Positions 1 through 64,000 of a stretch of DNA of 64,000 bases are shown piece after piece. The stretch is from Candidatus Uhrbacteria bacterium (GTDB lineage: Bacteria; Patescibacteriota; Patescibacteriia; 2-12-FULL-60-25). Position 1 is the stretch's first letter; every line of letters begins with the position of its first letter. The stretch is from contig CAIXDN010000041.1 of NCBI GenBank assembly GCA_903918235.1, positions 22 through 64,021 of the forward strand, in the 5' to 3' direction. The translations under genes and the position numbers were made by a program. The notes beneath the pieces were generated by a model, which worked only from the letters and a program-made list of their open reading frames with translations, had not been told where the DNA came from and ran no database searches.

Positions 1-270
1 TGTCAACCACTTCAAATCACGCTTCACTTCCTCAACAGAAGCACGGCGGCCGATCAAACGCTTTACCGAGAACAAGGTGTTCACTGGGTTAACGACACCT
101 TGGCGCTTGGCGATTTGTCCTGCAAGACGCTCCCCTGTTTTTGTGACAGCAACAACAGACGGAGTGGTGCGTGCACCCTCTGCATTTTCTAATACTTTTG
201 GCTGGCCACCTTCTACGACGGCAAAGCAGGAGTTTGTGGTACCGAGGTCGATTCCGAGAATTTTAGACAT
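1..270 (-). CDS. dnaK: Chaperone DnaK (Hsp70), N-terminal ~90 codons; gene continues past the left edge
   Basis: Minus-strand ATG at 270-268 followed by [42 protein letters not shown]...RLIGRR, the canonical Hsp70 N-terminal ATPase signature. The frame is open to position 1. Last gene of an hrcA-grpE-dnaK arrangement. Confidence 0.95.
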
Positions 271-282
271 AAGATTATTTTG

Positions 283-750
283 TTATGAAGTGATGATAAC
301 GCGAGCAGGACGTAGAACTTTTCCGTGGAGAGACCAACCATCTTGGATGACGCGGAGAATGGAGCCGGGCTCTGAGCCTTCCGCGGCTTCTGTTCCGGCG
401 GCGTCGTGGAGCTGAGGGTCAAAAGGACCATCGACAGAGATGCGTGTGAGACCGACGGACTGTGCTGCTTGATCCCAAAGGGATTTCACGGCCTTAATTC
501 CGACCAACCAGTTCTCATATTTCTTTTTCTCTTCCGGCGATAAGGACGTCATGTCTGGAATGTAAGTGAGCGCGAGATTATACTGATCGATTGCTGGCAG
601 AAGTTCCGAGAGCAAACGCTCGTTGGCGTATTTGGCAAATTCCGCTTTCTCGCGTTCTGATTCTTTTTTCAAGTTTTGATAATCGGCTTGCGCGCGCTTC
701 CAACCAGAGAGATATTCTTCGCACTTTTCGCAATTATTTTGTTCATCCAT
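283..750 (-). CDS. grpE: Nucleotide exchange factor GrpE
   Basis: 155-aa ORF with a coiled-coil N-terminus (QADYQNLKKESEREKAEFAKYANERLLSELLPAIDQ) and a C-terminal beta domain (ILRVIQDGWSLHGKVLRPARVIIT) typical of GrpE. Lies between hrcA and dnaK. Confidence 0.9.
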   Translation of the reverse strand: MDEQNNCEKCEEYLSGWKRAQADYQNLKKESEREKAEFAKYANERLLSELLPAIDQYNLALTYIPDMTSLSPEEKKKYENWLVGIKAVKSLWDQAAQSVGLTRISVDGPFDPQLHDAAGTEAAEGSEPGSILRVIQDGWSLHGKVLRPARVIITS

Positions 751-752
751 AT

Positions 753-1430
753 TTATGTATTTAGTACTTCGATAGCGGATACAAGATGTGACATGGCTTG
801 TTGATAATCCATACGAATTGGTCCAAGGACGCCGAGCATAACATTGTCAGGACCTTTGGCAACTATGGCGGCGCAGGCAGGTCCAAATGGACAGTCTTCT
901 CCGAGGAGCACTAGAGGCTCATCAAATGAAATGCGTTTTAATCCGGCGAGTGTTTCATCTAAATGTTCTAGCAGACCTGTGAGATGAATGGCGTTTTGCC
1001 AGTTACGGAATTCCGGTTGAGCGAGTAATTGTGAGAGGCCAGTAAAATACGTGTTTGCATCCTCCGTGGCAACAATCGAGGCGAGTCCTGTTAATTCTGC
1101 GAGCTCGCGAGCAACGGCCTTGAGCTTGTGATCAGGCTCCATCTTGCCGGCTGCGGCTTCCAGGCGCTCACGAGAACGTTTTGGCGCAGGCTTTGGAAGC
1201 ATCTCCTCTACAAATTGCTTGAACGCTGCTTCTGTTGGAATACGTCCGCCGGAGGTATGCGGTTGTTCAAGAAAACCGAGCTCATCGAGCTCCGCAAACC
1301 AGTTGCGGATCGTTGCGGGACTTACTTCCAATGTATATCGCTTCACCAGATGCTGTGAGCCAACAGGCTCTGCTGAGGCGATATATTCCCGAAGGACGAG
1401 GTGTAAAATTTGTTGGAGGCGTTGATCCAT
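753..1430 (-). CDS. hrcA: Heat-inducible repressor HrcA, short form (225 aa)
   Basis: N-terminal winged-helix signature RLQQILHLVLREYIASAEPVGSQHLVKRY...SPATIRNWFAELDELGFLEQPHTSGGRIPT. First gene of the hrcA-grpE-dnaK operon, with a CIRCE-like repeat immediately upstream. Confidence 0.85.
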   Translation of the reverse strand: MDQRLQQILHLVLREYIASAEPVGSQHLVKRYTLEVSPATIRNWFAELDELGFLEQPHTSGGRIPTEAAFKQFVEEMLPKPAPKRSRERLEAAAGKMEPDHKLKAVARELAELTGLASIVATEDANTYFTGLSQLLAQPEFRNWQNAIHLTGLLEHLDETLAGLKRISFDEPLVLLGEDCPFGPACAAIVAKGPDNVMLGVLGPIRMDYQQAMSHLVSAIEVLNT

Positions 1431-1434
1431 GTAA

Positions 1435-1488
1435 TTAGCAGTCTAATGACTTGATTGCTAATATAGGATGATTGGGAAACGTGGTCAA
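1435..1488 (-). promoter_or_regulatory. hrcA-grpE-dnaK promoter with CIRCE-like operator
   Basis: Inverted repeat TTAGCAGTC-N9-GATTGCTAA at 1435-1461 (CIRCE consensus TTAGCACTC-N9-GAGTGCTAA; arms complementary at 8 of 9 positions). On the minus strand it follows TTGACC (1488-1483), 17 nt, TATATT (1465-1460). Confidence 0.7.
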
Positions 1489-1500
1489 GGGTAGCCATCC

Positions 1501-1545
1501 AAATACAAACAGGCCCCCGTCCCGACTAATGTCGAGACAGGGGCC
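1501..1545 (-). terminator. Intrinsic terminator after the high-GC two-gene cassette
   Basis: GGCCCC...CGAC-taat-GTCG...GGGGCC nested hairpin (1512-1545), followed on the minus strand by TGTTTGTATTT. Confidence 0.5.
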
Positions 1546-1550
1546 GTCAG

Positions 1551-1862
1551 TCAGAAGCAGTGGCGTTGACCGCCGAGTGATCGGAGAGCCGTAAGCTCTC
1601 CGATGGTTTTGAGAGCTTCACTCTCTTCCCCGGGCGCGGGGTGGCGTCCAGCGTTCTCCGGAAGATCCGGAGCCACGGCGTTCTCCGTGCAAAAGACGTA
1701 GGGTGGATAGACGACTCCGAGAATGTCGTAGTCGTCGCCGTGATTCCCGCAGGGAACATCTGGTAGAACACGATCTCCGCAATCGAGACAGACCGCAGGA
1801 ACTCTGACGATGTAGGCGGCTCGGAGCTCTGCCTCGGTTGGCATTCTCTTATTGTCCGACAT
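1551..1862 (-). CDS. Hypothetical protein (103 aa from MSDNKRMPTEAEL...), Cys-containing, high GC
   Basis: ORF track frame 1551-1874. The internal ATG at 1862-1860 overlaps the upstream stop codon (TGATG). Contains C-x2-C and a later Cys/His cluster (CLDCGDRVLPDVPCGNHG). No family recognised. Confidence 0.55.
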   Translation of the reverse strand: MSDNKRMPTEAELRAAYIVRVPAVCLDCGDRVLPDVPCGNHGDDYDILGVVYPPYVFCTENAVAPDLPENAGRHPAPGEESEALKTIGELTALRSLGGQRHCF

Positions 1863-2062
1863 CAGAACCAGCACTCCGCGCTGATCTCGTTCATCGCTCG
1901 AAACACGTCTTCGGTGCTCGGCGCCGAGTCTTCATTGGACTTGGGCAGCTGGACCGGAGGATTGCTCTTGATACGAACATTGATGACTTCTCCGGAGGCA
2001 CGCTCCTCGAAGGCGATGTCGCGTGCCGTCACGCGCTTTCCTGGCATGGGTCTTGAGGCCAT
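1862..2062 (-). CDS. Hypothetical protein (66 aa), high GC
   Basis: ATG at 2062 preceded by GAGGAG about 13 nt upstream and by its own promoter. The stop TGA (1864-1862) shares one base with the next ATG. No family recognised. Confidence 0.5.
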   Translation of the reverse strand: MASRPMPGKRVTARDIAFEERASGEVINVRIKSNPPVQLPKSNEDSAPSTEDVFRAMNEISAECWF

Positions 2063-2095
2063 TCAAACTCACTTTCTCCTCAAAGAGGTTGTGGC

Positions 2096-2124
2096 AGAAT
2101 AGCGAAATACGACCTTTTTGTCAA
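2096..2124 (-). promoter_or_regulatory. Sigma70-type promoter of the two-gene cassette
   Basis: Minus strand TTGACA (2124-2119), 17 nt, TATTCT (2101-2096). The -35 box overlaps the stop codon of the 157-aa ORF. Confidence 0.5.
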
Positions 2125-2594
2125 GCGTCAGCCTCCAACATGAGATGAATCAGATGCTGAATAGTCGCGTTCACCAGTCCATCCTGTTCAATCAATAGTC
2201 TCGGGTCTCCCTTTGGAAACCACGTATGAATCAAAGCGTTGATCTGTGCATCAATTATGATGCCTCGGTTCCATTCTCGAAGCCAGATACGATCGACTTC
2301 GTTGAAGCACAAGATGATCACCGACGATTGCTCATTGCGCTCGTTTGTCGCATAGAAGGACAACCATGATGAATGTCCGATAAACGGACGCCGGCTCACA
2401 CCCAGTGCACACACATAATTACCGTTCTTATGCCTGTACTCGATACGCGGATAGTCCGGAGTTCCTTTGTTCGCCCACTTATAGCGCAGCTTGGTGACGC
2501 CGAGTACTTCCAGCGTTGCGATGATGCGCGCGAGCCCTTTGTGCGGAACTAGCTGAAAGTACGTGAAGATATCCAATTCGAATTCATCTTTCAC
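2121..2594 (-). CDS. Hypothetical protein (157 aa)
   Basis: GTG start at 2594 with AGGAGG 7 nt upstream and TTGACA-17 nt-TAAACC further upstream. No recognisable motif. Confidence 0.55.
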   Translation of the reverse strand: MKDEFELDIFTYFQLVPHKGLARIIATLEVLGVTKLRYKWANKGTPDYPRIEYRHKNGNYVCALGVSRRPFIGHSSWLSFYATNERNEQSSVIILCFNEVDRIWLREWNRGIIIDAQINALIHTWFPKGDPRLLIEQDGLVNATIQHLIHLMLEADA

Positions 2595-2682
2595 GTGATA
2601 ACCTCCTTGTGTAAATGTGCCGACTCGGTTTAACTGATTTTTTCCAATTTGTCAACGTAATCAGGCACATTGCCATGCGCCC

Positions 2683-3915
2683 CTACTCGTAGCGGAGGGC
2701 CTCGATCGGTGAGAGCTTGGAAGCGCGACGGGCAGGATTATAGCCAAAAATAATACCGATGATTGCTGATACGGAGAAGGCGAGGAATATCGAGCTGCCT
2801 GATAAAATAAATGTCCAGCCAGTTTGGAACTGATTGAGAATCTGGATTGTTAGCCAGGACAGTACGACTCCGGTGATAATTCCAATGATTCCGCCAATGG
2901 AGGTGACGGCGATTGCCTCGGCAAGGAATTGGCCCATGACATCGGCACTTTTTGCTCCGAGCGCTTTACGTAACCCAATCTCCGAAGTGCGTTCTGTTAC
3001 AGTAACGTACATAATATTCATGATTCCGATACCGCCGACCACGAGCGAGATTGCTGCGATCGAACCAAGCAAAATAGAGAGCACTTGCCCGATCGTGCCC
3101 GCATTTTTTTGTGCGTCATCTTGCGTTGCTGTTTTAAAATCATCCTTTGCTAAATCGCCTTGCGGATTATCAAGCTTGTGCAAATCACGAAGGAGGAATC
3201 TTACTTCTTCTTTTGCTTGATTTGGCGTTATGTCTTTTGGGATGAGGCTGATAAAATTGAGATGCTCTTTATTGTACTGATCCATCGCCGTTGTTGCAGG
3301 GATGTAAATAAGATCATCGAGCTTTGTAAAAAATCGCGTTCCTCCTTTTGCTAGGACACCGATCACGCGAAAGTTTTGTCGTTTGATCTTTATCATTTTT
3401 CCAACCGGTGAGTCATCGCCATAGAGCTGTTTCGCAATATTGTTTCCTATTACGGCAACTTTTGCATGACTATCAAGATCATCCGTAAACAAAAACCTCC
3501 CCTGCTCTATCGTTGATGAAAAAACCTTGATCTCATCTGGAGCAGAACCCCAGACGGAAACGTTCATATTCTCTGCACCGTATGTTGCTACTGCCGTGCT
3601 TAATACCGTCGTTGTAATTGAGCTAACCCATGGTTGTCGCTTTAGCTCCGTGTAATCTTTATAGGTCAACGTTAATTTTGTTAGCGGGTTTGGTCCACCT
3701 CCTCTTTGTGCACCACTACCGTTTGTAATAATGACGACGTCAGAACCAAACGATGCAACATTTGCTAATAGATAACGTTCCGCAGCTTTACCGATTGATA
3801 GCATCAGGATTACGGAAGCGATTCCAATAACAATTCCGAGCATCGTTAACACGGCTCGCGCTTTATTGCGTAAGAGGCTTTTTACGGAAATAGAAATAAG
3901 GTCCTGAATTTTCAT
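2683..3915 (-). CDS. MacB/FtsX-family ABC transporter permease (copy 2)
   Basis: 410 aa with an N-terminal TM (RAVLTMLGIVIGIASVI), a large extracytoplasmic domain and a C-terminal FtsX 3-TM bundle (MNIMYVTVTERTSEIGLRKALGA). Paralogous to the adjacent ORF. Confidence 0.85.
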   Translation of the reverse strand: MKIQDLISISVKSLLRNKARAVLTMLGIVIGIASVILMLSIGKAAERYLLANVASFGSDVVIITNGSGAQRGGGPNPLTKLTLTYKDYTELKRQPWVSSITTTVLSTAVATYGAENMNVSVWGSAPDEIKVFSSTIEQGRFLFTDDLDSHAKVAVIGNNIAKQLYGDDSPVGKMIKIKRQNFRVIGVLAKGGTRFFTKLDDLIYIPATTAMDQYNKEHLNFISLIPKDITPNQAKEEVRFLLRDLHKLDNPQGDLAKDDFKTATQDDAQKNAGTIGQVLSILLGSIAAISLVVGGIGIMNIMYVTVTERTSEIGLRKALGAKSADVMGQFLAEAIAVTSIGGIIGIITGVVLSWLTIQILNQFQTGWTFILSGSSIFLAFSVSAIIGIIFGYNPARRASKLSPIEALRYE

Positions 3916-3916
3916 A

Positions 3917-5134
3917 TTATTCTTTGCGTAGCGCCTCTATTGGGCTTAAGCGTGAGGCTTTGCGAGCTGGCGCGTACCCAAAAACGACACCGATCGTTGT
4001 TGAGACAAAGAATCCCAGCGCCATGCCTGTTGTTGAAATAGCGAATGACCAACCACTTTGAAAATTTGAGATAACGATTATCGCAAGCCAAGAAAATGCG
4101 ACGCCACAAAAAACACCAATCAAGCCACCTGTTCCGGTGAGCACGATTGATTCAATTAAAAATTGCGTTAATACATCCTTGCTACGAGCGCCCAGCGCTT
4201 TGCGTAAACCGATTTCTCGTGTCCGCTCGGTTACGGAAACGTACATGATATTCATGATGCCGATTCCACCGACCAGGAGTGAGATCGCTGCAATCGCTGA
4301 GAGCAGCATTCCAAGAATATCCGTAATCTGGGTTGCTGTTTTTACCAACTCCTCTTGGGACATGGCATTAAAATCATCCTCTGCGCCCAAATCGATATTA
4401 TGTCGTGAACGTAATACATCCTGAATATTACGAATCCCCTCCGTGACGGATGCAAAATTTGTTTTTATGATCACTGCTTGAACGTACTTTTTGTTATAAA
4501 TATCCATCGCTGCCGTAACCGGTATATAAATATTTCGATCAACGTTATCCATTCCTCTTGTACCTGTTTGCTCCATAACGCCTATGACACGAAAATTTTG
4601 TCGGTTGATTTTAACGGTTTTTCCTACCGAATCATCATCTCCAAAAACATCTTTTGCTATCTCGCTTCCAAGGACAGTAACCCGGGAACGCGCGTCTACA
4701 TCTTCTTGTGACACGAAGACTCCTTTTGCCGTTTTGATGTTATAGAATTTTATTTCATCTGGCATGGTTCCTGATACTTTTCCATCACGCTCGAGGCCAT
4801 TTGCTACGAGCTTATCTGTCTGTTCGATACTTGCTACGACCTGACTACTCCAAGTCTTTTGTTGGATGGCGCGAGCGTCTGCATAGGTTAAGGATTCTTC
4901 TGAAAAAGCTGCGGTAAATGCTCCTTGCGTCGGTGGTCCATTTTGGACGATAATCAAACCCGTACCAAATGAATTTACCGTGTTAACGATGTAACGCTGA
5001 GCTGCTTCTGCGATCGATAAAACAAGGATCACTGATGTGATACCGATTACAATACCGAGCATCGTTAGTGCCGTGCGTCCTTTATTACGTCCGAGACTAT
5101 CGAGTGCAGATTTTAGCAGGTCGCGGATGTGCAT
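3917..5134 (-). CDS. MacB/FtsX-family ABC transporter permease (copy 1)
   Basis: 405 aa with the same architecture (MNIMYVSVTERTREIGLRKALGA). There is a 1-nt gap to the next permease. Confidence 0.85.
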   Translation of the reverse strand: MHIRDLLKSALDSLGRNKGRTALTMLGIVIGITSVILVLSIAEAAQRYIVNTVNSFGTGLIIVQNGPPTQGAFTAAFSEESLTYADARAIQQKTWSSQVVASIEQTDKLVANGLERDGKVSGTMPDEIKFYNIKTAKGVFVSQEDVDARSRVTVLGSEIAKDVFGDDDSVGKTVKINRQNFRVIGVMEQTGTRGMDNVDRNIYIPVTAAMDIYNKKYVQAVIIKTNFASVTEGIRNIQDVLRSRHNIDLGAEDDFNAMSQEELVKTATQITDILGMLLSAIAAISLLVGGIGIMNIMYVSVTERTREIGLRKALGARSKDVLTQFLIESIVLTGTGGLIGVFCGVAFSWLAIIVISNFQSGWSFAISTTGMALGFFVSTTIGVVFGYAPARKASRLSPIEALRKE

Positions 5135-5138
5135 GAGA

Positions 5139-5876
5139 TTATTTTTTTAACTCCGTTGATCCGAGCTGGTGACGATCGCCATTTGTCCGACGATCTCCAA
5201 CGAGGAGACCATCGCGCAAGGTAATGATGCGCTCGGCGTAGTCAGCGGTATCGGTCTCGTGCGTGACGAGAATAATCGTGTGTCCCTTTTTTAGGTTCAG
5301 CTCCAACAAGGTATCCATGACGGCTTGGCCATTTTTTGAGTCGAGGTTTCCCGTTGGTTCATCGGCAAAGATCACGGAAGGCTTACGCACGAGGGCGCGC
5401 GCGATTGCGACACGTTGACGCTCACCGCCGGATAGCTGGTTTGAAAGGTTATTTACACGATGACGCAATCCGACAATATCAATTGCCTCCATTGCCATGG
5501 CATCGCGCTCGCCAAGAGGGACGTCCGAGTATAAGAGTGGAAGCTTTACATTATCGAGGACGGATGTTTTTGGAAGGAGGTTGAAGGATTGAAAAATAAA
5601 TCCCACCTTTTCTCCGCGCAATGTCGCAAGCTGATCATCTGTAAATCTTGAGACATCGCGTCCTTCAAAAAAATATTTCCCGCCCGTGTGCACATCTAAG
5701 AATCCAAGAATCTGCATCATGGTTGATTTTCCGGAACCAGATGGACCCATGATTGCCACAAACTCGCCTTGCATGATGTCAAAGCTCACGCCATGCAATA
5801 CAGGTGTCGCAACTCCGTCGTTGAAGTACGATTTTTTGAGGTCTTCTATGCGAATTACGGGTTCAATTTTGGACAT
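5139..5876 (-). CDS. ABC transporter ATP-binding protein (MacB/LolD-type)
   Basis: Walker A GPSGSGKST, signature LSGGERQRVAIARAL, Walker B VIFADEPTGNLD. Confidence 0.9.
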   Translation of the reverse strand: MSKIEPVIRIEDLKKSYFNDGVATPVLHGVSFDIMQGEFVAIMGPSGSGKSTMMQILGFLDVHTGGKYFFEGRDVSRFTDDQLATLRGEKVGFIFQSFNLLPKTSVLDNVKLPLLYSDVPLGERDAMAMEAIDIVGLRHRVNNLSNQLSGGERQRVAIARALVRKPSVIFADEPTGNLDSKNGQAVMDTLLELNLKKGHTIILVTHETDTADYAERIITLRDGLLVGDRRTNGDRHQLGSTELKK

Positions 5877-5885
5877 ATCGCCCTT

Positions 5886-7757
5886 TTAATTTCCTAATTT
5901 TGCGTCTGCTGTTAGTTTTCCGTATTCATCTGCCGTGACTTCACTTACGATCACGATCTGCTTATCGCTTAAGCCACTTACAACCTCGGCGCGACCTTCA
6001 TCGCCACGGAGACCGAGCTCAATATCCGCATCTTTTACAATACCGTTTTCAATGGTACGGACATATCGTTTACCGTTAAGTTCACGGATGGAGCGCGTTG
6101 GAATAACAAATGCATTTTCACGATTTCCTGTTTTCACGATCAAGTTTGCTGTCATTCCAGGTTTGATATCGCGTCCAGCAGCGTCAATCGTCGCATACAC
6201 TTTGTAGTAGATTGCATCGGAAACTTTTGTTTGATCCGGATTTTCTGAGATAACGGTGCCATTGAATTTTACGCTATCGCCAAAAGCATCGAGCGTAATC
6301 TCTATCGATTGACCAGGAAGAACTTTTACAATATCGGCTTCTGGTACAAGCGCTTCCACGGAATATCCCTCGGTTGAAACCATTTTTACGGCTGTTACGT
6401 TTGCGGTTACTTGTTCTCCGATACTTGGAATAATGTCCGTTACAACCCCATCAACTGGTGCGATGATTTGTACGTCGGCAAGGCGTTCTTGTGCTTGCGT
6501 GTATGCCGTTTGTGCATCGAGAAGCTGGGCTCGGAGACCAGCGACATCAACGGAGCGCGGTGGGGCTTGGCGCAAGTCGAGTGTTGCTTGCTGAATCGCG
6601 AGATTTGTTTCTGCTGTTTTTACTTTAATCACGAGATTCTGTTGAGCGATATCAAAGTTCGCCTTGGCGGTGTCATAGGCGATCTGCAAAGAATCTTTTG
6701 ATGACGTTTGAGTGATTCCTGAGGAACGAGCTGTTTCAATGTAGCTAGTGATGCTTGTTAGGTTTGAGCTAATGCTCGAGCGATCTCCATCAATGCTCGC
6801 TTTCTTTGCAGAAAGAGAGGCGTCGCTCAAATTAATACTTGTAATAGAACCTGCGAGTACTTTTTGAACTTCATCGAGATATTGCTGTGTTTTACGTAGT
6901 GCGTCTTGAGCCTGCTCTCCAATCTGAAGCACTGTTTGATTAGGCGTTAACGATGAGAGATTCCTTACAGAAGCATCAACGGCATTTACTGCATTTTTTG
7001 CTATTGGGTATGACTGCTTTGCACGGTCGAGAGAATCTCTTGCGTAAATGCCAAGAATCCCCTCATATAAATCATTTGCTGATGTATTATCAACGCCGAT
7101 TTCTGCATCGCCATCAATCAAGCCGGAGTGCATCGGTCCCATCACACCCTGGAGCGCGGAGCGAAGATTGGCGTAGGCTGCGGAAACGCTTTGGTCTGAT
7201 GTAGCGCCGCTGTTTTCAAAATCACTCTTTGCTTTAGCCAAAGCTAGTTCTGCGATGCGTAATTCATTCTGAACATTCTGACGTGTCGTGTTTAGATCTG
7301 CGGTTGCTTGATCAACCTGAGCCTGAGCGATCGCAACGGTTTCTTTTGTTTCACCAGCTAGACGTGCATCAAGATTTGCCTGCGCGATCGCAAGTGTTGC
7401 ACGAGCATGCTCAGAAGCAAAATGAAGATCTCGATTCTCTAGCTGAGCAATCACATCTCCGCGCTTTACAATCGAACCAACTTTTTGACTAATACTTTCA
7501 AATGGCGCTGTGCTGGAAAAGGCGAGGTTTAAACGAGCATCTGGCTTAATTTCACCAGTTACCTCTACGGTTTGGACGACATTCCCCTTTTCTACCTGAC
7601 GTGTTTCATAAAATGGGCCGGCATTTGTGTTGCGACCAAAGAAATACCAGCCACCAAAAGCGAGGACAATCGCGATTATCCAAAACCATTTGCTCTTGAG
7701 AAAAGCGAATCGGCTTTTTCTTGGGGCTTCAAACTGTTCTTGCGTGTTCTCGGGCAT
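5886..7757 (-). CDS. HlyD/efflux periplasmic adaptor (membrane fusion) family protein with a long coiled coil
   Basis: 623 aa with an N-terminal TM, a lipoyl-like motif (GEIKP...VKRGDVIAQLE), a long Ala/Gln-rich coiled coil and a C-terminal beta-barrel (GMTANLIV). First gene of the ABC operon. Confidence 0.8.
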   Translation of the reverse strand: MPENTQEQFEAPRKSRFAFLKSKWFWIIAIVLAFGGWYFFGRNTNAGPFYETRQVEKGNVVQTVEVTGEIKPDARLNLAFSSTAPFESISQKVGSIVKRGDVIAQLENRDLHFASEHARATLAIAQANLDARLAGETKETVAIAQAQVDQATADLNTTRQNVQNELRIAELALAKAKSDFENSGATSDQSVSAAYANLRSALQGVMGPMHSGLIDGDAEIGVDNTSANDLYEGILGIYARDSLDRAKQSYPIAKNAVNAVDASVRNLSSLTPNQTVLQIGEQAQDALRKTQQYLDEVQKVLAGSITSINLSDASLSAKKASIDGDRSSISSNLTSITSYIETARSSGITQTSSKDSLQIAYDTAKANFDIAQQNLVIKVKTAETNLAIQQATLDLRQAPPRSVDVAGLRAQLLDAQTAYTQAQERLADVQIIAPVDGVVTDIIPSIGEQVTANVTAVKMVSTEGYSVEALVPEADIVKVLPGQSIEITLDAFGDSVKFNGTVISENPDQTKVSDAIYYKVYATIDAAGRDIKPGMTANLIVKTGNRENAFVIPTRSIRELNGKRYVRTIENGIVKDADIELGLRGDEGRAEVVSGLSDKQIVIVSEVTADEYGKLTADAKLGN

Positions 7758-7781
7758 AGATGTTGTTATAATTATATACCT

Positions 7782-8012
7782 TTACTCTCCTAAAGCCGAA
7801 TTCATCTTTTCGTACATCGCCTTCATAAAATCTTTCATTTGGTCAGCCTTAACGAGACATAGAGGACCGTCGCCATGTTGCATCACCACGAGACGTGCTC
7901 CAGCCTCTAGGCCAAGTTTTTCACGAAACTCTTTCGGTATCACGACTTGACCACGCTCTCCGATCACGGTTGAACCAAGCAAATGCTCCTCTGGGTTAAA
8001 GCAATGTTTCAT
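7782..8012 (-). CDS. AbrB/MazE/SpoVT-family DNA-binding protein
   Basis: 76 aa with the swapped-hairpin motif GERGQVVIPKEFREKLGLEAGARLVV. Directly upstream of the efflux operon. Confidence 0.7.
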   Translation of the reverse strand: MKHCFNPEEHLLGSTVIGERGQVVIPKEFREKLGLEAGARLVVMQHGDGPLCLVKADQMKDFMKAMYEKMNSALGE

Positions 8013-8110
8013 AGAGTATGAATGGTATGAATTATAGGAAAGATTTTTTTTGCTGTCAAGCGTACGGCTAGCCTGGACAGAATGCTAAAAATTAGCTATA
8101 CATAGCGCTT

Positions 8111-9169
8111 ATGGAAACCTCTCTCTTTGACTATCCCCTACCTCCGGAGCGGATCGCCCAGAAACCAATGGAACCGCGTGAAGCGGCAAAGCTTTTGGTG
8201 CTTGATCGAAAGACGGGTGCCGTTGAGGACAAACATGTGGGTGATTTGCCTAGCCTTTTGCGCAAGGGCGATCTTTTGGTTTTTAATGATTCGAAAGTGT
8301 TTAAGGCGAGACTCACGGCGGAGATCTATGGAATGCATACACGTGAAGCCGGAAAGAAGGTTGAGATTTTCTTGTTGCGTCCGGAAGGAAGTCTTTGGCT
8401 TGCGCTCGCGAGACCTGGAAAGAAGTTGCACGTAGGTTGTCGTGTGATGTTTGCTGATGGGAGCAAGGCGCGCATCATGGGCAAGCGTGACGATGGAACG
8501 GTTGATATCGATTTTGGTATTCACCCCGATCGCGTTTTTGATCTCGCCGATCAATTTGGCGAAGTACCTGTGCCGCCCTATGTGGAACCGACGGCGGAAA
8601 ATACTTCCGTGTATCAAACAACGTATGCAAAGAACGTTGGATCAGTAGCGGCACCGACGGCGGGGTTTCATTTTACGAATGCGTTACTTGAAACGATTAG
8701 AAATAATGGAATAGAAACAGCGTTTGTTACTTTGCATGTTGGCGTTGGAACATTTCGTCCAATGAAGAGCGAAACGCTTGAGGAACATGATATGCATGAG
8801 GAGTGGGCGCAAGTTCCGGAAGAGACGGCGGTAATGATTCAGAAAGCGAAACAAGAAGGAAGACGCGTGATCGTTGTTGGAACAACGGCAATGCGTGCAT
8901 TGGAAAGTTGGGCAAAGGTTCAAGAGATTAAGCCGGAATTGCTGGGAAAGAATGGTGAATGGAGCGGGTTCACAAATTTGTTCATCACTCCGGGGTTTGA
9001 GTTTAAGGTTGCCGATGGATTGATCACGAATTTTCATTTGCCAAAGTCGACATTGATTGTTCTCGTGTCTTCTTTTGCAGGACGTGAGCAAGTGATGCAT
9101 GCGTATCAACATGCGATTGAGAATGATTATCGATTTTATTCTTTTGGGGATACGATGCTGATTACATAG
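8111..9169 (+). CDS. queA: S-adenosylmethionine:tRNA ribosyltransferase-isomerase
   Basis: 352 aa. N-terminus LFDYPLPPERIAQKPMEPREAAKLLVLDR, plus VPPYV, SVAAPTAGFHFT and GTTAMRALES motifs typical of QueA. Confidence 0.92.
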   Translation: METSLFDYPLPPERIAQKPMEPREAAKLLVLDRKTGAVEDKHVGDLPSLLRKGDLLVFNDSKVFKARLTAEIYGMHTREAGKKVEIFLLRPEGSLWLALARPGKKLHVGCRVMFADGSKARIMGKRDDGTVDIDFGIHPDRVFDLADQFGEVPVPPYVEPTAENTSVYQTTYAKNVGSVAAPTAGFHFTNALLETIRNNGIETAFVTLHVGVGTFRPMKSETLEEHDMHEEWAQVPEETAVMIQKAKQEGRRVIVVGTTAMRALESWAKVQEIKPELLGKNGEWSGFTNLFITPGFEFKVADGLITNFHLPKSTLIVLVSSFAGREQVMHAYQHAIENDYRFYSFGDTMLIT

Positions 9170-9177
9170 AACGAAGA

Positions 9178-9211
9178 ACGCCGTCACTCAGATGAGAGTG
9201 ACGGCGTTTTG
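9178..9211. terminator. Hairpin terminator between the convergent queA and helicase genes
   Basis: GCCGTCACTC-agatga-GAGTGACGGC followed by TTTT; T-rich on the opposite strand as well. Confidence 0.6.
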
Positions 9212-9215
9212 AGAG

Positions 9216-11447
9216 CTACTTCTTTTTGCCAAGGAAGTGGGGCCAGGAGATCCACGAGGAAGCGTAGATCGCGTTTGGATTAGAAGGAAGTTGCGAATCT
9301 TCTTTATAGTGTGCTTGGTATTCACGCTGAGTCTTCACACCCATGCGTTGCACGGCTTCCATCGCTTCCAGGAATGGATAGAAGCTTGCTTTCTGTGTTC
9401 CTGTGCAGAAATGAGACCAAGAGGTCCATGAAGAGGCGTAGATCTTATTCGGCTCACAAGGAAGACGCGAGTCTTCTTTGTAGCGCGCCTTGTATTCTGC
9501 TCCGTTTTTTATACCCATCCGCTGTACAACTTCCATCGCTTCCAGGAATGGATAGAAGCTTGCTTTCTGTGTTCCTGTAAGGAAGTGTGTCCAAGAGATC
9601 CATATGGAAATATAAATCTTATTTGGTTCACAAGGAAGACGCGAGTCTTCTTTGTATCGTGCGCTATATTCAGACACGGACTTTACTCCCAACCGCTGTA
9701 CGACTTCCATCGCTTCGAGGAATGGGTAGAAACCCGCTCTCTGCGTTCCTGTGAGAAAGTGTGGCCAGGTGATCCATGAAGAGGCGTAGATCGCATTTGG
9801 GTTAGACGGAAGGCTAGTGTCTTCTTTGTAGCGCGTCCTGTATTCAGTCACACTCTTCACACCCATCCTCTGCACGACTTCCATCGCTTCGGTGAATGAG
9901 TAGAAGTTTGCTTTCTGTGTTCCTGTGAGAAAGTGGGTCCAGGACATCCATGAGGAGGCATAAGCTCCTTCAGGAGTTGAAGGAAGTCGAGAGTCTTCTT
10001 TGTAGCGCGCCTTGTATTCAGGCTGAGTCTTCACGCTCATTCTTTGCACTGCTTCCATCGCCTCGGTGAATGAGTAGAAATTAGCTTTCTGCGTTCCTGT
10101 GAGAAAGTGAAACAAGGAGATCCATGAAGCAGCGTAAATTTTGCTCGGATCCGAAGGAAGACGAGGGTCTTCTTTGTAGCGTGCCTTATATTCATGCTGC
10201 GACTTCACACCCATCCTCCGCACAACTTCCATCGCTTCGGAGAATGAGTAAAAGTCAACTTCTATGCGTTGCAGGATGTCTCGGAGATCTCGGCTTTCTT
10301 CATCGAGATTGAAGATGATGCTTGAGGCGTTGATGGAGGAGCTGTGACGCTCGCCATATTCACGCTCAAGCGCCTGAACTTCTTCCACGAACGCTGTTGC
10401 GATAGAGATACGATCACAGTTTCCGACGAAGTCGAGAACGGTGACGTGGCTCTTGGTCGCAGTCTTGCGAAGCCCGCGTCCGAGTTGCTGGAGATAGATC
10501 GTTCTCGACTCCGTTGAACGGAGGAAAACGATCAGTTCCGTATCGGGGACGTCGATGCCTTCGTTGAACATATCCTTCACGAGCAGATACTTGATGCGAC
10601 CCCGGCGGAATCCCTCCAGGTTCGCGTCCAGCGTCTTACGATCAAGTCTCGAGTGGTACGGTCGCGCCTTTCGGAGACGCGTTGCCATACCCTCGGCTTG
10701 CTCGATACTCGTGCAGAAGATGATGCCTTGAGCCTTGTAGCTCATGATCTCTTCCGCGATCTCCTCGTCGAGTCGGTGAATGAACACCTCGTCGTTCAGT
10801 TCTCGCAGAGTGATGCGTTCGCCGGACATGACGCGACGCTTGAGTTCGTTGATGGCGTCGCGTGCGGCCGTTCCTACGGTCATCAACTTGTAGTCGATGT
10901 CCGAGAGATACCTGCGTGCGACGGCTTCTTGGAGCGTGAGCGTTGCGGTTGGCTCGCCAAACAAATCACCAATGTCGAGTCCATCTTCACGGTCGGGAGT
11001 TGCCGTCATTCCGAGCAAGTATTTTGGTTGGAAATACTCGACGGTCGGACGGAAGGTCTCGGCTTGTGAGTGGTGACTTTCATCGACGACGACCATGTCA
11101 AAGGCGTTGGACGTGAAGAGATTGCGGTGCCCGTGCATCGTCTGGAACGATGCGAATAGGAACTCCGTGACTCTTGGATCCGCCTTTTCCTCGCCAGTAA
11201 ACATACCCATGGTACGCGAACCGTTGAACACGGCTCGATACGCTTCCATGGCCTGACGAAGGATATCGTTGTTATGGCAGAGGAAGAGCAGTCGCTTGCG
11301 CGAGCTGAGCAACTTCTGAACGATGAGCGCACTCGTGATGGTCTTTCCGGTACCGGTAGCCATCACCATGAGTGCTCTTCCGTCGCGCTCGAGTGCGCCG
11401 GAGACCGTCTCGATGATCGGAACCTGATAGCCGTGCGGATTGATCAC
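9216..11447 (-). CDS. SF2 helicase (ResIII/DEAD-like core) with six C-terminal 58-aa tandem repeats
   Basis: Motif I MATGTGKT, motif II VVDESHH, motif III GMTATP, and a C-terminal helicase lobe (QQLGRGLR). These are followed by 6 copies of F-Y-x-F-x-E-A-M-E-x-V-Q-R-M-G-V-K...Y-K-E-D-x-x-L-P-x-x-P...Y-A-S-S-W-I-S-W-x-H-F-L-T-G-T. Confidence 0.85.
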   Translation of the reverse strand: MINPHGYQVPIIETVSGALERDGRALMVMATGTGKTITSALIVQKLLSSRKRLLFLCHNNDILRQAMEAYRAVFNGSRTMGMFTGEEKADPRVTEFLFASFQTMHGHRNLFTSNAFDMVVVDESHHSQAETFRPTVEYFQPKYLLGMTATPDREDGLDIGDLFGEPTATLTLQEAVARRYLSDIDYKLMTVGTAARDAINELKRRVMSGERITLRELNDEVFIHRLDEEIAEEIMSYKAQGIIFCTSIEQAEGMATRLRKARPYHSRLDRKTLDANLEGFRRGRIKYLLVKDMFNEGIDVPDTELIVFLRSTESRTIYLQQLGRGLRKTATKSHVTVLDFVGNCDRISIATAFVEEVQALEREYGERHSSSINASSIIFNLDEESRDLRDILQRIEVDFYSFSEAMEVVRRMGVKSQHEYKARYKEDPRLPSDPSKIYAASWISLFHFLTGTQKANFYSFTEAMEAVQRMSVKTQPEYKARYKEDSRLPSTPEGAYASSWMSWTHFLTGTQKANFYSFTEAMEVVQRMGVKSVTEYRTRYKEDTSLPSNPNAIYASSWITWPHFLTGTQRAGFYPFLEAMEVVQRLGVKSVSEYSARYKEDSRLPCEPNKIYISIWISWTHFLTGTQKASFYPFLEAMEVVQRMGIKNGAEYKARYKEDSRLPCEPNKIYASSWTSWSHFCTGTQKASFYPFLEAMEAVQRMGVKTQREYQAHYKEDSQLPSNPNAIYASSWISWPHFLGKKK
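9219..10253 (-). repeat. In-frame tandem coding repeat, 6 x 174 bp
   Basis: 174-bp periodicity. For example, a 49-bp stretch CTTCCATCGCTTCCAGGAATGGATAGAAGCTTGCTTTCTGTGTTCCTGT is identical at 9356-9404 and 9530-9578. Confidence 0.9.
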
Positions 11448-11518
11448 TATCGCCTCATTTTTAAAGAGCGCCCGGGGTTATTCCCGTGCGCTCTGCTTAG
11501 CAAAAAAATAATGCTTTG

Positions 11519-12709
11519 TCAATCCTTGGCTCCAGCTCCCCGATAGCAATTCATGACCGTATCGATGTGATCTTTCCAGAGATGGTGAGACTGAATGCGC
11601 TCTCGGCTTTTGGCGCCCATTTGGTCGCGGATTTCTGTGGGGGTGGCGAGGAAGCGGCGGAGGTTGCGGAGCCAGTCGTCGACGTTGCCGGGTTTTACGA
11701 GGAAGCCATTTTCTCCGTCGGTGATGAGTTCTGGGTTTCCGCCGATGCGGGTTACGAGACATGGGAGACCGCTTGCCATCGCTTCAAGAATTACGCTACT
11801 CGCATTTTCATAACTCAGGGTAGGACGCACAAGTGCTTCTGCGCGGTAACGAAGTTTCTTGATTTCCGCGGGTGTGACAAACCCTAAAAACTCGATGTGA
11901 TGTGCGCCTTTTTCTTTTACGAGGGCTTTCAATTTTTCTTCCAATGGTCCGCGACCGGCGATTTTTACCGGGAGCTCCGGGACTTTTGCGGAGGCTTCAA
12001 TGAAACTTTCGATCCCCTTTTCTGTTTTTAAATTACCGATAAATAAGACATAGCCACCGCCTCGAACAGCTGGTTCATCGATCCAATCGGTTGGTGCTGG
12101 TGCGTATTGAAGCTTGCCTGCAGGCTCTCCCCAATCCTCCATCTTCTCTTTTATAAATCGTGATGGACATAAAAAATAGGATGATGTTTTTTCATAGGTC
12201 TGCGTTGCTTTTGCGGCGTACATTTCTACTGCCGCGACAACATTACAGAAAAGGTTTGGCGAAACACATCGATGACGAATGATGTTATAGTATTTTCCAC
12301 CCTTACTTTTTTCACAGGGAGCGCCATGATCAAACATAGACGCATTTGGAGCGATGAGTTTGTAATCATGTAGCGTCTGAATGCATGGAATATTGCGCTT
12401 ACGAATCTCCGGCAAAATCGAAACAGAGATGTGGTGATGGATTGTATGTAAATGAATCACCTCCGGCTTTACCTCATCGAGCATTTTTGCAAACGCTTTT
12501 TTTGCTACGTTGTTCCAAAGCGATGGATGGTCGTGGTCGTGACGAGGGATGAAGTGATTCTCGTCTCTTGAAGGAATATTTTTTACACCAACGGTAGAAA
12601 ACACGTGAACAACATGACCCCGACTCTCGAGTTCATCGATGAGTCCGTGTACATATACCTCCGTACCACCATGGAGATCAAAAAAATTATTGACTTGAAG
12701 GATTCGCAT
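11519..12709 (-). CDS. Glycosyltransferase family 4 (GT-B, group 1)
   Basis: 396 aa. MRILQVNNFF...GG N-terminus and a C-terminal E-x7-E region (YENASSVILEAMASGLPCLVTRIGGNPELI). Confidence 0.85.
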   Translation of the reverse strand: MRILQVNNFFDLHGGTEVYVHGLIDELESRGHVVHVFSTVGVKNIPSRDENHFIPRHDHDHPSLWNNVAKKAFAKMLDEVKPEVIHLHTIHHHISVSILPEIRKRNIPCIQTLHDYKLIAPNASMFDHGAPCEKSKGGKYYNIIRHRCVSPNLFCNVVAAVEMYAAKATQTYEKTSSYFLCPSRFIKEKMEDWGEPAGKLQYAPAPTDWIDEPAVRGGGYVLFIGNLKTEKGIESFIEASAKVPELPVKIAGRGPLEEKLKALVKEKGAHHIEFLGFVTPAEIKKLRYRAEALVRPTLSYENASSVILEAMASGLPCLVTRIGGNPELITDGENGFLVKPGNVDDWLRNLRRFLATPTEIRDQMGAKSRERIQSHHLWKDHIDTVMNCYRGAGAKD

Positions 12710-12731
12710 CTTTGCCTATTGTACAACAAAG

Positions 12732-13829
12732 TTAACCAATGAGCCTACGATAGAGTTGGTTATAACTTTCTTTCATGACTTCTACCGTATAAAGCTCCTG
12801 CACAATTTTGCGGGCACGGTGTGCGCGCTCTATAGCGTGGCCGTATTGATTAAGGATATCTGAAATTGCTTTTGCCCAGGCCTCTACATTACCGATCGGT
12901 GCAAATGCCAGTGTGTCTGGAGGAAAGACCTCGTTAAAAATTGAAAGACTAGAAACGAGAATTGGAACTTGCGCAACAGCGGCTTCTCGTACAGCGATCG
13001 CTTGTCCCTCGTGGTGCGAGGCTAGCAAAAAGAGATCTGCGTGGCGCAAACGCTCTGGAACATTGTCAACGGAACCAGCGAACGTTATGCGTGGCATGAT
13101 ACCAAGCATCTCTGCTTTACGTTGAAGGGAGATTCTATCGGGACCTTCGCCAATGATCTCTAAGGTCCATGGACGATGTACGGAGGCAAGTGCTTCTAGC
13201 ACCGTTTCTTGCCCCTTCTCTTTTGTTAAACGTCCCACCATTATCAAATGCGGCATATCGCCTGCATGATGCACGTGTCTTGGCACAAAGCGGCTCCCAT
13301 CAATACCGACTGGTATTACCGACTGCAGCGATGTTTTTATGCCGTATCGATGCGTCACCATCTGCTGGACTGACTCTGATACGGAGACGACATACTGAGC
13401 GCCGCGATATGCGCGCCAGCGAAGCAGCTGTTTGAACCATGAATATTCATCTTCGTGACTATGCGCTGTTATTACTTGTGGGATCCGGAGTTTACGACAC
13501 GCAAAGCCAGCCCAGACGTCCGCATCAAGATGCGTGTTCACGATATGAGGACGATGCTCGGACCAGCGTGCAATCAACCAGTCAATGAGCTTTCGACGAT
13601 CGACTCCCCCTCTTGTTTTTGGTGCGATTGTTATTGTGATTCCAGCGGCGCGATACTCTGCTTCCATTTCTCCTCCGCCATTGAGCGCGATCACTTCAAC
13701 GCTATACTCTTTTAAAAATGCCTGACACAGATCAAAAACCATACGCTCGGCTCCAGCGCGTCTTAAGGTCCAGACGACATGGACAAGTCGAGGCTTTGAA
13801 AAAGACATTGGCTTAATTATAGCAAACAT
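12732..13829 (-). CDS. Glycosyltransferase family 4
   Basis: 365 aa with GT-B group 1 features (LLASHHEGQAIAVREAAVAQVPILVS). The start may be the internal M at 13808. Confidence 0.75.
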   Translation of the reverse strand: MFAIIKPMSFSKPRLVHVVWTLRRAGAERMVFDLCQAFLKEYSVEVIALNGGGEMEAEYRAAGITITIAPKTRGGVDRRKLIDWLIARWSEHRPHIVNTHLDADVWAGFACRKLRIPQVITAHSHEDEYSWFKQLLRWRAYRGAQYVVSVSESVQQMVTHRYGIKTSLQSVIPVGIDGSRFVPRHVHHAGDMPHLIMVGRLTKEKGQETVLEALASVHRPWTLEIIGEGPDRISLQRKAEMLGIMPRITFAGSVDNVPERLRHADLFLLASHHEGQAIAVREAAVAQVPILVSSLSIFNEVFPPDTLAFAPIGNVEAWAKAISDILNQYGHAIERAHRARKIVQELYTVEVMKESYNQLYRRLIG

Positions 13830-13915
13830 CTTGGAAATAAAATGATCCCTCGTACCGCTTGCGCGATACGAGAGATCCAGATGGCTGCGAAATCGATCCG
13901 CAACCGTTGGGAATA

Positions 13916-16399
13916 CTACGGGCAGGTCACAGCGGGTGCTGCCGGATTGGCAGGAAACTCAGGGAGTAGGCCACTGCTCGGAATAGGACCAGGACAGACC
14001 GTGCCAGCGCTCGTGCGGTTGACTCCGGCCGTGATGAACGACGTCACACAGCGCGGTGCCACATTGCGTGGAGCCGGCCAGACGCGCGCATCCGTAGATC
14101 CACACCATAGTCCGAGGCGGTAGATGCCGCTCGAGACATTGGCGAGATCCATCGATACGGCGAGGACACCCGGACTAGACGGAACGTCACAGTCGTTTTG
14201 GTCCTTGATCGTGAGCATCCATCCAGAGAGACAGGTCCCGAAGATGGAGTTGACACAGAGCAGATCCAGCGATGCCGAGACGACACCGGTGTATCCACTT
14301 GCGACTCGTCCTGCGCGACAGTAGGTGGTTTGTGACTCCGTCCATAGAGCTACGGGGCCAGCATCAGCGCTCGGGACGCCTGCGTCGGCGGCGGGCGTTC
14401 CCGCATCGCCACAGGACAGGAACTCATCGATACCGCCGTTGCAGTTGTTGTCGATTCCATCGCAGACTTCTGCGGTGGGACCAGCAGCTCCGAAGCAGGC
14501 GCTGAAGGCACCAGCCACGCAGGTTTGTGCACCGTTGGTACAGGCGCCTAGACCCGGCGTGCCACCCCCAAAGGGATAGCAGGGCTGAGTCAGGGGTCCG
14601 CCTGCAATCGCATCGTTGTCGACGACGCCATCGCAGTTATCGTCGATCCCGTTGCAGGTTTCGCCGATCGGATCGAGCGCAGGTGCCGCAGGAACACATT
14701 GGATACTTGTTCCACCGACACACGTGAGCGTACCAGGGCTTGCGCAGCGACCGCGTCCGAAGGTACAGGAACCTCCGGTCACTGTTCCGCCGCATCCAGG
14801 AGAGCAGAGTAGGTCTGTACCGTTACAGTCCTGATCGATGCCATCACCGCAGATTTCCGTCTGCGGCCTGACCTCGCCCGTACAGAAGCCCCAGACAGGA
14901 GCACCGGCATAACCGATACAAGCCTGGGTTCCTGCCATACAAACGCCTCGCCCCGCCTGAGACATCGAGTAGCTTGCGCAGGTTTGAACGACGCTTTCGT
15001 CGATCGAGCCGTCGCAATCGTCATCGATACCATTGCAGACTTCGCTCGTAGCAGCACCTGCTGCCACGTTGCATGCGACGACGCCTGCTGCACACGTATA
15101 GGTACCAGAGCGCTGACAGGCTCCGATCCCCTCACTGCAGGACAGCGGCACCGGTACGACTCGCGCATCGGAACCACAGACCACGCAGGAATCAGCGAAG
15201 CCATTGCAGTCCTCGTCTGTTGCGTTTCCGCAAACTTCGAGAGCAGGCAGGACTTCACCACTACACGTGCTAAATACGCCAGCTCTGCAGATCTTGTTAC
15301 CTGCACGACAGGCGCCGATTCCGGCAGATCCGGCGCGACCCGTGTAACAGCTCTCGACGTTGCCATCGATACCGCCATCACAGTCATTGTCGAATCCATC
15401 ACAGACTTCCGGTGAAGGAAGTCCAGCCACGGCGTCACAGATAAGCTCTGTTCCGACGCAGTTGAACGTTCCCATATCCATACAGCTCCCGATGCCAGCG
15501 CTGCACGGCGTTCCTACGCGCGCATCACCACCGCAACGGACAGAGTACAGAAGACCGCCATTACAGTCTTCGTCGATCAGGTTGTCAGGAACTTCGATGC
15601 TGGGGCCGATTGCCCCGACACATGCGCTCCACGACACGGTCGCAGGATTATAGTTCTGCATACCGTATTGGCACACTCCAACGCCGGGGTTACCCGTCGG
15701 GAACGGGAAACAGCTGCGTGAAATATTGTTGTCGACGATACCGTCGCAGTCGTTATCGAATCCATCGGGCGCCACGCCCTCTGAACCGCGCGCTGCTTCA
15801 TTTGCAGAAGCAGAACACACCTTCACGTTGGACAGATTGCATGTCCATACGCCATTACCTCTGCAGATACCGAGACCTGCACTGCATGGCACCGCGCCGA
15901 CCACTTCTGGATCACTATTGCATGCCGTGTTCATTCCTCCATCGAAGGAGCTTGGAACACCAGAGTCATGCGACGTGCCGGCATATGGGACACATGCGCC
16001 CCATCTGTTAGCGACATCGCAGTACTGGTAGCCGGGACGAAGCGTCCCGTCTGCCGTCGTGCAAGAGAGATTGACTGCGCCAGGAGGGTCACATTGACCT
16101 GACCCGGTGGGAGTGCCTGGAACGGGCAGCGGTACGGTTGCTGGGCACGTCACCTCAAAGCAGGATGACGCTACGTTTGTAATGAGGTCACACACTTGGA
16201 AGGCGCAGACAGAGACGCCATCCGAGCCGAGACAGTTCTGCCACATGCCACGCTGAGCTGGTGAGCACGTGCTCCCCGGCTCGACTAGTGACTGAACAGA
16301 ACCACTTCCTCCCGTAACGGGAGTGCAAGAGACCAGACTGAAACTAACGACCACTGCCAGAACAGAGAACGAGACCAGACGACTGAGCAGACGGTACAT
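13916..16399 (-). CDS. High-GC secreted Cys-rich repeat lipoprotein (about 8 C-D-G-x-D-N-D-C-D-G modules)
   Basis: The ORF track gives 13916-16453 (TTG start). The ATG at 16399 gives MYRLLSRLVSFSVLAVVVSFSLVSC with lipobox L-V-S-C. Repeats include GFDNDCDG, IDEDCNG, CDGFDNDCDGGIDG, TDEDCNG, CNGIDDDCDGSIDE, GIDQDCNG, CNGIDDNCDGVVDN and CDGIDNNCNGGIDE. GC is visibly far above the flanks. Confidence 0.8.
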   Translation of the reverse strand: MYRLLSRLVSFSVLAVVVSFSLVSCTPVTGGSGSVQSLVEPGSTCSPAQRGMWQNCLGSDGVSVCAFQVCDLITNVASSCFEVTCPATVPLPVPGTPTGSGQCDPPGAVNLSCTTADGTLRPGYQYCDVANRWGACVPYAGTSHDSGVPSSFDGGMNTACNSDPEVVGAVPCSAGLGICRGNGVWTCNLSNVKVCSASANEAARGSEGVAPDGFDNDCDGIVDNNISRSCFPFPTGNPGVGVCQYGMQNYNPATVSWSACVGAIGPSIEVPDNLIDEDCNGGLLYSVRCGGDARVGTPCSAGIGSCMDMGTFNCVGTELICDAVAGLPSPEVCDGFDNDCDGGIDGNVESCYTGRAGSAGIGACRAGNKICRAGVFSTCSGEVLPALEVCGNATDEDCNGFADSCVVCGSDARVVPVPLSCSEGIGACQRSGTYTCAAGVVACNVAAGAATSEVCNGIDDDCDGSIDESVVQTCASYSMSQAGRGVCMAGTQACIGYAGAPVWGFCTGEVRPQTEICGDGIDQDCNGTDLLCSPGCGGTVTGGSCTFGRGRCASPGTLTCVGGTSIQCVPAAPALDPIGETCNGIDDNCDGVVDNDAIAGGPLTQPCYPFGGGTPGLGACTNGAQTCVAGAFSACFGAAGPTAEVCDGIDNNCNGGIDEFLSCGDAGTPAADAGVPSADAGPVALWTESQTTYCRAGRVASGYTGVVSASLDLLCVNSIFGTCLSGWMLTIKDQNDCDVPSSPGVLAVSMDLANVSSGIYRLGLWCGSTDARVWPAPRNVAPRCVTSFITAGVNRTSAGTVCPGPIPSSGLLPEFPANPAAPAVTCP

Positions 16400-16596
16400 C
16401 GCACGAACCCTTTCTTCCGTGACTAAAACAGGCTGACGCCCACGGAGGCGCAAAAACTCATACTGTTAACGAGCGGACTCAACTTCACACAATAATAACG
16501 AAATGTCAATACCCGGAGCCTCATTCTTAGCCAAATATTATTTTCATTAAAAATCGCTTTGTTGACATCAATTCTACGAAACGGCAAAATTGTATC

Positions 16597-16945
16597 GCGA
16601 GTAATGATGCTCGCAACACAAGATCGATACCAGCAATGGAGTATACGCCATGTATCAAATAGTGGCCCTTGGCGCCGGGACGTGCGCGCTGTGAGCAGCC
16701 GAGATCACTGGGTTCAAAAAGGATCCCAGTGCATCTCGGCGCATACTTGGTTCATTAGGTCTGTCGCTCATTGCGGATTAGGTGGCAGGATCTAGGTTTA
16801 CCCGAAACCGGAGACATAGGGTAGACCAATAACAAAATCCAAGAGTCTCTTGATGATGCCTCTACAGGCACCGCTTCTGTTGAATACCGCTATTCCGGAA
16901 GCACACTCAGGCCCGCAACTCCTTCATAAGAGTTGCGGGCTTTTT
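16597..16945 (+). ncRNA. Candidate structured non-coding transcript (unknown class)
   Basis: TTGACA (16562-16567), 17 nt, CAAAAT (16585-16590), then about 350 nt with no convincing ORF. It contains a 17-bp bulged hairpin (16695-16741) and a 9-bp hairpin (16795-16827), and ends in an intrinsic terminator at 16911-16945. Confidence 0.3.
16911..16945 (+). terminator. Intrinsic terminator
   Basis: GCCCGCAACT-10 nt loop-AGTTGCGGGC followed by TTTTT. Confidence 0.75.
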
Positions 16946-17087
16946 CATTGACAAAATGCGTATTTTCGTCTAATTCTATTTTGCTGATCGTGGCCGCGCC
17001 GTACGGTTTACGGCTCTCAGAGCTTTTTTACGTTTTGCCTCGGCTACGGCCAAAGCCATTCACAAAAAGCTTGCAGAGGAGGCAGTT

Positions 17088-17777
17088 ATGGGAACGAATC
17101 GTCTCGCAACTAAAGGGCAGCTAAGTCGTATCGTCGAGCTCTATGCCAAGAACAAACTGCCGTTTGATCTTGCGCAGGAGCTTATCAAAGCATGCTCGAC
17201 GCAACAACTTACTGAGACGCGCCTCAGTAAGCATCTCGCTTTTTGGGAACAGCACTATCCGGGTAAGGGCGAGGCGATTTTTAATCTGCTTAAACCATTT
17301 TACTATTGGAAGCCGCTCCTGAAGCCCAGCACACTCTACCTCAATCTTTATGCTTCAGAAGCCATCTTCTGGCGAGAGATCAATGGTATCCGTGTCTATT
17401 CAATGCATGAGCTTTCTTCTCTCGATTCCGACCTGTATGACTCTGTCTCGAGTTCACTCTCAGACTCGATCTGCGACACGCTCATGTCTCTCGAGGACGG
17501 AGAGCTGTGGTCACCGCTCGAACGTCGCCTAGAGGACAACCTCTTGAAGGATCTTAAGCAGACTTTCAAGTCTGCTTTCGGAGATTCGCTGGACACTGCT
17601 CATCATGAATTTTTCTGGGAATCGCTACGAAGTCCAATCTTCTATAGTGTATTCTCAATCCTTATAGGAGCTCCTGATCAATCGGAATCGTTCAAGTATC
17701 TTTTTGCGATGTGGCTGGTTGGGAATTATCCCATCGGCTTTGATGAGACTAATCGCCTCCTGTTCCTTGTCGCCTAG
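17088..17777 (+). CDS. Hypothetical protein (229 aa)
   Basis: ATG preceded by GAGGAGG and by an upstream TTGACA box at about 16948; terminator follows at 17810-17842. No family recognised. The C-terminal 45 aa resemble the C-terminus of ORF 57590-58138. Confidence 0.65.
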   Translation: MGTNRLATKGQLSRIVELYAKNKLPFDLAQELIKACSTQQLTETRLSKHLAFWEQHYPGKGEAIFNLLKPFYYWKPLLKPSTLYLNLYASEAIFWREINGIRVYSMHELSSLDSDLYDSVSSSLSDSICDTLMSLEDGELWSPLERRLEDNLLKDLKQTFKSAFGDSLDTAHHEFFWESLRSPIFYSVFSILIGAPDQSESFKYLFAMWLVGNYPIGFDETNRLLFLVA

Positions 17778-17809
17778 TCGTACAACTGCTACGCGACCTT
17801 TCTGAACTA

Positions 17810-17842
17810 TGCCCAACCGGATCACTCCGGTTGGGCATTTTT
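17810..17842 (+). terminator. Intrinsic terminator
   Basis: TGCCCAACCGG-atcact-CCGGTTGGGCA followed by TTTTT. Confidence 0.75.
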
Positions 17843-17903
17843 CTTTGGGTTTACGGGTTGACATTTTTGCCGCTATTTGGTACGCAGACCGTCATTTCTA
17901 TCT

Positions 17904-18389
17904 ATGCTCATCGATTTCTTTGCGACTCTCTTGATCGGATTCTTTTGTCCGAAGCCTGTTTTTGCTGCTTCTGCGATGTTTTATGGACCAGCTCAAGTTC
18001 AACAAGGGCAAACATTTCAGGTACAACTCATGGTTGAAGATGCCTATGATGTTGATACCGTACGATTTATTGGAGCCTATGATTCTCACTCTATTGATTA
18101 TCAAGGAGCTTCCAATGGAAGCGCTCTTCCCCTGCGCTCTCCTGGGTCCTATCTCGGAAATGGCGTTATTAATTTCGGTGGATTTTCTTTAGGTGATACT
18201 GCCTATGGAAACGTTCCTATCGCGACCCTTACATTTACCGCTTTAAAATTGGGTGTCACTCATCTTTCTTTCACTAATGGAACTCGTGTTCTCGCGTATG
18301 GTAATGACCAATTAACCTATTCTGGTTCATTAGATATTACGGTTGTTCCAAAGCGCCTCAGATCGAGAAAAATTTCCTCTGTTAAATAA
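17904..18389 (+). CDS. Secreted cohesin-domain-like protein
   Basis: MLIDFFATLLIGFFCPKPVFAASA signal-like N-terminus, then an all-beta pattern typical of cohesin modules (QTFQVQLMVE...VDTVRFIGAYD...IDYQG...GVINFGGFS...GNVPIATLTFTALKLGVTHLSF). The ORF track starts at a TTG at 17877. Confidence 0.5.
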   Translation: MLIDFFATLLIGFFCPKPVFAASAMFYGPAQVQQGQTFQVQLMVEDAYDVDTVRFIGAYDSHSIDYQGASNGSALPLRSPGSYLGNGVINFGGFSLGDTAYGNVPIATLTFTALKLGVTHLSFTNGTRVLAYGNDQLTYSGSLDITVVPKRLRSRKISSVK

Positions 18390-18439
18390 AGGTCTCTAGG
18401 GGTTGACAGATTCGCTTTTTTCTGATTAAGTTATTTGTC

Positions 18440-18828
18440 CGCTTATCAGCGGATCGTCCGCCTAAACTAGGCTTGATGGTTGGCACTGAGCCCGTAAGCT
18501 CAGCATCGCCGTTTGGCTTAGTGTAAATGCCCGTACAAGGCGAATGACATCTTCGGGCAGGAAGATGATCATCATGGCAACTACGTCACATTCCGGTTCA
18601 CACTCTCATCGAATTCATACGCAAGAGCAGCTGCTTTTGCGTTCTACTGATGAACTTCTACGGCATTTTTGTACTCTTTGGACTGGTTTTGGCGGATTGC
18701 GCGCTCCTGATGCACCTTATCTCATGCTCTGCCCAAGCGTGAGATCTTACGGGTAAGTATCATAAGCAAATGTAAAGACTCTCAAAAAAACAAGCCTCGA
18801 TCGAGCTGGACTCGAACGAGGCTTTTTT
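18440..18828 (+). ncRNA. Candidate non-coding transcript or leader plus 60-aa small ORF (unknown class)
   Basis: TTGACA (18403-18408) with TAAGTT 18 nt downstream. Several 6-7-bp hairpins (TCCGCT/AGCGGA, CTGAGC/GCTCAG, CATCTTC/GAAGATG). The only ORF has no family (MATTSHSGSHSHRIH..., AGGAAG 9 nt upstream). Ends at the bidirectional terminator 18792-18828. Confidence 0.25.
18792..18828. terminator. Bidirectional intrinsic terminator
   Basis: A-tract, AAGCCTCG...CGAGGCTT hairpin, then TTTTTT. Serves the plus-strand unit and the minus-strand TrmB-like gene. Confidence 0.7.
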
Positions 18829-18833
18829 CTCTC

Positions 18834-19616
18834 TTATTTTTTCTTTCCCCAATCTGCTGGTGGCGTCCAAGCGATGGCACAACTCCATGCCATTTCATAA
18901 AGCGCTTTCATCACCTCTGCGATATCGGCACTATCGATAATGACACCCATACCTCGTGAACGATGCGACAAAATATAGACACGTGTACCGACGATCCCCA
19001 GGTCACCAGTGAATGGAAGTTTTTTATAATCGATCTCACGGACTTCGACCCCTTCTCTATCAAAATATGGAACTTCAAATCCTGGTTTTACACTGATCAG
19101 CGCACGACCATGTAAGGCTTTTGATTTTTCTATGCGATGCTCTGGTTCAATGTTTACCAGATCAAGCATCATTTCATCGACGGCATAAAGCTCCCAGATC
19201 GGCTCACGACTAAGAGCGATCTCCTCGCGAATACTTACAAGGCCAGCATCACCCTCAAAAAATCGGACGCGTGGCTTGTCTTCTACCGCGTTGAAGATTG
19301 CCATGAGACGAGGAAGCGTCTGTGACAGTCGGTCGCGCTTTGCCTCCAGGAGACCCATATGTTCACTGACGATCGACATCAACTTTCCTGGGTTTTCTGC
19401 GGCAAAGACAATCTTTTTTCCTTTTTCAAATGTAGAAACAAGACCGTGTTTTTTTAAGCCCTCGACCATGACATAGGTTGTTGATCGATTTACACCGGCG
19501 CGTTTTGAAATATCTTGGACGCTACTTGGACCGAGTTCAAGCATTGCAAGATAGACGTCTGCTTCTTTATCGGACAATCCGAGTTCATTTAGTCCTGCTT
19601 TGATATCTTCCAGCAT
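18834..19616 (-). CDS. TrmB-family transcriptional regulator
   Basis: From the internal ATG at 19616: MLEDIKAGLNELGLSDKEADVYLAMLELGPSSVQDISKRAGVNRSTTYVMVEGLKKHGLV, a TrmB-type wHTH. The longer track ORF would overlap the upstream GT gene. Confidence 0.75.
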   Translation of the reverse strand: MLEDIKAGLNELGLSDKEADVYLAMLELGPSSVQDISKRAGVNRSTTYVMVEGLKKHGLVSTFEKGKKIVFAAENPGKLMSIVSEHMGLLEAKRDRLSQTLPRLMAIFNAVEDKPRVRFFEGDAGLVSIREEIALSREPIWELYAVDEMMLDLVNIEPEHRIEKSKALHGRALISVKPGFEVPYFDREGVEVREIDYKKLPFTGDLGIVGTRVYILSHRSRGMGVIIDSADIAEVMKALYEMAWSCAIAWTPPADWGKKK

Positions 19617-19627
19617 ATGGCGAGATT

Positions 19628-20752
19628 CTACCACGTTGTAAGGATTTGCAATGTCTGCCTTGCCACCTTGTCCCAACGGAAACGAGGTACCCAAGCGAGA
19701 CCTCTCTCACGCAAACTCTGTTGCACCTCTACGTTTTCAACGATTGTCTTGATGTGCGCGTGGAGCGCCTCTACATCCGTCGGCTCAAAAAAGAGCGCAT
19801 TCCCTTCTCCAATAACCTCTGGTAATGAAGCGGCGTTTGATGAAATAACAGGGGTACCGCAGGCCATCGCCTCTAGTGGTGGTAATCCAAAACCCTCATA
19901 GAGTGAAGGCTGGATGTATGCTAATGCCCCAGACAGTAGCGCTACTTTATCCTTCTCAGAAATATATCCCGTGATGTGTACGCACTCTCCGTATCCTGAG
20001 GCAAAAACTGCTTTCACAATTTCCTCAAAACCCTCCCCTGGTAAACCAGCGAGAACCAGTTGGACCATGTCAAGCGTTCCATGCGCTTGTTTATATCGAG
20101 TAAAGGCCTCTACAAGAAGCAAGATATTTTTTTTCGTTTCTAATCTCCCTACGAAGAGGAGATACGGGCCTGTGATCTGTAAGCGTGCTCGCATCTCATC
20201 GATCGACGCTTGTGCTGACGGCTTATAGGTTTCATGATCGACGCCAAGATGTGTTACAAAGATACGATCAGCAGAGACATTATAGCTCTCTACAATTTCC
20301 CGTTTGCAAAACTCAGACACCGTGATGATTTTTGCATCTGATCTTATAATATCGCGCGTTGACCACTCGTGGTAATCAACTTGCCTCGGTTTATACAGCT
20401 CCGGATGTATGTGAAACCCGATATCGTGAATGGTTACAACGGAACGTTTTGGTGCAAACCGTGGCAAAACATGCGCGGGAACAAACAATACTTCTGGTGG
20501 CTTTTGTAACATCTCTAACGATAATCTTAGCTGTGTCCAGAGATACTTTGGTGGCCAGGACAAACGGCGTTCATGCCAATTTTTTGGTAAACGCTCAAGG
20601 CCCATCGAGAGAGGGTCATTGGCATACATAATCCATGCATGTTGATTTTGCATGGGGTCTTGCTTCATCGCCTGAATGAGACGATAGGCATACCATTCAA
20701 CGCCGGTCTTTTGGAGACGGTTTGCGCGTGAGGCTTCTATTCCGATAAGCAT
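19628..20752 (-). CDS. Glycosyltransferase family 4
   Basis: 374 aa with the C-terminal E-x7-E region YIQPSLYEGFGLPPLEAMACGTPVISSNAASLPEVIG. Confidence 0.85.
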   Translation of the reverse strand: MLIGIEASRANRLQKTGVEWYAYRLIQAMKQDPMQNQHAWIMYANDPLSMGLERLPKNWHERRLSWPPKYLWTQLRLSLEMLQKPPEVLFVPAHVLPRFAPKRSVVTIHDIGFHIHPELYKPRQVDYHEWSTRDIIRSDAKIITVSEFCKREIVESYNVSADRIFVTHLGVDHETYKPSAQASIDEMRARLQITGPYLLFVGRLETKKNILLLVEAFTRYKQAHGTLDMVQLVLAGLPGEGFEEIVKAVFASGYGECVHITGYISEKDKVALLSGALAYIQPSLYEGFGLPPLEAMACGTPVISSNAASLPEVIGEGNALFFEPTDVEALHAHIKTIVENVEVQQSLRERGLAWVPRFRWDKVARQTLQILTTW

Positions 20753-20766
20753 AGCTCTATCTTACA

Positions 20767-21444
20767 TCATTTTTTGATAATCATAATCAACCTTGGACTT
20801 GAAACGGAATATGGTTGAAATTGATAATCTCCAATGACGCGCTCTATGCGTAGACCTGCTTCCTTGAGCCAAGCCTGCCATTGGAAAAAGACTGGATAAG
20901 GAATAACTGAGTCATGTTCTGTATCCATCAATTCCATCCGCTGCGCATCAAATACTAAACTTGATTTTTTATGCTTTTCTAGGAAGCTTAAAAGACGAAA
21001 AATGCTGTCCGTATCCAACAGTAGACGACCACCGACCTCAAGATTGCGACTTATCGCTTGCAATGCTTTTGGTAAATCTATATCCGCTAAGTCAGAGAAG
21101 AACCAGTACGCATATGTATATTTTTTCTTTCCTACAAACTTTTTTATATCCGACCGATAAAATGTTGGCTGTATTTTTAGTGATTTGTCGGTCGTTTTTT
21201 TTGCCATTGCTAAGAAGTAGGAAGAGAAATCAACGCCATCTACTGAATACCCTCGCCTTGTGAATCCGTGAACGTGTCGCCCTTGGCCACACGCGATATC
21301 TAAAACGGGTTTGTGCTTTTTTATCCCAAGAGCTTTTACAATAAAGTCTAGATCTTTTTGAAGATCTGCCTGCTGCAAATACAGCGCATGTTCATGCAAA
21401 TATTCCCCTTGTTTTCCGTAATACTTTTTTGAACCTTTTTGCAT
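20767..21444 (-). CDS. Class I SAM-dependent methyltransferase
   Basis: SAM-binding motif I VLDIACGQGRHVHGFTRRGYSVDGVDFS. Start taken at the internal M (MQKGSKKYYG), because the 5' extension overlaps the divergent gene and its promoter. Confidence 0.75.
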   Translation of the reverse strand: MQKGSKKYYGKQGEYLHEHALYLQQADLQKDLDFIVKALGIKKHKPVLDIACGQGRHVHGFTRRGYSVDGVDFSSYFLAMAKKTTDKSLKIQPTFYRSDIKKFVGKKKYTYAYWFFSDLADIDLPKALQAISRNLEVGGRLLLDTDSIFRLLSFLEKHKKSSLVFDAQRMELMDTEHDSVIPYPVFFQWQAWLKEAGLRIERVIGDYQFQPYSVSSPRLIMIIKK

Positions 21445-21515
21445 AGAGATTTGTTCTATATATTGACATTTTTGTATCCGTCGGGTTTGATATTGGTTCC
21501 AGATAAGGGGGTCAA

Positions 21516-22004
21516 ATGTCTGCAGAGACCTTGGTACAGGCACTCCTGGGTGCACGACGTGCTAGTCAGTATATCTTCTCACTCTCCTCCGGGGAATTTG
21601 AGCAGTATCTTGAGAGTCATACGATCCCAAGTTTTATCGCTTCTGGCGATAGCTCTGATGTTTATCTCAACGCAGCGGTCGGACTTCACCCGATCATTTA
21701 CCTGGAACACGGCGTGTCCTTTGAAAGCGACGTTCCAGAGAAAGACGTGCTCTTTTGCCTCGACCTTGTTCGTCGCAATGCGCTCCCTTCTCCCAAGGTG
21801 CTTGTCGCCTTTGCCGATGAACGTCAGTGTCGAGCCCTTCGGCGTAGTATTCGCATGATGTGTATCGCACGCGCAGAACCGAGCAAAGTGTTGCTCACCC
21901 CAAATTTTACGCGATTTGTCTATGACTGTCGCGCTGGTGAGCGCTGGGTGGAAATCTACTTTGCCAAAGAGCCGATTCCCACTTCCAGTCAGATGAGCGT
22001 GTAG
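21516..22004 (+). CDS. Hypothetical protein (162 aa)
   Basis: ATG preceded by AAGGGGG. TTGACA-17 nt-TTTGAT promoter upstream (a closer -10 match, GATATT, sits 3 nt further at 20-nt spacing). Terminator hairpin at 22033-22066. No family recognised. Confidence 0.55.
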   Translation: MSAETLVQALLGARRASQYIFSLSSGEFEQYLESHTIPSFIASGDSSDVYLNAAVGLHPIIYLEHGVSFESDVPEKDVLFCLDLVRRNALPSPKVLVAFADERQCRALRRSIRMMCIARAEPSKVLLTPNFTRFVYDCRAGERWVEIYFAKEPIPTSSQMSV

Positions 22005-22076
22005 CCCCTTGTCGCTCATGCGATCTATCTAAAAGCCGCCCCACAACTTGGGAGCGGCTTTTCTTGTTGTCACTCC

Positions 22077-22427
22077 CTAACCACATGTATTAAACCAACA
22101 TGTCGTATCGACGAGATACCCAAAACGGAATGCGAGATACAGAAGTGTCGTCGAAAGTAATGCCGCCGCTAATCCCACAAGTGTCATCTTTCCAACATTC
22201 GTGAAGAATTCTGCCCCTCGCATTATTGCTGTCTGCATTGCCGTGTCTCGTTCCTGACGCTTTCCTCGTAATTGATAAACAACGATGACAAACACCGCGA
22301 GTATCGATTTTATCCCCGGCGATCCCCATTTATATTCCGATGCGAAGATCAAAAATAGCGACATTCCAATCCAACCGATCAGAAATATTTGTATTAAGAG
22401 CGTCAAATCTAATATAACTGGTTCCAT
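22077..22427 (-). CDS. Hypothetical integral membrane protein (116 aa, 4 predicted TM)
   Basis: Hydrophobic segments throughout; no family recognised. Confidence 0.5.
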   Translation of the reverse strand: MEPVILDLTLLIQIFLIGWIGMSLFLIFASEYKWGSPGIKSILAVFVIVVYQLRGKRQERDTAMQTAIMRGAEFFTNVGKMTLVGLAAALLSTTLLYLAFRFGYLVDTTCWFNTCG

Positions 22428-22468
22428 ATTACAAAACCATTATACACAAAAGAACTAGAAAGCGGTTT

Positions 22469-23473
22469 CTAAGCCGAGAAAATACTTCTCTTGTAGAGTT
22501 CCAAATTTTCCAAAGCGATACCCGTTCCTTTTGCCACGCATTGTTGTGGGTTGTCGGCGACGAAGGCTGGGACGCCGGTGGCTTCTGAGAAGAGGCGATC
22601 CAAGTTGCGGAGCTGAGAGGAACCGCCGGAGAGAACCATGCCCTTTTGCATGACGTCGGCAGAGAGCTCTGGTGGCGTGGCGCGAAGAACGTCTTTGATT
22701 GCTTCTACGATTCCTTGAAGCTCATGTTGAACAGCGTCGGTGACGTCATCGGATGTGACGGTGACAATTCTTGGGAGTCCGGAAATCATATCACGGCCTT
22801 TTACCTCGAGCTCGAGCTTATCTTCCAGATACAATGCTGATCCGATTTTGATCTTAATTTCTTCTGCTGTACGTTCTCCGACGGCTAGGCCGTGTTTACG
22901 ACGAACATGTTCCTGAATCGCGGCGTCGAGTTTGTTGCCGCCAATACGAACGGAGGAAGATGCAACAATACCACCAAGAGAAATGACGGCGATTTCTGAT
23001 GTTCCTCCACCGATATCAATAATCATGTGACCGGAAGCGGAACCAATTGGAATATCGGCGCCGATTGCGGCAACGACTGGCTCTTTAATGATATACGCAG
23101 CACGAGCACCAGCAGAGATCGTCGCGTCGATTACGGCACGACGCTCGGTTGAGGTGATTCCGCCCGGAACAGCAACCATGACCTCTGGTCGGAATAAACG
23201 TACGCCTCCAAGTGCCTTGTTGATGAAGTATCGAAGCATGGCTTCTGTGGTGCGATAGTCGGCGATGACGCCGTCTTTCAAGGGGCGCTTGGCTACGATG
23301 CTGTCTGGAGTGCGTCCGATCATTTCTTTTGCCTCTTTTCCAACAGCCAAGACTTTTCTATCGGCAATCGAAATAGCAACCACGGAAGGCTCATTGATAA
23401 TAATGCCTCTTTTAGGGATGTAGACGAGAACCGTTGTTGTGCCAAGGTCAATCCCGATTTTTTTGCCGAACAT
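22469..23473 (-). CDS. mreB: Rod-shape determining actin homolog MreB
   Basis: MFGKKIGIDLGTTTVLVY..., IIDIGGGTSEIAVISLGG and VLSGGSSQLRNLDRL are diagnostic MreB/actin-fold motifs. Confidence 0.93.
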   Translation of the reverse strand: MFGKKIGIDLGTTTVLVYIPKRGIIINEPSVVAISIADRKVLAVGKEAKEMIGRTPDSIVAKRPLKDGVIADYRTTEAMLRYFINKALGGVRLFRPEVMVAVPGGITSTERRAVIDATISAGARAAYIIKEPVVAAIGADIPIGSASGHMIIDIGGGTSEIAVISLGGIVASSSVRIGGNKLDAAIQEHVRRKHGLAVGERTAEEIKIKIGSALYLEDKLELEVKGRDMISGLPRIVTVTSDDVTDAVQHELQGIVEAIKDVLRATPPELSADVMQKGMVLSGGSSQLRNLDRLFSEATGVPAFVADNPQQCVAKGTGIALENLELYKRSIFSA

Positions 23474-23525
23474 AGATACTAATGTTCTTACAGAACCGGA
23501 AGACTTGGGTCAATGCCGTGTTTTT

Positions 23526-24209
23526 TTAAGAACGAGAAAGCCATATCTGAATTGCCTGTTTCTTTCTTTCCATTGTTCCCGCTTCATCAAGCGTGTCTAA
23601 CAGCTCGCTAAGCGTCTTGTTTGCTGATGTGAGCTGGTCGACAAATGGTGTGACCGTCGCTCGCATAGATGGAACGAGCTCGTCTTGCGGAATCCGATTC
23701 CAACCATCGATCGCGATCGCTATCTTTTCACGCGCGAGTCGCAACTTTGGCAATGAACTAATGATCTGCTCACCTATTCTCTCTTTCTCTTCCTGTGGGA
23801 GGGTTTTATACGGAGCTCTCATCGAGCGCTGGACCTCTGCTGCTACGCTGGCTATATCGTATAATCCATCGATTGCCGAGGAGCCTGAGCGCTCTCCTTG
23901 CTCAAGTCCTTTTATATAGGTCCCGAACCATGGTGCTGACTGCCAGCTTTTCATGGCCATGAGACCATTATGAATCTCATTCAAATCATTTTTTGCATTT
24001 GCTAAATCTGCTTCTGCATTCATTGCATTGCGTACGTTTATCTCTGCCTCTGTCATCTGCAGGCGCTCTTGCAGCATCATTGCGGATCTCCCAGCAATAA
24101 TCGTTCCATAGACCAGCGGCGAGATTATGACGAGCGTGACAATAACGCACGTTATTCCCATGCCAATAATTATTCGCTTTATTGATGTCTTTGCGGTTGA
24201 GGACTCCAT
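23526..24209 (-). CDS. Hypothetical membrane-anchored protein (227 aa)
   Basis: One N-terminal TM (IIIGMGITCVIVTLVIISPLVYG) followed by a helical domain; no family recognised. Confidence 0.5.
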   Translation of the reverse strand: MESSTAKTSIKRIIIGMGITCVIVTLVIISPLVYGTIIAGRSAMMLQERLQMTEAEINVRNAMNAEADLANAKNDLNEIHNGLMAMKSWQSAPWFGTYIKGLEQGERSGSSAIDGLYDIASVAAEVQRSMRAPYKTLPQEEKERIGEQIISSLPKLRLAREKIAIAIDGWNRIPQDELVPSMRATVTPFVDQLTSANKTLSELLDTLDEAGTMERKKQAIQIWLSRS

Positions 24210-24214
24210 ATGTT

Positions 24215-25054
24215 TTATTCTACCGCTTTTCCCCGTGGACTAGGCGAACTCAAGTGTTTCAAAAAATATTTAATCCCGCTCTCGACATGAATGCGCGCTA
24301 ATTTATTCGTCAAGAATTCCCAAGGAAATCGGATGCGGCTTTCACGGCCATAGTAATGCATAAATGATGCAACAGGCGTATAGGATACACGGTAGCCCGC
24401 GGTCCAGGCACGCCGACAGATATCCGCTTCCTCAAAATACATGAAAAACCGAGGATCAAAGTAACCGATAGAATCCAGAACCGATTTACGAATCAACATC
24501 GCCGCACCAAGCACCCAATCAACATCTTGTTCTTGCGCACGATCCATTTCCTTCATCGTATACCGCTCTAATAACTTACGCGCAAAAGGTAATCGACCAA
24601 TAACTGTACGTCGAAGCACTGGCGTTATAATGCTTGGAAATTGATAGCACGACTCTTGGTCGCTCCCATCAGGATTCAACACACGAGGACCGCTAATACC
24701 GATGTCTGGACGGGCCTCCATCCACTCTACCCAAGATTCTACCTCGCTAGGGAATACCGTGAGATCTGGATTGAATAGCATTACATATGTTCCCTTTGCT
24801 TCCGCTAATGCCAAATTATTTCCTGCGCCGAATCCAACATTTCTCGGACTTTCAATGATGCGTACCCATGGGAATCGTTCACGAACCATCTCGACGGTTC
24901 CATCGCCAGAAGCGTTGTCTACCAAAAGATATTCAAATGGGAATTGAAATAACGCCTCCTCAACACCCTTTAGCAAATGCCGGATGTGATGTGGAGTTCT
25001 ATAGTTAACGGTAACAAAGGTTATGAGTGGTTTGCGCGTCTGGTCCATACCCAT
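24215..25054 (-). CDS. Glycosyltransferase family 2
   Basis: From the internal M: MGMDQTRKPLITFVTVNYRTP...LLVDNASGDGT...NVGFGAGNN...NPD, the classic GT-A/GT2 rhamnosyltransferase-like pattern. Confidence 0.8.
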   Translation of the reverse strand: MGMDQTRKPLITFVTVNYRTPHHIRHLLKGVEEALFQFPFEYLLVDNASGDGTVEMVRERFPWVRIIESPRNVGFGAGNNLALAEAKGTYVMLFNPDLTVFPSEVESWVEWMEARPDIGISGPRVLNPDGSDQESCYQFPSIITPVLRRTVIGRLPFARKLLERYTMKEMDRAQEQDVDWVLGAAMLIRKSVLDSIGYFDPRFFMYFEEADICRRAWTAGYRVSYTPVASFMHYYGRESRIRFPWEFLTNKLARIHVESGIKYFLKHLSSPSPRGKAVE

Positions 25055-25689
25055 TTCCAATACCTCAAAAAACCTGGACTGGCAAGCGTAGCGCCAGGCT
25101 GAAGCCACACGGTTGCTTCTTCAATTTCCCTCCCTTTTGCACCAGCTTCACTTAATCGCCAGACAAAATCCTGCATCGTTAAGTCGTTATTTCTGCGAGC
25201 GTCTGGTCGCAATAATCCGAGGTCTTTTGCACGTATGATCAGGCAAGCAGCCGCATAGTCTTCTTGACGCTTCATCAGAACACGATCATCTCCAAGAAGA
25301 AGTCCCCCATCGCTTGATTCCGGATCATGTACTGCCTTTGCGAATGATGGCCATGCGTAAATCAATGCATCATCTTTTCTGAATTCCTCAATAAACACCT
25401 CTATCGTATTTTGAGCAAAAATCAAATCGTTCTGACACAATATATAGAACTCGGCGCCGGAAGCAAGCTCAATCGCCTGAGACATTGAGCGTGCAAGACT
25501 TTGTCGACGCACGTTTCTCAAGACATACACAGGAGGTTCAAATGTCGTAGACCTGTTTCCGCTATTATCGACAACGACTACTTGCCAATCCTGTACTGTT
25601 TGCATCGCTAAGCTTTCCAAAAATTTAGGTAAACGCGTTGTAAGGTCGTCAGAAGTAACGTGGATAGAAACACGCTTGGACATAAGCAT
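25021..25689 (-). CDS. Glycosyltransferase family 2-like protein
   Basis: VSIHVTS...FLESLAMQTVQDWQVVVVDNSGN resembles a GT2 N-terminus. Overlaps the next GT2 gene by about 30 nt. Confidence 0.55.
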   Translation of the reverse strand: MLMSKRVSIHVTSDDLTTRLPKFLESLAMQTVQDWQVVVVDNSGNRSTTFEPPVYVLRNVRRQSLARSMSQAIELASGAEFYILCQNDLIFAQNTIEVFIEEFRKDDALIYAWPSFAKAVHDPESSDGGLLLGDDRVLMKRQEDYAAACLIIRAKDLGLLRPDARRNNDLTMQDFVWRLSEAGAKGREIEEATVWLQPGATLASPGFLRYWKWVWTRRANHS

Positions 25690-25695
25690 ATATTC

Positions 25696-27180
25696 TTAGG
25701 AAATTTTTCGTTTTTTTGAAACGTTAAATCCAAGATACTTTCCAAACATCATACGCGTTTGTGCGTCGATGGCAGGGAGCGCTCCAAATAATACAACTGT
25801 CACCGGGAGCAGTGTCCACTGCAAGAGGAATATTGCGGCTGCGTAGGGACGTGAATAATGCTTAGGGCGCGGCGGAAGCAGTGTCAGCGCTAAACCCGCA
25901 GAAATAAATAAACCGATCATGGAGAAACGCATCAACCATTGCAAAGTAAACGGCGTATTTTGAAATACAGCGAAAGAGCGTAATTGCTCTGGAGCAGCCC
26001 AGAATGGAAGATATCCAAGGATAAGAATAATGATCGGCGCTGTTGCCCATGTATACATTCCTTCTACCTGCTTAAAGAGCCACGCAATTTTTGTACCCAA
26101 TGGCATTTCTTTGTCATCACGGAATGCTTCTACCATGTAGGGAAAGTTCTCTACGCCCCAAGCCCAGCGACGCAATTGCTTATACAATGCTTTTAGCGCA
26201 GGGATGTACTCACCTGTCATTACGGTGTCCATAGATACGGGCAAGTGCACTGGCGTTACACGATATTGACCATGGTAATGAACAAGTCCCTGCAAAAAAA
26301 TATGCGAATCTTCTGAGACCATATTCTTTTCCCAATATCCCACATCCATCAACATACGAAGTGACATTGAATGCGATGAGAATGTCATCATTCCCTCTGG
26401 ACGAGAGAGTTCTGTCATCAACCAAAACGTTGTACCAAACATGGCTACGCGCACCGCTGCTGGAGATTCCCAAAGGTTGTTATTATAGAGAGCTACAGGC
26501 TGATACGAGCTTCTTGTTGGCTCGGCTACGGTCAAAAAATGCCAACTCAATGCTGAGAAATATTGTGGGTGAACCATTGTGTCTACATCAAAGGATGAGA
26601 CAATCGTTTTGTCTGGATCCATGCCATTCGCGACAAGCTGAGGAACGATTTGTTTTGCCGAGTAGTTTAAGTTGGAGCCCTTTCCCGGAATTTCATCCGG
26701 CAAATTCTTTGGGTGCATCGTCGTATACAATCCGCCAAATTGCTTTTCAAATTGTGGCACAAGGTCCGCGACGACGGACTGGAAATTCTCTGCATCACGC
26801 TCTTCACCAGCTAGCACGATTATCATGCGTTTCGCAGGATACGAACATTGTAGAAGTGAGTGAAGTGTTTCGCGTACAACCCCCTTCTCTTCCTTATATG
26901 TCGGCAGAAAAACTAGATGTCGAATCTCATTATATCCATCTAAGAAGCTTACGTCATGCTGCCAGTCACGCTTTAGTGCAAGTCGATAGAGCCACCAAGA
27001 CCACAGTAAGAATGGGATAAAATAGATGATGCGCAAGAGCCAGTACAAATCAAACACCATGATGAAATATACCATCCAGAGCGGCTTGATAAAGGAAAGC
27101 AGTACAGAAAGAATTAACGTCGTCCATACGAGAGCGCCGGGAATAATTTCTAGGAAGCGTTGGAAGCGAGTGCGTTTCAT
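25696..27180 (-). CDS. Membrane-embedded GT2-type (processive, cellulose-synthase-like) glycosyltransferase
   Basis: 494 aa with N-terminal TMs, a cytoplasmic GT-A core (VFLPTYKEEKGVVRETLHSLLQCSYP...IIVLAGEERD), a QLRRWAWG-type motif (QxxRW) and C-terminal TMs. Confidence 0.7.
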   Translation of the reverse strand: MKRTRFQRFLEIIPGALVWTTLILSVLLSFIKPLWMVYFIMVFDLYWLLRIIYFIPFLLWSWWLYRLALKRDWQHDVSFLDGYNEIRHLVFLPTYKEEKGVVRETLHSLLQCSYPAKRMIIVLAGEERDAENFQSVVADLVPQFEKQFGGLYTTMHPKNLPDEIPGKGSNLNYSAKQIVPQLVANGMDPDKTIVSSFDVDTMVHPQYFSALSWHFLTVAEPTRSSYQPVALYNNNLWESPAAVRVAMFGTTFWLMTELSRPEGMMTFSSHSMSLRMLMDVGYWEKNMVSEDSHIFLQGLVHYHGQYRVTPVHLPVSMDTVMTGEYIPALKALYKQLRRWAWGVENFPYMVEAFRDDKEMPLGTKIAWLFKQVEGMYTWATAPIIILILGYLPFWAAPEQLRSFAVFQNTPFTLQWLMRFSMIGLFISAGLALTLLPPRPKHYSRPYAAAIFLLQWTLLPVTVVLFGALPAIDAQTRMMFGKYLGFNVSKKRKIS

Positions 27181-27578
27181 GCGGGCTTTGGTAATGTGAT
27201 ATTTGGTTCCTTGTCGTAGATCGGGGCAACGTAGGAGGAAATGAGTAGAGAATCGTGAGCGGAGAATAGCTGGTGGGAGAGGACGGGGAGGTCGTGAGCT
27301 TCTGAGACTGTGACGCCGACGAGTGGGATCTTGAGAAGTCGCGCGATTAAGTTTGCGTCAAGCACTCCAGAACGCACAGAAGAGAATGAACCAGGACCAG
27401 CGACAACACAAACGCCCTGCATCGTTTTTACACCCTTTGTGCCCAAGGTCTTTGCTAGCTTTGGCAATAAGCCGATCGTCCGACCTTCCACCCTTTGTAT
27501 GCGTGGCAGCTTCCCCTCTTCCATGATCGCAAAATACGCTTCTCCTGGCGCATGAGTATCAAGAAAAAGCCAAGCCAT
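27177..27578 (-). CDS. tsaB: TsaB/YeaZ-like protein, short (133 aa)
   Basis: VCVVAGPGSFSSVRSGVLDANLIARLLKIPLVGV matches the TsaB GPGSFTGLRIG...A motif. About 100 aa shorter than typical TsaB. Confidence 0.6.
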   Translation of the reverse strand: MAWLFLDTHAPGEAYFAIMEEGKLPRIQRVEGRTIGLLPKLAKTLGTKGVKTMQGVCVVAGPGSFSSVRSGVLDANLIARLLKIPLVGVTVSEAHDLPVLSHQLFSAHDSLLISSYVAPIYDKEPNITLPKPA

Positions 27579-27584
27579 ACGACG

Positions 27585-28193
27585 TTAGACGACGTGGTCA
27601 CGCTCATTGAGACGATCAACGACAACATTTTTTGGCGATTCTAAAATTGCGTACAAAAACTTATCAGTCATGTCTTTACGATAGCGAAACTCGTCGGGAG
27701 ACATTACCGTAAAATTAATTTCATAGCCTAATGTCTTCTCGGAAGCGATGACCAGTGCTTTTAGTTTATTTGCATCAACGGTACCTACAATAAATAAATC
27801 AACAGGCGCTTTCTCTTTTCCTAAAAAAACACCGAGAAATGCCAGATAGCGCACATCTCCAAGCTTCAATATATCCTGGTCTAAACGACCTTCTAGTAAC
27901 ACCTGAGCACGCATGATCAGCGCAGAAATCTCCTGAAGGAGCTTAAAGCTCGGGTTTATTTTATAATACTTTTTTTTAAGACCTGGCTGTTTTTTTCCTT
28001 TCACTTCCTCCTCCTCAACTACCTCCATAATCAAACCGAGCTTTACTAAGTTTGATAGCTCACGGCGTACGGCATTAATTTGTGTGCCAACGAGACGTGT
28101 AATCTCGCGTACAAAAAGCGGTTCTTCCTGCTGGCGTAGGAACAAGCTTAAGAGCTTGACGCGGGTTCGTGATCCAAAAAGGTGTTCAAGCAT
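27585..28193 (-). CDS. Winged-helix (ArsR-like) transcriptional regulator with a C-terminal domain
   Basis: LFGSRTRVKLLSLFLRQQEEPLFVREITRLVGTQINAVRRELSNLVKLGLI is an ArsR/MarR-like wHTH. Confidence 0.55.
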   Translation of the reverse strand: MLEHLFGSRTRVKLLSLFLRQQEEPLFVREITRLVGTQINAVRRELSNLVKLGLIMEVVEEEEVKGKKQPGLKKKYYKINPSFKLLQEISALIMRAQVLLEGRLDQDILKLGDVRYLAFLGVFLGKEKAPVDLFIVGTVDANKLKALVIASEKTLGYEINFTVMSPDEFRYRKDMTDKFLYAILESPKNVVVDRLNERDHVV

Positions 28194-28325
28194 ACAGACC
28201 CCACAAGCATGCCCGAGTACAGACCGCTTGACAAGTTGATGATTTATCCCGAAAGCCAGCTGGACGGGTCGGAACTATTGCCCGTATACTCGATCTATTC
28301 TTGATACGTTTTGCTAGGAAATACC

Positions 28326-30395
28326 ATGGAATATCCCCTGCGCATCGCTGAAATCGAAGTCAGCCAATCAACGACCGATGAGCGCATCGTTGGTTTGTTT
28401 AGATATGACACAGAATCTGGCGGTAAAAAAGGACCTTCCTTGCTCATCATAGCGGATATTGCTTCAACGCTTTATGCCTATGAACAACTTCTTGATGCCT
28501 TAAACGCGGCCGCTGAGCAGACGCGTGCGCTTCTTTCTGGCACAGGGATCGACCCGATGGTTCGATTTGAAAAATTAGTTGAACGTCTGAATGAGGCTGT
28601 CGCGGGATTCGTTGAACGCGAACCGAGCGAGCTTGCCTGGCATCGGATCAACCTCTTTATCTTTGAGGTCTCAGAGGGGCGCGCTTGTGTTGCTGGTATC
28701 GGGCAGCTCTCTAATGTTTTCTTACAAAAACAACATGATGGTACTTTTAGGAACTTCGATCTTCTTGGGTCACTAGACATGCCCGCAACGATCGATCCTA
28801 AAAAACCTTTTGCCTCTATCCTTTGTGGTGACCTCCGTAATGGTGATATTTTATTTATTGGCACAAATAACTTTGAACGCTTGCGTGGCGAGATCGGTAT
28901 TATTGAGAAATTAAAAGGACTTCCCCCTATTACTGCCGCGCTTGAAATCAAACAAGAGTTAGAGCGACGTACTATTCCTGATGATTTTGCTGGCGTCGTC
29001 ATCGCTCAGATAGCAACATCGACACGCATCGCTGAATCACCTCTTATCACAGAAGACCGGAGCACGAGCTCCGTAGAAAAAATGCGTGCTGATGAGAAAA
29101 AGACAGAAGAAATCCTCTCCCCATCTATCTCTCCACCTAAACCCGCAATGACGCTCGTCGGACTATGGGCGAGAGCCAAGGAGTCCATGCGTCGTAAATC
29201 TCCATCTACAAAAACAAAGACACGAAAAAATCAGAAAGACCCTGTCTCTATGGCGAGTCTTCGTGGAATGAATGCAGGGCACGGCAGTCTTTTGACACCG
29301 ACCCGAAAACGTACATTTTTTATCAGTATCTCTCTCTTGCTTATTTTAGGTGGAAGCGGTGCCTGGTTTTACTCGCGTCAGCGCTTTACCAATGATCAAA
29401 AACTTTGGAATGTTGTTTTTGATCAAGCGACAGACAAAAAGACTAAGGCAGAAAGTGATCTTGTTTATGGAAACGAAGAACGTACACGCGCTTATATCGC
29501 TGAAGCAAAAAAACTTCTTGCCGGTCTTGATGTAAAAACGCCCGAGCGTCAGGCAGCCAAGGACGGTCTTTCCAAAGAACTTACGGATTTAGCGTTGAAG
29601 CTTAAGCGTGAGCAAAAAGTGGCTCCTATTGAGCTTGCATCAACATCGCTTGGAGCACCGGATGGATCTTTGTCATCGCCAACATTTAAGGACAACAAAA
29701 TTTATGCCATGGATACTGCTGGCGGGACTTTAATAGAGACAACTATTCTTAACAAGGAAACGAAACGTTATCCTCTTCCGGAAGGGACGGCGCGTATTAC
29801 ATCTATCGCTGCTGGTGCAAGCAGTCTTTATCTGATCACGGATGCAAAGAGCATGCTTTCTTTTGATCCAAAAGCTGGAACGTTTCTCCAGACGGCATGG
29901 TCAACAAAAGCTTCTAGCACGCAGGCACTCGCACTGTATGGAAAACGTTTCTATATTCTTGATGCCCTTGCGAATATGATTTGGCGATATGCGCCCGTCG
30001 GATCTGGCGTTGCGCAGGAAACAGCTTACTTGAAACAAAACTCCTCACCGCTTACGGATGTTGCGGGTATCACGAGTGATTCAAATGTTTATATCGCCTG
30101 GAATAATGGCGCTATCAGACGCTATCTTTCTGGAGCGGAAGAAAGCTGGTCCCCTGTTACGATCGATCCTCCGCTTCAACATGCTTCTGGTATTTGGACA
30201 GCGGCAAATACAGACCGTATCGTTGTTTCTGACCCTATTGGGAAGCGTGTTCTTGTCTTCCGTAAAGATGGTCAGCTTGTTGCGCAACTTTTGTCTGATA
30301 CCTGGACGGGTCCCGTGGCTGTTTCTGGAGACGATGCTGGTAAAAAAATCTATGTTGTTGATGGGAATAAACTTTGGCAAGTCGATCTTCCATGA
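28326..30395 (+). CDS. Hypothetical membrane protein with C-terminal beta-propeller-like repeats
   Basis: ATG at 28326, central TM (FFISISLLLILGGSGAWFY). The C-terminal region shows about 6 repeats of a hydrophobic-Y-x-x-D blade-like pattern (IYAMDTAGG, LYLITDAKS, FYILDALAN, VYIAWNNG, IVVSDPIGK, IYVVDGNK). Confidence 0.6.
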   Translation: MEYPLRIAEIEVSQSTTDERIVGLFRYDTESGGKKGPSLLIIADIASTLYAYEQLLDALNAAAEQTRALLSGTGIDPMVRFEKLVERLNEAVAGFVEREPSELAWHRINLFIFEVSEGRACVAGIGQLSNVFLQKQHDGTFRNFDLLGSLDMPATIDPKKPFASILCGDLRNGDILFIGTNNFERLRGEIGIIEKLKGLPPITAALEIKQELERRTIPDDFAGVVIAQIATSTRIAESPLITEDRSTSSVEKMRADEKKTEEILSPSISPPKPAMTLVGLWARAKESMRRKSPSTKTKTRKNQKDPVSMASLRGMNAGHGSLLTPTRKRTFFISISLLLILGGSGAWFYSRQRFTNDQKLWNVVFDQATDKKTKAESDLVYGNEERTRAYIAEAKKLLAGLDVKTPERQAAKDGLSKELTDLALKLKREQKVAPIELASTSLGAPDGSLSSPTFKDNKIYAMDTAGGTLIETTILNKETKRYPLPEGTARITSIAAGASSLYLITDAKSMLSFDPKAGTFLQTAWSTKASSTQALALYGKRFYILDALANMIWRYAPVGSGVAQETAYLKQNSSPLTDVAGITSDSNVYIAWNNGAIRRYLSGAEESWSPVTIDPPLQHASGIWTAANTDRIVVSDPIGKRVLVFRKDGQLVAQLLSDTWTGPVAVSGDDAGKKIYVVDGNKLWQVDLP

Positions 30396-30428
30396 TTAGC
30401 TAATATCAGAATATCATTCAATTTATTT

Positions 30429-30462
30429 ACGACGAAGCATTCACTTCGTCGTTTATTTTTTT
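30429..30462 (+). terminator. Intrinsic terminator
   Basis: ACGACGAAG-cattc-ACTTCGTCGT followed by a T-rich tract. Confidence 0.65.
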
Positions 30463-30482
30463 GTGGTATACTGATTAAAAAT

Positions 30483-31328
30483 ATGCCACCTTCCAAAAAA
30501 ATAAATACGGTAAAAAAAATTCCAAAAAAAGCTATCGTTAAAAAAGTGAGTCCGCAAAAAAGAAAAAGGACTACTCCAATCAAAATAGCTGCCGTAAAAC
30601 CTCATCATCGCCTCCGATTGCGTCACTGGATGCTCCTTTGGACGTTGATTGCTCTTACGGTTCTTACCGTCGTCACTATTTTTAATGACGTAAATATTAG
30701 ATTACGAGCGATGAATGAAGGCCCAGGATATTCCTCGTCTTTTACTCAGCAAGAGGAAGAACCGTCTGAAGAGGCGCCTGCTGAACCTGCACTGGATTCA
30801 GCAACCACGACCCTGGATTCTAGCAATTCATCCACCGTAACGGTGAACCCATGCTTCTCTAGCCAAATCGCAGAAGTTAATGCTCATCCAAGCATGGCTG
30901 ATGGCGATGGTCTCGTGAAATTCACTGTACCTTTTAGCACGAACTGGAAAAATCTTGATTGCGCACTCGTACCAGCCACGACCGTTTTTGACGGATCAAC
31001 GACTACGACGATTTTTGGTCCCTACATTGAAGAAAGCTCTGTACGTACCCCAAGTATTGAACGCGACGCATGGCTTTCTGTTGAAACAAAAAACAGCTCT
31101 CTTAAAGAGGAGAAATATTCTCTTGCAACAACTCCACTTGCTGGCGAAATTCGCGAACGCACGATCAATGGTATGCCCGTCATTAGCTATCATAAAGATG
31201 ACAGTGGATTTTCCACGAACTACTGGGTTGCATTTGGTAGAACCTACACCTATCGCCTCGCATCTTTTGGCTGGCTCACGGACGCGGAAGCAATCAAAAT
31301 CATTGAAAGCATTAAAGTTACAAAGTAA
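30483..31328 (+). CDS. Hypothetical membrane-anchored protein, paralog A
   Basis: Lys-rich N-terminus plus TM. The C-terminal ~55 aa (INGMPVISY...WVAFGRTYTYRLASFGWLTDAEAIKIIESIKVTK) are nearly identical to the end of ORF 32008-32832. Confidence 0.65.
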   Translation: MPPSKKINTVKKIPKKAIVKKVSPQKRKRTTPIKIAAVKPHHRLRLRHWMLLWTLIALTVLTVVTIFNDVNIRLRAMNEGPGYSSSFTQQEEEPSEEAPAEPALDSATTTLDSSNSSTVTVNPCFSSQIAEVNAHPSMADGDGLVKFTVPFSTNWKNLDCALVPATTVFDGSTTTTIFGPYIEESSVRTPSIERDAWLSVETKNSSLKEEKYSLATTPLAGEIRERTINGMPVISYHKDDSGFSTNYWVAFGRTYTYRLASFGWLTDAEAIKIIESIKVTK

Positions 31329-31335
31329 CTATAGG

Positions 31336-31605
31336 CTATTTTTTGCGATAAATTGAGTGGTCGCCGACACGCAATAGAACCATTTCCGTTTTGGATACGT
31401 ATTGAAAGATGACGCGTATGCGAAAATCGACAGAATAGGACCAGCACTCTTTTAACGCTCCTGTTAATTTATGCGTTTTAAGTAGCGGATGAAATGGATT
31501 CTCCTGAAATAGTCTCCCCCGCTCCTTGAGCGCTTCCTTCAGCTGATCTGATAACTTCCGATAGTCGCGCTTGAACTCGGGCGTGAATGAAATCGTGTAA
31601 GCCAT
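31336..31605 (-). CDS. Type II toxin, RelE/ParE superfamily (YafQ/RelE-like mRNA interferase)
   Basis: 89 aa. FKRDYRKL...NPFHPLLKTHKLTGALKECWSYSVDFRIRVIFQY...LLRVGDHSIY matches the RelE/StbE/YafQ pattern. Lies 5 nt downstream of an antitoxin-like ORF. Confidence 0.75.
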   Translation of the reverse strand: MAYTISFTPEFKRDYRKLSDQLKEALKERGRLFQENPFHPLLKTHKLTGALKECWSYSVDFRIRVIFQYVSKTEMVLLRVGDHSIYRKK

Positions 31606-31610
31606 ACGCT

Positions 31611-31886
31611 TTAGGTATCCAGATCATCCCAATTCTTAAGAACCTTTGCCTTGCCTTTTTGATATGAACGCTGTGCTTCACGCACCTGTTTTAAGGCAAA
31701 TACCTCATCGACCGGATAACCGTCTTGAACAAGAGCGTTGTATGTCTCGATATTGAGCACAACCGCTTCCGGTACGCTGTTATTGATCAACAGAATTGCG
31801 TCGTGGCTATTCTTAGCATCGTCAAGAACGGTACGATAGTTTCGTTGAAGATCTCGTACAGAATAGGATTTTGTGATCGGATTCAT
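31611..31886 (-). CDS. Type II antitoxin, Phd/YefM-like
   Basis: 91 aa. SVRDLQRNYRTVLDDAKNSHDAILLINNSVPEAVVLNIETYNALV is the Phd/YefM N-terminal fold pattern. Confidence 0.7.
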   Translation of the reverse strand: MNPITKSYSVRDLQRNYRTVLDDAKNSHDAILLINNSVPEAVVLNIETYNALVQDGYPVDEVFALKQVREAQRSYQKGKAKVLKNWDDLDT

Positions 31887-31889
31887 ATA

Positions 31890-31911
31890 TAGACATAGTG
31901 CTTTATGTCTA
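31890..31911. promoter_or_regulatory. Palindromic operator candidate of the TA module
   Basis: TAGACATA-6 nt-TATGTCTA perfect 8-bp inverted repeat, 4 nt upstream of the antitoxin start. A further TATGTC direct repeat is adjacent. Confidence 0.5.
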
Positions 31912-32007
31912 ATTGTATGTCAAATTCACTCCTTTAGCTCACCATGTCATCACTTCTTCTTTATTTCGTTGTAGCGGGCATGCTACTATCACTCATATTA
32001 TTGTCTT

Positions 32008-32832
32008 ATGTCTATCAAAAAACGCGTGGAAAACAAAAACCATGATTTGGTTTTTTGGTTGTTGGCTTTGAGTACGTTGGTGCTTGGGATCGTCGTGGTT
32101 GGGAATTTGAGCAAGAAGACGGTGCAGGTGGTAAATAGCGATTCAGCAGCTCGAGTGCAGACTGAGATTGTTCCACCCGAAAATCAGCTCACTAATCCCC
32201 AAGATAACGCCCCAAAAAATCAGGATAATCTTTCAAATATCCCTGGAATCGATTGTTTTACTAGTCATCCTGGACCTGCAGAAACATACGTTTCTTATCT
32301 TGATAAAAAAACGTCTGTCAGCCTTGTTCTACCCTACAGCTTTAGTTGGGGTACAGAGCGATGCCCAGTTCTTCAAACCGTTCTTTATGATGAAGATCCA
32401 GGGGGAATCGCAGATAGTATGGGTTTAAGAAGCTGGTTACGCTTTGGACCTGCCTATAAAATTTATAATGGAGATGGAGCATTTTATGTTCCTGATGGCT
32501 TATCTGTAACTAATACACACACTTTCTTAGTAGACGATGCATCGCGCTACTCTGCTGAAAGAGGCACAGAACTTTCAATATTTTCTCCCACAAGCTCAGA
32601 AGCAGTATATCAACAGATCCTTCATGGACAGGATTTTGCTCATTATCCAAAAGGAAAAATCCTTCAAAGAACAATCAATGGTATGCGAGTTTATAGCATA
32701 TCAAGCTCAGACGGAAATACTTGGAATATATGGTATGCCGTTGGGCGTAGCTATGGCTACCTCCTAAGTTCACGCGACTGGCTCACAGATGCGGAAGCCA
32801 TCAAAATCATAGAAAGCATCAAAGTGAAGTAA
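32008..32832 (+). CDS. Hypothetical membrane-anchored protein, paralog B
   Basis: N-terminal TM. C-terminus INGMRVYSI...WYAVGRSYGYLLSSRDWLTDAEAIKIIESIKVK. Terminator hairpin AAACCCCCGC/GCGGGGGTTT at 32838-32863. Confidence 0.65.
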   Translation: MSIKKRVENKNHDLVFWLLALSTLVLGIVVVGNLSKKTVQVVNSDSAARVQTEIVPPENQLTNPQDNAPKNQDNLSNIPGIDCFTSHPGPAETYVSYLDKKTSVSLVLPYSFSWGTERCPVLQTVLYDEDPGGIADSMGLRSWLRFGPAYKIYNGDGAFYVPDGLSVTNTHTFLVDDASRYSAERGTELSIFSPTSSEAVYQQILHGQDFAHYPKGKILQRTINGMRVYSISSSDGNTWNIWYAVGRSYGYLLSSRDWLTDAEAIKIIESIKVK

Positions 32833-32885
32833 CTCCAAAACCCCCGCCTTACCGCGGGGGTTTGACTTTTGGAATAAAGTGGCGA

Positions 32886-33347
32886 ATGATTGGCGATGCC
32901 ATGGCAACCTGCTCCTTTTGTTCGCAGATCAAAGACATCAAGGCTGGGAATCCTCCAAGCGATCTCATCGCCGAGCTTCCGACCGGCTATCTCAAGCTGA
33001 ACTGGTTTCAGTACTATCACGGCTACTGCCTCTTCGTTTCCAAAATTCATGCTGAAGATTTGGATGAGCTCCCTCGTGACTTTGCTGACGCATTCATGAA
33101 CGATATGCTGCGCTGTCATCGGGCGGTGCGCGTCGCTGTGGAGCCGAGGAAGATGAATGTAGCGAGTCTTGGCAATCGAGACAAACATGTTCACTGGCAC
33201 ATCATTCCGAGACACGCGAACGATCCGATGCCCGACGTTCCGATCTGGGAACTCCGGCAAAGTGTCCGCCAAAACAAGGCGTTTCGCATCACGGACACGA
33301 GTCATCTCAACCTGATCGAACAGATCCGAATCCAACTGATGCGATAA
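32886..33347 (+). CDS. HIT (histidine triad) family protein
   Basis: Histidine triad HVHWHIIPR and N-terminal C-x2-C (ATCSFCSQI). The start is uncertain (32886 or 32901); the track TTG start lies inside the upstream terminator. Confidence 0.8.
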   Translation: MIGDAMATCSFCSQIKDIKAGNPPSDLIAELPTGYLKLNWFQYYHGYCLFVSKIHAEDLDELPRDFADAFMNDMLRCHRAVRVAVEPRKMNVASLGNRDKHVHWHIIPRHANDPMPDVPIWELRQSVRQNKAFRITDTSHLNLIEQIRIQLMR

Positions 33348-33356
33348 CGGAATACA

Positions 33357-33385
33357 AAACCCCCGACCAAACTGGTCGGGGGTTT
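33357..33385. terminator. Bidirectional terminator between HIT and rplL
   Basis: AAACCCCCGACC-aaac-TGGTCGGGGGTTT flanked by A-rich and T-rich tracts. Confidence 0.7.
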
Positions 33386-33405
33386 CTTGTTTTGATGGGA
33401 AGGGC

Positions 33406-33795
33406 TTATTTGAGGGTGACTTTTCCACCGGCTTCTTCAAGCTTCTTCTTCATTTCATCGGCTTCTGCCTTTGGTACGCCTTCCTTGACGACCTTAGGTG
33501 CGGCGTCGACCAAGTCCTTCGCTTCCTTCAAGCCAAGACCGGTGATTTCACGAACGACTTTGATGACAGCGATCTTGTTACCGCCGATATCTGTAAGTTC
33601 GATGTTAAAAATCGACTTTTCTTCTACGGCAGCACCTCCGGCGGCAGCCATCATGACTGGAGCGGCGGCTGTAACACCAAACTTATCTTCGAGGAGCTTC
33701 ACGAGTTCTGCAAGCTCCATGATCGTCAACTTTTCGATGGCGTCGACGAGTCCCTGGAACTTGGCAGGGATCTCAACCTGTTTCAATTCAGACAT
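33406..33795 (-). CDS. rplL: 50S ribosomal protein L7/L12
   Basis: 129 aa. [19 protein letters not shown]..., an Ala-rich hinge, and [24 protein letters not shown]...[16 protein letters not shown]. Confidence 0.95.
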
Positions 33796-33812
33796 AATGT
33801 AAATAGTAGGGA

Positions 33813-34415
33813 TTAGACGGTAGGAGCAACTTCAGCGGCTGGAGCTTCTTCTGTAGGAGCCTCGGCAGCAGGAGCAACTTCTTCAGCGACTTGGGCAGCT
33901 TCGACGACTGGGGTTGGGGCAGGAGCACCGGCGGCTTTCTGTTCGCGGTAAGCGTCGAGAAGGCGAGCAAATGCGCTTGTCGGACCATTGAGGACGTAGA
34001 GAAGTTGTGTGAGCAACTGTGGCTTTGATGGCAACTTAGAAAGCTGAACAATGAAAGCCTGGTCAACAACATTTCCTTCAAAGATACCACCGACCAATTT
34101 GATCGGCTGATCTTTTCCGGCATCTCCGATGAGTTTGGACGGGGCCATCTCATCTTTCGTCGCAATGGCGACTCCGAGCATTCCTGGGAGGGACTTGAAG
34201 TTGACGTCAAAGCCAGCTTCTTTTGCTGCAAGCGTCAACAAGGTTTTCTTGGCGACGATGTAGTCCACGCCCTCGGCATGCATCTTTTTGCGCAATGCGG
34301 TGATCTTCTGCACCGACATCCCCTGGTAATCCGAGAAGGCGGCGGACTTGGCGCCCTTGAGGGCGGAGACAAGACCGGCGATTGCATCGGACTTTTGGGA
34401 ACGCGTTTTAGGCAT
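33813..34415 (-). CDS. rplJ: 50S ribosomal protein L10 with an Ala/Pro/Glu-rich C-terminal tail
   Basis: From the ATG at 34415: [59 protein letters not shown]. Immediately upstream of rplL. Confidence 0.9.
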
Positions 34416-34612
34416 AGATTTCGCGTTATATGAATAAAAAACGACCACAGAGACGTTGTCCTGTGGTCGTGCTCCGAACCCGAAAAATCGGCTTCATTGC
34501 GCGATCCTCGGCAGGGCTACCTTACACTTTCGTGTAGATAATTTAGGTCTTTTGGACCCCTACTTTCTCAGGACTCGGCGATCGTTGGTGAGAGATTAGC
34601 CAAAAGATAGGC
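34416..34612 (-). promoter_or_regulatory. rplJ leader with promoter and attenuator-type hairpin (L10-leader-like)
   Basis: Minus strand TTGACT-17 nt-TAATCT near 34612, then a ~170-nt leader. It ends in a 13-bp hairpin ACGACCACAGAGA/TCCTGTGGTCGT (34441-34470) followed by TTTTTT just before the start codon. Confidence 0.45.
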
Positions 34613-34623
34613 AGAAGTCAAGG

Positions 34624-34971
34624 CTATGGTTTGTCTGTAATCAATACGTTGATCATCCAGCTATATAACATCAACGTAACTGCTCCCCAAAAGGCTGGGC
34701 CAAAGCCGGAGACGGTGAAGCCTGGGACGAGGAAGGCGGCGAGGCCAAAGCAGATCGCGTTTACGATAAGTGAAAATAGACCGAGGGTTAGCACCGTGAT
34801 TGGGAATGCGATCACTTGGAGAATCGGCCGAATGAGGGCATTAACAACACCAATCATTATCGCGGCAATGAGCGCAATCCAAAAACTCGCTACGGCGATT
34901 CCTGGAACCAGGTATGCGACTAGCATGACGCCGAATGCCGAGAGAATGAGACGTGCAATGGCTTGGAGCAT
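34624..34971 (-). CDS. YvlD/phage-holin-family-4-like small membrane protein
   Basis: From the internal M: MLQAIARLILSAFGVMLVAYLVPGI...VVNALIRPIL..., with 4 TMs. This pattern is typical of the holin superfamily IV / YvlD family. Confidence 0.6.
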   Translation of the reverse strand: MLQAIARLILSAFGVMLVAYLVPGIAVASFWIALIAAIMIGVVNALIRPILQVIAFPITVLTLGLFSLIVNAICFGLAAFLVPGFTVSGFGPAFWGAVTLMLYSWMINVLITDKP

Positions 34972-34975
34972 AGGA

Positions 34976-35173
34976 TTATGAATTCTTAATTTCTTTGATA
35001 CGATTCTCGGCTTCATCGAGCTTTTCTTTGAGGCCTTTCGCGAGTTCTGAGGCGCGCTCGTAGCGCTTCATTCCTTCATCGAGGTCAGGCTCACCTTCTT
35101 CAAACCAGGCTGCGATCTCCTCGAGCTCGGCAAATGATTTTGCAAAATCTATTTCTATCTTTTTCTTTGTCAT
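34976..35173 (-). CDS. xseB: Exodeoxyribonuclease VII small subunit
   Basis: 65 aa. FAKSFAELEEIAAWFEEGEPDLDEGMKRYERASELAKGLKEKLDEAENRI. Follows xseA. Confidence 0.88.
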   Translation of the reverse strand: MTKKKIEIDFAKSFAELEEIAAWFEEGEPDLDEGMKRYERASELAKGLKEKLDEAENRIKEIKNS

Positions 35174-35174
35174 A

Positions 35175-36320
35175 TCAGATTAGTTTTCCTTGTTTCCCAT
35201 CAATCATGGCACCTGCTTCTCCATCACGCAAACGGATTGAGACGGATGTTCCTGGTTTTAATTTTTCTATCGTGGAAAGAATATTCCCTTGTGCATCACT
35301 CACGATGGCAAAACCACGCTTTACGATTGCCTCTGGGTTGAATGATGAAATAAGGCGTAAGAGCGAAGCGACTTTAAGACGGAACGATTCAAGCCAGCGC
35401 TCGGCTCCGGTAGTTGCACGGTCAATGGTGTCACGACCGTTTTTGATTTTTTGTAAGAGTGTTTGCTCAATTCCACCTTCCAGTGTCGCAATCTCATATA
35501 AAACATCGCGACGATCCGGGACGAGGCGGCGGGCGGCGTCCGTCGGAGTAGAGCCTCGAATGTCAGCGGCTTCCTCGACGAGCGTGATATCACGCTCGTG
35601 GCCAATGGCGGCAATTACGGGGTATTTGGAGGCGTAAACAGCGCGGACGACACGCTCGTCATTAAATGCCATCAGTTCTTCTAATGATCCACCCCCACGC
35701 GTGATTACCATGGCATCATATGGACCATTCTTTTGTGCGCGCTCAAGGCAACCGATTACGGAGTCTGGCGCTTTTTCACCTTGGACGACGGCGTGATAGA
35801 GATCGATTTCCAATCCACGCCAACGCTCGTCCACGATGCGGATAAAATCGCCGTAAGCGGCGCTTTCTCTTGAAGCGATAAGGGCGATGCGTTGTGGAAA
35901 GCGTGGGATTTTGCGTTTGCGCGATAGATCAAATATCCCCTCTGACTCAAGTTTTGCCCGGAGCATTGCTAAGGCTTTTTGCAACGCACCTTCGCCCACA
36001 AGCTCCACACGATCTGCGCTAAAGGAAAATTTTCCATACTTTGGATAGATGCGCGGAAAACCATAGAGACGGACTCGCATTCCATCAGCGAGCGGTTGAC
36101 CTAGTTTTGCAAACACCATGAAGACAGAAACAAGTGCGTCACCATCTTTTACGTTAAAATTTACCCATTGCCCTTGCGAGACACGGAACTCTGTCACCTC
36201 CCCTTCTAGGGCGACGAGCGTCGGATCCCAGATGGCTTTGAAGGTATCATTTACGTAGGTGACGAATTGGGAGACGGTGAGAATTTGCATCGCCAAAACT
36301 TTAGCACTTCTTCCGGACAT
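35175..36320 (-). CDS. xseA: Exodeoxyribonuclease VII large subunit
   Basis: OB-fold N-terminus (LTVSQFVTYVNDTF...VALEGEVTEFRVSQGQWVNFNVKD) and catalytic core (VITRGGGSLEELMAFNDE...PVIAAIGHERD). The start is either 36320 or 36293. Confidence 0.9.
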   Translation of the reverse strand: MSGRSAKVLAMQILTVSQFVTYVNDTFKAIWDPTLVALEGEVTEFRVSQGQWVNFNVKDGDALVSVFMVFAKLGQPLADGMRVRLYGFPRIYPKYGKFSFSADRVELVGEGALQKALAMLRAKLESEGIFDLSRKRKIPRFPQRIALIASRESAAYGDFIRIVDERWRGLEIDLYHAVVQGEKAPDSVIGCLERAQKNGPYDAMVITRGGGSLEELMAFNDERVVRAVYASKYPVIAAIGHERDITLVEEAADIRGSTPTDAARRLVPDRRDVLYEIATLEGGIEQTLLQKIKNGRDTIDRATTGAERWLESFRLKVASLLRLISSFNPEAIVKRGFAIVSDAQGNILSTIEKLKPGTSVSIRLRDGEAGAMIDGKQGKLI

Positions 36321-36333
36321 TGTCTTTTTGTCT

Positions 36334-37497
36334 TTATCGTTTTGGGAACATGACGTCACCGTAAGAAAAATCGCTGTCTTTTAGTTGCTCCGGTGTAAAA
36401 TCGATATATGCACCGGTACGCAAGAGCTTTCCTAAACTATTGATGACACGCACATAACCCATTGCTTGCAAAAAGGCATTTTCTTCCAAATGATCCACCG
36501 GAGCACCCATCTTTATTTTTAGTAATGCTTCACGACCCTTTTGCAGAATCCGCCTATCAAACGGGTACAGTCCATCAATAATTTGATACGTCCACATCCC
36601 GTGTTCATCATGATAGAATACGACATTGTCTGTACCTAAAATATCGAGAATTTCTTCATTTTTTACCGAGAACTCTACCGCTTTCTTTTGGAAGTCAGCG
36701 AGTTTTTCTGCAAGGTCTGGATCTGCTAATGCTTTTTTGAGAAGCGGTTCAAATGGTGTCCCCTTCATTAAACGACCGAGATCTTCTGCATCAACTTCCG
36801 CTTGCTCCGCTCTTTCTGCACTTAGTAAACTGTCTGTCACATGGCAATACAAATCACGCATCGCCGGATGATTATATGTCCCATTTTTTTGCATGGTTTT
36901 TTCCAAATTCGCTCCGCCCACAGAAAGACGACGACTATCCGCCAAACATTTTGCACGCTCTTGAATGGAAACGATCGTCCAGCCCGCATCCGCTTTTTCC
37001 GGAATCTGCACATGATAGAGATTTGGCGACTCGTGAAGCTCTTCCCGAACCGCCTCTCCGACAGGTACTTGCATGACAAAATAACGCTGTTTGAGAACTT
37101 GATCGCCAAATACTTCCAGCATTTCTTGTTGACGTTCACGTTGCTCGAGAAGTTCTCTTGTGCGCAATTCCTCAACCGCCTGAGAATCGTCACCCGTTTC
37201 TAGACCATGCGCTTTGTTCCATGCCATCGATTTTGCCAATGGTAATTTTTGCGCTTTTATCACAACCCCCTGATGATTTTTTGCTTGATACACCAAGTTC
37301 TCACCGCCTTTGCCAATATATTTTGGTTGATAACGTTTTGTCAGATCATGATCCGGAAACAACTCGTCCAATTTATGCGGAATCCCAACAACTGGCGCCG
37401 CTGTTCTTTTTCTACGCTTTGACCTTGGCGCAATTTTGATTTCCTCGACGATTGGTTCTGCAAATGGATTTGCATTAGCGTTTTGTTCCGGTTGCAT
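36334..37497 (-). CDS. Hypothetical protein with protein-kinase-like (ELK/APH-like) motifs
   Basis: Gly-rich loop plus Lys (YIGKGGENLVYQAKNHQGVVIKAQK), and a catalytic-loop/metal-binding-like segment (LDILGTDNVVFYHDEHGMWTYQIIDG). Confidence 0.45.
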   Translation of the reverse strand: MQPEQNANANPFAEPIVEEIKIAPRSKRRKRTAAPVVGIPHKLDELFPDHDLTKRYQPKYIGKGGENLVYQAKNHQGVVIKAQKLPLAKSMAWNKAHGLETGDDSQAVEELRTRELLEQRERQQEMLEVFGDQVLKQRYFVMQVPVGEAVREELHESPNLYHVQIPEKADAGWTIVSIQERAKCLADSRRLSVGGANLEKTMQKNGTYNHPAMRDLYCHVTDSLLSAERAEQAEVDAEDLGRLMKGTPFEPLLKKALADPDLAEKLADFQKKAVEFSVKNEEILDILGTDNVVFYHDEHGMWTYQIIDGLYPFDRRILQKGREALLKIKMGAPVDHLEENAFLQAMGYVRVINSLGKLLRTGAYIDFTPEQLKDSDFSYGDVMFPKR

Positions 37498-38593
37498 ATT
37501 GAGACCATGTTACCACGCCTCCCCTGATTTGATCTGCAAGCTCTTTATCAGAAATCTTTACTAAACTTTCTAATCTTTTTACACGCTCATCCCCTTCTAA
37601 AACCCGTGGCTGACTTGCGTCGATCTGCACCGGTATCGGCTTGATGCTGATGTTTTGTCCGATATCAATTTCTACCGTTAAACCTTGTCTTGTTTCCGGT
37701 GACCAATCTTGATCAAAGATAAAATTTCCAAGCGACCATACAATTGGTTTACCTTTATAGGTTGAAATGCCCTGCGCCCAATGTGGGTGACCGCCGATGA
37801 CGATATCAACGCCATGATCAATGAGCCAATGCCCAAGCTCAACGGTAGAAGCATCTGGTTTGTCGTGATATTCCGAGCCCCAGTGCATCGTTACAATCAC
37901 TGTATCAGCCTGTTGTCTTGCAAGTGCGATCGTTGATGAGGCTGTCTCTCGATTTAGCGGATTATCGGTTGTATTGAATCCAAGAAATGCAAAACGATGA
38001 CCTTGAATCGTTGTTGTTGCGAGCGCAATTACGTCGTCTTGGACTTGATGACCAAAGACGAGAAGACCGGAGCTACGCAAACGACGGACAGAATCTTCGT
38101 AGCCAAGAGCTCCTTGGTCGAGTGCATGGTTATTTGCTTGTGAGACCGCGTCTATCCCCTGTGATTTGATAATCGCCGCTTCAGATGGATCAAATTGAAA
38201 GTCGATAGATTTTTCTGGAGGTCGGCGTTTATCGGTGAGTGCGCCTTCTAGGTTTCCGATCGTGTACTCAAAACTTGCTAACCAATTTTTTGATAGTTTT
38301 TGAAATGGGTATATTGGATCACCGGAAACGCGTGTACGTGCTTTTACGTTTCGATCCAGCATGATATCGCCAACAAATAATAGGCGGATATCGCTTTGTT
38401 CTGGTGTCTCAACGCCACCAGTAATCATCGGCGATGAGGAAGCGGAAACCAATGGGACTGAAATTATTTTAACGATATCAATCTTTGGATGCGTCGGCGT
38501 GAAACGATCCAGCAGCATTCCAAATACTCCTCCAAGCGCGAGACCGAGTGTGACACAAATCACGAGACGCCAAGGCATTTTGTTGCGTGTCAT
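37475..38593 (-). CDS. CapA-family (PGA-capsule-synthesis-like) metallophosphatase
   Basis: N-terminal TM. LLFVGDIMLDRNV, NLEGALT, ANNHALD, VTMHWGSEY and GGHPHW motifs of CapA/metallophosphoesterase. Confidence 0.8.
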   Translation of the reverse strand: MTRNKMPWRLVICVTLGLALGGVFGMLLDRFTPTHPKIDIVKIISVPLVSASSSPMITGGVETPEQSDIRLLFVGDIMLDRNVKARTRVSGDPIYPFQKLSKNWLASFEYTIGNLEGALTDKRRPPEKSIDFQFDPSEAAIIKSQGIDAVSQANNHALDQGALGYEDSVRRLRSSGLLVFGHQVQDDVIALATTTIQGHRFAFLGFNTTDNPLNRETASSTIALARQQADTVIVTMHWGSEYHDKPDASTVELGHWLIDHGVDIVIGGHPHWAQGISTYKGKPIVWSLGNFIFDQDWSPETRQGLTVEIDIGQNISIKPIPVQIDASQPRVLEGDERVKRLESLVKISDKELADQIRGGVVTWSQYATGTKR

Positions 38594-38596
38594 AAC

Positions 38597-39736
38597 CTAT
38601 GGCTGTAGTGATTCTTCTGGCGTTTTGCCTTGAACAGAAATGACGACGTTTTTTATTGACGGAAATTGCTTGAGTGTTGATTCAATCTCAGAACGAACGG
38701 TTTGAGCTGCGCAGGAACCCCCACCGTAGCCTTCTAGTTCCGAGCTAAAGACTGCTGTTGCCGTTCCATTTTTTACCGATAATGAAATTAAACGTGTTCC
38801 CGGCGTGATTACTGGCGCATCCGTGAGAAGCTGTCTCAACGACGTTTCAACGGGAAGGCCCGATCGAGGGATGCTTATTGAGACTGGGAAAACAGCGGAG
38901 CAATCTTTTCCATCCATCGCTGATTTGAATACGCGGACCTCCATGACTTCCGTTGGGAGTTTTACAGGAATGCTTACTTTGTGAATTGGTGTTCCATCTT
39001 TTGCAGAATATTCAAATACTTCCAGCGTACCCTTTTCTGTTGTTGGTACTTGAAGTAAAAACGCTCGAATATCAAATTGGCCTGGCTGTCCAACATCAGG
39101 AGCATCAGCCATTACTGTGCCCTTCTCCAGCTCTCCCCCACTTCCATTCAGCAAACGCCAATTGATCGTATTTTCAAATGCGATACCGGTTCCGGTGGCG
39201 ACAAATGGACTTGTTAATTCATTTTCTGCAAAGGCGGGATCAACGCAGATAAAATTTTGTGCATCGCAAACCATCCCGGCTGGAGCTTCACGCACCGGTT
39301 TTGTTCCTGACGATGCATCGGCGACTGCTTCAAGCTTCACTCGACAAACGCCCATTGCATCAGGCGCTTGAGGCGCTGGCTCCAAATCGGTACAGACGCG
39401 ATCAGCAGGGCAACCAAAACCAGCGATACCGCCGCAGAGACACTGAGGCTCACATATGGTTGAGCAAGCTTCTCCGGGCTTTCCATGACACGGATTACCA
39501 CAATCAACCCACTTGCCTCTCGCGGCCTCGCAGGAGGCTTTTAATGGGTTCACGACCGGTTGCTGAACCTCGGGCTGGACAGCGACTGGGCGCTCCCTTG
39601 GTTGTTCGGATTTTTTTGGGAGCTGTAGCCAAAGCCATACCAGGCCAAGCGATGCAAAAACAACTATAATCAAGAAGCCGGATAGACGGTATCCCATACC
39701 GTCGGTAGGAGCGATTTTTTGTTTTGGGGATGGCAT
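38597..39736 (-). CDS. Secreted protein with a Cys-rich N-domain, an Ig-like (Gmad2-type) domain and a GerMN domain
   Basis: TM anchor and an 11-Cys stretch (CEAARGKWVDCGNPCHGKPGEACSTICEPQCLCGG...). ATGTGIAFENTINWRLLNG is Gmad2-like. The C-terminus VKNGTATAVFSSEL...IESTLKQFPSIKNVVISVQG is GerMN-like. Confidence 0.55.
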   Translation of the reverse strand: MPSPKQKIAPTDGMGYRLSGFLIIVVFASLGLVWLWLQLPKKSEQPRERPVAVQPEVQQPVVNPLKASCEAARGKWVDCGNPCHGKPGEACSTICEPQCLCGGIAGFGCPADRVCTDLEPAPQAPDAMGVCRVKLEAVADASSGTKPVREAPAGMVCDAQNFICVDPAFAENELTSPFVATGTGIAFENTINWRLLNGSGGELEKGTVMADAPDVGQPGQFDIRAFLLQVPTTEKGTLEVFEYSAKDGTPIHKVSIPVKLPTEVMEVRVFKSAMDGKDCSAVFPVSISIPRSGLPVETSLRQLLTDAPVITPGTRLISLSVKNGTATAVFSSELEGYGGGSCAAQTVRSEIESTLKQFPSIKNVVISVQGKTPEESLQP

Positions 39737-39741
39737 ATATT

Positions 39742-40551
39742 TTATGGTTTTACGATGATTACTACTTTGCGACCGAGCTTCATCTCTTCCTTGTTAAAAT
39801 CATGAATCGCATCAAGGAGTCGCTGTTTTGGATAGAGGTAGTCCGGGCCATTTTTTGTTCCTGGGTCATTTGTGATCCATTGACCGTCTTTTGTATAACC
39901 CTTGATCACGAGCATATGATATGCTGGACCACCGTTTCTGAAATTTGGATTTAGGAGCGCTTTTCCATATGCAGGCGCTATAACTGGATAGCCTTTTGCG
40001 AGCGCTGATTTGATATTTGATTCCGTCGCTTCCGCTATTTCTACGTTTGGACGGTGGAAATAATTTTGCGATGTCTCTAAGGCTTCCTCGGCATTTGTAT
40101 CTTTGTTGTATCCGTAGGCTTTGTCTTCATAGGCAACAATGGCGAGAATGGCTTTTGTCCCTTCATCGGCACCGAAGCTGGTTTTACGACCATCGTAATA
40201 GGCGTCGACCATGAGCAAAGACGCTTCTTCACAGGCGTCCTCGAACGGTGCTACCCAGCTTTGCTTTGGTGCTTGCAATAAAAATGGTACAGCGAGATTT
40301 ATTTCCGTTGGGATCGGCTCGCTGGCCCCTTCCCTTGCTTTCCCCTCCTCAACATGAGGAGGGGTTAGAGGAGGAATTGGATTGGTTGGAACGGTTGCTG
40401 GCGGTGTATATGCCACTGGCTTTGGTAGGGCTGGTTTGGTCGCGCTATGGACGATTTCCCGAAGATTTCCACGCAAAAGATATGCCGTTATTAATCCTCC
40501 ACATAAGAGGATTCCGAGGATAAAAATAATGATCGGCGCACGTTTGTTCAT
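39742..40551 (-). CDS. Peptidase C39-like domain protein, membrane anchored
   Basis: N-terminal TM and a Pro-rich linker. VPFLLQAPKQSW...FEDACEEASLLMV with a later H...N/D pattern (AYHMLVIKGY...WITNDP) fits the C39_2 papain-like fold. Confidence 0.6.
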   Translation of the reverse strand: MNKRAPIIIFILGILLCGGLITAYLLRGNLREIVHSATKPALPKPVAYTPPATVPTNPIPPLTPPHVEEGKAREGASEPIPTEINLAVPFLLQAPKQSWVAPFEDACEEASLLMVDAYYDGRKTSFGADEGTKAILAIVAYEDKAYGYNKDTNAEEALETSQNYFHRPNVEIAEATESNIKSALAKGYPVIAPAYGKALLNPNFRNGGPAYHMLVIKGYTKDGQWITNDPGTKNGPDYLYPKQRLLDAIHDFNKEEMKLGRKVVIIVKP

Positions 40552-40578
40552 GCGCCGATCGTACCTTGATTCTCTGGT

Positions 40579-41292
40579 TTATTCAATTGTAACGGAGAGC
40601 ATTTTTACTTCTGTGTTTGGGCGGTCACTGCCATTGCGAGGTGTTGCGGCAATGGCATCAGCTACGTCTTGGCCAGAGACAACTTTTCCAAAAACGGAGT
40701 AGTCAGGTTGAAGCGGGACATTGTCAACCATAATGAAGAATTGGGATCCGTTTGTGTTACGACCCGCGTTTGCCATGGCGAGCACACCCTTGGAATACGG
40801 CATTGAGACTGGATCGTTTGCGAATTGGTAGCCTGGGCCGCCGGAGCCTGTACCGGTTGGGTCCCCACCTTGGATCATGAAGCCTGGAATTACGCGATGA
40901 AAAATTGTTCCATTATAGAATCCTTGCTTTACGAGATAGACAAAGTTTGATGCTGCATTTGGACCAGCCTTTGGATCGATCTGAACGACAATCGTTCCGA
41001 GCGTTGTTTTAATGCTGACTTTTACGTTTGTTTCTTGTTCTGAGAGTACGCCTGGGAATGCGAGTTTTTCCATAGGAATTTTCTTGTCTAATTTAGATGT
41101 TGGATTTGTCGGCTCTGATGTTGACGCTGATGCTGGCTCTGGTACTGGGGCTGGAGGCGGAACTGGCGTGAGCGATGTTTCTGCTGGCTTTGCTGTCACT
41201 CCTTCTTTTTCTGGGCTTGCTTGTCCGCAGCCTGCTCCAAGGAGAGCGGTTGCTAACAATACAGGGAGAACGATTTTTGATAAGTGCTTCAT
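40579..41292 (-). CDS. ppiB: Cyclophilin-type peptidyl-prolyl cis-trans isomerase, lipoprotein-like signal
   Basis: Signal ending LLGAGC. FHRVIPGFMIQGGDP...GTGSGGPGYQFANDP...GVLAMANAGRNTNGSQFFI is the cyclophilin signature. Confidence 0.9.
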   Translation of the reverse strand: MKHLSKIVLPVLLATALLGAGCGQASPEKEGVTAKPAETSLTPVPPPAPVPEPASASTSEPTNPTSKLDKKIPMEKLAFPGVLSEQETNVKVSIKTTLGTIVVQIDPKAGPNAASNFVYLVKQGFYNGTIFHRVIPGFMIQGGDPTGTGSGGPGYQFANDPVSMPYSKGVLAMANAGRNTNGSQFFIMVDNVPLQPDYSVFGKVVSGQDVADAIAATPRNGSDRPNTEVKMLSVTIE

Positions 41293-41307
41293 AGTTTGAT
41301 GAGTTTA

Positions 41308-42285
41308 TCACAACTCCCAGGGCAAACGGAGAGTACTGTCAAAGGAGATACGTATTGCCTCTACAAGAAGCCTTGATATGTTCCATCCGGCAGGCGGATG
41401 CTCGAGGTCAAAGCGCGCAGGATCAAGATGGGCGCGTAAGTCTTCTCCTTTTTCATTTCTGACTCGCATGGCTGATGGCTTGGATTCATGTGGCGTATAG
41501 TCGAGCTCGGCTAGAACCGCTTTACCGAAGCCTCCGGCAACGAGTTCACGGGCAGCAGCTCTTGCATACCATGCACCAAGATTTGCTGGATGCGCGAGGT
41601 GCTGACCTACACCAGAAGGCGTTGGTGGAAGCTTGCGACCATATGGGGAAACACGGCGACCAGAAGAACCGATTCTATTTGCGAGCCCCCCATTTGCTTT
41701 TGCTGTTCCTACCACAACTCGTAATTCACTTGGATCCAATTTATCGGACAGGATACGCATGAGACGTGTTTTAATTTCTTCTGGAGAAGCACTATCGGCA
41801 TGACCAAGACGAATCACCACTTCACGGCCACGGATGCCACCGGTGAATACCGCATAGTCGGCGCCAAGCCAGTACCAATCCGCATCCATTAATCGCCGCA
41901 ACTCGATCGATTGTAGGACCTGTCTTGCGCGCTCAACCTCGCGCGGAAGTTTGGACTCCGTCTCCGAGGTTGCGTATCCAAAGACGGTTAAGGGATCTCG
42001 ATCGCCAAAGAGTGGCGGATCGACCATTGGTTCAATGGTGATAAATGGCTCAGCTGAGAGACTAGCGTCAATTTGACCAAGCGTACGCCGAACGATTGCC
42101 GCCACATCAAAATCACCTTGGCTTTTTACCTCACCAGCGACAAACAAAACATCGTGACCGCCAGAAACACGGATATTTAAGAGAGATGCAGGATCGCGCC
42201 GAAGGTATTCGTCGGCGATTGCGGTTGCTACCAGATCGCAGGCTGTATCTGGTGCTCCCGGGCCTTCCAAATGCGCCCATGCCAT
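41308..42285 (-). CDS. Divergent S-adenosylmethionine-synthetase (MetK)-like protein lacking canonical catalytic motifs
   Basis: Collinear with MetK by eye. GAPDTACDLVATAIADEYLRRDP aligns with GHPDKIADQISDAVLD; VFGYATSETESKLP aligns with MFGYATNETDVLMP; AWYARAAARELVAGGFG aligns with AAYAARYVAKNIVAAGLA. The GHPDK His and the GGGAFSGKD loop are not conserved. 325 aa. Confidence 0.55.
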   Translation of the reverse strand: MAWAHLEGPGAPDTACDLVATAIADEYLRRDPASLLNIRVSGGHDVLFVAGEVKSQGDFDVAAIVRRTLGQIDASLSAEPFITIEPMVDPPLFGDRDPLTVFGYATSETESKLPREVERARQVLQSIELRRLMDADWYWLGADYAVFTGGIRGREVVIRLGHADSASPEEIKTRLMRILSDKLDPSELRVVVGTAKANGGLANRIGSSGRRVSPYGRKLPPTPSGVGQHLAHPANLGAWYARAAARELVAGGFGKAVLAELDYTPHESKPSAMRVRNEKGEDLRAHLDPARFDLEHPPAGWNISRLLVEAIRISFDSTLRLPWEL

Positions 42286-42330
42286 AGATTGGCATGACCT
42301 TAGCGAGCCGAAAGGAATGGGGCAAGCCCT

Positions 42331-44472
42331 TTAAAGATCCTCAATCTCACGCAAAAATGATCCTGGTTTGATTGGTTTCTTTGGTTTTTCTTCTTTTTTC
42401 CAGACGGTGGTTGGTGCTATTTGCACCGAAGGCTCTTGATATCCCTCACTTTCATCCCATGACCAGGCGCCAGCTTTTTTTGAAGATTTCCATGTGGTGC
42501 TTCCAGAGCCTGCTTCTCGAAGCTCTACGCGTTCAAACAAATGAGGATTCACTTCTTCCACAAATGTTGATGGTTGATTTAGGACGAGCGACTCTTGACC
42601 AAGCGTTAATGGATAGCTCAAAAACAATTGACGACGTGCACGGGTCACAGCAACGTAAAAGAGACGACGTTCCTCTTCCATCCCATCTTCCTCGGCGAGG
42701 GCACGGCGATTTGGAAAGGACTGATCAGCTAAATGGATAATAAAGATTGTGTCCCATTCCAAACCTTTTGCTTGATGGATCGTTGAAAGAACCATTTTCT
42801 CTTCATTGCCGATTCCTGGCTTTTCACGTCCAGCGATGACGGCATCATATAATGAAATATCTGCGAGGAACGTTGCGAGATCATCATAGCCTTCTGCGAA
42901 AACAGCGAGCTGTTCCAAATCTTCTAAGCGTTCGCGATAGTTTGGATATTCACGTTCAAGATAATCTTGGTATGCCGATGATGTAATGGCGCGTATCAAC
43001 TGATTTGGAAATCGTCCCTTCTCTTGCAGTTTGCGAAGTAAGATCATCATGTCATTCCAACCGGTTTGTCCGCGCGCCGGAATCCGAAGACCGGCGGAAC
43101 CGTCGAGAATCATGTCGACGCTTTCTATCGCATGCATTTGAACCGCAATGTCACTTGCGGTTGTGGCGCCGATTCCGGTTTGAAGACCAAGTGTACGCAA
43201 CCAGGCTACTTCATCTTTTGGATTCTCGTATAAACGCAAAAAGCACACAATGTCCTTGATATGCGCGCGTTCAAAGAACTTTTGACCGCCACGATATTCA
43301 TAGGGAATGTCCCGTTTCATCAATTCAAATTCCAACGATTGTGAATGAGCACTAGAACGGAACAATACCGCCATGTTTGCGAGCGCACTTCCGGCATCAC
43401 GAAGCGCTAAAATTTGGTCGGCGATATAGCGCGCTTCTTGTGCTGCGCTTGAGCATGCGATGAGTTTTGGTTTGTCCCCTTTCTCGCGCAAACCGATCAA
43501 CTCTTTTTTGAACTGATGACGATTATGCGAAAGCGACTCATTTGCGAGATCAAGAATTTCTGGCGTTGAACGATAGTTTGTGAGCAACTTAAAAATACGT
43601 GCGCCTTCAAATCGCTCTGGGAATGAAAGAATATTTTTTACATTCGCCCCACGGAATGCATAAATTGATTGTGCGTCATCACCGACCGCGACAATATTGT
43701 GATGGACTTTTGAAAATCCGGCGATGATGCGAGCTTGGACAGTGTTTGTATCTTGATACTCATCTACAAGAACATATTTAAAGCGATCAGAAATACGATT
43801 ACCGTCTGGGCCGTCAAGAAGCATCGCAAGATTGGTAAGCAGGTCGTCAAAGTCCATCGCATTCGCTTGTTTTTTGCGCTGGTGGTATTGCTTGCCGATT
43901 TCCTCAATATCACCAATGAACGCTTGAAAGTTTGGATATTTTATTTCCAAAACGGTATGGATTGCTGCTTGCGTATTCCGTGCGTAGGAAAGCACGTCTC
44001 CAACAACGGAAGCCGTTGGAAAACGGCGAGCTTTTGGGTCGATCGCCATGTCTTTCATCACGGCCTTGATCAAGTTTCTGCTGTCTTCCTGATCGAGAAT
44101 GGAAAAGTTTGAATGGTATCCAAGTGTTTCCGCAAATGTTCGGAGGAGACGTGCACCGATGGAGTGGAATGTGCCGCCCCAGATTCCTCGCGCTGTTGGA
44201 CCAAGAACCATTTCTACACGACCAGCCATTTCTTTTGCGGCTTTATTGGTAAATGTGAGCAATAAAATTGATGCTGGATCAATGCCATGCTCGAGCAGAT
44301 AGGCAACACGATACGTCAAGGTACGCGTTTTTCCAGAACCAGCACCCGCAAGAACAAGACAAGGACCATCCCCCTCTAAAACGACATCTAGCTGCTCTTG
44401 GTTTAATGCTTTGGGATAATCGATTTTTTTGATTGCGCCGGCTTGGTCAGGCGAGAGGATGAACGTGGACAT
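42331..44472 (-). CDS. pcrA: ATP-dependent DNA helicase PcrA/UvrD (SF1A)
   Basis: 713 aa. LNQEQLDVV, AGAGSGKTRTLTYRVAYL, TFTNKAAKEM, VLVDEYQDTN, VGDDAQSIYAFRGA, NYRS, TIHQAKGLEWD and LFYVAVTRA motifs. Confidence 0.93.
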   Translation of the reverse strand: MSTFILSPDQAGAIKKIDYPKALNQEQLDVVLEGDGPCLVLAGAGSGKTRTLTYRVAYLLEHGIDPASILLLTFTNKAAKEMAGRVEMVLGPTARGIWGGTFHSIGARLLRTFAETLGYHSNFSILDQEDSRNLIKAVMKDMAIDPKARRFPTASVVGDVLSYARNTQAAIHTVLEIKYPNFQAFIGDIEEIGKQYHQRKKQANAMDFDDLLTNLAMLLDGPDGNRISDRFKYVLVDEYQDTNTVQARIIAGFSKVHHNIVAVGDDAQSIYAFRGANVKNILSFPERFEGARIFKLLTNYRSTPEILDLANESLSHNRHQFKKELIGLREKGDKPKLIACSSAAQEARYIADQILALRDAGSALANMAVLFRSSAHSQSLEFELMKRDIPYEYRGGQKFFERAHIKDIVCFLRLYENPKDEVAWLRTLGLQTGIGATTASDIAVQMHAIESVDMILDGSAGLRIPARGQTGWNDMMILLRKLQEKGRFPNQLIRAITSSAYQDYLEREYPNYRERLEDLEQLAVFAEGYDDLATFLADISLYDAVIAGREKPGIGNEEKMVLSTIHQAKGLEWDTIFIIHLADQSFPNRRALAEEDGMEEERRLFYVAVTRARRQLFLSYPLTLGQESLVLNQPSTFVEEVNPHLFERVELREAGSGSTTWKSSKKAGAWSWDESEGYQEPSVQIAPTTVWKKEEKPKKPIKPGSFLREIEDL

Positions 44473-44555
44473 GGCGGGATCATAGCGAGGTTTCGTGAAT
44501 CTGGAAATGAAGAAGCCCGACCACGCGTTAACGCGGCCGGGCTTCAGAGATCTGT

Positions 44556-45023
44556 TTAGCGAATTTGCTGCCAGAGAATATCCTCCTTACTTGGTGAGTT
44601 TCTTTCCTGACGCTTGAGTCTTGCGTGTTCTCGTTGCCTTACCTTTCCACGAATCCAATCGTGGCGTACGGATGCAAGTACCGATTGCATTCCTTCGGTT
44701 TTGATTGATGCTCCTATGCGCTCATCGCTTGTAAGGGCGAGCGCGCTCAGAGCGTTGATTCTGTTGATTCGGTCACAAATGATGCTCGACCGATATTCAA
44801 GTCCGAGGCGATTCCAGATGCGCATCGGATTGGTCTCAAAACCAACCAGATATATTGCATCTACTCCATGCCTACGAGCTAGTCCGAGAAACTCCTCCTC
44901 AAAGACTCTTGTGATGAGTCGATCGCGCATCGTGAGGCGCAACCGGTCTGTACTTGCTTGCCCCGTGTCGACAGGTGACACGTCAGCCTCGTTATCAATA
45001 CGAGTTGCGACATTCCTGTCCAT
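44556..45023 (-). CDS. Hypothetical protein (155 aa), self-contained transcription unit
   Basis: Own promoter TTGACA-17 nt-TATCAT (minus strand, about 45070-45100) whose spacer holds the 10-bp palindrome AGAATATTCT. Terminator hairpin GAAGCCCG...CGGGCTTC at about 44512-44545. No family recognised. Confidence 0.55.
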   Translation of the reverse strand: MDRNVATRIDNEADVSPVDTGQASTDRLRLTMRDRLITRVFEEEFLGLARRHGVDAIYLVGFETNPMRIWNRLGLEYRSSIICDRINRINALSALALTSDERIGASIKTEGMQSVLASVRHDWIRGKVRQREHARLKRQERNSPSKEDILWQQIR

Positions 45024-45116
45024 TAGGTTACTCCCATCGCACGTTTACGAATCTCCGTCGATCAAGACAGAGAACGAATAATGATAACAGAATATTCTCT
45101 TTTTGTCAATTTATGG

Positions 45117-46145
45117 CTAATATCCTGCCTTTTGTCGGTTTGCGACATGCTCTTCTAGCGTGCGGGCGTAGTAGATTTTTCCTTCTTTATCGGTTAAAAA
45201 GTAACGATAATCGTTGGATTCTGGGTCTAATACGGCTTTGATCGCCGCTTCTCCAGGGTTGCCGATTGGTGAAGGTGGGAGGCCGCGATATTTATAGGTA
45301 TTCCACGGTGAGTCGGTTTCCAGATCTTTTGCATTTGCCTGCGCACGTCCGGAGCCTGTGAGATAATTTAATGTCGCATCTGATTGGAGCGCCATTCCAT
45401 CGCGGAGACGGTTTAAGAAAATGCCAGCCACCATACGCATTTCATCATTTGAACGCACTTCATCCTGAACGATCGATGCTAAAATAATTACTTGATCAAG
45501 ACTTGTAAGTGGAGCGCTAGCAGGACCTGGTTTTGCTGCAGAAAATCGCTTACTGAATTCATCGAGCTGTTTTGTTATAAGCGCCTCTGGGAGCTGATCG
45601 GCCCAGACGCGGTAGGTATTTGGAAAAAGGTATCCATCAAGAGAACGGTCGCGTGGAAGCACGGCGAGAAATGGATAGGCATCGCGAAGCGACCCATCAA
45701 ATGCTGTACGATTTATCGAATGCCCAATCACACGCGCTGTGTTTACTGGATCAATGTGGTTTTCTGTACTCAGCTGGTCGATGAGTGCATCGACTGATTC
45801 TCCTTCAATCGCGGTGATCTGGACCTCATCTCTTGCAGGTCCGAGCGCGAGAATCCGAGCAATTTCATGGAAATTTGTTTCTGGGCGAATTTGATAGGCA
45901 CCGGCTCGAGCACGTCCAGTTGCAGAGTCTAGACGGCCATACCAACGATACTGACTTGCTGATTTAATAATTCCATTATCCCGAAGGATCTGGGAAACAG
46001 CTTTCCCGTCTGCGCCTTCTGGGATCTCGATCTTTTTTACTGAGCCCACTGGAACGGCCCAATACGCTACGCTTGCAAATTGCCAACCAAACCAAATACC
46101 AACAAGGATTATTCCTAGCGCCACGAGCTTAGTGATGCTTCGCAT
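45117..46145 (-). CDS. mltG: Endolytic murein transglycosylase MltG (YceG-like)
   Basis: From the internal M: MRSITKLVALGIILVG (TM). GYLFPNTY, ILASIVQDE and NTYKYRGLPPSPIGNPG motifs of YceG/MltG. Confidence 0.88.
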   Translation of the reverse strand: MRSITKLVALGIILVGIWFGWQFASVAYWAVPVGSVKKIEIPEGADGKAVSQILRDNGIIKSASQYRWYGRLDSATGRARAGAYQIRPETNFHEIARILALGPARDEVQITAIEGESVDALIDQLSTENHIDPVNTARVIGHSINRTAFDGSLRDAYPFLAVLPRDRSLDGYLFPNTYRVWADQLPEALITKQLDEFSKRFSAAKPGPASAPLTSLDQVIILASIVQDEVRSNDEMRMVAGIFLNRLRDGMALQSDATLNYLTGSGRAQANAKDLETDSPWNTYKYRGLPPSPIGNPGEAAIKAVLDPESNDYRYFLTDKEGKIYYARTLEEHVANRQKAGY

Positions 46146-46686
46146 AGGATTCCGGAGACTGTTGTTTTTTTGCGTTTCTTCGGAGCTGGATATGATGAAC
46201 CATGAAACCAACAAGACTGCCGATCAATGCTCCGGCAATAACATCCGTTGGATAATGCACGCCTGTTGCCATACGACCAAAACCTACAAGCGCTGCTGCG
46301 AGAATCGCGATGATACCAATTCCAGGACCGCCGTATACAAGCACGATCGCTGCCGCGAATGCCGTTGCTGTATGCCCAGAAGGAAATGAGTACATCGTCA
46401 GTGGCGGTGGAATCAATGCGTGTATTGATGGATCAGCTAAATATGGACGTACCCGCTCCATAAAATGACCAAAGATCGTTGTGATCGTTAGTGCGATTAC
46501 CGCGGCCCATGTCGCTTCATAAGCGATTTTTCGTAGATGTCTCCTCCCCTTTCCAAAGCCGATATAAGCAACAAAGAGCGCAAAAACAAAAACGAGATAG
46601 CGTGCAAAAAATATTGAAACGTTTTGGCCGAGCTCCCCGGACATTGATTCTTGTATTCCTTGTAAGATCAGAATTTCTCCAGACAT
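46129..46686 (-). CDS. PAP2-family phosphatase (BcrC/undecaprenyl-diphosphatase-like)
   Basis: 185 aa, multi-TM. PAP2 motifs SFPSGHTATAFAAA and GVHYPTDVIAGALIG. Confidence 0.8.
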   Translation of the reverse strand: MSGEILILQGIQESMSGELGQNVSIFFARYLVFVFALFVAYIGFGKGRRHLRKIAYEATWAAVIALTITTIFGHFMERVRPYLADPSIHALIPPPLTMYSFPSGHTATAFAAAIVLVYGGPGIGIIAILAAALVGFGRMATGVHYPTDVIAGALIGSLVGFMVHHIQLRRNAKKQQSPESYAKHH

Positions 46687-46699
46687 GCATTAAAGCTTA

Positions 46700-47323
46700 T
46701 CAGATTTTTGGCTTGTTTGGATATACGCACCATTTTGCCAACGGACACTTCTCACATTGTGGTCTTCCGGGTTTACAGATCTCTCGACCGAATTGGACTA
46801 TTGTACGATTCACCTCGATCCATAGATACTCAGGGATCCCTGCTCGCAAGTCTCTTTCTACCTCGATAGGCGTTTTCCCTTTCGACCATCCTAATCGATG
46901 AACCACGCGGAATACATGCGTATCAACAGCAATCGCGGGGATCTTGAACGCATATGCTAAGACACAGCTTGCTGTTTTACGGCCAACGCCCGGCAATGTC
47001 ATTAGTTCTTCTATCGTGTGTGGTACGATGCCGTTGAAATTATCGAGGAGTTGCTTTGCGAGAGCTTTTACTGATTTGGCTTTCACATTGTAAAAACCAA
47101 TCGGGCGCAGAATAACTCCCAGTTCCTCGAGACTGGCCTCTGCAAGCGCTTTCATCGTCGGGAAGCGTTTTCGTAATACTGGATAGACTCGCAGCACCTG
47201 TTTATCCGTTGTACGTGCCGACAGTAGAGTTGCGATGAGCGTGTCCTCAGCCTTCCCCATATCCATCATTCCTTTTTCTGGATACCGATCGGATACTATT
47301 TTGATCATCCGTATTACGTTCAT
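46700..47323 (-). CDS. nth: Endonuclease III (DNA glycosylase/AP lyase)
   Basis: HhH-GPD (LMTLPGVGRKTASCVL...VDTHVFRV) and a C-terminal 4Fe-4S cluster C-x6-C-x2-C-x5-C (CKPGRPQCEKCPLAKWC). Confidence 0.9.
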   Translation of the reverse strand: MNVIRMIKIVSDRYPEKGMMDMGKAEDTLIATLLSARTTDKQVLRVYPVLRKRFPTMKALAEASLEELGVILRPIGFYNVKAKSVKALAKQLLDNFNGIVPHTIEELMTLPGVGRKTASCVLAYAFKIPAIAVDTHVFRVVHRLGWSKGKTPIEVERDLRAGIPEYLWIEVNRTIVQFGREICKPGRPQCEKCPLAKWCVYPNKPKI

Positions 47324-48900
47324 ATCAATGACTGACCCGTCATGATCGATGGCGGTGTGATCTCAAGCAGTTTCAATATTGTTGGCGCGACATCGGCTAG
47401 CATGCCAACAGGAGTATTCAATGAGAGATCACCCCCAATCACATCGCCAGAAGGCGCACGAATTCCCTCAAGAGATTTGCTGGCAACAATGAATGGCACC
47501 GGGTTTGTTGAGTGCTCTTTATCCATATCGCCTGTTATAAGATTTTTTACTTCCTCGGCATTTCCATGGTCGGCGGTAATCACTACCGCACCACCAACGG
47601 CGAGCGCTGCATCAACAATCATTCCGATCGCTTTATCAACGGCTTCACAGGCTTTAATCGTTGCTAGATAATTTCCTGTATGTCCTACCATGTCTGGGTT
47701 TGCAAAATTTAGGACGATAAAATCATAGGAGCTGGCAGCGATTTCTTTGACGACGCGATCAGCGATACCAAATGCAGACATCTCGGGAACTTCATCATAA
47801 CTTGAGACACGTGGACTTGGGATAATAACGCGGTCCTCGCCAGGAAATTCATCCTCTGCCATTCCGTTGAGGAAGAATGTTACGTGAGCATATTTTTCTG
47901 TTTCTGCAATATGGAGCTGACGTAGACCTGCGTCGGAAATAGCCTTTGCCAAACAGGTTTCTATTGGCTGTGGTGGAAACACTACTTCAACAGGAAGATC
48001 TTTTTCATACTCCGTCATCGTTGCAAAAAAGACATTTTTTACATACTCCCGAGGGAACTTATCAAAGGCTGGTAAGGCGAATGCTTTTGTTATTTCACGC
48101 GCTCGATCTGGACGGAAATTAAAGAAGACGATGGAGTCCCCTTCTTGTACTGGCGCGCCACCGTTTATAATGGTTGGGACAAACTGCTCGTCAAAGATGT
48201 TTTTTGCATAGGATGTCTCGAGTGCTTCCAATGCTGTATTTGCGTGCTCTCCATCAGCTTTTACAATGGCATTGTAGGCTTTTTCTACACGATCCCAGCG
48301 GTTGTCACGATCCATTGCAAAATATCGTCCTGCCATTGATGCGATCCTTCCAACGCCGAGCTCTGCCATCTTTGCTTCTAATTCTGTTACAAAGCTTGTT
48401 GCGGAATTATAAAGCGCATCACGACCATCTAGAAAACAATGAACCGGAATATCTTTTATTCCTTCTCGACGACAAAACTCGAGCAATGCATTTAGGTGTT
48501 CTTGCGATGCATGTACATTTCCTTGTGACAATAACCCCATCAAATGGAGTCGTCCTCCGGTTGATTTTCTATGTGCGATCGCTTTTTTTAGTGTGGAATT
48601 ATTATAGAATTCTTGCGTTTCAATGGAGAGGTTTATGCGTGGAAGCGTTTGATAGAAGATGCGACCAGCGCCAATTGTGAGGTGACCAACCTCAGAATTA
48701 CCCATTTCTCCCCAAGAAAGTCCGACCGCACCAGCGGAGCCGTGAACTGTCATCGCTGGATAGCCTTCAATCAAGCGTTTAAATACAGGCATTTTCGCAT
48801 CATAAATGGCATTCCCATCTGCTTGGGGCGCAATTCCGAATCCATCAATAATCATTAGAACGACTGGTTTTGGTCTTGACATAGCCCTTATTTTAGCCAT
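47320..48900 (-). CDS. gpmI: 2,3-bisphosphoglycerate-independent phosphoglycerate mutase
   Basis: 526 aa. PVVLMIIDGFG, MGNSEVGHLTIGAGR, NFANPDMVGHTG and ITADHGNAE motifs of iPGM. Confidence 0.93.
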   Translation of the reverse strand: MAKIRAMSRPKPVVLMIIDGFGIAPQADGNAIYDAKMPVFKRLIEGYPAMTVHGSAGAVGLSWGEMGNSEVGHLTIGAGRIFYQTLPRINLSIETQEFYNNSTLKKAIAHRKSTGGRLHLMGLLSQGNVHASQEHLNALLEFCRREGIKDIPVHCFLDGRDALYNSATSFVTELEAKMAELGVGRIASMAGRYFAMDRDNRWDRVEKAYNAIVKADGEHANTALEALETSYAKNIFDEQFVPTIINGGAPVQEGDSIVFFNFRPDRAREITKAFALPAFDKFPREYVKNVFFATMTEYEKDLPVEVVFPPQPIETCLAKAISDAGLRQLHIAETEKYAHVTFFLNGMAEDEFPGEDRVIIPSPRVSSYDEVPEMSAFGIADRVVKEIAASSYDFIVLNFANPDMVGHTGNYLATIKACEAVDKAIGMIVDAALAVGGAVVITADHGNAEEVKNLITGDMDKEHSTNPVPFIVASKSLEGIRAPSGDVIGGDLSLNTPVGMLADVAPTILKLLEITPPSIMTGQSLI

Positions 48901-48972
48901 TTTTTTGCCTTTTGCGCAACATTGTTCATAAACATTGACATTTTAGCCAATTTGTGGTACTTTATATCGTTC

Positions 48973-48986
48973 CACGAACGTTCGTG
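48973..48986. promoter_or_regulatory. Perfect 14-bp palindrome (operator candidate) in the promoter region of the high-GC gene
   Basis: CACGAACGTTCGTG lies just downstream of a TTGACA box (about 48934) and 47 nt upstream of the ATG at 49033. Confidence 0.4.
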
Positions 48987-49032
48987 TGAACGCGAATTTT
49001 CACAAATTGAGAACTACTGAATGGAGGAATTC

Positions 49033-50310
49033 ATGGCAAAGAAAGATCTGTATGACAGCTTCGACCCCAACGCTCTCGATGAGGATGAGCCACTCGAGTC
49101 GAAAACGGTAGAGGATGAGAATGACGAAGAAGGTTCTCCCTCGCAGGCCGAGTTCGATAACGCAGTAGCTGCGCGAGTCGAGGCGGAGATCGAACCCGCC
49201 GTAGCTGCGGCGAAGGCTGCGGCGGAGGCGAAGGCGAAGGCTGAGCTCGATGCGGCTGTCGCGACGGCCAGGACGCAAGCCATGCTTGAGTTCGAGGCTG
49301 AAGCTGAGGCTCGGGCTCGGGCGACCATGCCTGAGCTGAGGCATCGGATCACGGTCGGGAGCAATCCCGATAACAACGTGGTTGTGTCTGGGAATGCGAG
49401 TGTGGAAGCGTATCACGCTTTCCTCGAGTACTTGCCAGAGCACAATGCGGTCGTGGTCAAGCCGTATCTGACCAAGGCAGGAACGTTCCTCGGCGAGATC
49501 CTCGTTCCCGCTGTGGGGATGTCGGTCGAGGTTGGACAGGTGCTCTCGTTTGGCACTGCGGCTTACATCCTTGGCATGCAGCCGGATGGGACGCTGTGTC
49601 TCTCACCAACAACCAAGGAGGCCTCTGCTGAGGCCTCTGAGAAGGAGAAGAGAAGGATGGCAGTCACTGAAGCAATTCCGGCAGGGGTGGTCGAGGCGGA
49701 GTTTGAAGATGTTCCTCACAAGACTCCTGAGACTGAGACCGAGACTTCCTCGAGGCCGTCCTCGGTTCCTCCTCCGCTTCCGGTTGGACGCGGGAAGCAG
49801 GACCCTGATCGGAACCTCGGCCTCAAGCTGGGTTTCGCGTTGCTCACGGTGCTCATGTTCGTGGTGCTGGGACTCGTGTTCCAGGGTCGCGAGCAGGCTG
49901 CCACTGCGACGCCGCGCGTCACGCCGCATGCCACGAGGCATGTTCGTCCGCTTCCGCTCACGATGGCTCCCCGAGCCATTGTCGCGCCGACTCCCCACCC
50001 GGTGCAACCGGGACCCATCATGACTGTCGTCCCGACTCTGGTGGTGGCTCCGCCGGTGGTAGCGGCTCCGGTCGCCGTATCCACGGGCGGCTACTCGTGC
50101 CGACCAGGGAGCGAGGTCACGAGCTGCGAGCACGTGGCTGAGTTCCTTCTCACACAGGAAGACGGAGCACCCTACTGGGACTGCTCCGGCATCTCTCTCG
50201 ATCAGTATCGAGAGATGTTCACCGTCGAGGATCCAAGTGGTGCTCGCAGTATCGTGGCAAACACATGTGCTTGCCAGTACTGCGAGCCGATCGTCGGCGC
50301 TCTCCCGTAG
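49033..50310 (+). CDS. High-GC membrane protein with a degenerate FHA-like domain and a Cys-rich extracytoplasmic C-terminus
   Basis: ATG at 49033 sits 5 nt after GGAGG. Acidic and Ala-rich N-terminus. ITVGSNPDNNVVVSGNASVEAYHAFLEY...KAGTFLGE...VEVGQVLSFG resembles FHA. TM LGFALLTVLMFVVLGLVF, a Pro-rich linker and 6 Cys in the last 70 aa. Confidence 0.6.
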   Translation: MAKKDLYDSFDPNALDEDEPLESKTVEDENDEEGSPSQAEFDNAVAARVEAEIEPAVAAAKAAAEAKAKAELDAAVATARTQAMLEFEAEAEARARATMPELRHRITVGSNPDNNVVVSGNASVEAYHAFLEYLPEHNAVVVKPYLTKAGTFLGEILVPAVGMSVEVGQVLSFGTAAYILGMQPDGTLCLSPTTKEASAEASEKEKRRMAVTEAIPAGVVEAEFEDVPHKTPETETETSSRPSSVPPPLPVGRGKQDPDRNLGLKLGFALLTVLMFVVLGLVFQGREQAATATPRVTPHATRHVRPLPLTMAPRAIVAPTPHPVQPGPIMTVVPTLVVAPPVVAAPVAVSTGGYSCRPGSEVTSCEHVAEFLLTQEDGAPYWDCSGISLDQYREMFTVEDPSGARSIVANTCACQYCEPIVGALP

Positions 50311-50335
50311 CGACTCTACGGCAGAGACTCTTACA

Positions 50336-50378
50336 CAGCGCCCCATCCTGCTTTCGCGGGATGGGGCGCTCTTTTTTT
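50336..50378. terminator. Bidirectional intrinsic terminator
   Basis: AGCGCCCCATCC-tgctttcgcg-GGATGGGGCGCT followed by TTTTTTTT, between convergent genes. Confidence 0.75.
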
Positions 50379-50379
50379 T

Positions 50380-52419
50380 CTAATAAATAAAGTAGTACGA
50401 AGGCTTGTTTGGGGTTGCTGGGTCTGGTACGACGGTAATCGTGACTGAGGCGGTCTTTGTTACGCCGAGCTCTGTATAGTGCGCCGTCACAATTCCTGGC
50501 GTCTGCTGACCGGCACAGAATGTCATAATACTTCCATTGCTCGCGAACAAAAGCGTTTGGTCGCTTACTGATACCGTGGAAAAAATCGTCACATCTTTTT
50601 CTCCACCGGCGCCGTCTATCGCAAATACTTTATATGGAAGACTTGCGCTACATGTAACCGTTGTCGGGCTCATTAAGCGGATCTCAATCGACTGGAGCGT
50701 TATTGCTTGCTTTGGCTGTGAATGCGTTATGCTTGTTGATACTGTTCTTGTGCCCACGGCGTCACGGAAACTGCCATGTATCGTGATTGTCCCGACAAGG
50801 ATCGGCATGACGATAGTTCCTTGCAATTGACCATCGGTAGGGTTCGCTAATGCAAAGGTTGATTGCGATGTCAGATCATCAACTTGACCATCTGCCTTTG
50901 TACCAAATAATTTTATCTTCATCGTTTGACTTCCAATTGACACGGATGGTGTCGCAACGAGGGACAAGGTTTCATAATCGCGTACAACCTGTGGCGGTGT
51001 TACTGGGGCTGGGGCTGGGGCCGGGGCTGGTGTAGGCGCTGGTTTTGGATTTGTCGTTGGTGGCCTTAGGACAGGATTCTGTATGCTTGGCTCATTAATA
51101 CGGATGATTGGTTTATTTTCAGGAGCAATTTCAATCGGTGCTGGTACTGGTACTGGCGCTTCAACGAGACCGAGTATGGATGACACACGTATGCGTACTG
51201 CTTTGGACTTTGCTTTTAGTCGTGCATCGCCCTGCTGACCGATTTTTGCATCAACGGCATCGAGACGAGCCATGAGATTTGCGATGATGTGCGTACGAGC
51301 ACCAGGTAGACCTGTTCCACCAAGAAGATCATCCACCGTTTCATCGATGCGGATTAACTCGCGATATTGTCCATCGATTTCTTTGTTGTTTATGACGGCA
51401 TCACGCAGTAAGCGAAGCTCATCGATCCATGCAGAATCTGAGGCGGAAGATCGTGTACGGGCAAGCAATGTTGCAATGGTATGAAGCTCTCCACGTAGCG
51501 CATCAGCCCTGTCACCAATGATAGGCAAGAGCAAGCGAATTCTTGCAAGCGCTTCTTTTGCATACTCTGGATTTATCATGGCGAGTGCTAACTGACGTTT
51601 TGCGTAATCGATCGCTAATTGCTGACGGTCTGTCTCCGAGGCAAGCGCAAGATGTGCTTGTTCTGATGCATCTCTTGCCCATGCAGGAGCGGCGCCTCCT
51701 TTTTTTGCACGCGCCTCAAAACGCGCACGCAGCGTTTTTAATTCATCACGATCAAACTGCGTGTCTTTTCTTTTTTGCTCTGCTTGCCAGGTATCGTCTT
51801 TCGTTAATGCACGCAAAGGTTTACTGCAATCTGTTGCACCAAAACCAGCTGTTTCATTATCCGCAATGAGAGATTCTTCCGTTGCCCCTACGGCCATTAT
51901 GCTGACAACTGATTCTGAAACAGAGGCTTCCGTACATGTTGAAAATTTGTTGATGCCATAGGTTGTACCGCGCACCGTCGCAACGACATCGCTTGTACGG
52001 ACCTCTATCGAGCTATCGACATCAAGCAATTTCAGCATACGATTCCAAATGCGTCCCGCATTTAGCTGGAGATGAATCCCGATGTTTTTTCCACCGGAAA
52101 TATCTGTTGGCGCTGAGTTAATCACAAGATCTGTATTTTGATCGACACGCGTCACGCCTTCATCGCCCCAGAGAATTTGCGCTTCAGCATCTGTACCGGT
52201 TTTGATCATGTCGCCGGCATGAACCTCTTGGAGGTTTTGTGCCGTCATCCATGTCTCACCAACCTTGTACTCAACATTCCCTCTGATGACTTCCATACGG
52301 ATCAATGGAGCCTGCTCTGACGTTACTGACCCAATAGACCAAAACCAGGCACCGCCAATTCCAAGCAATGCGACTGCGATCGCCACCGCTGATAACACGA
52401 GGATACGAGATTTGTTCAT
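50380..52419 (-). CDS. FecR-domain membrane-anchored protein with a Pro/Ala linker and C-terminal Ig-like domains
   Basis: N-terminal TM. The FecR-like segment is GNVEYKVGETWMTAQNLQEVHAGDMIKTGTDAEAQILWGDEGVTRVDQNTDLVI. PAPTPAPAPAPAPV linker and a beta-rich C-terminus. Confidence 0.6.
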   Translation of the reverse strand: MNKSRILVLSAVAIAVALLGIGGAWFWSIGSVTSEQAPLIRMEVIRGNVEYKVGETWMTAQNLQEVHAGDMIKTGTDAEAQILWGDEGVTRVDQNTDLVINSAPTDISGGKNIGIHLQLNAGRIWNRMLKLLDVDSSIEVRTSDVVATVRGTTYGINKFSTCTEASVSESVVSIMAVGATEESLIADNETAGFGATDCSKPLRALTKDDTWQAEQKRKDTQFDRDELKTLRARFEARAKKGGAAPAWARDASEQAHLALASETDRQQLAIDYAKRQLALAMINPEYAKEALARIRLLLPIIGDRADALRGELHTIATLLARTRSSASDSAWIDELRLLRDAVINNKEIDGQYRELIRIDETVDDLLGGTGLPGARTHIIANLMARLDAVDAKIGQQGDARLKAKSKAVRIRVSSILGLVEAPVPVPAPIEIAPENKPIIRINEPSIQNPVLRPPTTNPKPAPTPAPAPAPAPVTPPQVVRDYETLSLVATPSVSIGSQTMKIKLFGTKADGQVDDLTSQSTFALANPTDGQLQGTIVMPILVGTITIHGSFRDAVGTRTVSTSITHSQPKQAITLQSIEIRLMSPTTVTCSASLPYKVFAIDGAGGEKDVTIFSTVSVSDQTLLFASNGSIMTFCAGQQTPGIVTAHYTELGVTKTASVTITVVPDPATPNKPSYYFIY

Positions 52420-52530
52420 AGGATATATTGCCGAATATAGCCTAAAACAGTAGAAAGATCAATCCCCTGTCTCCCCTTGATTGTCCTCTCTGGACCTGCT
52501 AATCTCGATCGCGATCATGAGTACCAATTT

Positions 52531-52606
52531 CGGGCTATAGCGCAGTTGGTAGCGCGCATCGTTCGGGACGATGAGGCCGAGGGTTCGAGTCCCTCTAGCC
52601 CGACCA
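52531..52606 (+). tRNA. tRNA-Pro (anticodon CGG), CCA encoded
   Basis: Hand-folded cloverleaf: acceptor CGGGCTA/TAGCCCG, D arm GCGC-AGTTGGTA-GCGC, anticodon arm CATCG-TTCGGGA-CGATG, T arm GAGGG-TTCGAGT-CCCTC, then A-CCA. A terminator-like hairpin follows at 52610-52640. Confidence 0.9.
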
Positions 52607-52663
52607 CGTAAAAAGCCATAGCGAACGCTGTGGCTTTTTCTATGGCTTCACGTGGTGCGACCT

Positions 52664-54142
52664 TTAGTAGACTCTCATCATGTAGCGTTCGATGGGGGCG
52701 TATTCATCTGTGAGGATTGGCATGTCGGTTGTGATGTCTTTTTGCCAACGCTGTTTTAGATATTGCGCAATCTCTTCATTCGCTGGTACCTGCTCCATTG
52801 GTTCTGCCGATTTTGCTGCGACGATCATGAGATTTTGTTTTTTTGTTGCATCGTCCTCATTCACCCAAAATGCATAGACATTTGGAAACACTGATTTATA
52901 TGTCGCGTATTCTGCCTGAAAAAATGGACTTGCATCACCCTCAAATGCTCCAATAAGATTTACAAAAACAACGCCATCCTCCTGTAATCTATCTGACATT
53001 TTTTGTACGGCTTCTCGTGTTGTGAGCTGATAAGGCGGAGTTAGTGACGTAAACGCATCTACGAAGATAGCATCATACATTGTTGATGGAGCCTTATTTA
53101 AAAAGGTACGACCATCCTCATGAAAAATATGAAGCCGCGGGTCATCGGTCAGAAAAAAATATTTTCTCGCTAACGCGGTCAAGGCCGGGTCAAACTCTAC
53201 GACATCAAGATCTGCTTCTGGGAACTTTTTTAGAAATGCCTTGGGGTAGGAATATGCAGCACCGCCAATCATGAGTGCGTGTTTTGGCGGTGAGACAAAT
53301 TGCTCTACCATGTTGTACATTTTTAAATAATCAAACACGAGCTCTGTCACGTCTCCATCAAGAAGCATTCCCGATTGAAGCCCATATTTATCCATTCGTA
53401 ATATTCTTACGAGTCGGTCTTTGTATTGGATTGGATATATCTGTATGCGCTGATAGCTTGTATCGACGTCAATCATGCCTTTTGACTCTGCTTTTGCTTG
53501 AGAAAAGAAGCCGAGAGCCGCTATCACACCAATCACGACAAGCATGATCAATTTTATGCGTATCTTGTCTCTCTGAAGGATGATTGTTGCTAGGATAAGC
53601 GTTCCGGCTAATACATATAAAATATTCGTTGAACCAAAAAACGCGATCAGCAAAAATCCCGCTAAAAATGTACCGACAATACTGCCAAGCGTTGAAAGCG
53701 CATAAAGCGTTCCAATCGTCGTGCCTGCGTGTTCTGTATCGTACATTTTAAGCTTTGCGGCGTAGGGAGAGATCATTCCAAGGATCGCGCTTGCTGGAGC
53801 AAATAACAGAAGCGTTGATGTGACCGTTGCTATATAAAGATTCTTTATCACCTTGCTTATGACATTCAGTATCGGCTCTTTTAGGATGGCTGTTGCGACA
53901 ATACATATCGCAGCAAGCAGAATAATCTGTGCTAGCTCTTCTCGCTGTGCGTTTTGATCTGCTCTTCTTCCGCCCCAATAATATCCAGCACTTAGACTTC
54001 CAAGAATCACTCCAATTAAACTTGTCCAAACGACAATCGACGTTCCAACATAAGGAGCAAGAATACGCGAGCCTACGAGCTCAAGAATCATGACGACCGC
54101 TCCACAGATAAAGACGGTCCATTCAAGCGCGTATTTTTTCAT
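52664..54142 (-). CDS. Fused multi-TM / spermidine-synthase-like (aminopropyltransferase-fold) protein
   Basis: About 200 aa of TM helices, then a class I MTase-like domain (ALMIGGAAYSYPKAFL...DLDVVEFDPALT...YDAIFVDAFTS). Confidence 0.7.
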   Translation of the reverse strand: MKKYALEWTVFICGAVVMILELVGSRILAPYVGTSIVVWTSLIGVILGSLSAGYYWGGRRADQNAQREELAQIILLAAICIVATAILKEPILNVISKVIKNLYIATVTSTLLLFAPASAILGMISPYAAKLKMYDTEHAGTTIGTLYALSTLGSIVGTFLAGFLLIAFFGSTNILYVLAGTLILATIILQRDKIRIKLIMLVVIGVIAALGFFSQAKAESKGMIDVDTSYQRIQIYPIQYKDRLVRILRMDKYGLQSGMLLDGDVTELVFDYLKMYNMVEQFVSPPKHALMIGGAAYSYPKAFLKKFPEADLDVVEFDPALTALARKYFFLTDDPRLHIFHEDGRTFLNKAPSTMYDAIFVDAFTSLTPPYQLTTREAVQKMSDRLQEDGVVFVNLIGAFEGDASPFFQAEYATYKSVFPNVYAFWVNEDDATKKQNLMIVAAKSAEPMEQVPANEEIAQYLKQRWQKDITTDMPILTDEYAPIERYMMRVY

Positions 54143-55377
54143 GAGTGATGATGTCCTTTATGTTCTCCTCCGCCCGACGTACGCACCATTGCCCAAGCTG
54201 CGAGCAAGGCGGTAATTGGTACGGTAAAGACGAGACCGATCGTTCCAGCGAGAGAACGGACAACTTCATCTGTTACGGAATCGAAGTTTATGAATTTTAG
54301 CCAGGATCCGCCGAATTGTTTGTACATGAGAAGCGTTGATAATGACGCACCAACATAGGCAAAGACGAGCGTATTTGCGAGCGCGCCCATATGATCACGA
54401 CCAACGACCATTCCGGATGTAAAGAGATCTTTAAACCCTGCTTTTGGATTTGCATTGCGAACTTCCGAAACTCCGGAGGCAATCGATACAGCCACGTCTT
54501 CCAAGACACCAACCGCAGCGATAATAATTCCAGCGAACAAGAGACCGCGTGGATCAAGCAATGGATTCTTATTGAAGAATGATCGATCTTCCTCTGTGGA
54601 GAGCCCAGAGAGACGCGTCGCATCAACGAAGATCAGCGAGATTACATATGCTACAAGAGCGCCTCCCATTGTCCCGACAGCGACGACTACGGTTTTACGA
54701 TTCCATCCTATTGCAAGGCCGTTGGAGACGAGTGTGAATATTCCAGATATCGCAATGGCAAGTGGTACAGCATTTACACCGCGGAGATATAATGGGATCA
54801 GGACGTATCCGATCATCAGAATTGAAAGCGCAACTCCGCAGGCAACTTTAAAGCCTTGCCAACCGGATAATAAAATAAGCGTAAAGACAAATAAGCCGAT
54901 CAAAACAATCATTGCGGTACGACGATCAAAACCCTCTATATACAAGTTCCAACCTGTTTCACCTGACTGCATAAACACCACAATCTTATCCCCTGCATGT
55001 GGATCAAGGTTATATGGATTTGTTCCGATATCGGAACGAATTTCTTTTACTTGATTGAGTAGCGGCCCTGACAAAAATCGTACACGAAAAAGTTTTACCT
55101 GCTCTGCGCCACCTGGAATCACCGTTGAACCCGCACTCACCGACTCAACTAAACCACGCTCATATTGGCCCTCGCGATCGGATGCGTTGTTTACCGGGGC
55201 ATCTGCTCCGTCTGTTCCATTTGAGGTTGTTCCGCTTTCTGTTGGCGCCGTTGATGTAACAACCTCATCAGTTGAGGTCGTTTGCGCATACGCCATCGGA
55301 GCGCATACGCCTCCTAACCAAAGAATACTCACGCAGGTGAGAAGAGCTCCTCGCATTGAGCGCCGTAGAAATGACAT
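54139..55377 (-). CDS. YibE/F-family integral membrane protein
   Basis: Signal/TM, an extracytoplasmic beta domain (VKLFRVRFLSG...GDKIVVF), then 6-7 TMs with a YibE/F-like pattern. Start taken at MSFLRRS. Confidence 0.65.
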   Translation of the reverse strand: MSFLRRSMRGALLTCVSILWLGGVCAPMAYAQTTSTDEVVTSTAPTESGTTSNGTDGADAPVNNASDREGQYERGLVESVSAGSTVIPGGAEQVKLFRVRFLSGPLLNQVKEIRSDIGTNPYNLDPHAGDKIVVFMQSGETGWNLYIEGFDRRTAMIVLIGLFVFTLILLSGWQGFKVACGVALSILMIGYVLIPLYLRGVNAVPLAIAISGIFTLVSNGLAIGWNRKTVVVAVGTMGGALVAYVISLIFVDATRLSGLSTEEDRSFFNKNPLLDPRGLLFAGIIIAAVGVLEDVAVSIASGVSEVRNANPKAGFKDLFTSGMVVGRDHMGALANTLVFAYVGASLSTLLMYKQFGGSWLKFINFDSVTDEVVRSLAGTIGLVFTVPITALLAAWAMVRTSGGGEHKGHHHS

Positions 55378-55382
55378 ACGAT

Positions 55383-56828
55383 TTAATTGGTCCATGGAAA
55401 AGGTTTGGTAAAATTCTGAATTTCTTTTGCGTACTTTCGTAACCAGATTAAAACATGCGCGGTCGCTTGCACATCTTCACGATTGTATTGCGTGATAGCA
55501 TCCAAGACCTTGCGATCGCCCGCGTTGAGCCATCGTTCATACGCAAGTATGGATTCTCCCCCGCCCTGTACGTCGCCTTCCCAGGCAAAGCCAAGAAATT
55601 TTGCGATCGCTTTTAAGCTATAGAAATGTAAGGGAAAAACGACTTGCTCACGAACAATCTCTTTTACATCAACCATGGAATTCCGGAAGCGGATGAGAGA
55701 TGCGCTGTCGTCGCCGCCATAGCGTTTTGCCAATACGGAGAGACGGGTGACTTCATAGTTTGCATAATGATAGACCGTATAACGCTCAGGTAATGTTTCA
55801 ATCCATGCGAGAAAATCTTTCCAGAGATGCTCCTCTTCTTTTGCATTTTCCGCGACAAATGCCTTGTATCCATCTGGTAGCCAGAATCCAAAGAGGTAGT
55901 CGAGATCCTCTGGTGGGTAGCTTTCAATATCAAAATGTATTTCTAATCCCCTAGTTGGATCCATGAAAGGTTTCCGAATCATCACGGATCCACGCACCAA
56001 TGATTCTGCTTGTCGTCGCACGGCTTCAAGGGCATTTCTTGTGAGACCAACGATCTTTCCTTCGAGCTCATCGATGTCCATGATGGCGGCATCATCAATG
56101 GTTAGCACGCCAAGCGAGCGTAATGCTTTTAGTTTTTTTACATCGACATTAAAGAGGAGCGCAATGTCACGACGTGATTCAGCAAGTCGCAAGCAAGCAG
56201 CGCCCCATGGCGATGTGTCTTTGCAACTTTTGCGATAGACGGGCGCAGGCATTTCACCGGAGCGGATACGCTCAAGTTGCTCCACGATTGATGCAAACTC
56301 GCTTTGGAATGCAGCTGCGTCGAATGAGAGGCGCTCGCCATCTCCGTTAATAATTGATGGGTGTGAGGGAAAAAATCCTTGCGCACGCTCGACGAGAATT
56401 GCATAAAATGAGAGCTGGCACATGTGCTCTTTTTTTAGTTCGTGTGCGCGCTTCACATCGAGAGGAACGTAATACCAGTCACCAAAGAGACTTTTTCCTG
56501 GTTGTCGTTCAAGGAGATCTGGCCGACCGATCCAATCACCATCACGCAACCAACCTTGGTAGATTACCGCAGCACCAGCGCGCATTAACTCGAGTGTACG
56601 CGTGACACCTTCATCAACATTCGTGATCTCACTTACATCATCAGAAGTGCCAAATTGCTTGGAAACGATATCTCGCTCATGAGCAAGACCATCGCTCATC
56701 CGTTGTTCTTCCTCTTTTGTCAGAGGACGACGATCTGCGAGATCGCCAAAACGCTCCCAATATGGCCAATGAGGACATTGGAAAAAGCGGTAAAAATCGC
56801 TTCCTGTTAGTGGCTCTGTCGGCTTCAT
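55383..56828 (-). CDS. TM0106-family RecB-like (PD-(D/E)xK plus RNase-H-like) putative nuclease
   Basis: From the ATG at 56828: MKPTEPLTGSDFYRFFQCPHWPYWERF. PD-(D/E)xK core GRPDLLER...YYVPLDVKRAHELKKEHMCQLSFYA. C-terminal exonuclease-like IHFDIESYPPEDLDYLFGFW. Confidence 0.7.
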   Translation of the reverse strand: MKPTEPLTGSDFYRFFQCPHWPYWERFGDLADRRPLTKEEEQRMSDGLAHERDIVSKQFGTSDDVSEITNVDEGVTRTLELMRAGAAVIYQGWLRDGDWIGRPDLLERQPGKSLFGDWYYVPLDVKRAHELKKEHMCQLSFYAILVERAQGFFPSHPSIINGDGERLSFDAAAFQSEFASIVEQLERIRSGEMPAPVYRKSCKDTSPWGAACLRLAESRRDIALLFNVDVKKLKALRSLGVLTIDDAAIMDIDELEGKIVGLTRNALEAVRRQAESLVRGSVMIRKPFMDPTRGLEIHFDIESYPPEDLDYLFGFWLPDGYKAFVAENAKEEEHLWKDFLAWIETLPERYTVYHYANYEVTRLSVLAKRYGGDDSASLIRFRNSMVDVKEIVREQVVFPLHFYSLKAIAKFLGFAWEGDVQGGGESILAYERWLNAGDRKVLDAITQYNREDVQATAHVLIWLRKYAKEIQNFTKPFPWTN

Positions 56829-56836
56829 GTGCGATA

Positions 56837-57127
56837 TCACACCTGATTTTTCCTTTCTTGTATAGCCACCGCGAGAATGCGCATCATCATATATTGGCCA
56901 ATCGTGAATCCTGAAAGGAATGCAAACAAATGCCAAAGCCACCAATACCTTCGCAAGAAGATATCGCTTATTATTGCTGGAACTTGCATGATAACCACCC
57001 AGAGAATAACCCCAATCCAATACACACGACGAGAACCGGGAGGCCATGCCTCTGTGAGAATTGGGTTCACTGGCTTGGTGATCTGGACCTTGGTTGATGG
57101 TGGCGATGCAAACATTCTCTTAAACAT
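56837..57127 (-). CDS. Small membrane protein, possibly SecE-like
   Basis: Position after tRNA-Thr and rpmG. ...TEAWPPGSRRVYWIGVILWVVIMQVPAIISDIF loosely resembles the SecE K-V-S-W-P-x-x-K-E plus TM pattern, but a second TM follows and no nusG follows. The track start at 57157 lies inside the rpmG terminator. Confidence 0.35.
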   Translation of the reverse strand: MFKRMFASPPSTKVQITKPVNPILTEAWPPGSRRVYWIGVILWVVIMQVPAIISDIFLRRYWWLWHLFAFLSGFTIGQYMMMRILAVAIQERKNQV

Positions 57128-57140
57128 ACTCGGAACTATA

Positions 57141-57179
57141 AAACACAAACGCCCCAATGGATATGGGGCGTTTGTGTTT
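57141..57179. terminator. Strong hairpin terminator after rpmG
   Basis: Perfect 15-bp stem AAACACAAACGCCCC-9 nt-GGGGCGTTTGTGTTT, T-rich on the minus strand afterwards. Confidence 0.75.
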
Positions 57180-57193
57180 ATTGTGTCACAACC

Positions 57194-57349
57194 TTATTTT
57201 GTCTCCTTGTGTGGAGTGCGGCCTTTGCAGAGCTTGCAAAACTTGGCGATCTCAAGGCGGGCCTTGATCGTCTTTTTGTTCTTCTTGGAGTGGTAGTTTA
57301 CCTTGCGGCAAGCTGTGCATTCCAATTTGATGAGGTTGTCTTGGGACAT
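57194..57349 (-). CDS. rpmG: 50S ribosomal protein L33 (51 aa; below the ORF-track length cut-off)
   Basis: Hand translation: MSQDNLIKLECTACRKVNYHSKKNKKTIKARLEIAKFCKLCKGRTPHKETK, with C-x2-C...C-x2-C zinc-ribbon and L33 sequence pattern. Lies next to tRNA-Thr. Confidence 0.9.
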   Translation of the reverse strand: MSQDNLIKLECTACRKVNYHSKKNKKTIKARLEIAKFCKLCKGRTPHKETK

Positions 57350-57362
57350 ATAGAAATTTTTG

Positions 57363-57438
57363 TGGAGCCGCCTCGCGGATTTGAACCGCGGACCTTCACT
57401 TTACAAAAGTGTTGCTCTACCAGCTGAGCTAAGGCGGC
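57363..57438 (-). tRNA. tRNA-Thr (anticodon UGU), CCA encoded
   Basis: Reverse complement GCCGCCT-TA-GCTC-AGCTGGTA-GAGC-A-ACACT-TTTGTAA-AGTGA-AGGTC-CGCGG-TTCAAAT-CCGCG-AGGCGGC-T-CCA folds as a cloverleaf. Confidence 0.88.
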
Positions 57439-57589
57439 GCGGATACAGAGCGGAACGAACGGGCAGGATCATGCCATATTGTTTAAAAAAAGACAATACC
57501 CACAAGGATTATAGTCATAATCATCAATGAATACGTACTTTTTTAGAAGAGCCCCTGCGCTACCGAGATGGTAGCACAGGGGCAGAGAG

Positions 57590-58138
57590 TCATCCTGTGA
57601 TGACGAGAAACTGGTGGCTATGCGCCAGGGAAATGCCGAGTGGAATAAATCCATCTCGAGCCAGATCAAGAAACGGCTTGAAACGCACCATTTCATCTCT
57701 ACATCCGAGGTGAGACAAAATCGTGACGTAGAACAGGAGAATGCGGACATTCTCCATCAACTGACTCCTGACCGTGATGGTCGAAGGCTCAGAGAAGAGC
57801 TCTTCCCATACGCCGAATGCCATCGAGTCTGGGTAGAGAGAGTTCATCTGAGCGCGCATGAGGTTGCCATCGATGGCAAAGCTCTTCACGAGCTCATAGC
57901 AGTGCTCGCGGACGAGCGTGTCGATCCCCTTCCACGCTGAGTGATTCAAACTTCCTACGCTCTCACGATCGATCAGAGCCACACTCGTGGCTCCTGAGAA
58001 CGCACAAACTTCTTGGCAGCGCTTCATCAGGTCGTTCGTATTTTCCGGACGACACAGTTGAGGTGACCAAGAATGCCAGCAAGCGATCTCCTCGGGGATC
58101 GCCGGTAGACTCTGATTACCGACAAGTTGTTGTTGCAC
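57590..58138 (-). CDS. Hypothetical protein (182 aa)
   Basis: GTG start at 58138 with AGGAGG 8 nt upstream. No family recognised. The C-terminus resembles that of ORF 17088-17777. Confidence 0.55.
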   Translation of the reverse strand: MQQQLVGNQSLPAIPEEIACWHSWSPQLCRPENTNDLMKRCQEVCAFSGATSVALIDRESVGSLNHSAWKGIDTLVREHCYELVKSFAIDGNLMRAQMNSLYPDSMAFGVWEELFSEPSTITVRSQLMENVRILLFYVTILSHLGCRDEMVRFKPFLDLARDGFIPLGISLAHSHQFLVITG

Positions 58139-58259
58139 GGACTATTCCTCCTTGGAACGCAATGGTCCTGCCCTATCAAAAGAGCAGGACTACATAGTTG
58201 TACAATCTTTTAAACTTGTCCAGGGTATTGGAAATACGCGAGCAATGCTTATTCCTATT

Positions 58260-59738
58260 TTAGTTCTCCCGAATCTGACTCTCCTCATGCTGGTCCTTTG
58301 TCAATGCTCCAATAGGGAATAACTCTGTGGAAGTCAGGCCTGGCCGGCCATGATCTGCGATATATTTTAGTCGTGCGATGAATTTTCCCATTTGCACTCT
58401 TGCTTCTCGTCTATCCGGAAACATCATTTTATAGACTTGCTCGATTACTTCCTTCTGAGGACCGCCGCTCATAATGTCTTTATAAATTTTCCCCATCTTT
58501 TCTTGGTCCTTTGGACCTAATTTAAGCTCTGGCCTCTGACCCAAAATTTCAAGCGGAATACTTCTTAGCTGACGCATCCCTTCTGTTGGATCGCTTTTTC
58601 GTTTTATACGTTTTCCATCTTCTATCGCATATTCTTCTCGACCATGTTTTATTACTAGGTCACGAGCACGCCCGGAGTGTAGCCCATTATCAATACCCGT
58701 GACTTTTCCACTCACTGGGTCGATAAACATGTTTTCAAAATGACGATCCTGGGAACCCATGAGCCAATCAAGTGTTGCTAAACGTGCCATGGATTCCTGC
58801 GGCTCTGGTAATCGACCATCTTGCTCAAGTTTTTTTCGCTCTTCCTCGGTGTACTTAATACCTATCGTATCAGACCATTCCGACGCGTTATTTTTATTCA
58901 TTGCTTCAAATTCCTTCGCAGACAGATAGCGTGCCGGATTCTCTTCACTTGTTGACGAGACGCCCTCTTGAACTGAAGCGATGTCTTCTACAATCTTTGT
59001 ACCTCCATGCCCATCTGCAACAAGACGATCAATTTTTCTCGCGGCTGTTGGAGGGATGACATCAAACTCGCAAAGCATGTCGATACGGCTCATTGCGACT
59101 TCACGGGCGATAAATCCTTCTGGAGGAATATCGATGCGAGGCCCAAAGCGGTCTACCTCTAATGAAGTTTTGTACGCTTCAAATTCTTCCGGCGGAACTC
59201 CATAAGCCTTTGCCATCTGCACCGCATATTCTTGTTTAAACGAGTCCGATGACCACTGTTGCGCTATGGCACGTTGCCCCGGATCAACATCCACGCCCTC
59301 ATTACGAAAGTATTGATCGTCTGACACGGAATAAATAAGTGGCGTACCATCTTTATCAAAGTATGCTTCTCCTGATTTCTGCTTCATAAAACCCACAATT
59401 TCACCTCCACCATCACGTTCAATTTTCATCCTCATAATCGCGTTTACGCCAGCGTCTCCTAGTCGTTTTCGTTCTTTTTGCTTACCCATCGCTAATGACT
59501 CTAGCGCTTCAATCTGGCTTACTCGATTAAATACATTTCCTGGATCGACATCGATTTTTGTAAAAATCGCCGTATCTACAGCACGAATACGATCGAACAT
59601 CGTCTTGCGACTTCTTCGCTCTTCTGACTCACGCGACGGAGATGCTTCTATCGAGATTTCTTGTGAACCGTCAACTACAGGCAGTTGTTCTGTCTTTGGT
59701 CGTACATTTTCTTTAGGTAGTTGATCAAAAGGTGCCAT
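58260..59738 (-). CDS. PI3/PI4-kinase-like (atypical kinase fold) protein
   Basis: Catalytic-loop and metal-binding pattern LDWLMGSQDRHFENMFIDPVSGKVTGIDNGLHSG (compare G-x-x-DRH-x-x-N...IDFG). The upstream GGGEIVGFMKQKSGEAY and REVAMSRIDMLCEFDVIPPTA resemble type II PI4K / SCO1664-like segments. Confidence 0.55.
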   Translation of the reverse strand: MAPFDQLPKENVRPKTEQLPVVDGSQEISIEASPSRESEERRSRKTMFDRIRAVDTAIFTKIDVDPGNVFNRVSQIEALESLAMGKQKERKRLGDAGVNAIMRMKIERDGGGEIVGFMKQKSGEAYFDKDGTPLIYSVSDDQYFRNEGVDVDPGQRAIAQQWSSDSFKQEYAVQMAKAYGVPPEEFEAYKTSLEVDRFGPRIDIPPEGFIAREVAMSRIDMLCEFDVIPPTAARKIDRLVADGHGGTKIVEDIASVQEGVSSTSEENPARYLSAKEFEAMNKNNASEWSDTIGIKYTEEERKKLEQDGRLPEPQESMARLATLDWLMGSQDRHFENMFIDPVSGKVTGIDNGLHSGRARDLVIKHGREEYAIEDGKRIKRKSDPTEGMRQLRSIPLEILGQRPELKLGPKDQEKMGKIYKDIMSGGPQKEVIEQVYKMMFPDRREARVQMGKFIARLKYIADHGRPGLTSTELFPIGALTKDQHEESQIREN

Positions 59739-59741
59739 AGG

Positions 59742-60038
59742 TTATTCATCCTGGGGCTCGGGCGTTGTTCCGCAGTACCACTGACGGCCAGAGTATCGCA
59801 TAAGCAATTTCAAAAATCGTTCGCCCTCTTTTGGTAGAACACGAGCATAGCCAGTTTCATCTTTCACGCCATGCGCCTCAAGCATCTCTCTTAGATTTTC
59901 TGGAAGCGCACTCAAATCAGCGCTTCCATCATCTTTGATCGTCATTGGGGCTGGCTCAGTCATCAAATTTCCCTGACCGTCGAGCACTCGAATATGTACA
60001 ATCAAGAATGGATTCTTTGGTTTTGGCATGCGTTCCAT
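59742..60038 (-). CDS. Hypothetical protein (95-98 aa)
   Basis: 3-nt gap to the kinase-like gene, so probably the same operon. Alternative start at 60029. No family recognised. Confidence 0.45.
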   Translation of the reverse strand: MERMPKPKNPFLIVHIRVLDGQGNLMTEPAPMTIKDDGSADLSALPENLREMLEAHGVKDETGYARVLPKEGERFLKLLMRYSGRQWYCGTTPEPQDE

Positions 60039-60095
60039 CTTTCTATTTTACGCCTATCCTTTCCTCTCCGCCACTCCTCTAGTAGGATCACGTCC

Positions 60096-61280
60096 ATGTC
60101 GGCATTTTCTTTATCACCGGATCAGGGCCAAGCGTTGGAGCGTCTTCTTGGTTGGATCAAGAAACCACAAGGTCCTGCGATTACACTTGGAGGCTATGCT
60201 GGAACCGGTAAAACGACCGTGGCGGCCGCTTTGCGTGCTGTTTTGGCACATAACAATGCTGGACATAAAATCGCCTTCTGTGCGTTTACAGGGAAGGCTA
60301 GCCAGGTGCTGCGCAATACGCTTGAGATGCATGAAGCGCTGAGTCCGGAAGATACTTGTGGGACGATTCACTCGCTTCTCTACTCTCCGATGGTTGATAA
60401 GCAAGGCAATATCACAGGCTGGCAACGTAGCAAGGAGGTTGAAGCGGATTTGATCGTTGTTGATGAAGCGTCGATGGTGAACCAGCGTTTGTGGTTTGAT
60501 CTTCTTGGTGCGGGGCGTCCGGTGATCGCAATTGGTGATCATGGACAGTTACCACCGATTGAAGGGAGTTTTAATTTAATGGAAAAGCCAGATCTAACCC
60601 TTGAGCGCGTACATCGACAAGCGGAAGGAAATCCGATTATTCAGCTCGCACATGAAGTGCGTCTTACGGGAAAGATTGAAGCTGGTTCCTATGGAAAACA
60701 TGTGCACAAATATTCTTGGGCAACGGATGAGCCTTCGGATATTCAGAGTGCGATTGATGAGCTCATGGATGAATCGCCTGATGATCGGCTTTTGCTTTGT
60801 GGTCGCAACAAGACGCGTATTGAACTCAATCGAACGATACGGAAAAAGCTTGGACGTGAATCCGATGAACCGGAGGCTGGTGACCGGGTCGTATGTCTCA
60901 AGAATGAGTACAATCAAAATCAACCAATTTACAATGGAATGACAGGATATGTTGAATCCTGTGACCCGGATGGTGAGCATTGGTATCAGATGAGTATTGA
61001 TTTTGCTGATGATGGTCGTCGTTTCGATGGACGTGTTTCCAAGCATGGGTTTATGTCGGAGAAAGGTGGAGAAACGGTTGCAGGATTAGGTCCAAAAGAA
61101 ATTGGAAGTCGTTTTGATTTTGGGTATGCGCTTACGGTACACAAAGCACAGGGTTCGCAAGCGAGACGCGTTGTGCTTTTTGAAGAACGCTTTTTAAAAA
61201 TGGACGATGAACAATGGAGACGCTGGCTGTATACGGCGGTCACGAGAGCGCGGGAGGAATTGATTGTAATTGGAGAATAA
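60096..61280 (+). CDS. Dda/RecD-like SF1B DNA helicase
   Basis: From the ATG at 60096: Walker A GGYAGTGKTT, Walker B LIVVDEASMV, IGDHGQLPPI, RQAEGNPII, SH3-like insert (GDRVVCLKNEYNQ...YNGMTG), YALTVHKAQGSQ and YTAVTRARE. Confidence 0.85.
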   Translation: MSAFSLSPDQGQALERLLGWIKKPQGPAITLGGYAGTGKTTVAAALRAVLAHNNAGHKIAFCAFTGKASQVLRNTLEMHEALSPEDTCGTIHSLLYSPMVDKQGNITGWQRSKEVEADLIVVDEASMVNQRLWFDLLGAGRPVIAIGDHGQLPPIEGSFNLMEKPDLTLERVHRQAEGNPIIQLAHEVRLTGKIEAGSYGKHVHKYSWATDEPSDIQSAIDELMDESPDDRLLLCGRNKTRIELNRTIRKKLGRESDEPEAGDRVVCLKNEYNQNQPIYNGMTGYVESCDPDGEHWYQMSIDFADDGRRFDGRVSKHGFMSEKGGETVAGLGPKEIGSRFDFGYALTVHKAQGSQARRVVLFEERFLKMDDEQWRRWLYTAVTRAREELIVIGE

Positions 61281-61312
61281 AAACACTCCGACAATTGCCG
61301 GAGTGTTTTTGT
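61281..61312. terminator. Hairpin terminator after the helicase gene
   Basis: AAAAACACTCCG-acaattgc-CGGAGTGTTTTT. Confidence 0.7.
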
Positions 61313-61398
61313 GGTGGGTGGGGAAGGATTCGAACCTTCGAAGGCGCAAGGCCAGCAGATTTACAGTCTGCCCCCGTTGACCGCTTGGGTACCCACCC
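61313..61398 (-). tRNA. tRNA-Tyr (anticodon GUA), long variable arm, CCA encoded
   Basis: Reverse complement GGGTGGG-TA-CCCAAGCGGTCAACGGGG-GCAGA-CTGTAAA-TCTGC-TGGCCTTGCGCCTTC-GAAGG-TTCGAAT-CCTTC-CCCACCC-A-CCA. Confidence 0.88.
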
Positions 61399-61399
61399 A

Positions 61400-61475
61400 T
61401 GGAGCCGTAGACCGGAATTGAACCGGTGACCTTTTCCTTACCATGGAAATGCTCTACCAGCTGAGCTACTACGGC
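61400..61475 (-). tRNA. tRNA-Thr (anticodon GGU), CCA encoded
   Basis: Reverse complement GCCGTAG-TA-GCTC-AGCTGGTA-GAGC-A-TTTCC-ATGGTAA-GGAAA-AGGTC-ACCGG-TTCAATT-CCGGT-CTACGGC-T-CCA. Separated from tRNA-Tyr by 1 nt. Confidence 0.9.
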
Positions 61476-61518
61476 GTGATGGAAGGCGCAGGAGAGGAAG
61501 GCGCATTACCATGCGCCC

Positions 61519-62409
61519 CTACCGTTCTATGGCCTCGATACGGTCTTTGAACGACTGGAAACGGGCTGGATCGTCTGAGAGGAGGCGTAGGCGATTGTAG
61601 CGTGCGCGAGCCTCTTTTCGATCGCCGAGGAGTATAGCAGTCTCCAAGGATAGTTCAAGGTACTTAGCGGAACCCGATTCTAGTTCACTCGCACGCTTTG
61701 CATAGAGCCAGGCTTTTTCAGGTGATTCTCGCTTTATGTAGAACGCCGCAAGCTCTGCATGACGATGTGGCTGACGAGGACTTGCCTCTACTGCTTTTAC
61801 CAACATTGCCTCTGCTATTTGAAAGTTTCCTTCTGATTCTGCGATCTCTGCAAGTCCTGCGTAGGTTGAGTCATCTGCTTTGCGTGTTTTTACCAGGAAC
61901 TCAAATGTTTCGCGAGCCTGAGGATACAGTTTTTGTCGCAAATACATATTGCCAAGCAATTTGTATGCATCAAGCTGACGTTGATCAAGCGAGAGAACCT
62001 CTAGCAAGCGTCGCTCTGCATCTGCCCATTTAAGATCGCGGATCAATGATCGAGATTCTGTGAGCAATGTCTTGATGCGTTCACGCTGTGACGGAGCCAT
62101 TGCTGCAAATGGACTTTTCACTTTGCGATAGAGATTATCAAATGACTGCAAACGAGCTTCTGTGCGCTTGTAGGATTCTTTTGTCTTGCGTGCGATTGCG
62201 CGACCAAAGCGTTGCCATGATGCGAGACGATCTGCGTTTACGCGATCAAATCGGCGGGTCATGAGTTTTGTGCGCTCTTCTTTTTGACGCTCTTCTTTTA
62301 TGGATCGAGGATCGAGTAAACGAATCTCTTTCCAGTGGCTCGCGATAACAAAAGCTATCACGCTAAATGCGAGAGCTGAAATGCCATACGCGATAAGCGC
62401 TACGTACAT
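61519..62409 (-). CDS. Membrane-anchored TPR-repeat protein
   Basis: N-terminal TM, then several TPR-like A-x3-Y / A-x-x-F-x-x-A repeats (AYKLLGNMYLRQKLYPQARETFEFLV, YAGLAEIAESEGNFQIAEAMLVKAVE). Confidence 0.6.
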   Translation of the reverse strand: MYVALIAYGISALAFSVIAFVIASHWKEIRLLDPRSIKEERQKEERTKLMTRRFDRVNADRLASWQRFGRAIARKTKESYKRTEARLQSFDNLYRKVKSPFAAMAPSQRERIKTLLTESRSLIRDLKWADAERRLLEVLSLDQRQLDAYKLLGNMYLRQKLYPQARETFEFLVKTRKADDSTYAGLAEIAESEGNFQIAEAMLVKAVEASPRQPHRHAELAAFYIKRESPEKAWLYAKRASELESGSAKYLELSLETAILLGDRKEARARYNRLRLLSDDPARFQSFKDRIEAIER

Positions 62410-62421
62410 GGGCGTTTCAAA

Positions 62422-63180
62422 TTAAGCTGGAAGTGCGGCGCGACACAATACGCCAAATGCGCGAGGATCCAGTGAAGCTGAACCAATCAATACACCATCA
62501 ATATGTGTGGTTGAGAGATATTCTGCGACATTTCTTGGATCAACGGAGCCACCGTAAATCACCGGGATCTCGGAAGCTTCTTTCCCGAACTTTTTAACGA
62601 GAGCGTCATGGATCGCCTCGTGCACAACCATCGCCTCTTGGCCGGAACATGCTTTTCCTGTGCCGATCGCCCAGACTGGTTCATAGGCGATAATTGGTGA
62701 GGCAGGACCATCGATTTTCAAGCCCTCTGCAATTACGGCAGCGAGCTGCGCGCGCACAACTTTTAGCGTCTCCCCTTTTTTACGCTGTGCTTCTGTTTCT
62801 CCAACGCAAATCACTGGGCGGATGCCGCTCTTTTGAAGCGCGATCGCTTTTTTTGCCACCATCTCATCCGTTTCTCCCAGATACTGACGACGCTCACTGT
62901 GGCCGACCAAACAAAATGACAAAGCAAACTCTTTTAACATCGCTGGACCGATCTCACCTGTGAATGCTCCTTCGTTAGCCCAGAACGTGTCTTGTGCGCC
63001 CAAATTTGGCACTCCAGCGCGTCCAAGTGAGGAACGAGCGGCTGCGAGTGATACAAAAGGAACCGCGACGCCAATATCGATATTTTTTGGCAGACGTTCG
63101 CGTCGAAATGCGCGAATCCAGGCGCCGGCCTTTACGGGGCCATAATGCATCTTCCAATTGGCAATAATAGTCTTGCGCAT
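62422..63180 (-). CDS. tpiA: Triosephosphate isomerase
   Basis: From the internal M: MRKTIIANWKMH, then GAQD, VGHSERR, IAYEPVWAIGTG and IYGGSV motifs. Confidence 0.93.
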   Translation of the reverse strand: MRKTIIANWKMHYGPVKAGAWIRAFRRERLPKNIDIGVAVPFVSLAAARSSLGRAGVPNLGAQDTFWANEGAFTGEIGPAMLKEFALSFCLVGHSERRQYLGETDEMVAKKAIALQKSGIRPVICVGETEAQRKKGETLKVVRAQLAAVIAEGLKIDGPASPIIAYEPVWAIGTGKACSGQEAMVVHEAIHDALVKKFGKEASEIPVIYGGSVDPRNVAEYLSTTHIDGVLIGSASLDPRAFGVLCRAALPA

Positions 63181-63215
63181 AATCGGCTTATTCCTACCGC
63201 AGATTGCCGAAATAA

Positions 63216-64000
63216 TCAAGAGATCGCGAACAGCTTTTTTACTTTGTCTTTGCTCTCAAATGGACCAATGACGGCGGCAGCCATTTTATCCGTGTTAAAT
63301 ATTTGCTTTGCGACGCGACGAATATCCGCCGAGGTAACCTTTTCCAAACGTCGCAAACGGTCTTCTGGTGTTTCTACGTTCTTTTGGAAGATCCATTGTT
63401 TGCCAAACCAATCGGCTTGAGTGGCGGAATCTTCAAAGGCAAGCGTTAATTTTCCACGAACGTGGTCTTTTGCGCGACGAAGTTCTTCTGGTTTTACTAA
63501 TTCCTTTGTTGTTTTCTTGAGCTCGCTCCAAATGACTTTTACCGCTTCATCGACACGCGTCTTATCAAGACCACTCATCACACCAAAAATACCCGTGTCT
63601 TCCAAAGGTTGATGCGATGCGTTTACGGAATAACAGAGACCACGACGTTCACGAACCTGAATAAACAAGCGTGAAGACATGGTTCCACCGAGGATCGTTG
63701 CCAAGAGCGATGCGGCGGCAAGGTCTTTGTGGCCGAGCGGGAGGCCGTAGAATGACATAGCGAGCTGTACTTGCTCCGTGTTCTTTTGTTGGAATGCGAC
63801 GGATTCTTTTATCTTCTCTGGCTGTTTGAATGGCTCAAAGTTATGATCAATACGCGTCTTTGGCGCTTTGACCGAACCAAATGTTTTCTCAAGAATCTTC
63901 CAGATGTTTGGTGAAATTTTTCCGGCAACACACACAGCCATTCGGTCTGGAATATAATACGCGTCACGATAGTCGATCAGTTTTTGACGTGGCACGGATT
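63216..64000 (-). CDS. M16 (pitrilysin/insulinase) family peptidase, C-terminal domain; gene continues past the right edge
   Basis: Peptidase_M16_C-like pattern (ILGGTMSSRLFIQVRERRGLCYSV...EELRRAKDHVRGKLTLAFED). The frame is open through position 64000. Confidence 0.7.
   Translation of the reverse strand, partial: SVPRQKLIDYRDAYYIPDRMAVCVAGKISPNIWKILEKTFGSVKAPKTRIDHNFEPFKQPEKIKESVAFQQKNTEQVQLAMSFYGLPLGHKDLAAASLLATILGGTMSSRLFIQVRERRGLCYSVNASHQPLEDTGIFGVMSGLDKTRVDEAVKVIWSELKKTTKELVKPEELRRAKDHVRGKLTLAFEDSATQADWFGKQWIFQKNVETPEDRLRRLEKVTSADIRRVAKQIFNTDKMAAAVIGPFESKDKVKKLFAIS

Follow-up and report, generated by a model that had tools for sequence, protein, structure and literature searches.

The tRNA-bounded interval and its genes

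The stretch of DNA analysed here (hereafter the window) comprises 64,000 nucleotides of a Candidatus Uhrbacteria genome and carries an interval of 3.9 kb bounded by tRNA genes. The gene order across the locus is tRNA-Thr(GGU), tRNA-Tyr(GUA), four protein-coding genes, tRNA-Thr(UGU) and rpmG. ARAGORN places tRNA-Thr(GGU) (anticodon ggt) at 61400-61475 and tRNA-Tyr (gta) at 61312-61398, which together form the far boundary of the interval, and tRNA-Thr(UGU) (tgt) at 57363-57438, which forms the boundary on the rpmG side. All three lie on the minus strand, as does rpmG itself (57194-57349), which encodes ribosomal protein L33 (PF00471, E 1.1e-14) and serves as a conserved anchor with 71-94% identity in the relatives, where tRNA-Thr(UGU) adjoins it every time. 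The same tRNA gene also follows the kinase region in seven of the loci compared (L001, L002, L005, L006, L007, L008 and L010), and the pair of tRNA-Tyr and tRNA-Thr(GGU) recurs in five (L001, L005, L006, L007 and L010). Beyond rpmG lies a gene for a 106-aa protein (56837-57157), the companion of which in the relatives is a TM0106 nuclease gene and not rpmG. It had been called SecE-like, a label that is dropped here, the protein having no match to SecE or to any other Pfam family.

Three of the four genes are read from the minus strand. These include an orphan of 182 aa (57590-58138), with an AGGAGG site 7-8 nt before its GTG start, a PI3/PI4-kinase-like protein of 492 aa (58260-59738) and an orphan of 98 aa (59742-60038), the stop of which lies only 3 nt from the kinase start, so that the two genes are probably translationally coupled. 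The fourth gene, for a helicase, lies on the plus strand (60096-61280) and diverges from the 98-aa gene across 57 bp (60039-60095), within the 57-66 bp given in the preliminary description. A hairpin at 61279-61310, detected by an inverted-repeat search and having 16-nt arms that are 94% complementary, lies between the helicase stop and tRNA-Tyr and is likely to be a terminator or an insulator. The gene order and all the main coordinates of the preliminary description, together with its gene calls, helicase class and kinase fold, agree with the ARAGORN, ORF and Pfam results.

Counted from the ATG at 60096, the helicase is 394 aa long, a length shared by the relatives, and it is an SF1B Dda/RecD2-like DNA helicase with core-gene-like conservation within its clade. 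It carries AAA_30 (E 9e-23), AAA_19 and UvrD_C_2 (E 1.5e-17) domains with the motifs GTGKT, DEAS, GDHGQ and HKAQG intact, and a weak similarity to the RecD-like SH3 domain (E 2.7e-4) that falls below the Pfam cut-off. The closest profile is phrog_325, 'Dda-like helicase' (E 1.6e-92), and the PDB matches are Deinococcus radiodurans RecD2 (3e1s, E 1.6e-20) and T4 Dda (3upu, E 7e-8). However, the N-terminal domain found in RecD2 is missing, the protein scores 137 bits against an equivalog cutoff of 500 bits, and unlike that of the phage-borne Dda its gene is chromosomal. The divergent arrangement is kept in seven loci with a conserved spacer of 55-71 bp. Alignment of the spacer from six relatives reveals the conserved elements GATCCTACTAGAGGAGT and GGAAAGGAT..TAAAAT, with -10-like boxes 7-8 nt from each ATG. 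The spacer thus probably holds back-to-back promoters, which could give rise to leaderless or near-leaderless transcripts.

Conservation of the block and the recurring gene pair

The four genes had been regarded as an accessory island, a defence island or a decayed mobile element. The helicase, the small gene and the kinase occupy the same place and orientation in the window and in L001, L006, L007, L008, L010 and L018, that is, in every Uhrbacteria-like relative recovered, and four of these relatives (L001, L006, L008 and L010) additionally carry the 182-aa gene at the same position. The helicase shows 75-91% identity to the window copy, similar to the flanking TIM (76-88%) and TPR (68-87%) proteins. 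GC content shows no difference between the block and its flanks, staying flat throughout. As stated earlier, there is no integrase, other mobility gene or att-like repeat, the sole long direct repeat being the two paralogous tRNA-Thr genes, which are 74% identical. Searches with PADLOC gave no match for the 98-aa protein, the kinase or the 182-aa protein, in keeping with the earlier remark that the combination matches no named system. An island or decayed mobile element is therefore rejected, and the block descends from a common ancestor of this lineage and related tiny-genome Patescibacteria, with no recent insertion. It would represent an anciently fixed piece of the chromosome in the Uhrbacteria-like lineage. 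The interval between tRNA-Tyr and tRNA-Thr(UGU) does vary in length among the loci compared (3.9-8.9 kb), with genes for MsrB, Gmad2, DUF1801, GIY-YIG, NUDIX, DUF4230 and DnaJ gained or lost among the relatives. The 182-aa protein, the homologues of which share 28-61% identity, was not found in L007, L005, L002 or L014 and has no match in Pfam, NCBIfam or PHROGs; it is a clade-specific, fast-evolving, soluble addition downstream.

The helicase accompanies the other two genes in this one syntenic clade only. More distant loci (L002, L005, L014 and L020) have only the small gene and the kinase beside tRNA-Thr(UGU) and rpmG, without the helicase, and in still more distant ones (L013, L015, L016 and L028) the pair stands in unrelated surroundings. 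A homologous gene of 86-121 aa abuts or overlaps the kinase start in 17 of the 18 independent kinase loci having upstream DNA, with gaps of -35 to +5 nt and often with a 4-nt overlap. The two proteins diverge from the window copies in step (71/69, 62/60, 53/51, 42/40, 36/39 and 32/35% identity for the small protein and the kinase, respectively), and the association with tRNA-Thr(UGU) and rpmG persists down to 32-40% identity. Since distant relatives keep the pair without the helicase beside it, even where the surroundings are unrelated, the two genes and not the block of four form the functional unit; the helicase and the 182-aa gene are neighbours specific to the clade.

The pair occurs twice in tandem on a 1.1-Mb contig (L014), and degraded copies are also found. 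Frameshifts interrupt both the helicase and the kinase in L006, with the flanks intact, the kinase is split in L007, and an IS-truncated copy of the module is present in L022. The frameshifted and split copies (L006 and L007) indicate that some lineages can do without the module, as would be expected of an accessory or toxin-antitoxin role no less than of a regulatory one. At E<=1e-10 the kinase family falls into 95 clusters (50% identity), its named members being from Uhrbacteria, Magasanikbacteria and the 'Patescibacteria group'; for a phylum of this size the family is small, so its function is not a universal housekeeping one.

The kinase and its small partner

The window kinase scores 27.1 bits against PF00454 over residues 314-353, exactly at the gathering cutoff, and 46 of the 61 family members match this model. 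K119, D331, N336 and D350 (window numbering) are invariant in the alignment of all 61 sequences, while Glu213 is invariant in the closer alignments of 12 and 26 sequences and nearly so across the 61. The catalytic Lys, DRHxxN and DxG residues are thus retained in the family, and the 492-aa protein is predicted to be a catalytically competent kinase. Lys119 would bind ATP and probably form a salt bridge with Glu213, Asp331 and Asn336 would act in the DRHxxN catalytic loop, and Asp350, in a DFG-like IDNG motif, would bind Mg. A PDB profile search matched mTOR, other PIKKs and PI4K at the catalytic loop (E 4e-4). With the AF2 model (pLDDT 90.7), PI4KII alpha and beta lead the Foldseek matches (E 1e-8 to 1e-6, prob 1.0; 8a5x at E 1.2e-8), followed by ATM, VPS34 and Fam20, and an earlier low-confidence model gave the identical top match. 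The TM-scores to PI4KII of 0.35-0.50 (target-normalised 0.50 for 4hnd) denote likeness at the level of the fold only. The type II PI4Ks, of the PF00454 superfamily, share with the window kinase the ATP-binding Lys, the GxxDRHxxN loop and the DxG Mg-binding motif, but sequence identity is 12-16%, and the eukaryotic enzymes lack the obligate small partner gene of this patescibacterial protein. The only other bacterial PI3/4-kinase-like model matched, that of the actinobacterial SCO1664 family (TIGR03843; residues 200-353, E 7e-4), describes proteins of about 250 aa and is reached at 18.9 bits against a cutoff of 172, and membership of that family is rejected.

The 98-aa protein is acidic and has no Pfam or PDB match, no helix-turn-helix, no recognisable fold and no invariant Ser, Thr or Tyr. 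No transmembrane segment is present in it, in the kinase or in the 182-aa protein. On gene order and parallel divergence, it is best read as a dedicated partner of the kinase.

Probable role of the gene pair

On balance we favour the view that the vertically inherited block has as its core a bicistronic, probably coupled module that encodes a small acidic protein (about 90-120 aa) and, directly after it, a cytoplasmic PI3/PI4-kinase-fold enzyme for which the small protein is the dedicated partner. Of the alternatives, a type II toxin-antitoxin system similar to HipBA or HipST is unlikely, though it deserves consideration. The kinase would then arrest growth by phosphorylating an essential translation factor, and the small protein would bind and inhibit it. 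The architecture is that of hipBA and hipS-hipT, in which a kinase from the same broad superfamily directly follows a gene of about 100 aa, often with a 4-nt overlap between the two, and Hip partners without DNA binding exist (HipS and the HipJ context; PMC8262856). The tandem, frameshifted and IS-truncated copies and the unrelated contexts of the distant pairs point in the same direction, as do weak matches to HipA_C and HipA_2 in 4 and 2 of the 61 family members, respectively (best E 5e-6). However, alignment of the family profile to E. coli HipA with hhalign covers only 24 columns at the catalytic loop (LMGSQDRHFEN against LIGATDGHAKN in HipA) with a probability of 29%, the HipA N-subdomain is lacking, and the first 50 Foldseek matches include no HipA structure, being mostly PI4KII, PIKKs, VPS34 and Fam20. 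The small protein resembles neither HipB, HipS nor the N-terminal region of HipA and lacks the helix-turn-helix of an antitoxin, and the stable position of the pair beside tRNA-Thr(UGU) and rpmG is unusual for mobile toxin-antitoxin loci.

It is improbable that the enzyme works as a true lipid kinase in the manner of type II PI4K, acting on phosphoinositides or other membrane lipids, scavenged or of the host, in an epibiotic bacterium, with the small protein presenting the lipid or serving as a targeting subunit. The closest solved structures agree with this reading, and Patescibacteria are generally described as host-dependent with incomplete lipid synthesis, which would suit it. Against it, the TM-scores are modest, protein kinases (ATM, mTOR and Fam20) come almost as near in sequence and fold, the enzyme has a single Cys, no CCPCC palmitoylation motif, no membrane anchor and no strongly hydrophobic segment, and none of the neighbourhoods examined showed an inositol-lipid gene. 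We give equally little credence to a novel anti-phage defence system in a tRNA-flanked hotspot, in which the helicase would sense or process invading DNA and the kinase and its partner would be the effector or signal: the helicase is closest to phage- and defence-associated SF1B helicases (phrog_325; PADLOC PDC-M16A and type IV RecD models), the divergent layout is kept, the cargo of the interval varies, helicase and kinase decay together in L006 and distant PI3_PI4-kinase genes lie on some tailed-phage contigs, but the PADLOC matches cover only the generic SF1B core, the compositional signal is absent, the helicase is conserved like its housekeeping neighbours and not with the fast turnover typical of defence genes, and its absence beside the pair in eight loci (L002, L005, L013, L014, L015, L016, L020 and L028) limits its co-occurrence with the kinase to one wholly syntenic clade.

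Under the favoured reading of a kinase with a dedicated partner, the helicase is separate from the widespread module, though in this clade it may be co-regulated with the pair through the 57-bp bidirectional control region common to both. The small protein would be a stoichiometric partner of the kinase, as a regulatory subunit, an adaptor or a substrate. The soluble enzyme, of about 450-560 aa across the family, would be an active ATP-dependent phosphotransferase, and because it is cytoplasmic, without membrane anchors, in organisms that are not known to make inositol lipids, its target is more likely to be a protein than a phosphoinositide. The small protein and the PI3/PI4-kinase thus constitute an uncharacterised gene pair of the Patescibacteria, which may act in protein phosphorylation.

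Organisation and inheritance of the tRNA-bounded block

The 3.9 kb between tRNA-Tyr (61312-61398) and tRNA-Thr(UGU) (57363-57438) are occupied by four ORFs, with tRNA-Thr(GGU) (61400-61475) and rpmG (57194-57349) on the outer sides; the three tRNAs, predicted with ARAGORN, and rpmG all lie on the minus strand. Three of the ORFs are also on the minus strand and encode a small protein of 98 aa (59742-60038), a kinase of 492 aa (58260-59738) whose start lies 3 nt from the 98-aa ORF, and a protein of 182 aa (57590-58138) with an AGGAGG ahead of its GTG start. The fourth encodes a helicase on the plus strand (60096-61280), separated by 57 bp from the start of the 98-aa ORF. Two hairpins with 16-nt arms, one after rpmG (57141-57179, 100% complementary) and the other between the helicase stop and tRNA-Tyr (61279-61310, 94%), are likely terminators, though a consensus terminator scan made no call there.

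This layout, including the gaps of 3 nt and 57 bp, agrees with the preliminary description in all parts except the gene following rpmG, which had been called SecE-like. The ORF of 106 aa at this position (56837-57157, minus strand) has no Pfam match, and its assignment as SecE was not retained. It contains a long hydrophobic stretch, read by eye, which is probably membrane-spanning. The ORF is 50-54% identical in three related contigs (L001, L006 and L008) and is always directly upstream of a gene for a TM0106-family RecB-like nuclease, a constant placement that makes its product look like the partner of the nuclease. The nuclease ORF of the window spans 55383-57047 (minus strand), and translation probably starts at Met74 (about 56828), giving a protein of about 481 aa as in the relatives. 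A membrane spermine-synthase-like gene (52664-54142, minus strand) follows YibE/F in the window; the corresponding gene of the relatives (L001 8379-9911) is located between rpmG and the nuclease gene and is only 25-28% identical to it; either the genes were rearranged locally or the two copies are not orthologous.

The block had been read in the preliminary description as an accessory or defence island or a decayed mobile element. None of the four genes filling the interval is a recombinase or other mobility gene, and a repeat search found no att-like direct repeat from a tRNA 3' end, the sole long direct repeat being the two whole paralogous tRNA-Thr genes (74% identity), with nothing else of at least 26 nt. 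The GC content is 0.44-0.52 within the block as against 0.42-0.53 outside. Among the comparative contigs, the block was found in every relative of the clade recovered, and the six contigs of the Uhrbacteria-like clade (L001, L006, L007, L008, L010 and L018) share the order TIM, TPR protein, tRNA-Thr(GGU), tRNA-Tyr, variable genes, helicase (-), small gene, kinase, an optional DUF4230 gene, the 182-aa gene (found in L001, L006, L008 and L010), tRNA-Thr(UGU) and rpmG. The absence of an integrase and of att repeats, the flat GC content and the synteny in relatives thus rule out a recent island or mobile element. The comparative evidence is decisive here, since the relatives largely carry the same genes with core-like conservation, a pattern that the preliminary description had itself set against the island framing.

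The rates of divergence within the block are not uniform. The helicase is 75-91% identical to the window copy, as compared to 76-88% for TIM and 68-87% for the TPR protein, and thus evolves like its housekeeping neighbours; the corresponding values for YibE/F and rpmG are 76-78% and 71-94%, respectively. The kinase (48-71%), the small protein (53-71%) and the 182-aa protein (28-61%) change faster than the helicase and in step with one another. The interval between the tRNAs is plastic, ranging in length from 3.9 to 8.9 kb, with genes for MsrB, Gmad2, DUF1801, GIY-YIG, NUDIX, DUF4230 and DnaJ proteins gained or lost. The block appears to be ancient and vertically inherited. It offers a caution for genome scanning, as non-housekeeping genes enclosed by tRNAs need not form an island and may have descended vertically over a long time.

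Decayed copies were also observed. In L006 (7900-10834) the helicase gene carries at least two frameshifts and the kinase gene two, with about 14 kb of flanking sequence and the 98-aa gene intact, and in L007 (6681-8106) the kinase gene is in two pieces. These broken copies are probably pseudogenes, assembly error being the alternative.

Family, conserved residues and predicted fold of the kinase

When 1.84 billion cluster representatives were scanned in full with HMMER, 332 proteins related to the kinase were identified at E<=1e-3, of which 95 reach E<=1e-10 and 36 reach E<=1e-30; most are 430-600 aa in length. The close homologues, whose contigs served for the comparison of the block, are a handful, all annotated as 'hypothetical proteins' and belonging to Candidatus Uhrbacteria, Magasanikbacteria or metagenome bins. 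The catalytic loop GxxDRHxxN is present in the window kinase as LMGSQDRHFEN (residues 326-336), DRH being replaced by DGI in a minority sub-clade of a 61-sequence alignment, and aligns with the loops of mTOR, TOR2 and DNA-PKcs. Residues K119, Q257, D331, N336, D350 and S393 are invariant in the 61 sequences, and E213, P229, T231, R234 and G352 nearly so, with E213 invariant in alignments of 12 and 26 sequences. As judged by their positions in the fold, the conserved residues would correspond to the ATP-binding Lys (K119, in an F/V-K context) and the alphaC Glu, the DRHxxN catalytic loop and the Mg-binding DFG-like motif, which takes the form IDNG (D350).

The window kinase matches PF00454 over the catalytic loop with a borderline score of 27.1 bits, equal to the gathering cutoff of 27.1, and 46 of the 61 family members match the same profile (best E 7e-10); weak matches to Fam20C, HipA_C and HipA_2 were seen in eight, four and two members, respectively. 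The AF2 model built from the 61-sequence alignment is confident (pLDDT 90.7, pTM 0.89), an earlier model from six sequences having been poor (pLDDT 53). A Foldseek search of the PDB with this model gave 68 matches at E<=1e-3, the best 50 of which comprise PI4KII, VPS34, ATM, ATR, PI4KIIIbeta and Fam20. Type II PI4K alpha and beta rank first (E 1.2e-8 to 1e-6, prob 1.0, TM 0.35-0.50), followed by ATM, VPS34, ATR and the Golgi casein kinase Fam20. A search of a viral library retrieved PI3/4-kinases of giant viruses and phages. By motif, Pfam profile and fold, the protein belongs to the PI3/PI4-kinase superfamily, and it is predicted to be catalytically intact. Membership in the SCO1664 family was considered and rejected.

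Conservation of the two-gene unit

The small gene lies directly upstream in 17 of the 18 independent kinase genes for which upstream sequence is present, with its stop codon -35 to +5 nt from the kinase start and frequently in a 4-nt ATGA overlap. The small ORFs are homologous: an alignment of 11 sequences (A5) has invariant Gly23, Gly38, Gly57, Pro69 and Phe75, HMM E-values range from 1e-43 to 9e-6, and the protein is acidic in most loci. The only kinase lacking the partner (L022; 27-548, 1240-2508) is 5'-truncated and lies behind an IS110-like transposase fragment on a GC-rich contig. In three Magasanikbacteria-like contigs (L002, L014 and L020) and in L005 the pair adjoins tRNA-Thr(UGU)-rpmG, with neither the helicase nor the 182-aa gene, while six further contigs (L013, L015, L016, L021, L023 and L028) have unrelated neighbourhoods, each with an ORF of 86-121 aa directly upstream of the kinase. 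Two tandem pairs (2793-4831 and 7639-9434), 4.8 kb apart, are found on the 1.1-Mb contig L014 (GCA_963852945.1), the first kinase being a 562-aa paralogue and the spacer containing a 99-aa ORF and a gene for a GGDEF protein; the pair has thus been duplicated as a unit. The recurring unit is therefore the two-gene pair, in one tightly coupled operon with a co-evolving partner.

Domain fusions, sought as evidence of interaction, were not found when the small-protein HMM was compared with 172 retrieved proteins. A pattern scan of GTDB genomes with narrow patterns from the close alignment returned the locus already known and nothing further. The 98-aa and 182-aa proteins had no matches in Pfam, NCBIfam, PHROGs, PADLOC or the PDB sequences and are, by these sequence searches, orphan families; DnaJ matches obtained with one alignment (A3) traced to a non-homologous L007 sequence in it and were disregarded. 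A tailed-phage contig (L025; IMG/VR UViG_3300032053_004601), with an S77 prohead protease at 9304-10632, carries at 5596-7975 two PI3_PI4_kinase genes of about 345 aa around a 97-aa ORF that matches the small-protein HMM weakly (E 0.003); a distant version of the pair thus appears to be carried by phages.

Alternative readings and probable role of the pair

The main rival explanation is that the pair constitutes a toxin-antitoxin module of the HipBA/HipST type, in which the kinase would be toxic and the small protein would neutralise it. The operon logic, the tandem duplication in L014, the frameshifted L006 copy, the split L007 kinase and the IS-disrupted copy all fit such a module, but comparison of the kinase family with E. 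coli hipBA (MG1655) aligned the catalytic loop alone (hhalign, 24 columns, probability 29%), and similarity to HipA is confined to these 24 residues. The window kinase has no Pfam match to HipA_C or HipA_N, HipA is missing from the best 50 of the 68 Foldseek matches, and membership in the HipA family was rejected. Antitoxins of such modules are usually HTH DNA-binding or HipS-like proteins; the small protein, adjacent to the kinase in 17 of 18 loci, has no HTH and resembles neither HipB nor the N-terminal subdomain of HipA. Synteny at the locus persists until identity falls to about 35%. A HipBA-like module is considered the less likely reading. That the protein is a true lipid kinase is still less probable, as support for it ends with the fold: type II PI4K is marked by a CCPCC palmitoylation motif or membrane association, whereas the window kinase has a single Cys (223) and neither a palmitoylation motif nor a hydrophobic segment, its highest Kyte-Doolittle 19-residue window being 0.77, and it falls outside type II PI4K proper. 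The kinase is acidic.

The helicase retains intact motifs (Walker A GTGKT, Walker B DEAS, motif III GDHGQ and motif V/VI HKAQG) in an AAA_30 and UvrD_C_2 architecture, matches PHROG 325 (E 1.6e-92), and has RecD2 and Dda as its PDB matches, bearing out its earlier designation as an SF1B Dda/RecD-like enzyme. It differs from full-length RecD2 in scoring 137 bits against the TIGR01448 equivalog cutoff of 500, with a match spanning profile positions 332-689 only, so that the RecD2 N-terminal domain is absent. In PADLOC-DB v2, none of the families recognises any of the three non-helicase proteins, and those matching the helicase do so through its generic SF1B core only; a named defence system was accordingly rejected. 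A four-gene defence system is also unlikely, because co-occurrence of the helicase and the kinase is confined to a single, fully syntenic clade and the helicase evolves in a core-gene-like manner. The kinase-like assignment of the preliminary description is upheld by PF00454, the catalytic loop and the fold, while its grouping of the four genes into a defence island is not.

As a two-gene unit, the small protein and the kinase would form a complex in which the former may regulate the kinase, serve as an adaptor or be a substrate. A protein is a likelier target than a phosphoinositide, because the kinase is predicted to be soluble and anchor-free and in view of the biology of the host. The helicase would be an independent DNA helicase, which in the Uhrbacteria-like clade may be controlled, together with the pair, from a conserved bidirectional region. 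Each ATG of the divergent genes has a -10-like box (TAAAAT or TAGGAT) at a distance of 7-8 nt, which suggests leaderless or near-leaderless transcripts. A speculative proposal is that the pair represents an undescribed, Patescibacteria-specific two-component switch, either a new non-Hip kinase toxin-antitoxin or, in the Uhrbacteria-like clade, a minimal PIKK-like unit for DNA-stress signalling that is functionally linked to the divergent SF1B helicase; the latter reading would give meaning to the 57-bp control region common to the helicase and the pair and to the joint decay of helicase and kinase in one lineage.

Searches of open-access papers found nothing relevant on kinases of the PI3/4K type in the Candidate Phyla Radiation, nor any description of such a kinase paired with a dedicated small protein in Patescibacteria; nothing in the module contradicts current understanding. 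The genomes of Patescibacteria are very small; most genes kept in them are thought to matter, and a large share is unannotated. Two 'hypothetical proteins' are resolved here into a defined kinase-partner module, with an obligate and co-evolving partner, across about 100 sequence clusters. Should it prove to be a regulatory kinase or a new kinase toxin-antitoxin, the pair would provide a signalling or growth-control mechanism for a phylum with almost none known, and would extend the range of bacterial PI3/4K-like proteins past HipA and secreted effectors.
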